Source of the DNA: a virus
Taxonomy: Duplodnaviria; Heunggongvirae; Uroviricota; Caudoviricetes
Virus record (IMG/VR): IMGVR_UViG_3300042885_000900
Direction: 5' to 3' (one strand)
Length of the DNA stretch: 54,999 bases
The notes beneath the pieces were generated by a model. The model was given only the letters and a program-made list of their open reading frames with translations, made no database searches and was not told the origin of the DNA. Positions 1-54,999 of this stretch are shown here, piece by piece. The translations under genes were made by a program, and so were the position numbers. Position 1 is the first letter of the stretch, and each line of letters starts with the position of its first letter.

Positions 1-140
1 GAAAAAAGTGGGAGCCTGAACACCAGTCTTACTGGTAGGGACTACTCTCCAAATTCTCAATTTCTGAGTCATAAATTTTAGCTAATAGCTAAAACTATGT
101 GGAGTTGGGTTGGTTGTTTTTCATATTTTTAAATTTTTTG

Positions 141-220
141 TATCCCCGGTGGGAGTCGAACCCACACGCCGAAGCAACAAGTCTTAAGCCTGTCGTGTAT
201 ACCAGTTTCACCACGGAGAT
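141..220 (-). tRNA. tRNA-Leu(TAA)
   Basis: Cloverleaf; anticodon arm ACAGG-CTTAAGA-CTTGT, long variable arm, GGTTCGACTCC T arm. Confidence 0.9.
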
Positions 221-221
221 G

Positions 222-430
222 TGTTCCCCCAATGAGATTAGTTTGGGGTAGATTTTTTCTGTTTTCCTATTCAAAAGTCGAGACGGTCTTACCCGCACAT
301 AAAAGTCAACTATTACTTGGAGGTGAGTTAGTATGCTCCCTTTTCCCAAAGACCTCATCTGTAAAACCGTTTGAGGCGTCAGCCACATCATTATTTCGAA
401 CGATGCCAAATCATTGAGTATCTCTATCTC
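222..430 (-). ncRNA. Candidate structured RNA between tRNA genes
   Basis: CTCAATGA can pair with TCATTGGG near the other end; several internal hairpins; no convincing ORF. Confidence 0.4.
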
Positions 431-435
431 AATTG

Positions 436-516
436 TAGTCAGGACAGGACTCGAACCTGTAATTCCGGTTAAACCCCTCGACGGGGCCGCGTCTATCCAA
501 TTCCGCCACCCGACTA
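436..516 (-). ncRNA. tRNA-like RNA with non-canonical anticodon loop
   Basis: Acceptor, Leu-like D arm and canonical T arm present; anticodon arm GCCCC-GTCGA-GGGGT has no U33. Confidence 0.7.
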
Positions 517-591
517 TTTTCCCGTCTTTCCGAGATGTCAACTACTTACCAATTAGCCTCATTGGTCAATCCTCTTATAGTCGATTTTGAT

Positions 592-665
592 GGTAAGGTG
601 GGATTCGAACCCACATCCTTTCAGCCAATTAAGACCGAACGCTTTCGCCGTTTGAGCTTCTTACC
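592..665 (-). ncRNA. tRNA-like RNA with 7-bp anticodon stem and 6-nt loop
   Basis: GGTAAG/CTTACC acceptor, canonical T arm, TTCGGTC-TTAATT-GGCTGAA arm. Confidence 0.7.
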
Positions 666-898
666 AAACATTTTGGAAAAACTTGATGATTACGTTTACC
701 ATCTTCGACTTGAGTTTGTCTTATTCATTTTCCCATTTTTTTTTGAGAGATTTCCCTGTAAAATACAGTCAATCTCGTCCTAAACCAAATCATTCTTTCT
801 TTTAAGGTTAAGAAACATTTAACTACCTATTTGACACCACTGACTTTTCTTAACTACAAAAAACAGACTCTCAAACTGAACCCCGGAAAAACGACTCG

Positions 899-971
899 AG
901 CTTCCGACCGGTCTCGAACCGACAACTTCGACCTTACAAGGGACGCACTCTACCAATTGAGTTACGGAAGC
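899..971 (-). tRNA. tRNA-Thr(TGT)
   Basis: Cloverleaf, loop CTTGTAA. Confidence 0.92.
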
Positions 972-1187
972 CTGTTGCAGAGTATTTTTTTTAAGTAGAA
1001 GTCAACTCTGTCTCTTAAACTACTAAAAGAAACTGTCCAAGGTCTATCCTGCTTTCGCTGTCCAGATTTTTCTCTGTTTCTTAAAACATCATCACTTCGG
1101 CCACATTGGGAGAACCGCAGTTCCCACGTAGTTTAAGGAGGTAGTTGGCGGCGTATCACACCGAGTTATGATAATGTATTAAAAAAA

Positions 1188-1312
1188 AAACCAACAACCG
1201 GATTTGAAACTTACCTACGCACAGTGAGGTATCCGGTCTTCATCGTTCGCATTGCCTAATCATTGAGTACTATTTCATTTCGGCTGCCGTGCGTGTCATT
1301 AGTGATGGTTTT
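1188..1312 (-). ncRNA. Candidate pseudoknotted RNA
   Basis: Ends pair (AAACCA/TGGTTT); CCGGAT/ATCCGG and TACCT/AGGTA stems; loop CTGTGCGT is complementary to upstream ACGCACGG; U-tract follows. Confidence 0.55.
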
Positions 1313-1323
1313 AATCTTTATTG

Positions 1324-1396
1324 TACCCCAGGAGGGAATCGAACCCTCAAAATCTTGTGCCTAAAACAAGCGTGTCTACCGTTCCACCACCGGGGC
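1324..1396 (-). tRNA. tRNA-Leu(TAG), short variable region
   Basis: CTTGT-TTTAGGC-ACAAG; variable region only about 5 nt. Confidence 0.85.
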
Positions 1397-1506
1397 GTTT
1401 TGGTGGGTCTCGACCCCACCTGTTTGAATTACTTGTTGATTCCTCTTACTTTTCTCACCTAACTAGTATGTGGTGTGTAAAACCAATCTACCATCACTCA
1501 ACCCAT

Positions 1507-1770
1507 TTACTTCGTCTCAATAATATTATAGGTTCCTTGAACCATTCCGAAACTTGAATCCTCGTGGAATTTGTAAGTCTCAGGGACTTCTCCTTCTCTC
1601 ATAGGCCTTGAAACAGTCCAAAGATGTTCATCTTTCCAAGTAACGTTTACCAACTTTTCACCCTGAGGTAATTTGATGGTTCCGGTCCCTCCAAAACTTT
1701 TCACTCTTTGATTCTCTGTACAAGATGCCAAAGATACTAATAATATTAAACTTAAAACAACTTTTTTCAT
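1507..1770 (-). CDS. Putative lipoprotein
   Basis: Signal peptide ending in lipobox LASC. Confidence 0.8.
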   Translation of the reverse strand: MKKVVLSLILLVSLASCTENQRVKSFGGTGTIKLPQGEKLVNVTWKDEHLWTVSRPMREGEVPETYKFHEDSSFGMVQGTYNIIETK

Positions 1771-1798
1771 AAAAATAACAAATAAAATTAAAAAATTG

Positions 1799-1870
1799 TG
1801 ACCCCACAGGGATTCGAACCCCGATTGAAAGCTTAGAAGGCTTTAGTCCTATCCGTTGAACGATGGAGCC
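1799..1870 (-). tRNA. tRNA-Arg(TCT)
   Basis: AAAGC-CTTCTAA-GCTTT. Confidence 0.92.
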
Positions 1871-1874
1871 AAAG

Positions 1875-1948
1875 AGCAACATGCCGGTCTCGAACCGGCC
1901 TTATTTCACATTGGAAGTGTGATGCCATACCTACTAGGCGAATGTTGC
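1875..1948 (-). tRNA. tRNA-Gly(TCC)
   Basis: TCACA-CTTCCAA-TGTGA, U73. Confidence 0.92.
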
Positions 1949-2081
1949 AGTTTAGATGAACTTCGGACTTGTGTACCGAAATGAGACCCAATAATTAAAT
2001 CACTAACCCTAGGTGTGGTCTATTCATCTATTTTTTTAAACTTATACCTTGAAAATAAATTTAAATTTTAAACTTGTAAGT

Positions 2082-2255
2082 TTAAACTTTTGTTTTAAGG
2101 TTGTTGATTTCTCTCTCAATTCTTTTCTTATCAGAATCAGTTAAAGGAATCTTGGTATTCATAGTACCCTTTTCGGTTTTTACACCATTTTTTAATTGTT
2201 TCTCCAACACTTCAAGAACTCTTTGTTGTCTTGACCTTTTCGCTACTGTAGCCAT
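2082..2255 (-). CDS. Small basic hypothetical protein (57 aa, MATVAKRSRQQ...)
   Basis: Hand-translated ORF below the track cutoff. Confidence 0.7.
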   Translation of the reverse strand: MATVAKRSRQQRVLEVLEKQLKNGVKTEKGTMNTKIPLTDSDKKRIEREINNLKTKV

Positions 2256-2277
2256 ACGGATTTAGTTATTAAATTAG

Positions 2278-2350
2278 TAGCGTAGGGCAGGTAACGCTCC
2301 TGCTTTAGTCGGCTTATGAGACCGATGAGATACTATACCTCCCCCTCGCG
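2278..2350 (-). tRNA. tRNA-Met(CAT), initiator-like, non-canonical T loop
   Basis: TCGGT-CTCATAA-GCCGA; C1 unpaired; T loop AGCGTTA; one bulge in the acceptor stem. Confidence 0.8.
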
Positions 2351-2357
2351 ATGTTAG

Positions 2358-2455
2358 CTGATTAATAAGGATTTGAACCTTATTCCTGTTTCCACCCTCG
2401 GTCTCGCATAATTCGGACCTAATAGCTTCTACCGTGCTCCATACACCATAATCAA
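2358..2455 (-). ncRNA. tRNA-like RNA with expanded central region
   Basis: TGATTA/TAATCA acceptor, GTGT/GCAC D stem, TAAGG-TTCAAAT-CCTTA T arm, about 50 nt in place of the anticodon and variable arms. Confidence 0.5.
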
Positions 2456-2506
2456 TCGATGGTTTCGAACCCATCAGTCTTAAAATTAATTACTTCTTAA
2501 GATTTG

Positions 2507-2577
2507 CGGTCTATGACGGTAACGCTCCGTCTACTCAACAGTGACAGTGTTGGATGATGCTTCTTCACTAATAGACC
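2507..2577 (-). tRNA. tRNA-Asp(GTC), non-canonical T loop
   Basis: CAACA-CTGTCAC-TGTTG; T loop AGCGTTA; G73. Confidence 0.88.
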
Positions 2578-2635
2578 TTGTTTTTATTCTCTACAAAGAT
2601 AGTCATTAAGTTTTTAATAACCAAATTTATTTTTG

Positions 2636-2707
2636 TGGAGGTACACGGTAACGCTCCGTGTTCTGTGATTTGCAAAACCACTGTAATTGCTTTTATACGA
2701 TACCCCC
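2636..2707 (-). tRNA. tRNA-Ala(TGC), non-canonical T loop
   Basis: GTGGT-TTTGCAA-ATCAC; G3:U70 identity pair; T loop AGCGTTA. Confidence 0.9.
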
Positions 2708-2771
2708 GTTTATTCGTCTTTCCGAATCGTCAACATTGTGTAATTAGGGGACACGTTGTTCATAACCCTTG

Positions 2772-2843
2772 TACTGCCACGGAGAATCGAACTCCGATTT
2801 TATGGATGAAAACCATATATCCTGACCGTTAGATGATGGCAGC
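2772..2843 (-). tRNA. tRNA-Glu(TTC)
   Basis: TATGG-TTTTCAT-CCATA. Confidence 0.92.
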
Positions 2844-2944
2844 GAATTTTGGATAGATGAGGTTCTATCCGGACCAGGACCTTCTCCCTTGGGAGATGTC
2901 ATTTTAATATTACCAATATTTCAATTAACTTGTTTCTTTTTGAT

Positions 2945-2982
2945 GGTACAAAGATAATACTTTATTTCATTATACCAAACTT
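2945..2982 (-). promoter_or_regulatory. Bacteroidota-type housekeeping promoter (TTTG...TATCTTTG)
   Basis: Matches the -33/-7 consensus; same motif near 3680, 6650, 7015, 7930, 12495, 25030, 34510, 36580, 53340 (-) and 27700, 47320 (+). Confidence 0.75.
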
Positions 2983-3089
2983 TATTCTTCTTTTTTTTCT
3001 GTTGAATCATCCTCAACTAAAACATTTTTCAATCCGTAGGTTACTCCCAATATCGGTGAGTAATCCATAACCAATTCTTCTCTAATCAT
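2982..3089 (-). CDS. Small hypothetical protein (35 aa)
   Basis: Hand-translated ORF MIREELVMDYS... Confidence 0.5.
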   Translation of the reverse strand: MIREELVMDYSPILGVTYGLKNVLVEDDSTEKKEE

Positions 3090-3097
3090 AATAATTA

Positions 3098-3208
3098 TTA
3101 TTTTTTTGTTATTTTATCAACATATCCTTTACCTAGAACTACCAATACCACTAAACATACCAATAATCCCCCCATTATAACAATTATTTGTTCTCCTGTA
3201 TAATCCAT
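3098..3208 (-). CDS. Small membrane protein
   Basis: One hydrophobic segment; start re-called to MDYTGEQ. Confidence 0.55.
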   Translation of the reverse strand: MDYTGEQIIVIMGGLLVCLVVLVVLGKGYVDKITKK

Positions 3209-3224
3209 ATCTTTAATTTGTTTT

Positions 3225-3455
3225 TTACCAATTATTGGTGTTATAAATACAAAATTGTGAACCCACTTGGGCGTTTCTCCAATCATTCGGGTATAGATAA
3301 AACAATTTATCGTCTCCGGTACATTCATTTCTAATTACAACAGAATAATCTCGTACTCTATTACTAATTACTAACCCACAATTACAACTCACATATCCAT
3401 CAACAGAACAAGATAAGAATAGTGGGATGACCATAATTAAAATCAATTTTTTCAT
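3225..3455 (-). CDS. Putative Cys-rich lipoprotein
   Basis: Signal peptide with FLSC lipobox. Confidence 0.75.
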   Translation of the reverse strand: MKKLILIMVIPLFLSCSVDGYVSCNCGLVISNRVRDYSVVIRNECTGDDKLFYLYPNDWRNAQVGSQFCIYNTNNW

Positions 3456-3475
3456 AAATTATTTCTTTTAAACTT

Positions 3476-3661
3476 CTAATTCCAATCTTCATATTCTACA
3501 CTACCATCATCATCCCAAGCGTCTTCCTCTTCATCTTCATCCTTTAATCCACACTCACCTCTAAAATCTAAGTAAGGTATCATATCATCTTCGTGACCAT
3601 TCTTTTGATGTTTCTCCCAAGATTCTCTACATTTTTCTTCTGTCATGATTTCTTGTTTCAT
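3476..3661 (-). CDS. Acidic hypothetical protein
   Basis: ORF directly downstream of a TAnnTTTG promoter. Confidence 0.7.
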   Translation of the reverse strand: MKQEIMTEEKCRESWEKHQKNGHEDDMIPYLDFRGECGLKDEDEEEDAWDDDGSVEYEDWN

Positions 3662-3983
3662 AATCCTTTTATTTGATACAAAGGTAATACATTATTTCAT
3701 TCTGCCAAATAAAAACCAAAAAAAAATCCACCTTTTTTTGAAGATGGATTTTAAAATATTTTTTTACTTAAATATATATCATACCATCGACTTCCAAGTT
3801 GTATCTCTACCCTCAGTTCCCGCTATCGTAAGTAATATGTTTAAAGTTTGCATTTTTTGTGTTATTGTAATTTCTTATAAATATACGCTAATTTACCAAA
3901 GTGTCAAGTGATTTTAAAATTAATTTTTTAATTAATCTCAATTTCAAGATATTTATAGTAAATAAACTTTTAAAAATTCAATT

Positions 3984-4148
3984 ATGAATAAAGAACAAAT
4001 TTTTGGTGTTATTCGCCACGTATTCACTGCCATTGGTGGTATTGTCATTGCACAAGGGTATATATCTGATAGTATGTACACTGAATTATCCGGAGCGGTA
4101 TTAACATTAACTGGTGTAATTTGGTCAATTGTTTCTAAAAAACAGTAG
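3984..4148 (+). CDS. Small two-TM protein, putative holin (54 aa, MNKEQIFGVIRH...)
   Basis: Hand-translated; two hydrophobic helices; TATTTAT upstream and terminator downstream. Confidence 0.75.
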   Translation: MNKEQIFGVIRHVFTAIGGIVIAQGYISDSMYTELSGAVLTLTGVIWSIVSKKQ

Positions 4149-4159
4149 TATAATAAACA

Positions 4160-4192
4160 GAAAAAAGGTTAGAGAAATCTAACCTTTTTTTT
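4160..4192. terminator. Bidirectional intrinsic terminator
   Basis: AAAAAAGGTTAGA-GAAA-TCTAACCTTTTTT between convergent units. Confidence 0.8.
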
Positions 4193-4210
4193 ATGCCTAT
4201 AAGTTAAATA

Positions 4211-4426
4211 AAAAAAGTTTAACAACCCCGCCCTCGGGTCGTAGCGGGCAACTTGAGAATCACTTCTCGTGGGAATTCCGGAATTGGTTGTGTTCCTCAC
4301 CGGCGTACCAGTCCTTATTTATCCTTTACCGTATTTCTACGGTGCTACTGTTGGGAGGTCACCCCTATCAACACAACTAGTCCATTAGTTTTTTAGAGTA
4401 TGGACACCCCGGTTGTTAAACTTTTT
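4211..4426 (-). ncRNA. Candidate multi-helix ncRNA (about 215 nt)
   Basis: 16-bp terminal helix; GAAA, TACG and GTGA tetraloop hairpins when read on the minus strand. Confidence 0.65.
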
Positions 4427-4486
4427 AATTTACATTCACCGTATTTCTACGGCGATAATCGCCGGTATCTCACCGTATTAATAAAT

Positions 4487-4638
4487 AAAAACAGACAATG
4501 AGGATTCTCCGATATTTCAGTCTTAGGGGACTAGACGGGCATCATACCCGTGTTTACCCTCGGAGGTCTCTTGGTTTGGTTGATTACTCCGAACCTCACC
4601 TCTACACTACCACTGACGTAAGTTATAGGTCTGTTTTT
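4487..4638 (-). ncRNA. Candidate closed structured RNA (about 150 nt)
   Basis: AAAAACAGAC/GTCTGTTTTT terminal helix, GC-enriched interior, no ORF. Confidence 0.5.
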
Positions 4639-4793
4639 AATTCTTTGTAAAACAACAGACGGCTTTGAAGTACATCCACACCAACAATTATGACCGACTT
4701 CACCTTATGTGGAAGTTTAGTTTTACAATATCTATCAAGATTTACCCCAGTCTTTAGGTCGCTATTAATACCTTTAGTCCTTATTCTCAAATT

Positions 4794-4854
4794 AATTAAT
4801 ACAGGAATCGAACCTGCGTCTGGGCCGTCACCCCGTAGTACCACTCTACTAATT
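4794..4854 (-). ncRNA. Miniature tRNA-like RNA
   Basis: AATTAGT/ATTAATT acceptor-like stem, GCAGG-TTCGATT-CCTGT T arm, reduced D arm. Confidence 0.4.
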
Positions 4855-4923
4855 TTTCATTTTACCTTCCGGAGATAACTTTCGTCATGTCACCTTATCC
4901 AACCTTATATGGATAAATCTTTT

Positions 4924-5033
4924 GCCCTTCCAGTGGGAATCGAACCCACATACTCTTAATACATTCTTGGGATGGTTACCGGAGGGAGATGTATTCGTCT
5001 CTGTGTTTTGCTCTTTTTAAACTACAGAAGGAT
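4924..5033 (-). ncRNA. tRNA-like RNA with expanded anticodon region
   Basis: CCTTC/GAAGG acceptor, GTGGG-TTCGATT-CCCAC T arm, AATACAT/ATGTATT stem enclosing 24 nt. Confidence 0.55.
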
Positions 5034-5037
5034 TTTG

Positions 5038-5106
5038 CACGCCATCAAAGAATCGAACTCTGTCCTATGGGTTTGGAATCCATTTGGCTACCTTAGCCTA
5101 TGACGC
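5038..5106 (-). tRNA. tRNA-Trp(CCA)
   Basis: ATGGA-TTCCAAA-CCCAT; compact D arm. Confidence 0.88.
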
Positions 5107-5115
5107 ATTTTATTG

Positions 5116-5198
5116 AGTTCAGGGTCGGATTCGAACCGACGAGGACTTTCGTCATTGGTTTTGCAGACCAATCTAATCAACCACTCTAGCACCTGAAC
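5116..5198 (-). tRNA. tRNA-Cys(GCA) with long variable arm
   Basis: TTGGT-CTGCAAA-ACCAA; U73; variable hairpin GAC-GAAA-GTC. Confidence 0.88.
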
Positions 5199-5259
5199 AT
5201 TTAAAGTAAAATATAATTTACAAATACACCCATTTTTGTAAATTATATTTAATGTTAAT

Positions 5260-5505
5260 TTAATATCCTATTTCATCTTTAACCTCCCATTGTTTATCAA
5301 TGGGGATTCTTTCAATCTTTTCCACCGGAACAAATCCGTCAAATCCTTTGTCTTTAACATCTTCAAAATGTTCTATGGTGTCCAATTGGAACCCAAACTT
5401 ATATCTCATGTATTGGAACTTTTCACCATCCCAATAAGCGACGTGGTTGTTTCTACAAAAACCATTATACCACCCCTCAACCATTTCATTTTTTGGTATC
5501 ATCAT
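5260..5505 (-). CDS. Hypothetical protein
   Basis: ORF; start re-called to MMIPK because the upstream part lies in an RNA hairpin. Confidence 0.7.
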   Translation of the reverse strand: MMIPKNEMVEGWYNGFCRNNHVAYWDGEKFQYMRYKFGFQLDTIEHFEDVKDKGFDGFVPVEKIERIPIDKQWEVKDEIGY

Positions 5506-5614
5506 TTCTATTTTTATATTAGCACCCTCTTTCTTACTCAAGTGGATTGATTCAGCCACGCGTATTGTAAGAGTAGGGTCACGTAGTTACTGGATGAACC
5601 CAAATAACTTACTT

Positions 5615-5705
5615 GTTGAGAACTCATTTGGGTTGTAGGATATTGTCTTCCTCTTCATCCATTATTTCTTATGGCACTAATTCCTTTCTCAAGGGAACAA
5701 CACAT
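5615..5705 (-). ncRNA. Repeated structured RNA motif, copy 1
   Basis: Conserved 5' and 3' blocks shared with 10776-10861; predicted pseudoknot. Confidence 0.65.
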
Positions 5706-5886
5706 CTACCATTTCTGATAGTATCTTTATGTAAATTTAATTATGGTAAGCAGGGCGCCTGGTATTATCTTCTAGAAGACAGGGACAAACTTATACTCTT
5801 ACCTTTTGGACTATGCCTAGCCACTTTCCCATTTCATTTATAATTAATTTACAAAGGTTCGATGTTTAACCTATTTTATTAGTCCA

Positions 5887-6108
5887 TTAATTAAAAGTTA
5901 TCTGACATTTAGACGCCTTTAACTTTTTATCTAAACTTTTTTTAGCACCAACCTCAATATACCTACGGTTACTATAGTACTTGTGCATTCTCTCACAATG
6001 GGTTGAACAACTTTCTAATCCAACAATTATTAAGAATGAGATGATTGCGATAACATAACTTCTTAAACTACAGACATAAGGTCCGTACAAATCAAACATT
6101 TTTTTCAT
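5887..6108 (-). CDS. Hypothetical membrane or lipoprotein
   Basis: Hydrophobic segment followed by LESC. Confidence 0.6.
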   Translation of the reverse strand: MKKMFDLYGPYVCSLRSYVIAIISFLIIVGLESCSTHCERMHKYYSNRRYIEVGAKKSLDKKLKASKCQITFN

Positions 6109-6119
6109 ATTTTTTATTT

Positions 6120-6305
6120 TTACAAAGATACAATTACATTTCTACTTTTGAGAATTTTTCTTAAAAAAATTAATCTTTCTCTATGATTAGTATATTCATC
6201 CTCATCATTAGCTTTATGACCTCTAAATATTGATTCGGTTATCTCACAATCCAATTTAATAATTTCGGTTATAATCTCCTCCGTGGTTAATTTACTTTTT
6301 TTCAT
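6120..6305 (-). CDS. Hypothetical protein
   Basis: ORF in operon-like array. Confidence 0.7.
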   Translation of the reverse strand: MKKSKLTTEEIITEIIKLDCEITESIFRGHKANDEDEYTNHRERLIFLRKILKSRNVIVSL

Positions 6306-6625
6306 ATTTTCTCAAATTCGTCTTCAAATCCGTACCATTCATCACCATTTTCATCTTCGTACCAACATTTGTATTCTCGCTCGTACCGATTCCAATCAAT
6401 TCTTGTTAATTCAACTTCATTTCCCCCATCTTTGTTTTTAACCACTTCACCCACTTGGAATGCTTGTGGTGCGTAATTGTCGATTGTTTTACTTTGAACA
6501 ATTAAATCCCCAACACTTTTAACCTCATCGGTTTGGATGTTGGTGTAATTTCCTCCGGATGATAATTTCCACCCTTTACTATACAACCAAATCGTAAAAT
6601 CTAAAATCTCTTTTTCTAATAACAT
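6302..6625 (-). CDS. Hypothetical protein
   Basis: Start re-called to MLLEKE, downstream of the promoter motif. Confidence 0.7.
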   Translation of the reverse strand: MLLEKEILDFTIWLYSKGWKLSSGGNYTNIQTDEVKSVGDLIVQSKTIDNYAPQAFQVGEVVKNKDGGNEVELTRIDWNRYEREYKCWYEDENGDEWYGFEDEFEKI

Positions 6626-6657
6626 AATACATCTGTTTTGTGAGGACAAAGATAATA

Positions 6658-6990
6658 CTATTTTTTACCCAATCCTACAATTGTAACACTTTTAATCTTT
6701 TTTTTACCTTTTTTAACCTTTTTTTCAACTTTTGGTTGTGAAGCTCTATTTTGTAACGTCAATACCTTTCTAGTTACTTTACACATTTTTTCTAAAATCT
6801 CTAATGATTCAAGATTCTTAAAGAAAACAGTTAGAAGTTCTTCCGATTCGTCTGAAGAATAAATATTATCACCAATCATTCTTGGTTTTAATAATTTATT
6901 AAAACTAATAAAGGGTGTTTGAGTAATATTCTCAATTCCCGCACCCATAGACAATTCTCCCAATCCCGCAACAACAATACTTTTTTTCAT
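6658..6990 (-). CDS. Hypothetical protein with basic C-terminus
   Basis: Start re-called to MKKSIVV. Confidence 0.7.
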   Translation of the reverse strand: MKKSIVVAGLGELSMGAGIENITQTPFISFNKLLKPRMIGDNIYSSDESEELLTVFFKNLESLEILEKMCKVTRKVLTLQNRASQPKVEKKVKKGKKKIKSVTIVGLGKK

Positions 6991-7047
6991 AATTTTTATA
7001 TATTTAATTTCGACAAAGATAATACAATTTTTTAAACTACCAAACAA

Positions 7048-7443
7048 TTATTCATTTTTTTTCACTATTTCTATTAATTTTTTAAGACATTCTAGTTGTG
7101 CTTGTTCGTAAGAATTTTTATAGCCTATAAAGTTAATAAACATTTTACCCTTACCTAAATTTTTAGTTATTAACCAATCATACTTTTTAAATGTATCGTC
7201 ATCAGATTCTGTAGGAGATGTAAAATATCCATACTTCTCTCTAAACCATCTAAATGCTTGTGAGAATGTTGGTGCTGAGATATAATCATCAATTTCATTA
7301 TTCACATTTCTCATTTTACTATTTATAACCTCTTCTAATATTTCACTTAATTGGTCATTTTTATAGTAAGAAAAACAAGGTTCATCAAACCCTAATTCTT
7401 TTAAAGATAAAGCCAAGGTGTAAGGTATAAATTCTTTTTTCAT
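7048..7443 (-). CDS. Hypothetical protein, paralog of 7446-7802
   Basis: Shared PY.LAL.LKELGFDEPC, SAPT..QAFRWFR.KY and LECLKKLIEIVK blocks. Confidence 0.85.
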   Translation of the reverse strand: MKKEFIPYTLALSLKELGFDEPCFSYYKNDQLSEILEEVINSKMRNVNNEIDDYISAPTFSQAFRWFREKYGYFTSPTESDDDTFKKYDWLITKNLGKGKMFINFIGYKNSYEQAQLECLKKLIEIVKKNE

Positions 7444-7445
7444 AA

Positions 7446-7802
7446 CTATTTTTGTTTTACTATTTCTATTAATTTTTTTAAACATTCAAGTTCTGCTTCT
7501 TCGTGGGTAGTATATTGTTCCATTGAGTCAAAAACAATATTGTCTAATTCATCGTAGATTGGGTTATTATAAAATATCCTATCATTTTCTTCAACACAAG
7601 TTGATGGTGTTTGAGAATATAAATCATACTTCTGTCTAAACCATCTAAATGCTTGTTGATAAGTTGGTGCAGATATCACACAATGTGGCATTTCTTTTAT
7701 CATTAAAAATCCTCCTCCATCTCTATAACCCATACAAGGTTCATCAAATCCTAATTCTTTTAAAGCTAATGCGATTTCATAAGGAACAAAAAGACTTTCC
7801 AT
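7446..7802 (-). CDS. Hypothetical protein, paralog of 7048-7443
   Basis: Same shared blocks; start probably MESLFVPY. Confidence 0.85.
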   Translation of the reverse strand: MESLFVPYEIALALKELGFDEPCMGYRDGGGFLMIKEMPHCVISAPTYQQAFRWFRQKYDLYSQTPSTCVEENDRIFYNNPIYDELDNIVFDSMEQYTTHEEAELECLKKLIEIVKQK

Positions 7803-16044: not shown

Positions 16045-16287
16045 TTAATTTAATGGGTTCGCTTTCCCCCTCGTTAAGCCTGATTCCCATTTTTCACCTT
16101 TCAAACCTAGTCTATTGGCTTTACCTCTAACTAAACCGGTTTCCCATTTTGTTACGGTATTGGTTGAGCCACCACCAGAACTGGCACCATCTACGGGAGC
16201 CTCTTCTTGTTCCCCAAGTTCTTCATTTGAATTTGTTGTTGTAAATTCTTTCATTAAAGAAATAATACGGTCAATATCTGTAATCAT
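16045..16287 (-). CDS. Hypothetical protein with repeated KWE(T/S)GL.RGKAN motif
   Basis: ORF. Confidence 0.75.
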   Translation of the reverse strand: MITDIDRIISLMKEFTTTNSNEELGEQEEAPVDGASSGGGSTNTVTKWETGLVRGKANRLGLKGEKWESGLTRGKANPLN

Positions 16288-16292
16288 ATTTG

Positions 16293-16601
16293 TTAAAATA
16301 ATTGGGTATCGGGTAACCTTTTAGGGTAAATTAGGTAATATTCATTTAAAAATGATATTATTTCTTCCTCTTCAAAATCTTGGTCAAAAAACTCATCAAA
16401 ATAGTCTTCCTCTTCTTCTTCATCTTCATAAAAATTATCGGAATTATTTTGGGTTAATACATATCCAAATGTTTTAGATTCTTCTAAATCTATTTGGTCT
16501 GTTCTAATTTCATCCTCATTATCGGAATGAATTCTAAATGTAACTTCTAAAGTTTGTGATGTTTCGTTAATATAGAAAGACACCAATTCTTTAATTTCCA
16601 T
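16293..16601 (-). CDS. Acidic hypothetical protein
   Basis: ORF. Confidence 0.75.
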   Translation of the reverse strand: MEIKELVSFYINETSQTLEVTFRIHSDNEDEIRTDQIDLEESKTFGYVLTQNNSDNFYEDEEEEEDYFDEFFDQDFEEEEIISFLNEYYLIYPKRLPDTQLF

Positions 16602-16612
16602 ATTCTATTAAT

Positions 16613-17236
16613 TTAATTATATTTCATAAATCTTTTGAACATATCCAAAGATTCGGTAATGTTTGAAATTATATCGTCTTGTTCACCTTGTTCAAATTCG
16701 TCAACCTCATCTTCAAGACCAAATAAATCAATAATATTTAAATCAAAATCATCATCACTATCATCAGGATTGGTCAATGCCATTATATCATCGTCATTAA
16801 ATAATTCATCTTCTAACTCTTCAAAATCTTCATCATCTTCAAATGTTCCGTGTTCTAAATCATCATCTCCATCGCCAATCATATCTAATTGCTTACCAAC
16901 TGAAACATAATGTCCTTCATCTTCTTCACTTTCAAATGATTCTTCAGGAGCATTTGCTCCACCATAAGGAATGAACTGTTCGTTTTCTTCATCAGAGAAT
17001 AATCCAGTACTTTTTCCATCAGCATGCATCTCATTAATGTTCATATTTTTATATGATGAAACTTCACCCTTATTATTAACATTAATACCTTCTTTGTCGT
17101 TTGCGTAATCTTGAGTGTATAATGGTTGTTGATTTGTTTGTGAATAATTCGTCACATATCCATCATAAATCTCTTTATGTTGGTCAAGGATATTATTTTT
17201 CTCCTCATTTGTCATTTTAAAAAAATATGCATTCAT
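16613..17236 (-). CDS. Highly acidic hypothetical protein
   Basis: ORF preceded by TATTTAT. Confidence 0.8.
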   Translation of the reverse strand: MNAYFFKMTNEEKNNILDQHKEIYDGYVTNYSQTNQQPLYTQDYANDKEGINVNNKGEVSSYKNMNINEMHADGKSTGLFSDEENEQFIPYGGANAPEESFESEEDEGHYVSVGKQLDMIGDGDDDLEHGTFEDDEDFEELEDELFNDDDIMALTNPDDSDDDFDLNIIDLFGLEDEVDEFEQGEQDDIISNITESLDMFKRFMKYN

Positions 17237-17267
17237 AATTTTTGGTTTTTATTTATAAATATATTGT

Positions 17268-17867
17268 TTAATGTAAGTATACATAATTTTCAAGAACTTT
17301 TGTTGAATAAAGTCTGAGATATCTATTAATATTCTCTAACGAATCTTCCTTTTCCTCTGATTCCAAAACATTAATAACACCATTTATCATTTCTGATTGG
17401 GCTTGGTCAGCCAATTCTAAAACTTTGTTAAAGGCTTCTTCATTGTTAACCCCTTTATATTTAAATTCGTGCTCAATTCTTTCTTTACCCATATAAAGAT
17501 ATGGTGCAGACTCAAACATATTAACAATTCCCGATTTACTAACCAATTTAAGATATTTGTATAAAAATCCCATATTGAACAATTTAAATACTTTAGAATT
17601 TTTACTTAATTTTTTTAAATTTTCCGCATCATCTTCCGTTATTCCTTGTTTTTTCTTTTGTTTTTTTAATGGTTCAAATCCCCACATATCCTCACCATCT
17701 ATTAACATTAATGTACTACCATTATCCCAATTAACACTATAATGGTCTTCACCAAATATATGTTGGGCCTTTGTCACCGTTCCATAAGTATTTACTGGTA
17801 TAGAATATTCTCCGGGCATATAGTGGAGACACACTCTATCTCCGACTTTTAATCTAGGATTTGACAT
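17268..17867 (-). CDS. DUF4314-like (SH3) plus DUF5049-like protein
   Basis: GDRV.L..M...GTV....V.WDNGS.L.L..GED and SG.VNMF motifs recognised by eye. Confidence 0.55.
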   Translation of the reverse strand: MSNPRLKVGDRVCLHYMPGEYSIPVNTYGTVTKAQHIFGEDHYSVNWDNGSTLMLIDGEDMWGFEPLKKQKKKQGITEDDAENLKKLSKNSKVFKLFNMGFLYKYLKLVSKSGIVNMFESAPYLYMGKERIEHEFKYKGVNNEEAFNKVLELADQAQSEMINGVINVLESEEKEDSLENINRYLRLYSTKVLENYVYLH

Positions 17868-17919
17868 ATTTTTATTGTTTCTATTTAACAATAAATATAA
17901 TTAAAGTATTTATTATCAT

Positions 17920-18549
17920 ATGAAAAGGTTATTAATAATTAACGAACAACAAAAAAAATTGATTTTAACTGAATCAATCATTAATGAATTCACAAAATCT
18001 ATAGAAGAAGGGTATGACTATACCTCTAAAGTATTGAAAGAAGTGAATGAAAATTATAAATTAAATTTTGAGTTTCTTATAACTTGGGGTGCTAGTATTG
18101 GGGGTTTTATATCTCCGATAAGCGAATTTTTGCAAGGTAGATTCCCTGAAATGTCTGATTTGGATTTAAGTTTGGTCTTAACAGGTATTATTGCCGTTAA
18201 TTTTATTGATAATAGAAAAAGTGTAGAAAAAGTACTTAAACTAATTAGAGAGGAGGGGTTATCTGATATTTTTAAAGTTGGTTTAGATAAATCAATTGAG
18301 TTGAAAGAGGTTATGTTTAAATTTTTAGAGAGTTTGAATATAACATTATTTAAAATCACAAAAATGATGTCTTACGCTTTTATCATACCTATTTTAGTTA
18401 TGTTATATACAATGGTGATAAATAAACAAATTAATGAGTCTGATGCTAAAGAAATAACTTTAAGAATTTTAGGTAGTGGATTAGTTAATGTTGGTGGAAT
18501 TATGATAAAAGATTTAATTAGTAAATTAATTACTCGTTTTAAAAGTTAA
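17920..18549 (+). CDS. Putative membrane protein with N-terminal INE/LTE tag
   Basis: Hydrophobic segments; TATTTAT upstream. Confidence 0.8.
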   Translation: MKRLLIINEQQKKLILTESIINEFTKSIEEGYDYTSKVLKEVNENYKLNFEFLITWGASIGGFISPISEFLQGRFPEMSDLDLSLVLTGIIAVNFIDNRKSVEKVLKLIREEGLSDIFKVGLDKSIELKEVMFKFLESLNITLFKITKMMSYAFIIPILVMLYTMVINKQINESDAKEITLRILGSGLVNVGGIMIKDLISKLITRFKS

Positions 18550-19316
18550 AATTCTCCATTAATAAAATCACACATTTTATTACTAAAAGTACTCTGACTA
18601 ACATAATCATAACTATCAATTGGAATATCATTTATAGTTCCCATGTTAACATATGTGTGAGTCCAAATTTCACAATCCATTAATTCCATATATTTATTTA
18701 TTTCATCCCAAATAGCTTCGTCTAATCCTTGTTTAATATAATCCGTTTCAATAATGTATCCTGTTATTAACTCAAGTATTTCTTCGTTTGTAATATTAAT
18801 TAACACACCATCCAACGAAATTCCGATACAATCTAGTGTGATGTTACTAACAATACCATCATCAATATACATATCGGAACCATAATATCTTAAATATAAT
18901 TTTAATATTCTTTTTTTATTTCCACAATAAAAATATGTCTCAACAGATTTTACAGTGTTAGCTTTAAACAATTCGTGAGATTTATCTTTAAACCATTCTG
19001 GTAAATAACCACCATATCTTTCAATTTTTTTAACACCCAAATATATATCCTTAAGATTTCCTTTAACTTTTCCAAAGTCAGTTCCAATAAATTCACAAGC
19101 ACTTTCTATTATATGATTTGATTTACAGTAAAAATAATCCCATAACCAAGGAATATCTTTTTGGTCGTAATTTATATATAAATCATAATCAAATATTAAT
19201 TTACCATCATTAATATTTGTATCTTTAATATCAAAATTAAATTTAAAAGCTCCTACCCTGTTGGTACTTTTAGTTAGATATATTTTTAATCCAAGTAGGT
19301 CTGATTGTGTTATCAT
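18546..19316 (-). CDS. Hypothetical protein
   Basis: 256-aa ORF. Confidence 0.8.
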   Translation of the reverse strand: MITQSDLLGLKIYLTKSTNRVGAFKFNFDIKDTNINDGKLIFDYDLYINYDQKDIPWLWDYFYCKSNHIIESACEFIGTDFGKVKGNLKDIYLGVKKIERYGGYLPEWFKDKSHELFKANTVKSVETYFYCGNKKRILKLYLRYYGSDMYIDDGIVSNITLDCIGISLDGVLINITNEEILELITGYIIETDYIKQGLDEAIWDEINKYMELMDCEIWTHTYVNMGTINDIPIDSYDYVSQSTFSNKMCDFINGEF

Positions 19317-20272
19317 TTATTTAATAATGTGTTTATTACGATTTTTTCTTCTTCATCGTTTAAATTATGTATTTCTTTATGAGTATCAAACCAGTTTTGG
19401 ATAACCTGTTTATACGGTAATTTTCTTAATTTCGCAAGTCTTCTAAACCCAACTCTTTGAGATTTAATTTCTTGAGGTTGTAGATAATATTCTAAAGATT
19501 CCTTTGGGTATTCTTCATCAACATCTTCACCTCTAAAATATTGGTGTAAATGTTCCAATTCGTGAGCAATAATATCGTTTAATTCTCCTATAATATTGTA
19601 GAAATTTTTCTTTAATGTTTTAGGGTTAAATCTGATTAACAATTCTATAACATCATTATAATCAACACATCTAGATGTTGTCTTATAACCCTCCAATTCA
19701 TTATCTATTTGAAGTGTTAAATCTACAGTATAACTAAAAGGTAAATTTGTAAATATATATTCGTCGTCATTATTTGGTAATCTAAAATTACCCGATTTAC
19801 CATCCTTTAATTTATAAACCACATCCTTAACCGTTGTTCTAACAGCCACCCGACTCATTCTTGATTCGGTAATAGGTTTGGATTCGGGTAAATCAAAGTT
19901 AAGATTATCAATTGTTACTCTAACATAATCATCATCAAAAAATCTTAAATAACTTGCAATCGCTTGATTTAACCCATTATAAAAAGGGTATAGTTGAGTT
20001 TTAAACATTGATTCAAAATTGTGATGTTTATTTTTCTCATCAAATCCAAATACTAATCTAGATAAGGGGTCATTCAACCCAGTAATTGTCACATTAATTA
20101 ATAAATAATCGTAGTATTCACCAACACTCATCATTTTTTTAACACCGGTTATTTTAAACTTATATTCTATATTTATATTAGTTGTTGAGCCAGGAATTAA
20201 TTCACCACTATATTTAAAGGTTTTCTTTCCAACTAGCTCATTGATTCTTTCTATTAATTTTTGACTTATCAT
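19313..20272 (-). CDS. Protein with C-terminal HExxH metallopeptidase-like motif
   Basis: IAHELEHLHQ...YYLQPQEI. Confidence 0.7.
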   Translation of the reverse strand: MISQKLIERINELVGKKTFKYSGELIPGSTTNINIEYKFKITGVKKMMSVGEYYDYLLINVTITGLNDPLSRLVFGFDEKNKHHNFESMFKTQLYPFYNGLNQAIASYLRFFDDDYVRVTIDNLNFDLPESKPITESRMSRVAVRTTVKDVVYKLKDGKSGNFRLPNNDDEYIFTNLPFSYTVDLTLQIDNELEGYKTTSRCVDYNDVIELLIRFNPKTLKKNFYNIIGELNDIIAHELEHLHQYFRGEDVDEEYPKESLEYYLQPQEIKSQRVGFRRLAKLRKLPYKQVIQNWFDTHKEIHNLNDEEEKIVINTLLNK

Positions 20273-20331
20273 ACCTATAAATACTTTTATTATTAATTAA
20301 TTTAGTTATATTGATAATAAAATAGATTATT

Positions 20332-20490
20332 ATGTCACATTATAAAGAATTACTCAATTGGATTGAGTCAGAGCAGGAGAAATTCCCCGATGAAGATATT
20401 CAAAATGCTGAAATGGTTGCTTACGCAACTTTAGAATTAGTTAAAAGAAAAATAATGGAATTGCAAGAAAACAATGAAAATCATAAATAA
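20332..20490 (+). CDS. Small hypothetical protein (52 aa)
   Basis: Hand-translated MSHYKELLNW... Confidence 0.65.
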   Translation: MSHYKELLNWIESEQEKFPDEDIQNAEMVAYATLELVKRKIMELQENNENHK

Positions 20491-20532
20491 TTACATTTAT
20501 GACGATATTTATAATATAAAATTAATTCAGTT

Positions 20533-21045
20533 ATGAAAAAAATAGTTATAAACGAAAAAGAACTTCGTAAATCAATTAGACAACACCTATTAGAACAATC
20601 ACAGGTTGATGCTAAAGATAATAGAGAAGAAAAACAAAGATGTGTTGCAGGTAATGTAATACCTTTAGATACAATGATTGGCCCATCTGACAAATTTAAT
20701 AATTACACATCAAGTGTATTGAAACGAGATGGTGGAATTAACGGAATGGTAGATACTTTAGATGTGTTAAGAACATTAAGATTACACAACGGTATTGAGG
20801 ATAAAGGAGAACATTTGGCTTATAATTTAATGAATCACATCAATACCTTTAGAAATAAAAATTATTTTGATGAAACAAATAATGAATGTCAAAAGGCGAT
20901 GGATAAAGTAATTGAATTGTATAAAGAAAATAATCATGGTGAAGAACTTGTTAAAGATATTGAAAAAGTATTAGGTCATTCTGACCCATCACCTAGAGCT
21001 AAAGAATACCTTAAAAGATGTTTAATCTTAGTTAAGGAAAAATAA
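20533..21045 (+). CDS. Hypothetical protein with N-terminal INE tag
   Basis: ORF; TATTTAT upstream. Confidence 0.8.
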   Translation: MKKIVINEKELRKSIRQHLLEQSQVDAKDNREEKQRCVAGNVIPLDTMIGPSDKFNNYTSSVLKRDGGINGMVDTLDVLRTLRLHNGIEDKGEHLAYNLMNHINTFRNKNYFDETNNECQKAMDKVIELYKENNHGEELVKDIEKVLGHSDPSPRAKEYLKRCLILVKEK

Positions 21046-21181
21046 ACCTCATTCATTGGGGACATTTAGGACCGTTATCAGTGATGGTAACAAAATAAAG
21101 AGGAAAGTTCGCTACTATCCTCTTTTTTATTTTTTGTAATATTTATAATTGAGTAAATAAACATATTAAACCTTAATTAAA

Positions 21182-21316
21182 ATGGCGAAATCTAAAGGTG
21201 GTTCATCATCAAATAATAAACTTTCTTTTAACAAAATAAAGTTTTCAGGTAAACACAAAAAATCAAAAAACAAACACGACAGAACAGAGCAGAACTATCG
21301 AGGGCAAGGAAGATAA
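21182..21316 (+). CDS. Small basic peptide ending YRGQGR (44 aa)
   Basis: Hand-translated; TATTTAT upstream. Confidence 0.65.
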   Translation: MAKSKGGSSSNNKLSFNKIKFSGKHKKSKNKHDRTEQNYRGQGR

Positions 21317-21350
21317 TCTTTACTCATAAATTTTTTAACATTAAAATATT

Positions 21351-21632
21351 ATGAAAAATAAAAAGTATTTTTTTGGATGGACGAACATTAAATGGTTCAT
21401 TACCGAAATTGGAAAACAATATAGTAATTCAAGTTCCTATTTTTCAAAAAAAAGAGTGGAATCGGGAGTTGCTTTTAGTATAGGACAATTAGGTATGATA
21501 TTTTTTTTAATTAAAAAATACGAAACATTAACAATGTCAGATGTCCTTATGTGGGCGGCGGTAGAATTCGCAATTGCTGGATATATTGTGAATCAGATTC
21601 AAAAAGAAAAACAAGAAGAAACCCCCAATTAA
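21351..21632 (+). CDS. Two-TM membrane protein (holin-like)
   Basis: Two hydrophobic helices, charged tail. Confidence 0.7.
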   Translation: MKNKKYFFGWTNIKWFITEIGKQYSNSSSYFSKKRVESGVAFSIGQLGMIFFLIKKYETLTMSDVLMWAAVEFAIAGYIVNQIQKEKQEETPN

Positions 21633-21641
21633 GGGGGTTTT

Positions 21642-22112
21642 TTATTTACATTTAATCCTATTTTTCAACTCGTGTAATGCTGATATGGCGAGTTCAGTAT
21701 TATCATCCGGAATCACTCTCATAGATTCAACAACATCAGTATCATTAGTTCGTTTCATCACCATTGCGTGAGGTCTCACATTTCTTATTATGTTTTCTAA
21801 CTCATCAATTTGAGCAATTATTTCCTTTTCTCTTTCTATCCTTTTATTCGTACATTGTGATTGGCCATCAATCACTTCTTGGGTTAAATCATTAACTCTA
21901 AAGGACAAAGTATCTAATTGTGTATTCAGAGATATTATTTCTTTTTTTTGTCTTTTAACAACCAAAATCAATTGTGATGGGTCTGGTTTTAAAACACCAA
22001 TTATATCTGAACCAAATGTTATAAAAAAAGTTGATACACATAAAATGGTCAAAACCCAAAGTCGTTGGGTGATTGAGAATAGTGAGATAATATCTTTAAA
22101 ATACTGTAACAT
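21642..22112 (-). CDS. N-anchored coiled-coil protein (i-spanin-like)
   Basis: N-terminal TM helix followed by a coiled coil. Confidence 0.6.
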   Translation of the reverse strand: MLQYFKDIISLFSITQRLWVLTILCVSTFFITFGSDIIGVLKPDPSQLILVVKRQKKEIISLNTQLDTLSFRVNDLTQEVIDGQSQCTNKRIEREKEIIAQIDELENIIRNVRPHAMVMKRTNDTDVVESMRVIPDDNTELAISALHELKNRIKCK

Positions 22113-22123
22113 ATTAATAAATA

Positions 22124-22717
22124 TCAGTCATTCAAATATTCTAATAGTTTTTCTTTAACTCCTGATTGTTTGATTCCCTCATTTTCTCTTGGTGTATGAA
22201 CGAAATTGGATAACCCCCATTTTCTATCAAACCCATAAGAATCTTTTTCTCCTAACTGTAAATCGTCGATACAAACCCAATGTGTGATATCGGGATGGTC
22301 GGTTAGATATTGTCTAACTTCTATACATCTTTGTTGTTCGTACATCGTACTTCGTTTCCATTCAAATTCATCTGGTTTATCACAACCGATGTATCGTTTG
22401 GTGAATGCGATTGGGGCTTTTAAGATTCCTTTTGATAGGTAGTATTCTCCGATTTCTTCCAATGTTGCGTGTAATCTCCAATCAGAGGAAACAACAAGTT
22501 CTGCTCCGGTTTCGTCTAATACTTGATTTAATACTTTGACAGCTTTCTTATCAAAATCATCAAATCTAACCTCAACGGGAGCCATTGTGTCGCTGGTTAC
22601 TTCGGGATTAAGTTTTTTATACTTCTTCCATTTTTTCATACGACCACCCCAATTATTGGAGAGACAGATTACTCCGTCGTTATCCAAGAAAATTACTACT
22701 TTTTTATTTGTTTCCAT
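22124..22717 (-). CDS. HAD-family (Swiss Army Knife RNA-repair-like) phosphatase
   Basis: FLDNDGVI, VVSSDWR, WVCIDD. Confidence 0.85.
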   Translation of the reverse strand: METNKKVVIFLDNDGVICLSNNWGGRMKKWKKYKKLNPEVTSDTMAPVEVRFDDFDKKAVKVLNQVLDETGAELVVSSDWRLHATLEEIGEYYLSKGILKAPIAFTKRYIGCDKPDEFEWKRSTMYEQQRCIEVRQYLTDHPDITHWVCIDDLQLGEKDSYGFDRKWGLSNFVHTPRENEGIKQSGVKEKLLEYLND

Positions 22718-23099
22718 CTATTTCACCAATTTCTCTTTTCCAAATATAATTTTTATATTTAGGTATTATTCTTATTTCATATGGGATTCTTAAAACCGCT
22801 AATCTAACATTTGAAAAATGATTAACATACTTATCTATATCTTCAGAAAATAGAGGTAAGTTTTTTTCTCTTGCTCGTATTACCCATTCTAATTTATATC
22901 TTTCAATACAGAGATATTTTTGTCTTTCAACTAACTCCCATAACAATTCAGGTGTTAGAAGTCCTAATTTCTCTAAAGTTATAATTGCTTTACTAGTTGA
23001 GGTGCTTAATAATGAAATGTTTATGAGTTTCCCTTTTGCTCGTTTATAACTCAATTTTTTTAATGAATCAAAACTTCTTACTTTAATTATTCCTTTCAT
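22704..23099 (-). CDS. Hypothetical protein
   Basis: ORF with coupled overlaps. Confidence 0.7.
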   Translation of the reverse strand: MKGIIKVRSFDSLKKLSYKRAKGKLINISLLSTSTSKAIITLEKLGLLTPELLWELVERQKYLCIERYKLEWVIRAREKNLPLFSEDIDKYVNHFSNVRLAVLRIPYEIRIIPKYKNYIWKREIGEIDGNK

Positions 23100-23380
23100 T
23101 GTTCTTCGTTATATTTATTTATTTCGTCCCAAATTTCTTGTGATGTAGATACTTCACCCATTTCTCCGGTAAATCCTTTAATACCATTTTTACTTGGGAA
23201 CCATTCACCCTCACCATTTAATCTAATAAATGTTGAAAAGGCGTTTAGATTCCATATTGATTTTGTTTCTCTATTTGGATTGTCTGCACAATCTCCCATC
23301 CAAATATCAATACATCCTTCGGTACAATTAAATCGTGAGAATCTAACCCACCCTTCTTCTATTCTTTCCGGTGTTATCAT
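23096..23380 (-). CDS. Hypothetical protein
   Basis: ORF. Confidence 0.7.
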   Translation of the reverse strand: MITPERIEEGWVRFSRFNCTEGCIDIWMGDCADNPNRETKSIWNLNAFSTFIRLNGEGEWFPSKNGIKGFTGEMGEVSTSQEIWDEINKYNEEQ

Positions 23381-23526
23381 TCTTTAATTCTTTTAAAAAA
23401 ATATTTTCTTAAACTCACAACATCATTTGTCTCAACAGAAATCAATTCCCAACCCTCATTGCCAAGTTCATTTAATTTATATGTTCTGATAATACCCCAC
23501 TCAATTTTATACTCCCACTTTACCAT
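23377..23526 (-). CDS. DUF4177-like small protein
   Basis: Hand translation WEYK...LNELGNEGWELISV...YFFKR. Confidence 0.75.
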   Translation of the reverse strand: MVKWEYKIEWGIIRTYKLNELGNEGWELISVETNDVVSLRKYFFKRIKE

Positions 23527-23535
23527 AACTCAATA

Positions 23536-23691
23536 TTAATCATTTTCCTCTTCCCATTCATCTTCTTCTTCCTCTTTCATCTCATTCGCCTTAATTATTT
23601 TTCCCTCCGTTAAATTGTAAAGGACATCACCCAAACTATCCTGTGATAGGATGTATGTTTTAATTTCTTCTATTGTAAATGTTCTAGCCAT
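23536..23691 (-). CDS. Small acidic protein (51 aa)
   Basis: Hand-translated MARTFTIEEIK... Confidence 0.7.
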   Translation of the reverse strand: MARTFTIEEIKTYILSQDSLGDVLYNLTEGKIIKANEMKEEEEDEWEEEND

Positions 23692-23744
23692 AATGTATGT
23701 TATTTAAATCACTATATCGGTTGAGTGTCCGGAATAACGGACAT

Positions 23745-24002
23745 TTATATGTATGTATTAACTCTGTATGCCTCATAATTATAAAGATTGGCGGAGTAAT
23801 GTGGATACTTGGGGTCAACCAAATATTTGATAATGTTACCAGTCTTCAAATTCTTACTTTCCCAAATATATTGACCTGTCTCATTTAATGTCGGTAAAGT
23901 CATTACCTCACATTTAATTCCAACACCCAACTCATATTCATAATGAATATCTCCAATTTTAATCTCCTCAACAATTACGTCTCCTTTTGTGTATGTTTTC
24001 AT
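23745..24002 (-). CDS. Hypothetical protein
   Basis: ORF. Confidence 0.75.
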   Translation of the reverse strand: MKTYTKGDVIVEEIKIGDIHYEYELGVGIKCEVMTLPTLNETGQYIWESKNLKTGNIIKYLVDPKYPHYSANLYNYEAYRVNTYI

Positions 24003-24005
24003 CTA

Positions 24006-24506
24006 TTACGAGTTTAATATTCTTATTGCTTTATTTGTACATTCATTGGTTAATCCATACCCTATATCTATTGAGTCGGGATGATTGATGTTATTTGCTG
24101 TTCTAACAAAATGTCCTCTTTGGTGAGTTAAAAAATCGTTATCATCATCCAATATAACATAATTGGTAACATTTGGGTTCTCATCCAACCATTGTTCTAC
24201 CTCATGACCTCTCTCAACAGTATCATAAAATTCTGCTCTACCCTCATCAACAATTTGAACACAATCAACTGTTACATCAATTAATTCACCAGGCAGATTT
24301 CGGTCAATCCACATTTGTTTCATTTTTTCTAAACCAGCAAATCTCCAAGTTGAGGACATAACAATTTTGGCTCCCGTCTCATCAACAATCCTTTTAAGAT
24401 TATCTACGAACTCGGGATGAAATAAACGACCATAATCATCGTGCCCGGGATACCCGACATTCAGTACACCATCTATGTCCAAAAATATGACCTTAATCTT
24501 TTCCAT
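24006..24506 (-). CDS. HAD-family (Swiss Army Knife RNA-repair-like) phosphatase
   Basis: FLDIDGVLN, VMSSTWR, YVILDD. Confidence 0.85.
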   Translation of the reverse strand: MEKIKVIFLDIDGVLNVGYPGHDDYGRLFHPEFVDNLKRIVDETGAKIVMSSTWRFAGLEKMKQMWIDRNLPGELIDVTVDCVQIVDEGRAEFYDTVERGHEVEQWLDENPNVTNYVILDDDNDFLTHQRGHFVRTANNINHPDSIDIGYGLTNECTNKAIRILNS

Positions 24507-25011
24507 TTTTCTTTTTTGGTATTTCGTAATTTTCTTCCAACCATTCAAATAATTCGTTGGGTAAAATACACGGGTAAAAATCTATAAAATCAAATAAGAT
24601 TTCTTCCCAATCATTTTCTAATTGTTTTTGCTTATGTTCTGAAATAAATTGTTTTATACCTTCTCTTTTCTCGTCATTAAAGACATCTTCAACTTTAATT
24701 TCTTTTTCCGCAAAATACATAAACTCAAGACATTTATATACACTTATCCCACATCTCCAACTATCCATAATGTATTCATCATACTTTTCAAAATCCTCGT
24801 CGGTATATTTGTAATCGTCCTCTGTTCGTCTATCTTTTAATCTTATCAAATATTCGTCAAATGTTTCATTATATAAACCTAAATCCTCGTCATTATTCAT
24901 CATATCAATTAGATGTTGTTTTTGTTCTTGTTTAAGTGGAGAATGCTCCCAAGTATTTTGAAGACCATTTCCTAAATCATCATATTCCGGATTATCATAA
25001 CATTTACTCAT
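24493..25011 (-). CDS. Hypothetical protein
   Basis: ORF after a promoter motif. Confidence 0.75.
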   Translation of the reverse strand: MSKCYDNPEYDDLGNGLQNTWEHSPLKQEQKQHLIDMMNNDEDLGLYNETFDEYLIRLKDRRTEDDYKYTDEDFEKYDEYIMDSWRCGISVYKCLEFMYFAEKEIKVEDVFNDEKREGIKQFISEHKQKQLENDWEEILFDFIDFYPCILPNELFEWLEENYEIPKKKNGKD

Positions 25012-25093
25012 AGTTATTTATTTTATTGGACAAAGATAAACAAAAAACCCCAATAAAAAAATTATTGGGGTTAAAAATCATCAATATAATTTA

Positions 25094-26968
25094 TTATTCA
25101 GATTTTATCTCTTCAAATTCAACATCAGACACATCAATATCAGATTCTGAAACATCACCCTCATTAACACTTGAGTATAAATCTTGAGATATTTGTTGGA
25201 ACTTTTGAGATAGTTCTTCCGACAATACCTTAACATTTTCAATATCTCTACTAGAATGAGCTTCTTTCAACTTATCCATTGATTCAGTTATTGTTGTTTT
25301 TTGTTCTTCAGAAATTTTATCTTCCAAATCCGTCAAAGATTTACCTGTTTGGAAAATCAGGTTGTCAGCAGAATTTAATGTATCCACATCCTCTTTAAGT
25401 TTTTTGTCCGATTCAGCATTTTCTTCAGCCTCCAATTTCATTCTTTCAATTTCCTCTTGAGATAATCCTGAAGATGCCTCAATTCTGATTGATTGTGTTT
25501 TGTTTGTTGCTTTATCAACAGCGGAAACATTAATAATACCATTCGCGTCAATATCAAAAATCACTTCAATTTGAGGAGTTCCTCTCATTGCCGGTGGTAA
25601 CCCATCCAAGTGGAATCTACCGATTGTTCTATTGTCTTTTGCCATTGGTCTCTCACCTTGTAATACATGAATTTCAACAGATGGTTGATTATCAACAGCC
25701 GTTGAGAATACTTGAGATTTTTTAGTTGGGATTGTGGTGTTAGATTCAATTAGACGAGTTAAAACTCCCCCCATTGTTTCAATACCTAATGAAAGAGGTG
25801 TAACATCTAACAATAATACATCTTTCACATCACCAGCTAACACACCACCCTGAATAGCTGCTCCTAAAGCAACAACCTCATCCGGATTAACACCTTTTGA
25901 TGGTTCTTTACCGAAGAACTTTTTAACAGCTTCCTGTATCGCAGGAATTCTAGTAGAACCTCCAACAAGAATAACCTCATCAATATCGGTAATCTTTAAT
26001 TTAGCATTTTTCAAAGCTGATTTACACGGAGCAATAGTTCGTTTAATCAAATCACTTGCAAGTTGCTCAAATTTAGACCTTGTTAATGTTTTCACCAAAT
26101 GTTTTGGTCCGGTAGCATCAGCACTTAAATAAGGTAAGTTAATCTCTGTTTGAGGAGAAGAAGATAATTCAACTTTAGCTTTTTCAGCACCTTCTCTCAA
26201 TCTTTGTAATGCCATCGGGTCTTTTGTAATGTCTAAACCATCATTATCATTTTTAAATTCATCAACTAAATAGTCAATAATGATTTGGTCGAAGTCATCA
26301 CCACCTAAATGGGTATCACCATCTGTAGATAATACTTCAAAGACACCACCACCTAATTCAAGGATGGATACATCATGCGTTCCACCACCACAGTCAAACA
26401 CAACGATTTTACTATCACCTTTTTTATCAATACCATAAGCCAATGCGGAACTTGTAGGTTCAGAGATAATTCTCAAGACATTTAATCCGGCAATTTGACC
26501 TGCCTCAATTGTTGCTTGTCTTTGAGAGTCATTAAAGTAAGCTGGTACGGTGATAACCGCGTCAGTGATAGATTCTCCAACATAATCTTCAGCAGTTTGT
26601 TTCATTTTTTGTAAAATGATTGCTGAAATTTCTTGTGGAGAGTATTCTCTATCGTCAATTTTAACTCTTGGAGTGTTTCCACTACCTTTAACCACAGAAT
26701 ACGAAACTTTAGATAGTTCATCTACGATACTATCGTAATTAGCCCCCATGAATCGTTTAATTGATGATATAGTTTTTGTTGGGTTGGTTACAGCCTGTCT
26801 TTTTGCTGGGTCACCAACTTTTCTTTCTCCATCAGTTAAGAAAGCCACAATTGAAGGTGTTGTTCTTTTACCTTCGCTATTTGCGATAATTATGGGTTCG
26901 CCGCCCTCCATAATGGCACAACACGAGTTTGTTGTCCCTAAATCAATTCCTAGAACTTTTTTGCTCAT
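25094..26968 (-). CDS. dnaK: Hsp70 chaperone DnaK
   Basis: [40 protein letters not shown]. Confidence 0.98.
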
Positions 26969-27101
26969 AATTTAATAAGTTTTTTTTAAGTATATATGTT
27001 TATTTTTAATGTGTCAAACACATTTCACATATATTAAAAATTATACCAAAAAGAAAACCATGACAAATTGTCATGGTTCATATGTTATTGTGTCAGTATT
27101 G

Positions 27102-27671
27102 TTATTTTGATATATTATATTCCAAATAATTATCCATTATTTCAATAATCTCGGGTGTCATATTTGGGACATCATTAATATTATATCCAAAACTTCGTAA
27201 GTAGTTGTCACCTGAATCATAAATGTCGTTATCATTCCCATAATATACGGCATTCAAACCAAAATTATTCACATCTTTAATTAATTCCTCGTAATACTCT
27301 AAAGCAATTTCATCAGATTCAAAATTATAATTCAAAACATCATTAACATATTCCAAATCATCATATTCGTTTCTCAATCTATGTAATGAGTATATTTCAT
27401 AAAAAGTTGGATTTCCGGTTATACCTTTTTTAATTGGTGTTGGGTGTCTTTGAGCAATCACCATAGATGTTCCCTGGTGATGTTGTTCCCACTCATGGAC
27501 ATCTCTAATAATACACCATTGACAATATGTTGCGTATTTACGTAATGCTCTATGAGTTAATGGTATAACAACCACAACTTCTTCGTCTCTATATAACTCA
27601 ATTCGTTCTTCTCTTGGAACTCTAACCTCCAATAACAAATCATTTTGTTTTTCTGTGATAATAAATTTCAT
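27102..27671 (-). CDS. Hypothetical protein with N-terminal ITE tag
   Basis: MKFIITEKQ; TATTTAT upstream. Confidence 0.8.
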   Translation of the reverse strand: MKFIITEKQNDLLLEVRVPREERIELYRDEEVVVVIPLTHRALRKYATYCQWCIIRDVHEWEQHHQGTSMVIAQRHPTPIKKGITGNPTFYEIYSLHRLRNEYDDLEYVNDVLNYNFESDEIALEYYEELIKDVNNFGLNAVYYGNDNDIYDSGDNYLRSFGYNINDVPNMTPEIIEIMDNYLEYNISK

Positions 27672-27711
27672 ATTTATAAATATATTAAAAAAAAAGTTAT
27701 ATCTTTGCAGG

Positions 27712-28086
27712 ATGAAAATATTTTTAGACGATAATAGAGTTCCTTACGATGTATTTAAAAACACAATTGACCCAATTTATGAAAATAATAATGATTGGAT
27801 AGTGGTTAAGGATTATTTAGAATTTGTAAACACCATTTTAGAATACGGATTACCGGAAGTAATATCGTTTGACCATGATTTATCTCAAAATCATTATTTA
27901 CCCGAAAATCAAACAAATATTAGTTATGATACCATAAAAGATAGGACAGGATTTGACGCCGCATTATGGTTAATAGGTTATTGTAGAATGAATAATATTA
28001 AATTACCAAAAGTTAAAGTTCATTCGGCAAATCAGGAGGGTAAAAAGAATATTGAAAGATTATTTTTCGGAGACAAAAGCTCTTAA
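27712..28086 (+). CDS. Cyclic-phosphate-processing receiver-like domain protein
   Basis: KIFLDD.R, ISFDHDL, TG.D, VHSANQEG. Confidence 0.75.
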   Translation: MKIFLDDNRVPYDVFKNTIDPIYENNNDWIVVKDYLEFVNTILEYGLPEVISFDHDLSQNHYLPENQTNISYDTIKDRTGFDAALWLIGYCRMNNIKLPKVKVHSANQEGKKNIERLFFGDKSS

Positions 28087-28641
28087 TTTCACTTTATCCC
28101 AATTTTTAAAGTCCTCACCATTATCACCAAGTTTTAATGTGGACATTGCTCTATGCCATCCCTCAACAATTTCATACTTACCATACTTATCTTTATGCAC
28201 AATTATTGGTTCGTTTTTACCTGTTGGGGTGGCTAGTTCTTTTTGTATTTCCATCCTTTTTTTGTCATCTTTAACAAAATAAGCATCAACCTCACCAAAT
28301 TCTCTCTCAATGAAGGAGTTTATATTGTTCTCAACAAAATCTTCAGGGTTAACTTTAATTATTTGTAATTTCCAAGGGCCTTTTAAATAATTATAAATCA
28401 TTTTACCTAAAAAAGGTATTGGGTCTCCGTGATATTGTCCCATCACAGTTTTATAACTCTCTTCATCACCACATAAAACATTCGTTACAAATTCCTTTAA
28501 GATATATTCCGGAGTATTTGGAAATTCTTTTTTGAATCTATTATAAAATGATTTACATACTGATGTTGCCGGCTTATAGAGGGGGATTGATTGGATGTCC
28601 TCCCATAATTTATATTGTTGCTCTGTTATTATTATTTTCAT
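28060..28641 (-). CDS. Protein with ITE tag and C-terminal ParB-like segment
   Basis: MKIIITEQQ; EPIIV...YEIVEGWHR. Confidence 0.65.
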   Translation of the reverse strand: MKIIITEQQYKLWEDIQSIPLYKPATSVCKSFYNRFKKEFPNTPEYILKEFVTNVLCGDEESYKTVMGQYHGDPIPFLGKMIYNYLKGPWKLQIIKVNPEDFVENNINSFIEREFGEVDAYFVKDDKKRMEIQKELATPTGKNEPIIVHKDKYGKYEIVEGWHRAMSTLKLGDNGEDFKNWDKVKLRAFVSEK

Positions 28642-28642
28642 A

Positions 28643-29104
28643 CTACATTCTATCTTTTATATCGTCCAACATACTCTCATCAAACTCAACTCCGTGTCTT
28701 TCTTGGAAATGGTCTAATAATATTCTAATTGGTTCGTAATATCCTTTATTCTGTAATAGTAGATACGCTCCCAAATCAGCTTCCAACTCGTCTTTTTCGT
28801 CTCTAGGTCCATCGTGACCCAACAATACATGAGTAATCTCGTGAGCTTCAATAAATTTTAAAATACTTGTGGCATCCGGTTGTCCCTCCAATATCTGTCC
28901 ATCAATAATGATTAAATTCTTACCAGGAACCATAAATCCAAAACCATATTCTTCAAAAAACCCCTCAACTTGGTTATATAACGGGTCGTTCTCAAATACC
29001 ACAACAACCGTGACTTCATCTAAAAATTCACTGGTATATTCTACTTGAGAATCGTCTTCTTTAATTAACTTTTTATATTGAGATTCTGTAATTATTAATT
29101 TCAT
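28643..29104 (-). CDS. HExxH metallopeptidase-like protein with ITE tag
   Basis: EAHEITHVLLGH...ELEAD. Confidence 0.7.
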   Translation of the reverse strand: MKLIITESQYKKLIKEDDSQVEYTSEFLDEVTVVVVFENDPLYNQVEGFFEEYGFGFMVPGKNLIIIDGQILEGQPDATSILKFIEAHEITHVLLGHDGPRDEKDELEADLGAYLLLQNKGYYEPIRILLDHFQERHGVEFDESMLDDIKDRM

Positions 29105-29493
29105 ATTTTATGAACCCCCCCCTTAAATGTTGATTGAGCATTTTCACCATATGTTTTATTAAACCATTCTAATATATCATTCTCAAACCACATTGTGTAT
29201 TGTTTGGCTCTATTATATATTTTTGTGTTAACATATAATCTATTTGGAGCTTCAGAACCTACTTCACCAACACCAGATTTCCAATCAGATGGTGAATCAA
29301 TTATTAAAGTAAAAAATATTTCATTTGTTTTTGGGTCGTAATATCTACGAGTAAGACCTCTTGACGAACTTTTAATTCTATCCATTTTTAAATCCCCAAT
29401 ATTTGGATATCTAATTTTTAAAAATGTATCAAAATCTGGTTTATTGTTTTCAACCAATATTTTATACTGACTTTCTGTTATTCTAATTTTCAT
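29101..29493 (-). CDS. Hypothetical protein with ITE tag
   Basis: MKIRITESQ. Confidence 0.8.
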   Translation of the reverse strand: MKIRITESQYKILVENNKPDFDTFLKIRYPNIGDLKMDRIKSSSRGLTRRYYDPKTNEIFFTLIIDSPSDWKSGVGEVGSEAPNRLYVNTKIYNRAKQYTMWFENDILEWFNKTYGENAQSTFKGGVHKI

Positions 29494-29541
29494 ATTGATA
29501 AATACTTTGAAATTATGTATCTTTACACAAAACTATAAATT

Positions 29542-30246
29542 ATGATAAAAAATACAACCCCTTACATCGGAAAAATCAGATTAAAATTTGAAAAGTATCC
29601 TGAATACACCGGAAAATCAAAATTAAACAAAATTCACCTTGATTTAGGTTTCACAAAACTGGTTTCAAGAATCACCCCCAAAAGAGATTTAAGTGGATGG
29701 ATAGTCAATCCGGAATGTGTTTATAAAATTAATAAGTACACTGGTGGTGTTATTAAAGAACACACTTTTGGAGATATAGACGAATATCCCCTACCAAATT
29801 CATTCTTATCAAAAGAAGGTGATTATATTGGTGATATTGAACGTGGTTGGTGGTATTACAAAAATAATATGGAGGTTTGTAACGAATACCCTAGAGGTGT
29901 TGCTAAAATAATGAATGAAGTCACTTATGTTAATCATCACTTATTTCCTGAAATAGAAGGTTATCACGGATACACCCATAGAGGTGGTCAAACATTTAAA
30001 CTTGGTGATAGATTATTTGACGCATCTTACGAACCAAAAGAAGAAGATTATGAAGAGTGGGAATGGGCTGGATGGAAACTTGAATATGATAAAAATTTAT
30101 CTGAAAGTGACGATTTTGATAAAAAATGGAGGTTAGAATCCGGTATCTCTAGTGTAATCCCATATAAAAAACGAGGTAGTAAAGTTATTGGAACTTTGGA
30201 AGATGCTTTACAAGCCGCTATCAATATGTCAAATGAATTGTCTTAA
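29542..30246 (+). CDS. Hypothetical protein
   Basis: 234-aa ORF. Confidence 0.8.
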   Translation: MIKNTTPYIGKIRLKFEKYPEYTGKSKLNKIHLDLGFTKLVSRITPKRDLSGWIVNPECVYKINKYTGGVIKEHTFGDIDEYPLPNSFLSKEGDYIGDIERGWWYYKNNMEVCNEYPRGVAKIMNEVTYVNHHLFPEIEGYHGYTHRGGQTFKLGDRLFDASYEPKEEDYEEWEWAGWKLEYDKNLSESDDFDKKWRLESGISSVIPYKKRGSKVIGTLEDALQAAINMSNELS

Positions 30247-30288
30247 AACAATAAACCCCCTTAATTGGGGGGGGGTTTTATTTAGTAA

Positions 30289-30792
30289 CTATTCAATGTA
30301 ATAAAGATTATTACCCTCATTACTAACACATTTATACCCTAATTTATCTATATTATTATCAGTTCCATTTAAATTTATTATCACTAAATCCGGTAAATCA
30401 CAAACATTTACATCTGAAAAATCTGCATACTCACAATTTATAACCCTCAAAAGTTGAATATTTCTTAGTAATGGTAATATTGAAATGAATCTTTTAGTTA
30501 TTTCAGATGATTTATTTTCAATAATTATATACTCCCGACGCGAGGAGTAATCTACTTCATCAAATAAATTATATTTTTTAAGTATTAACTCATTTTCCTC
30601 TTTTCCAATATCATAATCGTAATCATCATTGACATCACTGACATCTCGTGATATTGGAGAGTCCATTGTTGTTGTTTGTGTCCAATATCCGGTGTTATTA
30701 GGTTGTTCTTGTTCTGATATAACTCTTCCCCGTTTATACCCAAAAAGGTATTTTATATTTGCGATGTCTTCGTTAATTAATTTTTTATCCAT
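30289..30792 (-). CDS. Hypothetical protein, shared 28-aa N-terminus, LRR-like C-terminus
   Basis: MDKKLINEDIANIKYLFGYKRGRVISEQ. Confidence 0.75.
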   Translation of the reverse strand: MDKKLINEDIANIKYLFGYKRGRVISEQEQPNNTGYWTQTTTMDSPISRDVSDVNDDYDYDIGKEENELILKKYNLFDEVDYSSRREYIIIENKSSEITKRFISILPLLRNIQLLRVINCEYADFSDVNVCDLPDLVIINLNGTDNNIDKLGYKCVSNEGNNLYYIE

Positions 30793-30797
30793 TTTTA

Positions 30798-31178
30798 TTA
30801 AAAATCTTCATTAAAATCACCTTCTTCGTAATCAAAATCACCCATTTCAGTACCACCAAATTTTGTTCCATAAGGAATATCGGTTGGATGATGTTCAAAC
30901 CCTAATTCTTCTCCGTGTGCACTAGGGTGAAACCCAACACCATGTTTGTGTGTTCCAACAATTTCACCAGTGTCAGAATGTTTTACCAATCTTGAAGGTC
31001 GTTTTTTTTCAGTATTAAAATTTACTTTTTCCGTATCCCATAAATCTTCATCTAATTCAGTATCTAAATAACCTTCAGTGGTGTAATCATAATCTTGTTC
31101 TGAAATAACTCTTCCAGCTTTATACCCAAAAAGATATTTCATATTAGCAATATCTTCATTAATTAATTTCTTATCCAT
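30798..31178 (-). CDS. Hypothetical protein, shared 28-aa N-terminus
   Basis: MDKKLINEDIANMKYLFGYKAGRVISEQ. Confidence 0.75.
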   Translation of the reverse strand: MDKKLINEDIANMKYLFGYKAGRVISEQDYDYTTEGYLDTELDEDLWDTEKVNFNTEKKRPSRLVKHSDTGEIVGTHKHGVGFHPSAHGEELGFEHHPTDIPYGTKFGGTEMGDFDYEEGDFNEDF

Positions 31179-31211
31179 TTTAATTGTTTTTATTATAAAT
31201 ATCAAAATATT

Positions 31212-31874
31212 TTAAATATACTTGAACGTATACCCTTTTACTTGATTCCTTTTACCATTAGCAACCATACTAGCTTTACTACCATCATTTTTCGGACATA
31301 ACCCAACACTCCTACAAGCCTCTGAGATTGAATGGTAAATACCAATAATTTCTTTAGTATTATAATTTAATAATAAAGTTTTTTTTGCTTGACCTGATTT
31401 AATTGTTCTTAATGATTGTTTATGTTTTTCTTCCTCAGACCTTTTTTGACCAGTTAAAGATTTACTTCTTTTTAATCTGGTTTCTTCCGATGGTGATTTA
31501 CCAAAATTGGGGTTTTTATTCCCTAATTTAGATTGTCTCATTTTTTCTTTAGTGTCGTCAGACATAATATAATTCCATATACCGTCACCACCATCCGTCA
31601 TATTACATAAAATCCCAGTACTCAAATCTTTTCTACCGTATAATTTAATAAACTCTTGTTCTTTTTCCGAAGCTTGATTTTTAGTTAAATTTTCTAAAAT
31701 AATCTCAATTTCAATATCAGATTTATTAAAAATTTTACACCAAATTTCATTACGTCTGTCAGGTTCGGTTTGATATGCTCTCGCATAATTTTTTTTATTA
31801 CCAATACCAATGTAAAAAGGTTCATTCTTGTCTAGTCTAACGTGTCTATAAACATACCAATTATTTTCCATCAT
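31212..31874 (-). CDS. GIY-YIG homing endonuclease with NUMOD3-like repeats
   Basis: YVYRH...FYIGIG; NMTDGGDG; KMRQSKLG. Confidence 0.88.
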   Translation of the reverse strand: MMENNWYVYRHVRLDKNEPFYIGIGNKKNYARAYQTEPDRRNEIWCKIFNKSDIEIEIILENLTKNQASEKEQEFIKLYGRKDLSTGILCNMTDGGDGIWNYIMSDDTKEKMRQSKLGNKNPNFGKSPSEETRLKRSKSLTGQKRSEEEKHKQSLRTIKSGQAKKTLLLNYNTKEIIGIYHSISEACRSVGLCPKNDGSKASMVANGKRNQVKGYTFKYI

Positions 31875-31998
31875 ACTTTTTTATTTCGTTAAGTATTAAT
31901 TTTTCAACCCAATCATTTAATTTAATAGAATTATCTTTACAATAATCTTTTAATTTTTGGTGGGTTTCTTTACTAATTATTAAAGTTTTTCTTTCCAT
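31861..31998 (-). CDS. Small ribbon-helix-helix-like DNA-binding protein
   Basis: KTLIISKETHQKLKDYC...LNDWVEKLI. Confidence 0.6.
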   Translation of the reverse strand: MERKTLIISKETHQKLKDYCKDNSIKLNDWVEKLILNEIKKYDGK

Positions 31999-32047
31999 AA
32001 TAATAAATATCATGGAAATATAAAAAAGTATAAAAAAGTATAAAAAA

Positions 32048-32863
32048 TTACGACAATAATTTATAAAATTCATTAAAATGTTTCAATCTATCCTCAATCC
32101 CTATTACCCCCCCATTTACACATCTTGTAACACTTTTCACTATTTCTCTTGACGAACCACCATCACATTTTTTAATACAATTTTTACTAAAGAACCAAGA
32201 CGCTGACAATAATGGGTATTTTTCAGCAACTAATTCTGGATGTGAAACTAAATCAACACCGATTGATTTACCGAATGCAATATAATTGTCTTTACCTGTC
32301 AACTGGATAAAACCTTTACCTGAAAATTTATATCCCTCCTTTGTTGATTCATTACCATTACCCATTCTACCACCATATACTTTTGATGCAATTTTTTCAG
32401 GGTTTTTAGCGTAAGATTCTGATAAGTTACCAGGAAAATATTTTGGAAAGGTTTTTTTAAGACCTTCAGCTGAATAATTTAAATTTTCTTTCACTATTTT
32501 AAATCCACCCGATTCGTGACTACATTGAGATAAGAAATGAGACAACCTTAATGGGGTATTAATTTTGAATTTTTCAACAACTTCAGGAATTTGAGCAATA
32601 ACCGAATCCGGAACATGACCTTTTAATTTATCCAATTTTAATCCCCCTGAAGATGGAATTACAACATCCTCTTTTATCACTTTAGGAAACATCTTATTCC
32701 AAGTTCCATCTCCAACAATTCCGTCAGCGGTTAACCCGTTTTTGGTTTGCCATTCTTTAACCAATTTCTCTGTTCCTGGACCAAATGACCCATCAGAAGT
32801 GGTACCTAATTTTGTTTGTAGTTTTTTTACATCGTCACCTACTGACCCTATTTTTAATAACAT
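32048..32863 (-). CDS. Endolysin: peptidoglycan-binding domain plus GH19 catalytic domain
   Basis: DG.FG..T repeats; HFLSQCSHESGGF; GKGFIQLTGKDNY; VNGG..G..DR. Confidence 0.92.
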   Translation of the reverse strand: MLLKIGSVGDDVKKLQTKLGTTSDGSFGPGTEKLVKEWQTKNGLTADGIVGDGTWNKMFPKVIKEDVVIPSSGGLKLDKLKGHVPDSVIAQIPEVVEKFKINTPLRLSHFLSQCSHESGGFKIVKENLNYSAEGLKKTFPKYFPGNLSESYAKNPEKIASKVYGGRMGNGNESTKEGYKFSGKGFIQLTGKDNYIAFGKSIGVDLVSHPELVAEKYPLLSASWFFSKNCIKKCDGGSSREIVKSVTRCVNGGVIGIEDRLKHFNEFYKLLS

Positions 32864-32979
32864 AATATATAATTAAATGATGTTTATTTAATTATAAATA
32901 TCGTTTAATTATTTATTCTTCGTGTGTTTATTAGTTTTTGGTGTTGTGTGTTTATTAGTTTTTGATGTAAAAAAAAAGA

Positions 32980-33153
32980 TTACACTTTACGTGTAACCTT
33001 TTTAACTGTAACTCTCGGACTCTTACTTTTTATTTCAACTTCATAAGGACCAAACTTATTCTTGGAGGTATCGTATCTCCAAATAATTGTTTCATCGGGG
33101 TCGTCAAAAACTTGTTCCCACTTTTTTCCTAATTCTTTTATAACTTTACTCAT
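32980..33153 (-). CDS. Small hypothetical protein
   Basis: Start re-called to MSKVIKE. Confidence 0.65.
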   Translation of the reverse strand: MSKVIKELGKKWEQVFDDPDETIIWRYDTSKNKFGPYEVEIKSKSPRVTVKKVTRKV

Positions 33154-33298
33154 AGGCCAAAGGTAATAAATTATTTTATAATTACCAAATGAACTTGGAG
33201 GAAATTCCGCCAAGTTCAATTAATATATACTTATTGGTAATAATTACACTATATTCAGATATGTTTTACTTTTTAAATCATCCATTTATATTTATAAT

Positions 33299-33481
33299 AT
33301 GAACGACACAGAAAAAGCCCAAAGATACAACCAGTTAACTTATAATTTTGATAAGCTGGCAAATGAAATTTCATCAATTAAAGGTGAGAGTATTGATTTA
33401 AATCCACAACAATTAACAAAGATTAGACAACTTCAAGAACAACAACAAAGGTTGATGGCTGAACTACAAAGATTAATGTAG
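33299..33481 (+). CDS. Small coiled-coil protein
   Basis: ORF; TATTTAT upstream. Confidence 0.75.
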   Translation: MNDTEKAQRYNQLTYNFDKLANEISSIKGESIDLNPQQLTKIRQLQEQQQRLMAELQRLM

Positions 33482-33512
33482 AAAATTTTAGTAAATTAAG
33501 ATATTTATTGTT

Positions 33513-33752
33513 ATGGAAAAGATAATTAAATTAACCGAAAAAGATTTAACAGAAATTGTTAAACGAGTTATTTCTGAACAAAATGATAATTTTAATCCCG
33601 ATAGATTATATAGAAAAGAATCTATGATTGGTAGAATTAAAAGAGGTCCAAAATTTATTCACAAATATGTCAAAACATTACCCGACTTAAAAAAAGAAGG
33701 TTCTGATGAAGTATGGACTAAAATACCTCAAGTAGTTTGGCAAAACATATAA
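33513..33752 (+). CDS. Hypothetical protein with LTE tag
   Basis: MEKIIKLTEKDL...ISEQ. Confidence 0.8.
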   Translation: MEKIIKLTEKDLTEIVKRVISEQNDNFNPDRLYRKESMIGRIKRGPKFIHKYVKTLPDLKKEGSDEVWTKIPQVVWQNI

Positions 33753-33787
33753 AAAACAAACCCCCTCTGAAAAGAAGGGGTTTTTTA

Positions 33788-34489
33788 TTATACAAACTCT
33801 AATTCGTTTGTTTCCGGATTCCAATCAACTGTCATTGGTTTTTGAGTGTAAGTATATCTTTCATTCAAAACAGAAGAGTTAAAGTGATGAGTATCCCCTT
33901 TTCTAACATAACCATATCCGGTGTGGATATGACCTACATTATGAAGTTTAACATTAAGAACTTCCAATCTTTCCGCCATTAACTCACATCCCAAGTTTTC
34001 ACTTCTTCTACCATCAACGGTATCTAAAATACCAAATGCCGGTCCGTGAGTAAGTAAGATATCGGTATCATCAGGGATTGCTTCCCATTTGGTAGATAAT
34101 CCTGGACCATTTTTAGGTAAGTTAAACGCCCAACCGTGAAATTCTGGTTGCCAAGGAGCTCCATAGATTTTTACTTCTCTTTCATCCCCAATTTTAACTT
34201 TAACCTCACTATCTTGAAGGTAAGTAATTCCACTGTAGAATTCCAAAATCTCTTTCACCTTATCAACATTGTCTTGGAATCCCCAATCGTGGTTTCCAGC
34301 AATGAATATCTTGTGAGTATAACCTTCAATTTTGTTGAACCATTTACAGAACTCTCTGATTTCGTGTTCGTAACCCATAGATGTTAAATCACCACTATGT
34401 AGTAAGATATCACCACCAGGTAAATCCAATGTGATTTGTTTGTGTTTATTGTGAGTGTCCGACAAAAGTGTCACTCTAATATTTCCCAT
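33788..34489 (-). CDS. Calcineurin-like metallophosphoesterase
   Basis: SDTH, GD, GNHD, THGP, GHIH. Confidence 0.92.
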   Translation of the reverse strand: MGNIRVTLLSDTHNKHKQITLDLPGGDILLHSGDLTSMGYEHEIREFCKWFNKIEGYTHKIFIAGNHDWGFQDNVDKVKEILEFYSGITYLQDSEVKVKIGDEREVKIYGAPWQPEFHGWAFNLPKNGPGLSTKWEAIPDDTDILLTHGPAFGILDTVDGRRSENLGCELMAERLEVLNVKLHNVGHIHTGYGYVRKGDTHHFNSSVLNERYTYTQKPMTVDWNPETNELEFV

Positions 34490-34526
34490 TATTTCTATTT
34501 TTTTTTACAAAGATAATAAATTAATA

Positions 34527-34739
34527 TTATTCTTTGTCATAATCTTTACTAAATTCTTCATCTTCTAATCCGTCCATTAATGTGACATCCCAATCTGATA
34601 TATCATCATCAAAATCAAATCCACTAAATTCCTCACCTTTATAATCAGGATGATTTTTTTGCATATAATCAATTCCCGACACCCATAATAATGAGATGAC
34701 CGTAACCACCAAAAACATAACTAAATAAACTATCCACAT
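34527..34739 (-). CDS. Small membrane protein
   Basis: N-terminal TM helix, acidic tail. Confidence 0.75.
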   Translation of the reverse strand: MWIVYLVMFLVVTVISLLWVSGIDYMQKNHPDYKGEEFSGFDFDDDISDWDVTLMDGLEDEEFSKDYDKE

Positions 34740-34743
34740 ATTT

Positions 34744-35004
34744 TTAAAATTTAGATTCTCTTTGTAATATAATCCCTTTAACTATTTTATTTTTTTTCAA
34801 AGGTGTATCCTCTTCGGTTATTTCGTGGGGACCGTAATAAGATTCATTATTAACATTTAAATCTATTGTACTAATTTCAGGAACTCCTCCTTCGGTATAT
34901 TTTATTTTTATATCCGCATATCCACCTTCGTAACCTCTAACAAGGACAACAATAGATTTATCTTTAATACCGTTTAAAACATTAATTAATTCTTCTACTG
35001 TCAT
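34744..35004 (-). CDS. Hypothetical protein
   Basis: MTVEELI..L ORF. Confidence 0.75.
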   Translation of the reverse strand: MTVEELINVLNGIKDKSIVVLVRGYEGGYADIKIKYTEGGVPEISTIDLNVNNESYYGPHEITEEDTPLKKNKIVKGIILQRESKF

Positions 35005-35174
35005 ACCCCATGTTTTTTTATTCTTAATTCTGTATATCGTTCATCATCACCAGGTTGTGTATAACCCTGCGTTAGAATATATTCTAAATTGATTAACTCT
35101 TGATATTCCTCCAAGGTTAAATTTCCTCGGAGTTCTTCTGACACTTTATCCCAAATTTCTTTAAATGTCCTCAT
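35001..35174 (-). CDS. Small hypothetical protein (57 aa)
   Basis: Hand-translated MRTFKEIWDK...; ATGA overlaps at both ends. Confidence 0.7.
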   Translation of the reverse strand: MRTFKEIWDKVSEELRGNLTLEEYQELINLEYILTQGYTQPGDDERYTELRIKKHGV

Positions 35175-35863
35175 AGTTTAAATTTAAAAATAAAACCACC
35201 GGCTGTTTTTTTTTTATTGTGCAAATTACCTGATATTGAGGTTCTACTTATTCCTAACTCAATAGACGCTGTTTTAGTGCTATCCCATTCCTTGATAAAT
35301 TCATCGTCTTCTGTATATTGTAAAATTGGTTTAAATTGTTGTGGAGCGGGTTTTCCAAATCTTATAGAATGGTTTGTTTTATAAAACTCTTTCATTTTAC
35401 TTGCAGCGTTTTCACTTCTTTTTTTTCTTTCTTCATCGGTTAAACTATCCCAATATTTTTTAACACCTTCTCGTCGTTTTTCTTTTTCTTTTTCAGCGTT
35501 TTCACCGTGAAGTTCATCGTAGGTTTTATCTTTAAAAAATTCTTGTATTTTGGTTTTACTTTTTTCCGTATGGTGTTTTTTAAATCCTTCTCCACCATCC
35601 GTTAGATTACATAACGAACCCGTTTTATTCGATATTTTACCATAAAGTTTTATTAATTCCTCTTCTTTTTCACAAGCTTCCTCCCAACTGATATTATCGA
35701 ACAAAATATCTACAATATATTCAGTTTTTTTTATTATTTTATACCAAAGATAATTTCTTTTATATGTGACATAAGCTCGTTTATAGTTATCTAAATGAGA
35801 ACCAATACCGATGTAAAAAATTTCATTATTATCTAATCTTGTGTGTTTATATACGTAAGCCAT
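35171..35863 (-). CDS. GIY-YIG homing endonuclease with NUMOD1-like C-terminus
   Basis: YVYKH...FYIGIG; NLTDGGEG; KPILQY...FIKEWDS...AGGFIF. Confidence 0.88.
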   Translation of the reverse strand: MAYVYKHTRLDNNEIFYIGIGSHLDNYKRAYVTYKRNYLWYKIIKKTEYIVDILFDNISWEEACEKEEELIKLYGKISNKTGSLCNLTDGGEGFKKHHTEKSKTKIQEFFKDKTYDELHGENAEKEKEKRREGVKKYWDSLTDEERKKRSENAASKMKEFYKTNHSIRFGKPAPQQFKPILQYTEDDEFIKEWDSTKTASIELGISRTSISGNLHNKKKTAGGFIFKFKL

Positions 35864-35928
35864 TTATAGTTTTTACTATAAATGGTTTGGAAATATTGAA
35901 AAGTGGTGGATTTATTAAAAAATCTCAA

Positions 35929-36564
35929 CTAATTCCACCATTTTTCAATTTCTGACTCCATTATTTTGAATAATAATTTTCTTGCTCTGTCGTGATTTAT
36001 GTGACCAATATTCATTGCGATTATTTGTTTATCTTCCTCACGACCTTCTCTACCAAAAACACCTTCACCATTTAACACTCTTTTGTAAATTAATGGATAT
36101 TTTTTGAAGTAATCATCAAAATTTTCTTCTAATAAACGTGATTCCCAAGATGAATAACCCGGTTTTTCCGGCAAATCCTCAAACCAGTGTTTAGTGTTAT
36201 GATAATCGGTGTATTCCGTCGAATAAAACTCATCTTGAACCAACCCCATTAATTTTACACACAATCTCATTCTTTTAGCGTCTTGTTGTGCTCTGGTATG
36301 TAAGTCTCTACGACCGATATAATTCGCTTGAGCAGAGATTTTATGTTTCATTATCTCAAAAATATAATGACTATCCCAATTTCTATCTTTCCATATGATT
36401 GGGAGCCAATAAATTAGGTTTTTTACACCAAATTTAATATATTTGTGGTAATATTTACCATCGTGATTCCACCACGCTGGAATGTATCGTAATTTTTTAA
36501 CAATCCACGATTCTTTTTCTCTTTCTTCAGACCATTGGTCAAATATGTCTTTTTCTGGTTCCAT
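35929..36564 (-). CDS. Hypothetical protein
   Basis: ORF after a TAnnTTTG promoter. Confidence 0.8.
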   Translation of the reverse strand: MEPEKDIFDQWSEEREKESWIVKKLRYIPAWWNHDGKYYHKYIKFGVKNLIYWLPIIWKDRNWDSHYIFEIMKHKISAQANYIGRRDLHTRAQQDAKRMRLCVKLMGLVQDEFYSTEYTDYHNTKHWFEDLPEKPGYSSWESRLLEENFDDYFKKYPLIYKRVLNGEGVFGREGREEDKQIIAMNIGHINHDRARKLLFKIMESEIEKWWN

Positions 36565-36662
36565 TTCTTTTTTTTACAAAGATAGTCAATTATTTTATAT
36601 AAAAAAATGGATTGATAAAAAATAAATTGAATTTCCTCATTTTTTTATTTATATTTATTAAT

Positions 36663-36932
36663 ATGAAAAGAGTCGTGGAAATATTAATAAATAAAACCCA
36701 TAAAAAAGAATTATCAATATTGTTTGGTGAAGGGTCTCATGTAAAGGTTAATGATGTGAAATATATTTCAAACAATAAAACATATATAATAGATTGTAAA
36801 TTATACACAAGTGACCCCGAAACTTGTGCCGATACATACCCTTCTGGATTAGATTTTATCGCAAGAGAATCTTGGAAATATATAGGATTTACCCAAAATA
36901 TTTCCGTACTATCCTCAATTGATGTTATATAA
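36663..36932 (+). CDS. Hypothetical protein
   Basis: Start re-called to MKRVV. Confidence 0.7.
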   Translation: MKRVVEILINKTHKKELSILFGEGSHVKVNDVKYISNNKTYIIDCKLYTSDPETCADTYPSGLDFIARESWKYIGFTQNISVLSSIDVI

Positions 36933-37116
36933 AAAGATATACCTCATCAATTAAACCTTCCTTAATAAACCTTTCAAAAACATCGTCAGATATTTCACAA
37001 AGACTTTTAGTAGAGTTTTCTTCTTTAATTTTAGTGATTTCAGATGAGAATTCTTTGAATACACCAGATAGATAAGCAAAATGGAATTGTTCGTCCATAA
37101 TTTGTTCGTTTGACAT
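36925..37116 (-). CDS. Hypothetical protein
   Basis: ORF. Confidence 0.65.
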   Translation of the reverse strand: MSNEQIMDEQFHFAYLSGVFKEFSSEITKIKEENSTKSLCEISDDVFERFIKEGLIDEVYLFI

Positions 37117-37236
37117 TGTAAAACAAGGGTTTAAGAAAGATTATTATTATTATAATTATAGGATAAAAAGATTTTTTAATCAATATGTTTGACTATTATT
37201 TTAATTCTATTTATCTTTATAAAAAATATTTAAAAT

Positions 37237-37665
37237 ATGAAAAAAATACAAACTGGTGACACTGTAAAAGTGAACTACACGGGAAAATTAGAAGACGGAA
37301 CAATCTTTGATTCTTCATTAAATGAAGGTCGTGAACCATTAGAGACAACTCTAGGTCAAGGACAATTAATTAAAGGTTTTGAAGATGGTTTATTTGGTAT
37401 GTCTGAAGGAGAAACCAAAACGATTGAAATAGAACCTTCTGAAGCTTATGGTGAAATAAACATAGAGTTGATTAATTCAGTACCAAAGGCAAATGTCCCT
37501 GAAGGTGTTCAAGAAGGTGAAATGTTGCAAGGTAACGGTCCAATGGGAGCCGTAAATGTTAAAGTAATTGAAGTTAATGATGAAAATGTTGTTTTAGACG
37601 CTAATCATCCTTTAGCTGGAAAAAAATTAACCTTTGAATTAGAAGTAGTTAGTATCTCCGAATAA
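37237..37665 (+). CDS. FKBP-type peptidyl-prolyl isomerase (SlyD/FkpB-like)
   Basis: GDTVKVNYTGKLEDGTIFDSS; LDANHPLAGKKLTF. Confidence 0.93.
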   Translation: MKKIQTGDTVKVNYTGKLEDGTIFDSSLNEGREPLETTLGQGQLIKGFEDGLFGMSEGETKTIEIEPSEAYGEINIELINSVPKANVPEGVQEGEMLQGNGPMGAVNVKVIEVNDENVVLDANHPLAGKKLTFELEVVSISE

Positions 37666-38055
37666 TTATTTGTACATAAGTTCAGTATTTTCAGGGTTAG
37701 ATTTCTCGTATTTCTTCATGATTGAACCTGATTTAGCATTTGCTTCATCTTCGTTCTTTCCACCGATATCCGGTCCTTTATCCCTGTTTAATATTGTCCT
37801 TTGGTATTCGTGTACCCATTCATGAATTAGAGTTCTTAAAATGTCTCTATTTAATCTTCCTTTTGATAATACCTTAATCTCGTCGTTATTATTACGCTGA
37901 CCGGTAGTCATAGTTCCTTCTCGATTTCCCAAAAAATAAATGGTTAAATCGTGATTTAATGGAATCTCCTTTTGTAGAAATTTAATAAAATCATCATATA
38001 GTTTGAAATATTTTTTATTAACTCCGGAATTATTATGTACAATGGTTACTTTCAT
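37666..38055 (-). CDS. HExxH metallopeptidase-like protein
   Basis: TLIHEWVHEYQ...EDEANA. Confidence 0.7.
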   Translation of the reverse strand: MKVTIVHNNSGVNKKYFKLYDDFIKFLQKEIPLNHDLTIYFLGNREGTMTTGQRNNNDEIKVLSKGRLNRDILRTLIHEWVHEYQRTILNRDKGPDIGGKNEDEANAKSGSIMKKYEKSNPENTELMYK

Positions 38056-38107
38056 AGTAATAAATATAACAAACTTTCATAGTATTTATATATAAACAAC
38101 TTTTACA

Positions 38108-38719
38108 ATGAAGAAAAAATTCATAATAACTGAAGAAGAAAAAAACGAAATAAAATCGTTATATAATTTAACTGAACAAGTTTCTGATAATATAATCAGT
38201 ACTATTATCCAAAAAGCCGCTGAATATGCTAAAAATAAGTTAAAGTCAGGGTCAAAAGATTCTTCTCTTGATTTATCTACTTCACCATTATCCACAAAAA
38301 CAACATCTGATGATGATTTCTATAAAAACATTTTAAAATGTATTGGAGCTCAACCAACAAGAAATAATATGTTATTTATGTATGCTTGGAGACAAGCCGA
38401 AGGTGGTGGTTCCGCTAATAACCCATTTAACACAACTCAACCTTGGCCGGGAGCTACAGTATTAAAAGGTAGTTCGGTAGGAGTTAAAAATTATAAAACA
38501 CCTGAAGATGGAATACAAGCGACTTGTAAGACATTAAAAAATGGTAGATACCAAAATATAATAGATGGGTTTAAAAATGATGTCGGATTATCCAAATTAA
38601 CCGACGCTGTTGTAAATTCAAAGTGGGGTACAAAAGATTTATTGGGAAGAATAACTAAAGATTATTTAGCCGGAGTCTCACCAAAACCACATCCAATCAA
38701 TAAAACTGCAATTGCTTAA
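38108..38719 (+). CDS. Putative lysozyme-like cell-wall hydrolase with ITE tag
   Basis: AWRQAEGG...NNPFNTT...GV.NY...DG..AT..TL.NGRY. Confidence 0.6.
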   Translation: MKKKFIITEEEKNEIKSLYNLTEQVSDNIISTIIQKAAEYAKNKLKSGSKDSSLDLSTSPLSTKTTSDDDFYKNILKCIGAQPTRNNMLFMYAWRQAEGGGSANNPFNTTQPWPGATVLKGSSVGVKNYKTPEDGIQATCKTLKNGRYQNIIDGFKNDVGLSKLTDAVVNSKWGTKDLLGRITKDYLAGVSPKPHPINKTAIA

Positions 38720-38749
38720 AACAACAAAACCGACAGATGTCGGTTTTTT

Positions 38750-39088
38750 TTATATTAAATGTAGTAGAATATAACTTAATTTATACCCCGCAAACGCTCC
38801 TAATGCTGATGGTAATGGGAACACAATTAATTTTCCCAAATCTGTAACATACTTTGGTCTATTAACAATCTTACCCAAAAATAAGTAATATGTCACATAT
38901 CCTAAAAATACTGCAACATCCGTTCTAGTTGCAATAAAAACCACTAATGTTGCCGATAAAAACCCAAATAAAAAATTATCCAAAGCACCACCCCAAACTT
39001 CTTTTTTAGACGCAGAATTGTAATCTCTAACAATTTTCCTTATTTTTACTTTATTTTTCTTACTTAATGTTGGTATTGGATTATACAT
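38750..39088 (-). CDS. Membrane protein
   Basis: Three hydrophobic segments. Confidence 0.75.
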   Translation of the reverse strand: MYNPIPTLSKKNKVKIRKIVRDYNSASKKEVWGGALDNFLFGFLSATLVVFIATRTDVAVFLGYVTYYLFLGKIVNRPKYVTDLGKLIVFPLPSALGAFAGYKLSYILLHLI

Positions 39089-39095
39089 ATCTTAT

Positions 39096-39245
39096 TTACA
39101 TTTTTTTATGTTCAGGGTCATAACTAACTCTACCATTTCTTTCGAAGGTTTGAAAAGTTTCTTCTGATATACAATGAACATCGCCGTTGGGTGTCATAAC
39201 AATGTATTTATCGTCTTCTTTTTTTATTACTACTATATCCCACAT
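39096..39245 (-). CDS. Small hypothetical protein (49 aa)
   Basis: Hand-translated MWDIVVIKKE... Confidence 0.6.
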   Translation of the reverse strand: MWDIVVIKKEDDKYIVMTPNGDVHCISEETFQTFERNGRVSYDPEHKKM

Positions 39246-39248
39246 AAT

Positions 39249-39431
39249 TTAATTTATTTGTTTATATAATTCTTCTAAATTCTTCTCATCCAGTTCTGTT
39301 GTTGTGAATTGTTCATTTGTTGATTCACATAGGTAGAAGTGGTTTATCACATTGTATTCTTTCCCTTTGTATGTTAATGTGGATGGTTCCGACATTAATT
39401 TCATTTCTCTTCCGGTTAATGGACTTTTCAT
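39249..39431 (-). CDS. YgiT/MqsA-type zinc-ribbon-like protein
   Basis: M.SP..G..M...YKG......C....E.F. Confidence 0.55.
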   Translation of the reverse strand: MKSPLTGREMKLMSEPSTLTYKGKEYNVINHFYLCESTNEQFTTTELDEKNLEELYKQIN

Positions 39432-39434
39432 AAC

Positions 39435-39620
39435 TTAATTTAAAACCCATTTAATTAACGCATTCATTTGATGTTGTTCATTTTCATAATTAATATGTTC
39501 ATGAATGTTTTCAATATTTACATCATCATATTTGTCAGGATTTCTAACTTTATCCATCAATAATTCAGTATTTTTTAACATTTCTTCATATTTTTCTAAA
39601 ATTTCCTTTTCTGTTTTCAT
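39435..39620 (-). CDS. Hypothetical protein
   Basis: ORF. Confidence 0.7.
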   Translation of the reverse strand: MKTEKEILEKYEEMLKNTELLMDKVRNPDKYDDVNIENIHEHINYENEQHQMNALIKWVLN

Positions 39621-39621
39621 A

Positions 39622-41082
39622 TTAATTTGATAATGGTGCTTTAATTGTTGGGTGTGATTGATAATTCTCTATTTCAAATTCACTTATTTCAAATCCTTGT
39701 AAATTAGTATCCAACGGTCCTACTCCACATTCTCCACTTTGTGTATTCCAGAATTCTGTATTGATGTTTAGTGTTGGTAATGGATAAGGTTCTCTCGTTC
39801 TTTCAGGAACACTTCCTTGGTGTCTATCAGATAGAAATATATGTTTACGTGAATCAGATGTTAACTTATTATACGTATCCATCGCATATTCATTTTCTTT
39901 ATTACCCCATAATTCAAATCTTTCTTCAATAGTAAAATATCTTCCAATTTGTTCCTTAGCAGCATCAATATGATTTGAATACAAATGACAATCACCGAGA
40001 TTTCCAATTAACTCATCCGGAACCATATTAACTTCTTTTGCAATTATTTCTAATAACAATCCATAAGAAGCAATGTTGAATGGTAAACCTAAGAATGTAT
40101 CTACTGAACGTTGATTCCACATTAAAGAGATTGCTCTGGATGGTATTGTATCTTTGTACTTTTCATAATCCATTCCAATATCTCCATACTTTTTAATATA
40201 CAAATCAACTCTTTCTTCTCTATTTAACTCTCTTGTATAAACTTGAAATCCATAATGACAAGGTGGAAGAACCATTTGGTCTAATTCTCCAACATTCCAA
40301 GCATTAACCATTAATCGTCTTGAGTCTGGATTTGTTTTAAGGTCGTTGATTAGGTTTTGGATTTGGTCTTTCCCACCAATATATTTGTCAAACTTATCAT
40401 CAATTACTTTAGCAACTTGAATTGAATAAAAAGATTTTTCATCGTAACCAAGTGTTATATTTTTATAGTAAACTTTTTTACCTTCATCTTCATCACTGTA
40501 AAGAGATTGGTCAGAATCCTGTATTGGTGTTGTTAACCACTCAGTACCATTAGCAAATGAATGTAAATCACTCCACTTAACAGTCCATCCATTATCAGTT
40601 TTGTGTAAAAAACCTGTTTGTTTGGTGTCTTTCCATCCACCCCAGTTACGCCATTGTAATCCGTATATTTTTCCTAACTCACCCCACTTGTTAGCAAACT
40701 CATCATCTGTTTTGATTTTGTTGATGAATTCTTCTTGTGATAAATGAGAAGAAATCTGTTTCATTGATTTTTCAGAAAAATCCTTACCCCCTTTAGAAAT
40801 ATAATTCTTATAAGCATCACCATTCCAAATATGACAATTATTATCAACCAAATACTTAATATTTGTATCACCTCGAAGAAACCAAAGAAGTTCTGTTACG
40901 ATTGTTTTGAATGGCATCTTCTTTGTAGTAAGTAAAGGAAAACCATCTTTCATATTGTGACGTATTTGTCTACCGAATACTGAGATTGTTCCTGTACCTG
41001 TTCTATCCTGCTTTGTTACTCCATTATCAAGAATGTCTTGGAGAAGTGCTTGGTAATCTTTATCTAGTTTATTCATTTTCAT
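39622..41082 (-). CDS. thyA: Thymidylate synthase with large insertions
   Basis: DRTGTGT, ELLWFLRGDTN, LPPCH, QRSVDTFLGLPFNIASY, HLYSNH. Confidence 0.96.
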   Translation of the reverse strand: MKMNKLDKDYQALLQDILDNGVTKQDRTGTGTISVFGRQIRHNMKDGFPLLTTKKMPFKTIVTELLWFLRGDTNIKYLVDNNCHIWNGDAYKNYISKGGKDFSEKSMKQISSHLSQEEFINKIKTDDEFANKWGELGKIYGLQWRNWGGWKDTKQTGFLHKTDNGWTVKWSDLHSFANGTEWLTTPIQDSDQSLYSDEDEGKKVYYKNITLGYDEKSFYSIQVAKVIDDKFDKYIGGKDQIQNLINDLKTNPDSRRLMVNAWNVGELDQMVLPPCHYGFQVYTRELNREERVDLYIKKYGDIGMDYEKYKDTIPSRAISLMWNQRSVDTFLGLPFNIASYGLLLEIIAKEVNMVPDELIGNLGDCHLYSNHIDAAKEQIGRYFTIEERFELWGNKENEYAMDTYNKLTSDSRKHIFLSDRHQGSVPERTREPYPLPTLNINTEFWNTQSGECGVGPLDTNLQGFEISEFEIENYQSHPTIKAPLSN

Positions 41083-41281
41083 ACATTGCCTTTAAAAGTT
41101 GATTTTCTAAATCCTCTCTCTCATTTTGGAATTTAATTGCCTCTTCAAATCTTTCATTGGTTAATTGTTCCAAATTAATTATACTAAAGTGCTGTGTTGG
41201 TATAGTGAATACTCTATAACCATGTTTTGTTTTATCAATGGTAATACCATCAATAATGTATTTGTTATCTAATTTATTCAT
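41069..41281 (-). CDS. Hypothetical protein
   Basis: ORF. Confidence 0.7.
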   Translation of the reverse strand: MNKLDNKYIIDGITIDKTKHGYRVFTIPTQHFSIINLEQLTNERFEEAIKFQNEREDLENQLLKAMYENE

Positions 41282-41447
41282 ATTTCAAAATATCTACGTA
41301 ATAATTATCGGTGTTATAACCGTATTTAATTCTGTTTTGTTCTGCCTCTTCTTTAGTTTTGAAAGGAGCCAAAATTACATTATGTTCTTTGCTCCCGTGT
41401 GCCGGTGATTTTTCATACACAGCATAAAGATTATTTATAAGTCCCAT
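41274..41447 (-). CDS. Small hypothetical protein (57 aa)
   Basis: Hand-translated MGLINNLYAVYE... Confidence 0.6.
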   Translation of the reverse strand: MGLINNLYAVYEKSPAHGSKEHNVILAPFKTKEEAEQNRIKYGYNTDNYYVDILKYE

Positions 41448-41533
41448 ATACTCTTTCTTTTTCGTTTTATTTTATTCAGTAGTGACTTCAGTATCATCAC
41501 CATCACTTGTATCTTCTTCTTCATCTGTTTCTG

Positions 41534-42016
41534 CTATATGTTGATATAATCATATCTTACCATCACACCACACTGATTATTCTCATCAAACCCTATTATA
41601 CCATCAACAATGGTTACATCATATAAGTAAATCCCTTCCACATCTTCACGATTAGACATTTCTTCTTTTTTTCTTAATAACCATTCAAGATAAGTTTCAT
41701 TATGTTTTAACATTTCACTTCTAACATTCCAATGAGGAGCAACATTTTTTAATACAATATTTTCATCCTTAATTGTTGTAACAAATTCCACCAATTCTAA
41801 ATCCTCGTCTTTAGTATCACTATTCTGTAATGGTTTATAAACTTGTATTACTTTCATTTTTGTTTCTTTCTCTTTTTCTTCACTGAAGAAAACTGATTTT
41901 TCATCACTAAAGAAAACCGGTTTTTTATCGTCGTTAATTAAAGGTGCTGTCATTACTTCGTATATTATAAAGACCCATGCAGATGCGACGAACGCTATTA
42001 GTATATAAAGTCCCAT
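41534..42016 (-). CDS. Membrane-anchored hypothetical protein
   Basis: N-terminal TM helix. Confidence 0.75.
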   Translation of the reverse strand: MGLYILIAFVASAWVFIIYEVMTAPLINDDKKPVFFSDEKSVFFSEEKEKETKMKVIQVYKPLQNSDTKDEDLELVEFVTTIKDENIVLKNVAPHWNVRSEMLKHNETYLEWLLRKKEEMSNREDVEGIYLYDVTIVDGIIGFDENNQCGVMVRYDYINI

Positions 42017-42017
42017 C

Positions 42018-42407
42018 TTAATTCGGTACTTGTTGATACTCGTAAGTGCCTTTCTGAGTATGTACTCTGAATACTCCTATGTCGAATAGTTGCATTATTA
42101 CTTTTTGTTTACTCTCATTACGAGTTTCAATGTACCTGTATTTGAAGCCATCTTTAGATGTTCCATCATAAATTCTACCAGTCTTGTAATATCTTTCAGC
42201 ACGAAGGTCTAAACCTGTATTGGTTAATATAATAATGTCTCCTTTATCATTTCCACTAAAGACAACAGTTGTACTAGTTTCTTCTAAACTGTCTATGGTA
42301 CGAGTGATTCCGTCTTTTAAAATGACATGGTCATAGTATCTTGTAAAGGTTTGAGAGCTCACCATCATTGAGATGAATAACGCAATCGATAATAATAATT
42401 TTTTCAT
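42018..42407 (-). CDS. Secreted hypothetical protein
   Basis: Signal peptide ending SSQ (Bacteroidota-style). Confidence 0.75.
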   Translation of the reverse strand: MKKLLLSIALFISMMVSSQTFTRYYDHVILKDGITRTIDSLEETSTTVVFSGNDKGDIIILTNTGLDLRAERYYKTGRIYDGTSKDGFKYRYIETRNESKQKVIMQLFDIGVFRVHTQKGTYEYQQVPN

Positions 42408-42420
42408 TGTTTTTTGTTTT

Positions 42421-42702
42421 TTAATTGTTTAATTCTTCATCACCATAATAGTCAAAATTTTCACCTTCGTCAACCTTTTTGTCGACATATTCTCTTATTT
42501 CTTTCATATATTGTAAGAATCCCATTCTTAATCTATGAAATTCTTCATCTTTAATTTCATCCCAATGACTATAGTGTTCAAAACAATAATCAATACCTTC
42601 TTCTTCATCTTCTAATTCTGTTATATGTTGATACCACATCGGATTTGGTAATCCACTGTAATGGTCCCACAATTCGTCGTCAATCACTTGTGGATTACTC
42701 AT
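42421..42702 (-). CDS. Chimeric hypothetical protein (3' half duplicates 43577-43807)
   Basis: 147-bp near-identical block. Confidence 0.7.
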   Translation of the reverse strand: MSNPQVIDDELWDHYSGLPNPMWYQHITELEDEEEGIDYCFEHYSHWDEIKDEEFHRLRMGFLQYMKEIREYVDKKVDEGENFDYYGDEELNN

Positions 42703-42973
42703 TTCTATTTTGTTTTGATATGTAAAAATAAAGAGCTGTGATGGCATTACCCCACTCTTTATACAATTCACTATTTGTATTCATCTCATTATAGAATTCT
42801 TCTTTTGTTAGAAGTTCACCAGGATTAGGTGGTTGACAGGAATTATCCTTACTATATGTTCCGTTTTGAAACATCGGATGAATCCACCGATTAGTTGCCA
42901 TAGAATGTTCTACTTCATAACATTCATACACTTGGTCTATGGTCTTAACCATATTGGGGTCTTGATTATTCAT
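42695..42973 (-). CDS. Hypothetical protein
   Basis: ORF. Confidence 0.7.
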   Translation of the reverse strand: MNNQDPNMVKTIDQVYECYEVEHSMATNRWIHPMFQNGTYSKDNSCQPPNPGELLTKEEFYNEMNTNSELYKEWGNAITALYFYISKQNRNE

Positions 42974-43289
42974 AATTAATTTCTTCTGTTATTTTATCTT
43001 TCAAATAAAATCTATATCCTGTTTTATATTCACCATTAATTTCATAAATTCCACGATTAAAAACGTAAGTAAATGGGTATTCTTCACCTTCAAACCAAAA
43101 TAATGTAACTTCATTTGATGACCCCAAAAAATATGAGAATATTCCATTATTTTGTCTTTTGCCATCGGCATATTTGTCAAAAAAATCATTCCAATCATCA
43201 TAAACCTCATCAAGTTGTTTATATTTTCCCTTCATTTCTGTTGGGATTCTTGTATTGTATTTGTGGTTTTTAATCTCCATCTTTTTCAT
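42966..43289 (-). CDS. Hypothetical protein
   Basis: ORF. Confidence 0.7.
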   Translation of the reverse strand: MKKMEIKNHKYNTRIPTEMKGKYKQLDEVYDDWNDFFDKYADGKRQNNGIFSYFLGSSNEVTLFWFEGEEYPFTYVFNRGIYEINGEYKTGYRFYLKDKITEEINYE

Positions 43290-43590
43290 TTAAATCTATT
43301 ATATTAGTATAATGTCCAACAATCATTTTCAAAATATATGATTTGAAGGATTGTTTTTTATCCACTGGGATTGTATCACCTAACCATCTATCCCACCAAT
43401 TCTTAATCCGTTGTTCTTCTAATGTTCCATACCAACTCCCATCATATGTTAATAGAGTTTCACAGAATCTATGACAAGACATTGCTCCCATACAGGAATC
43501 ACAAGCCAAATCTATTGGTAACCACCACTCACAATATTTTTTATGAGCATCTTTTAATATCTGTAATCTCTCATCTTTATTCCCCATCAA
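43270..43590 (-). CDS. Hypothetical protein
   Basis: ORF. Confidence 0.7.
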   Translation of the reverse strand: MMGNKDERLQILKDAHKKYCEWWLPIDLACDSCMGAMSCHRFCETLLTYDGSWYGTLEEQRIKNWWDRWLGDTIPVDKKQSFKSYILKMIVGHYTNIIDLNEKDGD

Positions 43591-43807
43591 ATCCTCCCTC
43601 TAATTCAAAGTCTTCACCTTCGTCAACCTTTTTATTGACATATTCTCTTATTTCTTTCATATATTGTAAGAATCCCAATCTTAACCGGTGGAATTCTTCA
43701 TCTTTGATTTCATCCCAATGACTATAGTGTTCAAAACAATAGTCAATACCCTCTTCTTCCATTCTATATTGGACTGATTGCCAATATTCTAATTCGTCTT
43801 CTGTCAT
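43577..43807 (-). CDS. Hypothetical protein
   Basis: ORF. Confidence 0.75.
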   Translation of the reverse strand: MTEDELEYWQSVQYRMEEEGIDYCFEHYSHWDEIKDEEFHRLRLGFLQYMKEIREYVNKKVDEGEDFELEGGFDGE

Positions 43808-43971
43808 TTTGTTTCTTTTATAATTAATCGGACAATACCACCCACTTTATTAAATTTATCCGCCCATTCTACATGAGTTTTTGGTTCACCAAATAATCCA
43901 AGGTATATTTTATCCGCCAAAGGTAAAACATTTGAATAATCTTTCCAACTAATTTCTGATTTTTTATTCAT
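43804..43971 (-). CDS. Small hypothetical protein (55 aa)
   Basis: Hand-translated MNKKSEISWK... Confidence 0.65.
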   Translation of the reverse strand: MNKKSEISWKDYSNVLPLADKIYLGLFGEPKTHVEWADKFNKVGGIVRLIIKETK

Positions 43972-43972
43972 T

Positions 43973-44584
43973 TTATTGTATTTCTTGTTTATTTGTTAGG
44001 TATAACTCCTCAACATCTTTTTCCAAGTAAAATTGTAATTGGTTATTGGTTGTTGTAATCTCTTTATATCGTTCCTCCGCCATATTAATGTGCTCATAAA
44101 CATGACGCTTTGTTGTTGTTATCCCCTCTTTGTATTGTTCATCCACCTGTTTTTGTAGACGCCAACCGAACTCCTGTGTTGATTTTACACCCACTTTGTA
44201 GTGTTCCTCCACCATTGATGTCCAATTAACGGAAATAGAACCAGTTGTTGCGACCCCCACTTTGTAGTGTTCCTCCACCCTTTCCATCAATATTTCTTTC
44301 CACTTCTTCGATTCTGTTGTTATCCCCACTTTGTAGTGTTCCTCCACCCATATCTTTGTGATGTCCTTAATTTGTTGATTAGACATACCAAACATATTTT
44401 CAAAAAACTTCCAAATTTCACTATAACTCACATAGACATACCCATTTTTTTTATTATGTTGCAGAATACATTTCCCATTTTTCATATGAAAGATATAATC
44501 AGGATATTCTTTCATTATAAATGGTTCCATATGATTGTAGTTATCGTTTAACCACTTGATACAAAGTTTTTCTATTTTAGTCAT
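43973..44584 (-). CDS. Repeat-spacer array protein 1
   Basis: About 75-aa domain followed by VEEHYKVG.TTT repeats with unique 10-11-aa spacers. Confidence 0.85.
   Translation of the reverse strand: MTKIEKLCIKWLNDNYNHMEPFIMKEYPDYIFHMKNGKCILQHNKKNGYVYVSYSEIWKFFENMFGMSNQQIKDITKIWVEEHYKVGITTESKKWKEILMERVEEHYKVGVATTGSISVNWTSMVEEHYKVGVKSTQEFGWRLQKQVDEQYKEGITTTKRHVYEHINMAEERYKEITTTNNQLQFYLEKDVEELYLTNKQEIQ
44001..44348. repeat. CRISPR-geometry array inside an ORF
   Basis: 36-bp repeats at 44313, 44244, 44178, 44112; 33-bp degenerate copy at 44049; spacers 33, 30, 30, 30 bp. Confidence 0.85.
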
Positions 44585-45272
44585 TCTCTCGGATGTTTAA
44601 TAATTCTTGCCAATACCCATCTTCCTGTTGGTATCTTCTAACAACCTCAACCTCATCAGGGAATCCCAAAGATAGTTTTTTCTGATTTGTATTATCAGCA
44701 CTCATTATGGTTTTAAACAAATTTGTTTTAAAGGAACCGGATGTTCCTTTCATAAAAAAAATAAATTCTAATTCTGCGTTGTTCATATCTACTTTTGTTT
44801 TAATTTTTGTTGCGTTTCTAATATGGCTACACCCATCACCAAACTTGTAATGAACCCACACACCATTCCGAAAACTACTATTGTCGTTAGTTAAACTAAA
44901 CCTACTAATTATATGTGGGTTACCATATTGAGATACCTTTATTGTATCACCTAAAGTAAAAACTTCACCATCTGATAATCGTTTTACTGAATGTATTGGA
45001 TGGTATTTAGATTTATTTATATTATCCCAATCTTCATGCCCCTCATAGTAAAGATATTTTGTATCACCAAATCTTGGTGACCAATACGATATTATTTCAT
45101 AATCGTTTTCAATCACTTCTTCCCATAATTCAGGAAAATCATTAGGGTTAAACCAACTACCTTCCCAATAGAAATTATTTGTATTTTCGTTGTCTTTTTC
45201 TACTTTGGGTTCTAACACCTTACCTAACAATGGGCTTCCAGGGTAGGTTTTTATTAATTTATACTTTTTCAT
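44577..45272 (-). CDS. Hypothetical protein
   Basis: KLIKTYPGSP...VKRLSDGEVFTLGD. Confidence 0.8.
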   Translation of the reverse strand: MKKYKLIKTYPGSPLLGKVLEPKVEKDNENTNNFYWEGSWFNPNDFPELWEEVIENDYEIISYWSPRFGDTKYLYYEGHEDWDNINKSKYHPIHSVKRLSDGEVFTLGDTIKVSQYGNPHIISRFSLTNDNSSFRNGVWVHYKFGDGCSHIRNATKIKTKVDMNNAELEFIFFMKGTSGSFKTNLFKTIMSADNTNQKKLSLGFPDEVEVVRRYQQEDGYWQELLNIREND

Positions 45273-45278
45273 ATCTAA

Positions 45279-45530
45279 TTAACACACTAAATCATCTATT
45301 TTAATTCCGTGTTCGTCCAATATTTCCAAAATACCATCACCCATTGCGTCAATACCATCAAAAACATCATTATTTGTGTTCTCGGTATTTTCAAATCGTC
45401 TTTCCATGGTTTTTCTCAATTGGAGAATATCCCATATTGCCATACTTAAATCTAATGATTTGACAGCTCTTAAATGAGCTATTCTATCATCAAAATCATT
45501 TAAATCAAATTCTAAAATTGCTTTTGCCAT
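45279..45530 (-). CDS. Hypothetical protein
   Basis: MAKAILEFDL ORF. Confidence 0.8.
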   Translation of the reverse strand: MAKAILEFDLNDFDDRIAHLRAVKSLDLSMAIWDILQLRKTMERRFENTENTNNDVFDGIDAMGDGILEILDEHGIKIDDLVC

Positions 45531-45694
45531 AATTTTTTATAGTTTTTTTCATTATAATTATAAGGAATTTTTTTCTAAATTCCAACACATATCCAACCAT
45601 TCCCCACCATCGTAATTCTATTAATTTATTTAATATTAACGAGGTTATTTTTAATAAAAAAAATAAGACATTATTAATTATACCCATTTTTTTT

Positions 45695-45994
45695 CTAATC
45701 TCCGAATGTGTTAGAGTTTAATCTCCACACACTTCTTATTTTACCAATCAATTCATCAAAGTTATCACTAACATCATCTTGGGGACAACTATCACCCCAA
45801 CTTTTACCTTCCGGTGTTTTTAACCAATACTCTACTTTCATTGAGTTTGTTTTTTCATCATAGTAAATTGAGATGCTTTCTACAATTGCATCATAAATAG
45901 CTAAATGGTCACCAGGTTTACCATTACTATTACTATGTCTTGAGATACCGTAAACGCTACTGTTAAGTTCGTAAAGTTCGTAATTTGTTTTCAT
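45695..45994 (-). CDS. Hypothetical protein
   Basis: ORF. Confidence 0.75.
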   Translation of the reverse strand: MKTNYELYELNSSVYGISRHSNSNGKPGDHLAIYDAIVESISIYYDEKTNSMKVEYWLKTPEGKSWGDSCPQDDVSDNFDELIGKIRSVWRLNSNTFGD

Positions 45995-46011
45995 AATTTT
46001 TTAATTTTTGT

Positions 46012-46227
46012 TTTGTAATGTTCCTCCACCAATACGAATTCACGACCCAAAGTTTTAGACGTTGTTGTTATCCCCAATTTGTAATGTTCCTCCACCATGG
46101 TTTCGTAATCCTTAAAGAATCCGGAGTTGTTGTCGCCCCCAATTTGAAATGTTCCTCCACCGAAAAGTTACGGGGATTGGCACACACGATAGTTGTTGTC
46201 GCCCCCAATTTGAAATGTTCCTCCACC
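46012..46227. repeat. CRISPR-geometry array at the 3' end of an ORF
   Basis: Identical 36-mers GTTGTTGTCGCCCCCAATTTGAAATGTTCCTCCACC at 46192 and 46126, variant at 46061, partial copy ending 46030; spacers 30, 29, 30 bp. Confidence 0.9.
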
Positions 46228-46463
46228 CATTCCTTCGTTAATCCCTGAATTTGCGTGTAATTCATACTAAAATAGTTTTCAAAAAACGACCAAATTTCCC
46301 TATAATTGATATAAGCACGCCCATTTTTTTTATTGTAATCAAAGATAAGTTTACCATTTTTTATATAGAAAACATAATTAGGATATTCCGGTGATTCAAA
46401 TATTTCTAAATCACCGTAGTTATCGTTTAACCATTTGACACCTATTTTATTTAACTTGCTCAT
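46068..46463 (-). CDS. Repeat-spacer array protein 2 (frame broken by a 29-bp spacer)
   Basis: N-terminal domain homologous to 43973-44584; VEEHFKLGATTT repeats. Confidence 0.85.
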   Translation of the reverse strand: MSKLNKIGVKWLNDNYGDLEIFESPEYPNYVFYIKNGKLIFDYNKKNGRAYINYREIWSFFENYFSMNYTQIQGLTKEWVEEHFKLGATTTIVCANPRNFSVEEHFKLGATTTPDSLRITKPWWRNITNWG

Positions 46464-46855
46464 AATTTTTTAATCCATTTATTATCCGAGTTCAACAAAA
46501 ATTCTCCAACAAAATCTTTTCCACGATTCCATTCATCTGGGCCGATAAGCGATAATGTTAATTCTTCAGCAAAGATATATAAAAAATATGACTTTCCAAC
46601 TATTGGCTCAAAAGAAATTTTAGATTCCCAAACCATAATAGATGTATTGTACTCATCATACATTTTTTCAATCCTTTCTTTTATCTCTTGATGTTCCCTG
46701 TTGAAGACATCCATCATCTTTTTTGACGCTTCACTTCTAAACAAGGGAACATTGGGTAAATCAAAACTTTGACTACCGTTACTGGTGGGATATGTCCTTA
46801 ACTTTGCATCATACCCATCTTTTTCACTCCAAACAATTAAATCAGGTCTTTTCAA
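46460..46855 (-). CDS. DUF2452-like protein
   Basis: FEPIVGKSYFLY...LSLIGPDEW. Confidence 0.6.
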   Translation of the reverse strand: MKRPDLIVWSEKDGYDAKLRTYPTSNGSQSFDLPNVPLFRSEASKKMMDVFNREHQEIKERIEKMYDEYNTSIMVWESKISFEPIVGKSYFLYIFAEELTLSLIGPDEWNRGKDFVGEFLLNSDNKWIKKL

Positions 46856-47106
46856 TTTAAATAACTTTCTTTGTTTATAACAATTTCACATCCTGTGAAA
46901 TCGCTTAATTTCTGACTCTCCTTTTCAGTATTTTCCCACAATATTTTATTACCTGAAGTGGTTGTAATTATTACAAATAAGGCCGGAGAATCTTTAACCC
47001 ATTCATTATTTTCATTTAATGTGTTCCTATCAAACACCGTATACTCCGAGACAATACAACCAGGGTAAAAACATTCAATTAATTTATCAAATATTTTTCT
47101 TGTCAT
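46852..47106 (-). CDS. Hypothetical protein
   Basis: ORF. Confidence 0.7.
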   Translation of the reverse strand: MTRKIFDKLIECFYPGCIVSEYTVFDRNTLNENNEWVKDSPALFVIITTTSGNKILWENTEKESQKLSDFTGCEIVINKESYLN

Positions 47107-47258
47107 ACAATAATAGAACTAATAATCAAATAAATTATTAACGACACCACTATATTATAGATGTAGTTTATCATTTCCTCTTTTAAGGTTGGTTTAGGTT
47201 TTGAATAGGAGTATACCACTAGTCTAAAAATGGTTACCCAAAATATAATGTTCATCAT
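47103..47258 (-). CDS. Small two-TM protein
   Basis: Hand-translated MMNIIFWV... Confidence 0.55.
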   Translation of the reverse strand: MMNIIFWVTIFRLVVYSYSKPKPTLKEEMINYIYNIVVSLIIYLIISSIIV

Positions 47259-47359
47259 ACCATCAAGTATAATAAAAATATTTTTAATAAAAAGTTGTTG
47301 TGTTAGTTTTTTTTATATATCTTTGTGGTCTAAATAATATTAATCTAAAACACTTTAAA

Positions 47360-47590
47360 ATGGGAAAACCAAGCACAAGAGGTAAATATGTTGTTAAAGC
47401 AGGTCTTTACGACATTTATGTTAAAATAATGTCCAAACCGGACGCAACAAAAAAACACGGATATTCAATGTCCTACGAGTTTTGTATCTACAAATCCGGA
47501 AAACTTATTGAGAAGGGGTTAAAATCAAGAGATGCTGCCGTGGCAAAGGCTCTCACAATTGTCCCATCTAAACCAAAACAAAAAGCATAA
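47360..47590 (+). CDS. Small basic protein
   Basis: Start MGKPSTRG after a TATCTTTG promoter. Confidence 0.75.
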   Translation: MGKPSTRGKYVVKAGLYDIYVKIMSKPDATKKHGYSMSYEFCIYKSGKLIEKGLKSRDAAVAKALTIVPSKPKQKA

Positions 47591-48327
47591 TGAATTACGG
47601 AAAAGATTTTCAAAAGTTCGCAATGAGTGATAGAGGTATCTCAGGTCTTAACTTGGATTACTATCAAAAACATATGGAAAATTCATTAACCCCGTATATT
47701 TTGGAAGAACGAGAGATGAGGGCAACTCAGATGGATATTTTTTCAAGATTAATTCTTGATAGAATTGTTTGGGCATCAGGACCAGTAGATGATAGAATGG
47801 GTGATATTATTCAAGCACAATTAATATTTTTAGACACCACAGATAAAAAAGATATTAATCTTTATCTAAATAGCCCTGGTGGGTCAGTGATGATGGGTCT
47901 TGGTATTAGAGATGTTATGAATTATATTAAAGCCGATGTTTCAACAACTAATCTTGGAATGTGTGCATCTATGGGTTCAATATTATTGTCTTCGGGAGCT
48001 AAAGGTAAAAGAAATTCATTAATTTTTTCTAAAGTTATGACTCACTTTGTAAGTTATGGGACATCGGGAAATATCCAAGATACTCGTATAAGTCATATGG
48101 AAGCCGAAAAATATAACTATATGTTATTCAAAATATTATCTCAAAATTGTGATAAAACTTTTGATGAGATTTATGAAATTTCAAGACGAGATAAATGGTT
48201 TAACTCTGAAGAATCAAAAGAAATTGGGTTAATTGATAACATTATTGGTTTAGAAAATAGTCCCTCAATCAGTCAAATGATGGAAGGTTTTGAAGATTAC
48301 TATTCAAAAGAAATTTACAATAAATAA
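47590..48327 (+). CDS. clpP: ATP-dependent Clp protease proteolytic subunit
   Basis: DIFSRL..DRI, YLNSPGGSV, GMCASMG (catalytic Ser), MTH, RDKW. Confidence 0.95.
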   Translation: MNYGKDFQKFAMSDRGISGLNLDYYQKHMENSLTPYILEEREMRATQMDIFSRLILDRIVWASGPVDDRMGDIIQAQLIFLDTTDKKDINLYLNSPGGSVMMGLGIRDVMNYIKADVSTTNLGMCASMGSILLSSGAKGKRNSLIFSKVMTHFVSYGTSGNIQDTRISHMEAEKYNYMLFKILSQNCDKTFDEIYEISRRDKWFNSEESKEIGLIDNIIGLENSPSISQMMEGFEDYYSKEIYNK

Positions 48328-48354
48328 ATTAAAAGTCCGGTTTTCCGGACTTTT

Positions 48355-49230
48355 TTATTTTAAGAACTCCCACCCATTCCAACCTATATTTTTATATTGG
48401 TTTGATGGGGATGAAGGAAGATGGTATTTATCTCTAATTGTTTTATCTATTTTCTTATACTGATAACCACTTTTAATGTCAAGTTTTTTAAGTGTTTGTG
48501 TAAATTCTTCAAAAGAAATAAATTTTTTATCAATATTAGCCACTTTATCATTACTCAAATAATCCGACCAACTAATCCACCCTCTTTTACCATAATATCT
48601 GAAAGGTTTTAATGGAACATCAAACGGGATTAACCCATTTCTATGATGAGCCCTATAATCTTCAGAACATTTAAATTTAAAATCATTTAATTTTAATTTT
48701 GCCTCATCATATGATATATAAGAGACATCGTTATCGTATTTATTATTTGTCCCCAAAAAATCAATCCAACTAATCCAACCCCTTTTTTCATAAGATTGGT
48801 CAGGATATTTACAAATATATTCTGGTAGTTTAAGAATTTTAATTTGATTATACCAATCCGATTTTGATTTAATCTTTAAATTTTTTTGAACCCAAGATTT
48901 AGTTTCATTATATGTCATTTTATAAATTATTCCACACCCACCTAACCCTCCCGATGATGTGTTTGTTAGATTTGGATATTTTAAGATATATTCTTTTTCT
49001 TTTTCATTCCATATTAAATAATTACATTCTTCAAGAATGATAAAATCAATTTCATAATTATTTTTAATTATCCAATAATCTTTATGAGTTAAATTCTTAC
49101 CTTTATTCACAGAATGTTTTGTCAAATATTTATGTCTTTTTAATCTATCTGATGGATTATCTGATTTTCCAATATATCTAACCTCATTAGGGGATTTTTT
49201 ACTAACTAACCCATAAATAAATGTATTCAT
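48355..49230 (-). CDS. GIY-YIG endonuclease with C-terminal P...Y...GW..W repeats
   Basis: FIYGL...RYIGKS..P..R...H; three GW.SW-type repeats. Confidence 0.82.
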   Translation of the reverse strand: MNTFIYGLVSKKSPNEVRYIGKSDNPSDRLKRHKYLTKHSVNKGKNLTHKDYWIIKNNYEIDFIILEECNYLIWNEKEKEYILKYPNLTNTSSGGLGGCGIIYKMTYNETKSWVQKNLKIKSKSDWYNQIKILKLPEYICKYPDQSYEKRGWISWIDFLGTNNKYDNDVSYISYDEAKLKLNDFKFKCSEDYRAHHRNGLIPFDVPLKPFRYYGKRGWISWSDYLSNDKVANIDKKFISFEEFTQTLKKLDIKSGYQYKKIDKTIRDKYHLPSSPSNQYKNIGWNGWEFLK

Positions 49231-49342
49231 AACTTCTCTTTTATTATAAATATCAACAATTTATAAAAAATCATAGTTTTACTTCAGGTGGTGTTGTTTT
49301 TGTTTATTTTTTTATTTATATTTAAATAAAAACGATAATACA

Positions 49343-49861
49343 ATGGCGAACACGATGACAACTTATGTTAAGATAGGAAACCTTAACGAAGAAACCCACA
49401 AGAAGTTTGTAGAGTTATTTGAAGAAATAGATGACCTATTAAACCACTACAATAAATTATACGGAACAGATTTTAAAAGTTTTGAAGATATTGATAGAGA
49501 ATGGATGTCGGAGAATGTTGGAACGAAATGGTTGGGGGTTGAGTGTGATGATTTAGATTACCACGACAATATGGATTTGGTTATTGAATCCTCTTGGGCA
49601 GTCCCAACCCAGTATCTTCAAAAGATTGTTGAGTTTATTGGTGGTGATGTTGTTGTTTATGGAACTTACGAAGACGATGGTTACGACCCAATCGGAGCAT
49701 TTGTATATGCGGTGGGTTACGATGATATTGAAGATTACGATGAGGTTGAAACCGACAAAATGTTTCAGGACGATGATTATATGGAAGAGATTTACGATGG
49801 TTTATATGAACTCCGTGATTCTTTATATGAAGGTTATCTTGAAGTAAAAAACGAAGAATAA
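49343..49861 (+). CDS. Acidic hypothetical protein
   Basis: ORF. Confidence 0.8.
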   Translation: MANTMTTYVKIGNLNEETHKKFVELFEEIDDLLNHYNKLYGTDFKSFEDIDREWMSENVGTKWLGVECDDLDYHDNMDLVIESSWAVPTQYLQKIVEFIGGDVVVYGTYEDDGYDPIGAFVYAVGYDDIEDYDEVETDKMFQDDDYMEEIYDGLYELRDSLYEGYLEVKNEE

Positions 49862-49864
49862 ATT

Positions 49865-49963
49865 ATGGAACCATTATTTGTGGGAATCGGAATAGGATTT
49901 ATTTTAGGCGCTGCGGTAGTAGGGTTTTTTTGGAGTGAATATAAAAAATCAGAAAATGAGTAA
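49865..49963 (+). CDS. Small membrane peptide (32 aa)
   Basis: Hand-translated MEPLFVGIGIG... Confidence 0.6.
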   Translation: MEPLFVGIGIGFILGAAVVGFFWSEYKKSENE

Positions 49964-50237
49964 ACAAGAAACGCTTGAAGAAGTGAAAGATTTATCATAT
50001 TGGAAAGAAAATGCGGAAGAAGATTACTTACAAGTACCGATTAGTGTGTTGAGATATATCTCTGAACTTGAGCAAAGAAGTTATATCGAGGAGGAAGTTA
50101 GAGAGTTATTAGAAACACAAAGAGGTAATTGTTATGTTGCATTACTATCTCACACAAAGAATGATGACACGTCATCAATAGCTTTACAAGCGCCGGAACC
50201 TGGTGGTAAAAATGGGACCTGGGTTAAATCAATTTAA
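49956..50237 (+). CDS. Hypothetical protein
   Basis: Start MSKQETLEE. Confidence 0.75.
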   Translation: MSKQETLEEVKDLSYWKENAEEDYLQVPISVLRYISELEQRSYIEEEVRELLETQRGNCYVALLSHTKNDDTSSIALQAPEPGGKNGTWVKSI

Positions 50238-50277
50238 CAAAAAATAAAAACCCTCACTTAACGGTGGGGGTTTCTTT

Positions 50278-50589
50278 TTAAAATAAAATGAGGGATGTAA
50301 TTCGTTTATCCGTAATCCTTTCAACAACTTCAGCCATCAAAGATTTTAATCTTTTATAATCAATACCTAATTGATTTGTGATATCACTAATGGTTTTAAT
50401 ACTAAACGCCATATCATCACCTATTTCATCATAAATAATGATAATATCACCATTTCTCGTTGATATCCATTGTTCTTCGTCACCATAAGTATCATTACTT
50501 CTCATTTTGGAAACTACTTTTTTCTCCAATGGACCAATAAATTTGATGATAACATCAATTAATTTATTTTCAGTAATCAATACTTTCAT
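50278..50589 (-). CDS. Hypothetical protein with ITE tag
   Basis: MKVLITENK. Confidence 0.75.
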   Translation of the reverse strand: MKVLITENKLIDVIIKFIGPLEKKVVSKMRSNDTYGDEEQWISTRNGDIIIIYDEIGDDMAFSIKTISDITNQLGIDYKRLKSLMAEVVERITDKRITSLILF

Positions 50590-50685
50590 ACTATTAAATA
50601 CTATTATTTTCCATTATAATGTAATATAATCCAATATTAAGACATTTTTTTCCACTAAAAGTGGTATTTTGGTAAATATTTTCCA

Positions 50686-51078
50686 CTATTCTATTGTTTT
50701 AACAGGAACATTAAAGTTATCCCAAAACCAATCAATAAATGGTTGTTTCCATCTATCACCAAATAAACTATTTAATTGGTCTAATTTATCAGTGTCTTCA
50801 AATTCTAATATCGGAGATTCATCAATCATTTCTTTTAAAAAAACAGGGCTTAAAGTTTCAGTTTCTTCACTACGCCAATAATCCTCACCATACCATCTGA
50901 ATAGAGTGTTATCGCCACCATCTTCATAATCATCTGTATAGAATTCTACGGCGTAATCAACTTCATTACCCCAATCATCTATGCCGGGTGTCCATCCAAT
51001 ATTATCAACATCAAACATACTATTAATATATTTGAGTATTAAATCATACACTTTATCTTCAGTTATTATAATTTTCAT
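50686..51078 (-). CDS. Hypothetical protein with ITE tag
   Basis: MKIIITEDK. Confidence 0.8.
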   Translation of the reverse strand: MKIIITEDKVYDLILKYINSMFDVDNIGWTPGIDDWGNEVDYAVEFYTDDYEDGGDNTLFRWYGEDYWRSEETETLSPVFLKEMIDESPILEFEDTDKLDQLNSLFGDRWKQPFIDWFWDNFNVPVKTIE

Positions 51079-51089
51079 ATTTATAAATA

Positions 51090-51935
51090 TTAAATTAAAT
51101 CGGATAAGGGTAAAATATCAATAGAATTATCACCATAATTGGTAACAATAACATTAGTATCATTTGACGCTATCCCATGAGGAAAACTAAATCCGGGGAT
51201 TGTTTTAATAAAACTTAACTTATCGTCGATTAGTTTAAAATGTAATAATGAATCTTGAGCTTGTAAGGTTATAAAACCATCCTCACCACTCAAACAAACC
51301 GCGTCAGTCTGACCATAAAAAGTTAATTCATCTATTTGTTTTAAACTAGGATATTCAAATAAATATAAAATAGAATCGGTCACAGTAACTTTATTTGTCG
51401 CCGATGGTCGGCTACTTGAAGATGAGATTAATATTCTATCGTTGATGATTAAAATATCTTTAGGGTAATGCTTGAAATTATTAAATTGACGAACATAACC
51501 ACTGTTAATATTCACATAGAAACATCCCCTATATGTATTATTACTTGTATTAGTAACAATCACATTATCATTATCAATGATTCTACACCCGTGTATTTGG
51601 TCTATTTGTTTTTTAACAATATCTTTAACAAAAACAATTTTATTATCAATTAAATTAAAAATAGAAATAACACCATATCCATTACCGGTTGATATTATTA
51701 ACCCATCTTTATAATCAATTAAATCAGGACAATAATTTGTGGTAATTTCATCTATGATGGTAAAATCGCCATTCTCAATGGTAATTAAATATATTTTTTT
51801 ATTTAAAAATGATGCCACCAAAATTAAATTATCAGTCACAAATGAAACCGATGTTGCCGTCGCATGTCTTTTATTTTGTCCAGCAAAAACTGTTGGGTAT
51901 TTTTCTAAATTAAAATCCGGTAATTTAAATTTCAT
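51090..51935 (-). CDS. Putative beta-propeller protein
   Basis: Repeating beta-rich blades (FPHGIA...VTNYGDNSI). Confidence 0.65.
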   Translation of the reverse strand: MKFKLPDFNLEKYPTVFAGQNKRHATATSVSFVTDNLILVASFLNKKIYLITIENGDFTIIDEITTNYCPDLIDYKDGLIISTGNGYGVISIFNLIDNKIVFVKDIVKKQIDQIHGCRIIDNDNVIVTNTSNNTYRGCFYVNINSGYVRQFNNFKHYPKDILIINDRILISSSSSRPSATNKVTVTDSILYLFEYPSLKQIDELTFYGQTDAVCLSGEDGFITLQAQDSLLHFKLIDDKLSFIKTIPGFSFPHGIASNDTNVIVTNYGDNSIDILPLSDLI

Positions 51936-51936
51936 A

Positions 51937-52644
51937 TTAATTAATTTTATAGTATTCTTTTATTTCTTTAATGGGGTTTGTCCATTTCCTTAAATATTTT
52001 TTTTTAGCAAATGCTTTCACATATACCGACCTTAATTTAGATGATAGATTTGTCTCTTTATCCACAGTTAGATTAACAGTGTGGATTCTTCTGTGAAATT
52101 GAGGTTCTTTAATTAACACAGATTTAATTTTATTATGTTTTAATCTATAGGAAAATTCAACATCTGCATGACATATCCAATTTTCAAAACCGATTAAATT
52201 ATTAAATAATGTTTTCTTAATCCCTAAGATTGCAAAAGCGGTTTCCTCACCCTTAATTGTTTTAATATCATCAACTATTTTAAAATTTAAAAATTTAAAA
52301 TTAACAACATCAAATGATTCAATATTCTCATAAAAATTATTTAACATCCCATCAATCATTAAATCATCAGAATCAAAAAATAAAACATACTCAAACATTG
52401 ATTCATTAATTAAATTATTTTTAATAATGTAAGGACCAACACTCTCATTGAAATGGAAAACTTTTATGTCCCGATAAAACTCCTCGTTTTCTTGTATATG
52501 TTTTAATGTTTCTTCACAATTATCTATCCCCACAATTATCTCAACATCAAAATTAACATTTTGAGATTGGATGGATTGAATACATTCTTTTAAATATTCA
52601 GGGACTTTATGTGTTGGTATTATTATTGAAATTCCGTTAGTCAT
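51937..52644 (-). CDS. Glycosyltransferase family 2
   Basis: SIIIPTHK, EIIVGID, FFDSDD, HADVEF. Confidence 0.9.
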   Translation of the reverse strand: MTNGISIIIPTHKVPEYLKECIQSIQSQNVNFDVEIIVGIDNCEETLKHIQENEEFYRDIKVFHFNESVGPYIIKNNLINESMFEYVLFFDSDDLMIDGMLNNFYENIESFDVVNFKFLNFKIVDDIKTIKGEETAFAILGIKKTLFNNLIGFENWICHADVEFSYRLKHNKIKSVLIKEPQFHRRIHTVNLTVDKETNLSSKLRSVYVKAFAKKKYLRKWTNPIKEIKEYYKIN

Positions 52645-52695
52645 ACTATTAAATAATGTTTAAATTAAAAAACCCCTCTAATTGAGGGGATTAAA

Positions 52696-53157
52696 TTATA
52701 TTTCTTCACCAAATAAATCATCTGTCCATCGTTCAGGGACAAGAACCACAATATAACCTTTTGTGACATTAACAGCGGATGTTGGTAATAAGTTATTGAT
52801 TTCTTCTAATAGTTCCTCATTTTCCTTAAAAACGATTCGTAATTTACCATCTTCAGCGGTGTCAACGATTTTATGTCTATTATTTTCCATAATAGACTTA
52901 AAATTTTCTATATCACCAAATTTATCTTCAGTTTCTTCTGGTTCAATATCCAAATCACCAGCTAAAAATCTATCGGGAACATTACTCTCACCACCACTTT
53001 TTAAATATTTGATTTCTTCGTCTGTCATTCCTTCAAGACCAACTTCATTATATAAATCCAAGATACTATCGTAATAATCGGTATCAAATTGTTCCGTCAT
53101 AATTAATTTAATAATATCTTTTAATTCAGATTCTGTTAATTTTATAATCTTTGCCAT
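52696..53157 (-). CDS. Hypothetical protein with LTE tag
   Basis: MAKIIKLTESEL...MTEQ. Confidence 0.8.
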   Translation of the reverse strand: MAKIIKLTESELKDIIKLIMTEQFDTDYYDSILDLYNEVGLEGMTDEEIKYLKSGGESNVPDRFLAGDLDIEPEETEDKFGDIENFKSIMENNRHKIVDTAEDGKLRIVFKENEELLEEINNLLPTSAVNVTKGYIVVLVPERWTDDLFGEEI

Positions 53158-53352
53158 AATTAGTTTTATCTATAAATATCTGATGAAATCATTTATCCAT
53201 TTTACAACACTTTTTTTAATGTGATATAAATTAAATGTAATAAAAAAAGTAAGGATATTAACACCATAAACCCCAATAACACAGCACTTCCGGTTATTAT
53301 AAATTTAAAAAAAGTTTCCATTTTTATTTATTTTTCACAAAGATAGTAATAA

Positions 53353-53559
53353 TTATTTACTTTGAACTAAAAAATAAACCACACCCTCTTTTTTAAAAAA
53401 TACATTTCTCGGATTATCCACACCTGGTGCTGTGCTCCATAATTCCGTTAATCCTTCTTGGTCATCCATTGGTCTCATAATCGCCTTTTTGTCAGTGAAC
53501 TTAATTGTTCTTGTAATTTCTTTTTCCATATATAAAATATAAGAAAATTTAAATAACAA
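53353..53559 (-). CDS. Small hypothetical protein
   Basis: ORF; true start probably MEKEIT. Confidence 0.6.
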   Translation of the reverse strand: MLFKFSYILYMEKEITRTIKFTDKKAIMRPMDDQEGLTELWSTAPGVDNPRNVFFKKEGVVYFLVQSK

Positions 53560-53600
53560 GTAAATTTGATTGGTTGGAAATTAATAACTATATTTGGGTT

Positions 53601-54494
53601 ATGGAAGAAATAATTAACAAACTAATAAAATATCATATAAAGGGTGTGGATACTTACACTCACAATGGCTCCACTTGGTTAATCTTTACGAAGACCAAAC
53701 AATGGGTGATAGAATTAACCGATAGTAAAACTCTATGGTATAATTATACCATAGAATTAACCGAGGGTAAAACTCTATGGTATAACTACAACTTCTTCAA
53801 TAGTGTTTTTTCTTATGCGTCGTTAGATGTCGTTCAGAACCAACACCTCATTACAAAATGGGTGGAAGATAATGTTATAAATGGGGTAAAGGAAACTTCC
53901 CACAACGCAACGATGTTCCAATCAATGAAGGTTGAAGACACCCTTGAAAATGGGGTGAAAGAAACACAATTTAATTGGCACGAAAATAAAAGTTGGGTTG
54001 AAGGCGTTATTAAAGAAGGTGTGAAGGAAACTCTCAACACCGAGTATATGCCACAGATAATGGTTGAAGACACAATTGAAAATGGTGTAAAACAAACCTT
54101 ACCTGGAGGAAAATATATTAACGATGTTGAAGAAGTTATTAAAGATGGTGTGAAAAGTTCTCATCCACTCCAATATAAATCAGAAGAGATAATTGATGAG
54201 GTGGTTAATGATGGTATAAAAGAAACCCACGATGACACATACCACCACAAAGGAAGAATTGATGGCGTTATTAAAAATGGGATAAATCATACTCAACCTC
54301 ATGTTATAAAAAATAAATATATCGTTGAAGAGGTAATTGAAGATGGTGTTAAAAGTTCTCACCCACTCCAATATATCTCAAAAGAGATAATTGGTGGTAT
54401 AATAGAAACCCACGATGACGCATATCACCACAAAGGAAGAATAGATGGCGTAATTAAGAATGGAGTTAAAGAAATAAAAAATCCCACCGGTTAG
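53601..54494 (+). CDS. Repeat-spacer array protein 3
   Basis: N-terminal domain then ten VE..I.NGVKET-type repeats with 9-11-aa spacers. Confidence 0.85.
   Translation: MEEIINKLIKYHIKGVDTYTHNGSTWLIFTKTKQWVIELTDSKTLWYNYTIELTEGKTLWYNYNFFNSVFSYASLDVVQNQHLITKWVEDNVINGVKETSHNATMFQSMKVEDTLENGVKETQFNWHENKSWVEGVIKEGVKETLNTEYMPQIMVEDTIENGVKQTLPGGKYINDVEEVIKDGVKSSHPLQYKSEEIIDEVVNDGIKETHDDTYHHKGRIDGVIKNGINHTQPHVIKNKYIVEEVIEDGVKSSHPLQYISKEIIGGIIETHDDAYHHKGRIDGVIKNGVKEIKNPTG
53861..54475. repeat. CRISPR-geometry array inside an ORF
   Basis: 36-bp repeats at 53861, 53930, 53996, 54062, 54125, 54191, 54257, 54323, 54389 (21 bp), 54440; spacers 33, 30, 30, 27, 30, 30, 30, 30, 30 bp. Confidence 0.85.
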
Positions 54495-54508
54495 GATGGG
54501 GTTATTTT

Positions 54509-54625
54509 TTACATCTCAGATTTTAATCTTCTGATAATTTCGTTGTTTTTATTAATTATTTTTAATTTCTTAACAACATTTACTCTGTTTTTTTTAGGTT
54601 TCCCTGGTTTTCTTGATTTAGACAT
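54509..54625 (-). CDS. Small basic peptide (38 aa)
   Basis: Hand-translated MSKSRKPGKPKKNR... Confidence 0.6.
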   Translation of the reverse strand: MSKSRKPGKPKKNRVNVVKKLKIINKNNEIIRRLKSEM

Positions 54626-54671
54626 AATAATAATTTATTAATAAGTATTACATACTTTAAATTTATTCAGA

Positions 54672-54998
54672 TTACCAAGTTCTACACGCCCAATATCTAG
54701 CTTTCCATCTTGGTCCTGGATTATCACAATTCATTCTCGCTCTAAAAGATTTTCTTCTTGCCGGATTATTCTTTTTTATTACCATTCTTTTACCTTTGGC
54801 AGATTTTCCTCCAAATCCAAAATTTACCTTAACAACATTTCCTTTGTCGTTCTTAACATACACTTTGAATTTTTTAACATCTCCTTGCATAATTTTACCA
54901 AGTTGAACTTTTCGTCCCTGATATTCGGCTTCCGTTAGTAAATCACCAACAACAAAGTTGGTTTCCTCAACGGAGCCATAAAAACTATCATCTATATT
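54672..54998 (-). CDS. Conserved phage protein, 5'-truncated by the window edge
   Basis: Frame open to the edge; RKSFRARMNCDNPGP...ARYWAC motif. Confidence 0.75.
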   Translation of the reverse strand, partial: NIDDSFYGSVEETNFVVGDLLTEAEYQGRKVQLGKIMQGDVKKFKVYVKNDKGNVVKVNFGFGGKSAKGKRMVIKKNNPARRKSFRARMNCDNPGPRWKARYWACRTW

Positions 54999-54999
54999 G

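Follow-up and report, generated by a model that had tools for sequence, protein, structure and literature searches.

The array and the gene that carries it

Four 36-nt repeats separated by three spacers of 30, 29 and 30 nt lie at positions 45995-46227 of the window (the whole 54,999-nt stretch of viral DNA analysed), where they form the 3' end of a minus-strand phage gene (table 1). The window belongs to an IMG/VR viral contig of 115 kb, estimated by CheckV to be 39% complete, which implies a phage of approximately 300 kb. Three paralogs of the gene are found in the contig, namely an intact 203-aa copy (paralog 1), the frameshifted copy studied here (paralog 2) and a third copy outside the window (paralog 3), together with 21 tRNA genes and a ClpP-like protease. 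Near-identical DNA was detected in runs of 20 studies, nearly all of them freshwater or lake metagenomes. A BLASTN comparison of the region with phage records returned weak matches over the ClpP-like gene only, and Rfam at gathering threshold returned tRNAs only.

Table 1. Array elements and associated genes, with positions in the 54,999-nt window.
Feature	Position	Strand	Description
Intact paralog 1, 203 aa	43973-44584	-	same domain plus in-frame six-repeat array (43973-44348)
Downstream 99-aa gene	45695-45994	-	start codon overlaps the natural stop codon of the array
Array remainder, 35 aa	45991-46098	-	open in the repeat frame as MVEEHYKLGITTTSKTLGREFVLVEEHYKTKIKKL, then stop
Repeat 4	45995-46030	-	degenerate terminal repeat (VEEHYKTKIKKL); stop codon 45991-45993 overlaps the ATG of the next gene (ATGA)
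Spacer 3 (30 nt)	46031-46060	-	read SKTLGREFVL; matches a class II aminoacyl-tRNA-synthetase gene
Repeat 3	46061-46096	-	VEEHYKLGITTT; differs by 4 nt from repeats 1 and 2; now in the -1 frame
Truncated ORF, 131 aa	46068-46463	-	domain, two cassettes and out-of-frame tail ending PWWRNITNWG at the stop
Spacer 2 (29 nt)	46097-46125	-	frame-breaking unit; contiguous copy from a Flavobacterium AMP-binding gene
Repeat 2	46126-46161	-	identical to repeat 1
Spacer 1 (30 nt)	46162-46191	-	read IVCANPRNFS; most gene-proximal; exact copy from the Flavobacterium 23S rRNA gene
Repeat 1	46192-46227	-	last base of codon 79 and codons 80-91 (VEEHFKLGATTT), to the second base of the last Thr codon
Gene body, paralog 2, codons 1-79	46228-46463	-	small alpha/beta domain of unknown function; leader side of the array

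The repeats start 66, 65 and 66 nt apart. Their 19-nt core, with at most three mismatches allowed, occurs 10 times in the window, against a mean of 0.32 in shuffled sequence (0 of 100 shuffles reached 10). The two gene-proximal repeats, at 46192 and 46126, are identical as had been claimed from the sequence alone, and their identity reaches 37 nt with one flanking base. The three spacers are mutually unlike, no offset on either strand giving more than 11 matches; the mutual homology that the original prediction had named beforehand as speaking against it was thus not seen.

The same organization recurs across the gene family. Among 91 family spacers, 73 are 30 nt long, and the others measure 29 (five), 27 (five), 33 (seven) or 32 nt (one). 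In approximately 34 family arrays parsed at the DNA level, the edges of the internal repeats are abrupt: position -1 is G in 98% and position -2 reaches 31%, while position 34 is C in 96% and position 35 reaches 47%. The conserved block is exactly 36 nt long and stands one base out of codon phase; the base before the pre-Val G is random, and the last Thr codon is free to vary at its third base in family repeats. With its sharp, fixed-length repeats and its unlike, near-constant-length, protospacer-derived spacers, the array at 45995-46227 is confirmed as a real CRISPR-style repeat-spacer array.

The N-terminal 91 residues are modelled by AF2 with a pLDDT of 96.5, in the order helix, four strands and two helices, and repeat 1 encodes the end of the last helix (helix 3) and a short tail in this model. 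No Pfam or PHROG family matched the N-domain, no PDB fold matched it at E <= 0.001, its AFDB relatives are all uncharacterised and the ESM Atlas gave no usable hit. The N-domain family comprises 728 clusters at 50% identity, mostly of 95-135 aa and array-free; some members (P0121, P0123, P0268) hold 2-5 domain copies in proteins of 346-864 aa. Database searches retrieved 211 protein homologues, none informatively named. The 99-aa gene downstream of the array may be translationally coupled to the array ORF.

Host DNA in the spacers and the reading frame of the gene

Matches to bacterial genomes show all three spacers to be copies of different Flavobacterium chromosomal loci. Spacer 1 is identical over 30/30 positions to the Flavobacterium 23S rRNA gene, in antisense and near its 5' end, and this identity stops at the spacer boundary (5' edge). 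Of the 17 exact matches that its 24-nt core has in the genome collection, 15 fall in named Flavobacterium, three rrn copies of one chromosome included, and the host locus is LSU rRNA according to Rfam. Spacer 2 is found contiguously over 29/29 positions in one genome (G384, locus L064), and over 26-28/29 positions in five other Flavobacterium genomes or species, with no internal gap. It lies antisense to an AMP-binding gene of acyl-CoA-synthetase type, the host ORF matching PF00501 at 3.7e-89. Spacer 3 matches at 26/30 positions in each of three Flavobacterium genomes (25-26/30 across five), on the sense strand and in the same codon phase of an ORF that matches PF00152 and PF01336. That such matches represent phage-derived DNA in bacterial assemblies is not plausible for 23S rRNA.

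Matches to Flavobacterium DNA extend to spacers of paralog 1 and of three arrays in relatives (L009, L014 and L035), four being exact. Among them, the second spacer of paralog 1 (44214-44243) matches G384 at 29/30 positions and its first spacer matches G009 at 29/33; one L014 spacer and two L009 spacers match at 30/30, and those of L035 at 29/30 and 27/29. The host loci are ordinary housekeeping genes, represented by either strand, and this mixed orientation fits a capture from double-stranded DNA. Neither the 115-kb contig of the phage itself nor the flanking DNA of related loci yielded a protospacer. The eight mapped protospacers showed no consistent flanking motif, nor the F. columnare TTTANNNNN on the leader side, a motif which may not be the host's PAM. 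Comparison of 118 host CRISPR spacers (four arrays) with the phage gave chance-level matches of 15-23 nt only, and hence no targeting link. The three host-locus copies, together with the sharp 36-nt edges one base out of codon phase, bear out the earlier proposal that units were acquired at the DNA level rather than by duplication of a protein repeat.

The frame break proposed for the 29-bp spacer is equally supported: the ORF closes on the out-of-frame tail that had been described, and beyond it the repeat frame stays open (table 1). An assembly indel concealing a 30-bp spacer, which had been named as evidence to the contrary, was not seen. Indeed, contigs of three independent runs (X6, X17 and X20) cover 45600-46154 with zero differences and zero gaps, and the independent ENA contig L006 carries the same 29 nt. 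As the 29-mer matches host DNA without an internal gap, the unit measured 65 nt from its insertion onward, and the spacer was thus captured short rather than shortened afterwards. The host base just upstream of the protospacer is also the last base of the repeat, so that the event has two readings, a 29-mer or a 30-mer accompanied by a 35-nt repeat copy.

Such lengths are a native product. Of four native Flavobacterium arrays examined (II-C and VI-B), three contain 29-nt spacers, at 11-38%: the counts of 29-, 30- and 31-nt spacers are 6, 50 and 0 in II-C array G163; 7, 28 and 0 in II-C array G001; 6, 9 and 1 in VI-B array G070; and 0, 11 and 0 in VI-B array G321. Other arrays of the phage family (L030, L035, L038 and paralog 3) likewise have 29- or 32-nt spacers, even in-frame stops, with well-preserved repeats remaining downstream. 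In L030 (1745-2150), 29-nt spacers and in-frame stop codons are followed by well-preserved repeats that are all but identical; in L035 (3238-3700), 29-nt spacers are followed by well-preserved, partly degenerate repeats, four to six repeats following in these two arrays. The preservation of repeats past frame breaks and stops in L030 and L035 indicates that repeat integrity is independent of translation. Paralog 3 (G000:C1:72901-73240, locus L003) has a VEERYNLRVT.T repeat and a 29-nt frame-breaking spacer of its own.

The arrays are nonetheless strongly biased towards an open frame. Among 73 unique 30-nt spacers, a stop codon in the frame of the gene occurs in one, against 23-38 in each of the other five frames (approx. 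44%; P = 4e-17). In addition, 85 of the 91 spacer lengths are multiples of three, and frame-breaking lengths are rarer in phage arrays (6/91) than in host arrays (20/118; P = 0.03). The loci were collected through N-domain motifs, and the bias is therefore not an artefact of protein calling. These counts show selection for an open frame, and the array is presumably translated. Because each array's natural stop codon overlaps with or adjoins the start of the next gene, selection may act on translational coupling besides, or instead of, the peptide cassettes.

Three further ideas about the repeat and its spacers were set aside. A special conservation of synonymous sites in the repeat is unsupported, the whole domain being equally low in synonymous diversity. 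An SD-like GGAGG followed by ATG, GTG or TTG in each repeat was dropped, as no SD-like motif precedes the start of either paralog and the start codon of the motif is missing in paralog 3. Targeted mutagenesis of DGR type was rejected in view of the absence of position-specific or codon-periodic spacer composition, and of any template copy in the contig.

Array variation points to growth at the gene-proximal end. Across the family, 46% of gene-proximal cassettes are unique to one protein, versus 8-16% at positions 4-6, and the distal repeats are degenerate; in homologues with near-identical N-domains, the 10-residue segments between the VEEHYK.G.TTT blocks are completely different. In the array studied, the unit between the identical repeats, which had been singled out as youngest-looking, is absent from close relatives. 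L006, which shares 98.8% identity with the window over 3.5 kb, aligns to it with a break exactly at 46161/46191; this contig is without spacer 1 and one repeat (a 66-bp unit) and retains the 29-mer, and the same 66-nt skip is found in run X8. There, spacer 1 is embedded in 23S rRNA sequence at either end, and among the X8 contigs listed none links it to a phage repeat. Since repeats 1 and 2 are identical and repeat 3 carries four differences, a recent gain at the gene-body end is the simplest reading, and the spacer-1 unit is most likely such a gain, a direction which we infer. The absence of the unit from L006 and X8 could instead be a deletion between identical repeats. A recent gain of spacer 1 would imply that the array kept acquiring after its frame was broken.

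Other differences between arrays were recorded. In paralog 1, the internal spacer at 44214-44243 (GSISVNWTSM) is swapped for an unrelated one (SSKRDYGSVT) in the near-identical L006, with identical flanks, which suggests recombination or differential loss within arrays. This internal difference is unexplained by simple leader-end addition and counts against our best explanation. Two tandem paralogs in L038 (2383-3140) offer a before-and-after view of array birth: the array-free copy has its original C-terminal tail (NKWLLKKELRWGNAT) straight after the repeat block, and its neighbour carries that tail behind two inserted spacers of 29 and 32 nt. Elsewhere in the window, a 306-aa gene (53574-54494, plus strand) contains an in-frame array with a period of 21-23 codons (WVEDNVINGVKET... 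units), DNA spacings of 69, 66, 66 and 63, much more degenerate repeats and two to three units that are duplicated internally; it resembles an older array of this type.

Repeat kinship and the source of the array

The original prediction had noted a resemblance to Cas13b repeats without their hairpin, and both halves of this remark stand, with 20-21/36 positions shared on the plus strand (shuffle P <= 0.0002) and no stable fold predicted. Over the set of Flavobacterium VI-B repeats, the agreement is 20-22/36 positions on the plus strand of the window and 15-22/36 in the polarity-matched orientation, with the leader on the gene-body side. Approximately 9/36 is expected by chance, and P ranges from < 0.0002 to 0.009 over both orientations. 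The match is strongest at the leader-distal ...GGTAA.CA.CAAC / GTTGT end, and GTTGT is shared at this end by II-C and VI-B repeats (PMC8092290). The repeat of paralog 3 is the closest to a real VI-B repeat, at 22/36 in polarity-matched orientation. Predicted minimum free energies are -2.7 or 0 kcal/mol for the repeat of the array studied and -6.2 or -3.2 for that of paralog 1, with z-scores of -0.9 to +1.1, and no Rfam CRISPR-DR model matched the repeat even at E <= 10.

The geometry of the phage array is that of arrays in the host genus. Two Flavobacterium II-C loci (L095 and L096, with Cas9 and Cas1) contain 57 and 36 repeats of 46 nt (45-46 recovered), and 30-nt spacers with 11-20% 29-mers; none of their native spacers matches the phage. 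The VI-B arrays of G321 and G070 have 36-nt repeats and 30-nt spacers, and the G321 locus (L097) is arranged as array-cas13b-array. In a Flavobacterium species, VI-B arrays are reported to be filled in trans by II-C Cas1-Cas2, with many of their spacers deriving from the host's own genome (Hoikkala 2021, PMC8092290).

Searches for Cas1, Cas2, Cas9, Cas13b and the Cas12f/TnpB (TNB) domain found none of them in the contig (39% complete) or in three complete relatives (308-322 kb). A real Flavobacterium Cas13b (NF038190, 765 bits) used as query gave no match in five phage records, and Cas1 was not found in the 2 Mb of G384, the best-matching host-candidate genome. The newest end of the array adjoins and overlaps the coding sequence of the well-folded domain, with no non-coding AT-rich leader, and this coding 'leader' has no obvious likeness, by eye, to a host leader.

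We consider it very probable that a CRISPR-type array has grown from the last 12 codons of a small gene in a ~300-kb freshwater Flavobacterium phage, by means of a Cas1-Cas2-type integrase, probably that of the host II-C system. Such an integrase, whose identity we infer, would treat the 36-nt codon block (G + VEEH[Y/F]K.G.TT + AC) as a CRISPR repeat; it would most likely be the type II-C adaptation module of the host, acting in trans as it does on the cas1-less VI-B arrays of Flavobacterium. Pieces of approximately 30 nt of the host chromosome would be inserted beside the gene body, probably during infection, with the repeat duplicated each time. As 36 + 30 nt make 66 nt, or 22 codons, most insertions would keep the frame and be translated as 10-residue cassettes. 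In paralog 2, the second-newest capture would have been a 29-mer, a normal minority product, by which the frame was shifted and the protein truncated; the 23S spacer would then have been added, leaving two identical repeats. In-frame products would survive, and out-of-frame ones such as paralog 2 may persist for some time, their folded domain being unharmed. Against this model count the failure to find Cas1 in G384, the lack of a clear motif beside the eight mapped protospacers and the coding nature of the leader side.

The nature of the inserting enzyme is the point on which another reading deserves most attention. An unrecognised phage-encoded integrase, or another phage mechanism, could have made the insertions in place of host Cas1-Cas2, and it is favoured by the repeated presence of arrays, which are found in several paralogs of a genome and across hundreds of related phages. 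No host combining matching spacers with a demonstrated active II-C system was tied to the phage and no F. columnare-like PAM was seen; moreover, the contig being only 39% complete, the studied phage could itself carry such an integrase. We nevertheless regard this reading as unlikely, since the host's own arrays show matching 36/30 geometry, a matching minority of 29-mers and matching repeat ends, since the three complete relatives yielded no Cas1 or Cas2, and since the use of II-C Cas1-Cas2 in trans by cas1-less arrays is documented in the genus (PMC8092290).

Far less probable is the capture of a whole array from a host VI-B locus by recombination, with no growth in the phage. The repeats of each paralog copy its own codons 80-91 (F/L/A in paralog 2, Y/V in paralog 1, R/N/L/R in paralog 3), and the first of them belongs to helix 3 of the conserved domain. 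Moreover, near-identical phages differ by one unit, and the tail that directly follows the repeat in the array-free L038 paralog is preceded by two inserted spacers in its neighbour. These observations outweigh the similarity of the repeat to VI-B repeats and the commonness of self (host-derived) spacers in VI-B arrays (PMC8092290), both of which such a capture would explain.

An ordinary 22-aa protein tandem repeat with fast-evolving linkers, in which the 29-nt unit would be a 1-nt deletion and the gene a pseudogene, is also very hard to sustain. The variable segments reproduce unrelated host genes exactly, the conserved block stands one base off the codon phase, the 29-mer is contiguous with host DNA and free of internal deletion, neighbouring variable segments are mutually unrelated, and AF2 shows no folded repeat (pLDDT 24-36 over the array region). 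This is so despite the 22-codon period, the 211 homologues that remain open through the repeats with lengths stepping by ~22 aa, and terminal repeats conserved in amino acids with synonymous changes. Finally, a programmed -1 ribosomal frameshift at the 29-nt unit, with the full-length protein still made, would restore the frame into an open downstream part and would suit a break that persists in several populations and units that recur in other arrays, but it is very improbable, as direct reading finds no X XXY YYZ slippery heptamer in 46097-46125 and its flanks, the 29-mers of different arrays are unrelated host sequences, and frame-breaking lengths are scarcer in phage than in host arrays, as expected if harmful.

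Relation to known arrays

Among known systems, the VI-B arrays of Flavobacterium come closest to the phage array. Both have 36-nt repeats that agree at 15-22/36 positions, 30-nt spacers with a 29-nt minority, spacers from the host chromosome, growth at one end and a degenerate far end, and neither has cas1 or cas2 of its own. The phage array differs in that it has no cas13b, no internal or terminal stems in its repeat and no non-coding leader (the first repeat being codons 80-91), and in that its frame stays open and is presumably translated.

Orphan or mini arrays carried by viruses, like the arrays of huge phages, reportedly also lack adaptation genes, and for huge phages matches of some spacers to host genes have been reported. 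The array described here shares with the orphan and mini arrays its location on a viral genome lacking cas1 and cas2; however, those are said to be intergenic and read as guide RNAs, whereas this one is fused in frame to a coding sequence, with strong avoidance of stops. Off-target ('neo-CRISPR') integration by Cas1-Cas2 at repeat-like genomic sites has reportedly been seen as a rare event in laboratory E. coli with a I-E system. There too, spacers are integrated and a repeat-like sequence is duplicated outside a canonical array, but the phage site is conserved over several paralogs and hundreds of natural phages. RNA anti-CRISPRs, or solitary phage repeat units, are said to be structured RNAs that bind Cas proteins. 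They are likewise phage-borne imitations of host CRISPR repeats; unlike them, the phage repeat has lost its hairpin, carries real spacers and is kept translatable.

At the protein level, PARCELs are 25-residue amphipathic motifs that form variable intragenic tandem repeats (Roske et al. 2010, PMC2996958). Like the phage repeats, they are repeated in tandem within a coding sequence, combine a conserved with a variable portion and differ in copy number. Identity with PARCELs was rejected: their 25-residue motif is a different one, no Pfam repeat family matched, and the variable parts of the phage arrays are imported host DNA. Literature searches turned up no account of phage arrays that are embedded in a gene and translated.

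Cells are known to use CRISPR adaptation to record invaders. Here, an adaptation-like reaction appears to write pieces of the host chromosome into viral protein genes, and selection keeps the result readable. If the host integrase is responsible, this would be natural, large-scale, off-target adaptation into phage DNA. As to the gain for the phage, if any, the candidates are a by-product with no benefit, an adaptation decoy, protein diversification and a role at the RNA level. More tentatively, and as a possibility to which we give somewhat less than even weight, the phage may keep repeat look-alikes in several genes so that the host integrase serves it, either by writing new 10-residue cassettes into phage proteins (diversification) or by being diverted from the host's real arrays to a high-copy decoy for Cas1-Cas2 (anti-adaptation), with translation kept by selection. 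Were the phage to benefit, this would be a new counter-defence or a new route to protein diversity.

The arrays are also of practical use. Uncultured jumbo phages can be linked to their hosts through spacers, which here name Flavobacterium, and the order of capture is recorded within each array. As regards annotation, such loci would be reported as arrays by CRISPR finders and as proteins by gene-prediction programs, and both would be correct.

Two further features of the window were observed. A 291-aa ORF (48355-49230, minus strand) has internal duplicated segments and resembles a GIY-YIG nuclease weakly, short of the Pfam cut-off; it is a possible homing endonuclease. The 21 tRNA genes are clustered within 12 kb (140-12442, minus strand), and for the one at 589-666 ARAGORN calls a four-base anticodon (taat).

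What the first reader, a model, noticed from the sequence alone, without database searches (positions are those of the whole stretch)
53861..54475. Ten-repeat in-frame array with a Cas13b-like antisense repeat and an internal duplication
Seen: the reverse complement of repeat 2 is GTTTCTTTCACCCCATTTTCAAGGGTGTCTTCAACC, with a CACCC/GGGTG hairpin. Spacers 8-9 are near-copies of spacers 5-6. All nine spacer lengths are multiples of 3 with no stop, and the repeats differ largely at third codon positions. The protein is therefore under selection. Recalled, not searched: the 3' half resembles type VI-B repeats (…CATTTTGGAGGGTAATCACAAC-like). Inference: an older, domesticated array.
Basis: partly seen in the sequence, partly recalled or inferred. 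Interest (0 to 1): 0.8.

Follow-up and report, generated by a model that had tools for sequence, protein, structure and literature searches.

The report
Old translated CRISPR-like array in phage
The last two thirds of a giant lake-phage protein gene are built like a worn-down CRISPR array: in relatives the same gene still gains fresh 36-base repeats with new 30-base inserts at one end, while here the old inserts are kept by selection as pieces of protein.

Summary
Window 53861-54475 is the 3' part of one ORF (53601-54494, +, 297 aa). It has a confidently folded ~90-aa head domain and ten ~22-aa units, each a 12-aa core like VEDTIxNGVKET plus a ~10-aa linker. Units 8-10 duplicate units 5-7.

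It is not a working CRISPR array. The cores are only 67% identical at DNA level, the hairpin exists in one repeat only, there is no Rfam hit and no Cas1 in four complete relatives. Synonymous sites are saturated while the protein is conserved (omega about 0.1-0.14).

The reading "older, domesticated array" is nevertheless supported by relatives. The family has more than 1,750 homologs. Many carry 100% identical 36-nt repeats with unrelated inserts of exactly 30 nt at the head-proximal end. These inserts are foreign in composition (GC 0.48 against 0.33-0.34). The distal units are diverged and shared between phages.

The antisense repeat matches the published Flavobacterium columnare VI-B repeat at 24/36 (z 5.9) for the family consensus and 21/36 for window core 2. 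A paralogous array in this window holds an exact 30-nt copy of Flavobacterium 23S rDNA.

No protospacer was found for this family. The inserting enzyme and the protein's function are inferred or unknown. This scan has noted the same kind of array in many other phage genomes. I found no published description.

The parts
53565..53596 (+). Host-type (Bacteroidota) promoter-like elements: TTTG at 53565-53568 and TATATTTG (TAnnTTTG) at 53589-53596. The second ends 4 nt before the ATG, which implies a leaderless or nearly leaderless mRNA.
   Evidence: Sequence read. In 23 of 54 distinct homolog upstream regions TAnnTTTG ends 3-6 nt before the ATG, against 0.04 expected per window. The consensus itself is from my knowledge of Bacteroidota promoters; -33 TTG is cited in PMC8092290.
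53601..54494 (+). ORF of 297 aa (P0001): head domain plus ten-unit array. It lies on the opposite strand to almost all neighbouring genes.
   Evidence: Homologs. Same orientation and synteny in relatives.
53601..53885 (+). Head domain, aa 1-95, with fold alpha-beta4-alpha-alpha. Its last helix (aa 78-93) already contains core 1, so the domain/array junction (ITKW|VED) is part of the fold.
   Evidence: AF2 with a 100-sequence alignment gives pLDDT about 95 for aa 1-95 apart from the duplication loop. Invariant residues are listed. No known fold match: best Z is 4.9.
53709..53792 (+). 42-nt in-frame tandem duplication inside the head domain, adding 14 aa (YTIELTEGKTLWYN). It is private to this phage.
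   Evidence: Repeat family D4, 92% identical copies. Absent from the 92%-identical homolog P0002. The region has a pLDDT of only 59.
53862..54125 (+). Units 1-4. Cores at 53862-53897, 53931-53966, 53997-54032 and 54063-54098; linkers of 33, 30, 30 and 27 nt. Cores 2 and 4 are the best preserved (5 mismatches to the family's young repeat) and the most VI-B-like in antisense.
54126..54323 (+). Units 5-7, with cores at 54126, 54192 and 54258. This block is the source of the internal duplication.
54324..54491 (+). Units 8-10, a copy of units 5-7 at about 89% nt identity. Core 9 has a 15-nt deletion. The block ends in the family's conserved C-terminal unit (HDDxYHHKGR-IDGVIKNGVKEI-KNPTG).
   Evidence: The HDDxYHHKGR linker type occurs in 18 other loci, mostly 1-4 units from the end.
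54483..54510 (.). Terminator-like hairpin with T runs on both sides. It overlaps the stop codon and the last codons (NPTG).

Best explanation
The feature is the old, protein-selected part of a translated CRISPR-type cassette array in an early gene of a Flavobacterium-infecting jumbo phage.

The gene family couples a small folded head domain to a string of 66-bp units, each a 36-bp repeat plus a 30-bp insert, which equals 22 codons. In this family new units appear next to the head domain as an exact copy of the repeat plus a new 30-bp piece of compositionally foreign DNA. This is what a CRISPR spacer integrase does at a leader-repeat junction. The most likely agent is the host's Cas1-Cas2 acting in trans on a VI-B-like repeat; the phages carry no cas1.

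Only in-frame, stop-free insertions survive, because the conserved distal units must still be translated. Older units drift toward phage base composition, are shuffled, duplicated and deleted by ordinary recombination, and are kept under purifying selection as 12+10-residue peptide modules.

The window's copy is at the old extreme. It has no identical repeats, and all but one of its linker types are shared with other phages. Its latest events were a three-unit tandem duplication and a 15-bp deletion.

Shown: the ORF, the family, the polarity, identical repeats with unique 30-nt inserts in relatives, foreign GC, the VI-B similarity and purifying selection.

Inferred: the inserting enzyme, the source of the inserts, and what the protein does.
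For: - One ORF with a head domain and ten units.
- The family has 1,754 homologs and 452 clusters at 50% identity, with lengths from 96 to over 800 aa and a 22-aa modal period.
- Relatives L064, L049, L067, L068, L059, L060, L082, L087 and L042 have 100% identical 36-nt cores with unrelated linkers.
- 46 of 47 spacers flanked by near-consensus repeats are exactly 30 nt.
- Polarity from the head-proximal to the distal quartile: linker sharing with other loci rises from 29% to 63%; mismatches between flanking cores rise from 8.0 to 12.1; near-identical flanks fall from 12% to 2-3%.
- Arrays behind head domains that are at least 90% identical keep the same distal units and differ at the head end.
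- Young inserts have GC 0.476, against 0.326 for stop-free 30-mers from the phage and 0.344 from Flavobacterium chromosome. Old linkers have GC 0.363.
- The antisense family repeat matches the published F. columnare VI-B repeat at 24/36 (z 5.9). Window core 2 gives 21/36 (z 4.6) (repeats from PMC5395568).
- Flavobacterium II-C arrays have the same 36+30 geometry with some 29-nt spacers. Cas1 is present in 16 of 61 genomes.
- In-trans loading of a cas1-less VI-B array by II-C Cas1 is published (PMC8092290).
- A paralogous array in this window carries an exact 30-31-nt copy of Flavobacterium 23S rDNA between two identical repeats, and a 29-nt spacer that breaks its frame.
- The paralogs are remote homologs of P0001.
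- There is no Cas1 in four complete relatives of about 300 kb.
- Old units are under purifying selection, omega 0.10-0.14, with saturated synonymous sites.
Against: - No protospacer was found for any insert of this family. Searches covered 201-301 Flavobacterium genomes, viral contigs, metagenome contigs, rRNA operons and the phages' own contigs.
- The family repeat, with up to 3 mismatches, occurs in none of 401 Flavobacterium genomes.
- No VI-B-type array was seen in 61 genomes, so a matching host system is not identified.
- The phage region next to the first repeat is unlike the host II-C leader.
- No spacer of a length that is not a multiple of 3 occurs among 178. This needs strong selection to explain.
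- In the window itself nothing distinguishes the array from an ordinary diverged protein repeat. The case rests on relatives.
- The omega for linkers is biased downward, because pairs were chosen by amino-acid identity.
Confidence: 0.6

Rival explanations
1. It is an ordinary tandem-repeat protein. The units arose by duplication and unequal crossing-over, the cores are homogenised by gene conversion, and the linkers diversify quickly. The 36+30 geometry and the likeness to VI-B repeats are coincidence.
For: - In the window all cores are diverged, at 56-89% identity.
- A plain three-unit duplication is visible.
- Selection acts on the protein.
- No CRISPR-DR family of Rfam matches at E up to 10.
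- No protospacers were found.
- Units are reshuffled between related arrays.
Against: - Gene conversion that stops exactly at the 36-nt core edges and leaves unrelated inserts of exactly 30 nt (46 of 47) is hard to picture.
- Young inserts are compositionally foreign, about 7 SE above phage or host chromosome expectation.
- The repeat similarity to VI-B has z 5.9.
- A paralog in the same window holds a 23S rDNA fragment as an insert.
- No solenoid is predicted.
Confidence: 0.17
2. The cassettes are written or exchanged by a phage-encoded mechanism that does not use Cas proteins. Examples are recombination at the conserved 36-bp junctions between paralogs and co-infecting phages, or an unknown insertion enzyme. 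The likeness to CRISPR reflects convergence on a junction-plus-cassette design.
For: - The phages have no Cas1.
- Unit order is rearranged between close relatives.
- The window and L117 are mosaic: the array differs at 1 nt in 630, while the head domain's C-terminal third has 21 substitutions.
Against: - Recombination moves units but does not create new 30-nt sequences of foreign GC.
- The young inserts tested are singletons among 2.9 million viral contigs.
- The 23S rDNA insert in the paralog points to capture of host DNA.
Confidence: 0.13
3. The array still works at the RNA or DNA level. It could be a source of crRNA-like guides for a host Cas13b from the antisense strand, an RNA mimic that soaks up Cas proteins (Racr-like), or a decoy target for spacer integration. 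On this view the reading frame is secondary.
For: - The antisense repeats resemble VI-B repeats.
- The gene lies antisense to the bulk of phage transcription.
- Phage RNA anti-CRISPRs that mimic repeats are known (PMC10651486, listed).
Against: - The window repeats are 67% identical on average, the hairpin is present in one of nine cores, and the distal cores match VI-B at chance.
- Synonymous sites in cores are as saturated as in linkers, with pS 0.57 against 0.58, so there is no extra nucleotide-level constraint.
- The ORF is kept open through up to 24 or more units in relatives.
- No host repeat within 3 mismatches was found.
Confidence: 0.07

Closest known systems
Type VI-B (Cas13b) CRISPR arrays of Flavobacterium, loaded in trans by type II-C Cas1-Cas2 (Hoikkala et al. 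2021, PMC8092290; repeats in PMC5395568 Table 4)
   Same: 36-nt repeat and 30-nt spacer. The array has no cas1/cas2 of its own. In relatives, new units sit at one end and decayed repeats at the other. The antisense repeat is similar in sequence: 24/36 for the family consensus, and 21/36 overall with 18/21 in the 3' half for window core 2. The host genus is the same.
   Different: The array lies inside an ORF and is translated and selected as protein. The window repeats are only 67% identical and have no conserved hairpin. There is no non-coding leader; a protein domain takes its place. No cas13b or matching host repeat was found, and no protospacers were found for this family. The best sequence match is on the strand opposite to the gene.
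Cas-less or compact CRISPR arrays carried by phages and huge phages, and virus-borne mini-arrays (Al-Shayeb et al. 2020 and Medvedeva et al. 2019, both from my own knowledge and not read here)
   Same: Repeat-spacer arrays on phage genomes that lack their own adaptation genes.
   Different: Those arrays are non-coding and make guide RNAs against competitors or host genes. This one is an open reading frame under purifying selection on the amino-acid sequence.
RNA anti-CRISPRs (Racrs): solitary CRISPR-repeat mimics in phages (Camara-Wilpert et al. 2023, PMC10651486)
   Same: A phage-borne sequence that resembles the repeats of a host CRISPR system.
   Different: Racrs are non-coding near-copies of the host repeat. 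Here the likeness is 58-67%, the repeats are translated, and they come with inserts.
Tandem-repeat (solenoid or beads-on-a-string) phage proteins with variable repeat number
   Same: A periodic 22-aa unit, variable copy number between relatives, internal duplication, and protein-level selection.
   Different: In relatives the constant part is identical at DNA level while the variable part is unrelated, of exact length and of foreign composition. There is no Pfam or PHROG family and no predicted solenoid.

Membership tests
Functional CRISPR array (type VI-B) | Near-identical direct repeats within the array | tested here: not met
   Window cores have a mean pairwise identity of 67% (range 56-89%). 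The feature is met only in relatives of the gene family.
Functional CRISPR array (type VI-B) | Repeat of 36 nt and unique spacers of about 30 nt | tested here: met
   The cores are 36 nt. Linkers are 33, 30, 30, 27, 30, 30, 30 and 30 nt. They are unrelated to each other apart from the duplicated block.
Functional CRISPR array (type VI-B) | Repeat sequence of the GTTG...CAAC class with a conserved central hairpin | tested here: inconclusive
   Antisense core 2 matches the F. columnare VI-B repeat at 21/36 (z 4.6), and the family consensus at 24/36 (z 5.9). The distal cores are at chance. The hairpin is present in 1 of 9 cores. No Rfam CRISPR-DR match.
Functional CRISPR array (type VI-B) | Associated cas genes (cas13b; cas1/cas2 in cis or in trans) | tested here: not met
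   No Cas1 (PF01867) in four complete relatives. The longest ORF in the window is 624 aa and is DnaK. Cas13b was not searched with a profile. Host Flavobacterium genomes do carry II-C Cas1 (16 of 61).
Functional CRISPR array (type VI-B) | Spacers that match foreign or host protospacers | tested here: inconclusive
   The window array against 201 Flavobacterium genomes gave no exact match. The best was 37/42 nt across a linker/core boundary. Young inserts of relatives gave none either. A paralogous array in the window does carry a 23S rDNA copy.
Functional CRISPR array (type VI-B) | Non-coding, preceded by an AT-rich leader | tested here: not met
   The array lies wholly inside a 297-aa ORF under purifying selection. 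The flanking region encodes a folded domain and is unlike the host II-C leader.
Tandem-repeat (solenoid) protein | Periodic protein motif under purifying selection | tested here: met
   There are ten units with a 21-23 aa period. Omega is 0.10-0.14 against homologous units.
Tandem-repeat (solenoid) protein | Regular repeated fold in which linker residues take part | tested here: inconclusive
   AF2 with a 100-sequence alignment models the array part at pLDDT 35-60. Some cores (3, 4, 6-8) are modelled as short helices, and the linkers and the other cores have no assigned structure. The single-sequence model was poor.
Translated CRISPR-geometry cassette arrays of jumbo phages (seen repeatedly in this scan, unpublished as far as I could find) | Small head domain whose C-terminal end is the first repeat, followed by in-frame 36+30-nt units | tested here: met
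   Remote homology to the two paralogs in the window.
Translated CRISPR-geometry cassette arrays of jumbo phages (seen repeatedly in this scan, unpublished as far as I could find) | Head-proximal end with identical repeats and unique inserts; distal end decayed and shared | tested here: inconclusive
   This is met by the gene family. The window copy has only the decayed, shared kind of unit.
RNA anti-CRISPR (Racr) repeat mimic | Near-copy of a host CRISPR repeat | tested here: not met
   No copy of the family repeat within 3 mismatches in 401 Flavobacterium genomes. The best likeness to published repeats is 24/36.

The most novel reading that the evidence does not exclude
A host CRISPR spacer integrase writes captured 30-bp DNA fragments as 10-residue cassettes into phage protein genes. 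Some of these random peptides are later fixed and conserved for long periods. This locus would show that end-state: eight or more old cassettes under purifying selection and shared across many phages. That would be a new route to de novo protein sequence, and a new meeting point of CRISPR adaptation and phage protein evolution.
Probability: 0.45. Interest if true: 0.95.

Novelty: categorically new. Interest (0 to 1): 0.78.

Why it matters
If the reading is right, CRISPR-type spacer integration does more than store immune memory. In these phages it adds coding sequence, 22 codons at a time.

Young arrays elsewhere show the writing step. This locus shows what happens afterwards:
- the repeats lose their DNA identity and hairpin;
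- the inserts drift to phage base composition;
- both parts come under purifying selection as protein and are passed between phages.

That gives a datable series from foreign DNA to conserved peptide module, which makes de novo origin of protein sequence directly testable. It also warns that CRISPR finders and protein-repeat finders will each misread these loci.

If the rival reading is right, the locus is still a large phage protein family with no Pfam or PHROG match (more than 1,750 members, one gene in each of four complete ~300-kb genomes) with an unusual constant-plus-variable cassette design.

Tried and rejected
**Family and fold searches**
- Rfam, all families, E up to 10, on 53000-54999 and on 43800-46500: no CRISPR-DR or other credible hit.
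- Pfam and PHROGs on P0001: nothing above cut-off. A weak PHROG "Cas4-domain exonuclease" hit (E 0.084) over 32 residues was judged to be noise.
- tblastn against 50,697 phage records: no match.
- The single-sequence AF2 model was too poor to use.
- Fold searches of the MSA model: PDB by VIA-align gave a best Z of 4.9, and AFDB clusters and the ESM Atlas gave no convincing match. The Atlas feature search gave nothing.

**Protospacer hunts, all negative**
- Window array against 201 Flavobacterium genomes.
- L064 array against 301 genomes and L056 array against 251 genomes.
- 178 spacers against Flavobacterium rRNA operons, G000 and all fetched loci: only homologous units in other arrays were found.
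- Four young spacers in viral contigs matched only their own contigs.
- Two young spacers in metagenome contigs gave nothing.
- L064 array against its own 190-kb contig gave nothing.

**Other searches**
- Family repeat with up to 3 mismatches in 401 Flavobacterium genomes: none.
- Generic GTTG-N28-CAAC array pattern in 61 genomes: none, so no VI-B locus from a likely host could be compared.
- Literature string search for two Cas13b repeats that I recalled from memory: no paper found, so those recalled strings were not used.

**Analyses that did not help**
- dN/dS against the closest homolog (L117) was uninformative, because the arrays differ by 1 nt in 630.
- A linker that looked 100% conserved at nt level across loci (the GDWLDGD unit) turned out to have 7 DNA variants in 10 loci. 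Amino-acid conservation plus codon bias can explain this.

Full report
**1. What is at the coordinates**

Window 53861-54475 lies inside one ORF, 53601-54494 on the + strand, 297 aa, kept as P0001. Nearly all neighbouring genes are on the - strand.

The protein has a head of about 90 residues followed by ten units of 21-23 residues. Each unit is a 12-residue core (VEDNVINGVKET, VEDTLENGVKET, VEGVIKEGVKET and so on) plus a linker of about 10 residues.

At DNA level the nine full 36-nt cores are on average 67% identical (56-89%). Half of their differences fall at third codon positions (146/68/219). The linkers are 33, 30, 30, 27, 30, 30, 30 and 30 nt.

The other cores do not fold (0 to -1.9), so the hairpin is not a property of the array.

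Units 8-10 are a copy of units 5-7 at about 89% nt identity, with a 15-nt deletion in core 9.

**2. Genome context**

The window belongs to a 115-kb IMG/VR virus record estimated to be 39% complete.

- It carries 21 tRNA genes, DnaK, ClpP, a thymidylate synthase with an inserted endonuclease, a glycosyltransferase and a lysin-like protein.
- Relatives with the same local synteny reach 295-318 kb.
- Each of four complete relatives has at least one gene of this family, and one has a second, weak match elsewhere.
- Upstream of the ATG sit TTTG (53565-53568) and TATATTTG (53589-53596). The second ends 4 nt before the ATG. The TAnnTTTG box is found 3-6 nt before the ATG in 23 of 54 distinct homolog upstream regions, against 0.04 expected. 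This is the Bacteroidota promoter type (my knowledge; -33 TTG is cited in PMC8092290).
- A terminator-like hairpin overlaps the stop codon.

The gene therefore looks like a self-contained transcription unit read by the host polymerase.

**3. It is a real, large protein family**

The search for homologous proteins gave 1,754 proteins at E up to 0.001. The exhaustive representative search gave 452 clusters at 50% identity, 112 of them below 1e-30. None has a Pfam family. P0001 has no Pfam or PHROG hit and no match in cultured-phage records.

Lengths among the 76 viral loci I fetched range from 96 to 811 aa, with 22 aa as the dominant period.

AlphaFold2 with a 100-sequence alignment folds residues 1-95 with pLDDT about 95, as helix, four strands and two helices. 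The last helix (78-93) already contains core 1. The array part is modelled at pLDDT 35-60, with short helices for some cores (3, 4, 6-8) and no structure for the linkers and the other cores. No known fold matches the head domain.

The low confidence of that part means this is not strong evidence either way.

**4. Why it is not a working CRISPR array**

- The repeats are too diverged and the hairpin is not conserved.
- No Rfam CRISPR-DR family matches.
- Four complete relatives have no Cas1.
- No ORF in the window is long enough for Cas13b.
- The sequence evolves as protein. Window units compared with homologous units in other phages give, for the cores, pS 0.57 and pN 0.14 (omega 0.14). For the linkers they give pS 0.58 and pN 0.10 (omega 0.10). 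The linker value is biased downward because pairs were picked by amino-acid identity.
- Synonymous sites are as saturated in cores as in linkers, so there is no sign of an extra constraint on the nucleotide sequence.

**5. Why the "older array" reading is nevertheless supported**

The decisive evidence comes from relatives of the same gene family.

*Identical repeats with unrelated inserts.* In many relatives the units next to the head domain have 100% identical 36-nt cores and completely unrelated linkers.
- L064 has nine identical repeats before its contig ends.
- L049, L067, L068, L059, L060, L082, L087, L042 and L040 show the same pattern.
- The distal units of the same genes have diverged cores and carry linker types found in many phages.

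*Exact insert length.* A frame-independent DNA parse found 178 spacers. Of these 156 are 30 nt, 14 are 33 nt and 3 are 27 nt, and none has a length that is not a multiple of 3. Of the 47 flanked by near-consensus repeats, 46 are exactly 30 nt.

*Polarity.* From the head-proximal to the distal quartile:
- the share of linkers also found in a distinct locus rises from 29% to 63%;
- mismatches between flanking cores rise from 8.0 to 12.1;
- near-identical flanks fall from 12% to 2-3%.

*Shared distal units.* Arrays behind head domains that are at least 90% identical at nt level keep the same distal units and differ at the head end, with some internal rearrangement. This is the pattern by which CRISPR arrays of related strains differ.

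*Foreign composition.* The 26 unique inserts between repeats with at most 1 mismatch have GC 0.476. Stop-free 30-mers have GC 0.326 when drawn from the phage, 0.344 from Flavobacterium chromosome and 0.480 from rRNA operons. Old linkers are at 0.363. Young inserts are therefore compositionally foreign, and old ones have drifted toward the phage.

*The window copy is at the old extreme.* Its cores are 5-15 mismatches from the young consensus and have GC 0.28-0.42. All but one of its linker types recur in other loci. The HDDxYHHKGR type occurs in 18 loci, mostly 1-4 units from the end.

**6. The link to CRISPR**

Published Flavobacterium repeats (PMC5395568 Table 4) allowed a real test of the recalled resemblance.

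| Phage repeat (antisense) | Compared with | Ungapped match | z against shuffles |
|---|---|---|---|
| Family young consensus | F. columnare VI-B | 24/36 | 5.9 |
| Window core 2 | F. columnare VI-B | 21/36 (18/21 in 3' half) | 4.6 |
| Window core 4 | F. columnare VI-B | 20/36 | 4.2 |
| Window core 1 | F. columnare VI-B | 17/36 | 3.3 |
| Window distal cores | F. columnare VI-B | about chance | up to about 2 |
| Any of these | F. columnare II-C | about chance | mostly about 1 |

VI-B repeats are near-palindromes, so the sense strand also matches weakly (16-19/36). The orientation relative to a leader therefore cannot be settled from sequence.

Host arrays that I extracted next to Cas1 in Flavobacterium genomes have a 36-nt repeat and a 66-nt period, with up to a third of periods at 65 nt. 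Cas1 is present in 16 of 61 genomes. Hoikkala et al. showed that II-C Cas1 loads a cas1-less VI-B array in trans, although the leaders and repeats differ (PMC8092290).

The paralogous array at 46012-46236 in this window has two identical repeats flanking a 30-nt insert. That insert is an exact copy (31 nt by BLAST) of the 5' region of Flavobacterium 23S rDNA, found in 13 genomes. The next spacer is 29 nt and ends the reading frame. That gene and the one at 43973-44584 are remote homologs of P0001 with the same head-plus-units plan.

**7. What remains open**

- I found no protospacer for any insert of the NGVKET-type family, in any collection I could reach.
- No Flavobacterium genome among 401 holds the family repeat within 3 mismatches.
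- No VI-B-type array turned up in 61 genomes.
- The DNA next to the first repeat does not look like the II-C leader.

The inserting enzyme is therefore inferred from the form of the product: exact repeat copy, exact 30-nt ruler, polarity and foreign inserts. It is not demonstrated.

The direction of the ultimate origin cannot be told. A CRISPR array may have been captured and translated, or a protein repeat may have become an integration substrate.

The function of the protein is unknown. The conserved head domain and the conserved distal units suggest that these are the working parts. The need to keep the distal units in frame would explain why only in-frame, stop-free insertions persist.

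**8. Comparison and novelty**

The closest known systems are cas1-less VI-B arrays of Flavobacterium, CRISPR arrays carried by huge phages, and repeat-mimicking RNA anti-CRISPRs. The locus fails the defining tests for a functional member of each of these (see Membership tests).

My full-text searches found no description of translated repeat-spacer arrays. This scan has noted the same kind of array in many other phage genomes. One such finding was later re-checked and "part of it fell", leaving the bold reading at about even odds. I treat that as a reason for caution, not as evidence.

What this locus adds is the late stage: repeats and inserts that have lost their DNA-level identity and are kept as protein.

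**9. Verdict**

| Reading | Probability |
|---|---|
| Old, protein-selected part of a CRISPR-type cassette array | 0.60 |
| Ordinary repeat protein with coincidental geometry | 0.17 |
| Cas-independent cassette mechanism | 0.13 |
| Array still active at RNA or DNA level | 0.07 |

Noticed in passing
window 53709-53792: A 42-nt in-frame tandem duplication (14 aa, YTIELTEGKTLWYN) sits inside the conserved head domain. It is absent from the 92%-identical homolog P0002 and from all other homologs seen. AF2 confidence drops there.
   Followed up: partly
window 53601-54494 versus L117:3001-3852: Mosaic relation. The array part differs at 1 nt in 630, while the C-terminal third of the head domain has about 21 substitutions. 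This points to recent recombination at the head/array junction.
   Followed up: partly
window 54483-54510: A terminator-like hairpin overlaps the stop codon. The last codons (NPTG), which are conserved in many homologs, form one arm of the stem, so their conservation may partly reflect the terminator.
   Followed up: no
window 46012-46236 (- strand): A paralogous array has two identical 36-nt repeats around a 30-nt insert. The insert is an exact copy of Flavobacterium 23S rDNA, antisense to the rRNA on the coding strand. It is followed by a 29-nt spacer that ends the ORF. Spacers 2 and 3 have only 87-88% matches in Flavobacterium genomes.
   Followed up: partly
window 589-666 (- strand): ARAGORN calls a tRNA with a four-base anticodon (taat) within the 21-gene tRNA cluster at 140-12442. 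It could be a frameshift-suppressor-like tRNA or a miscall.
   Followed up: no
window 39622-41082 (- strand): A 486-aa ORF matches thymidylate synthase in two stretches. In relative L002 the gene is split by a NUMOD/HNH endonuclease gene. This suggests an intron or intein-type insertion.
   Followed up: no
window 25094-26968 (- strand): A DnaK (Hsp70) homolog. Its best phage matches (64-67% identity) are the 630-735-kb uncultured huge phages LR745206 and LR756501-4.
   Followed up: no
G139:C4:38432-38473 (a Flavobacterium genome) versus window 54105-54146: A 37/42-nt match that spans the linker 4/core 5 boundary (E 1.4e-7 for one genome). It is not shaped like a protospacer. It may be a related coding repeat or prophage remnant in a host genome.
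   Followed up: no
G000:C1:73138-73238 (outside the window, + strand): Two clustered weak matches (8-9 mismatches) to the VEEHFKLG-type repeat. This may be a fourth array-bearing gene in this phage.
   Followed up: no
L049, L056, L069, L087, L043: Several relatives carry two array-bearing genes or two arrays in tandem, with up to 26 repeats in one locus.
   Followed up: no
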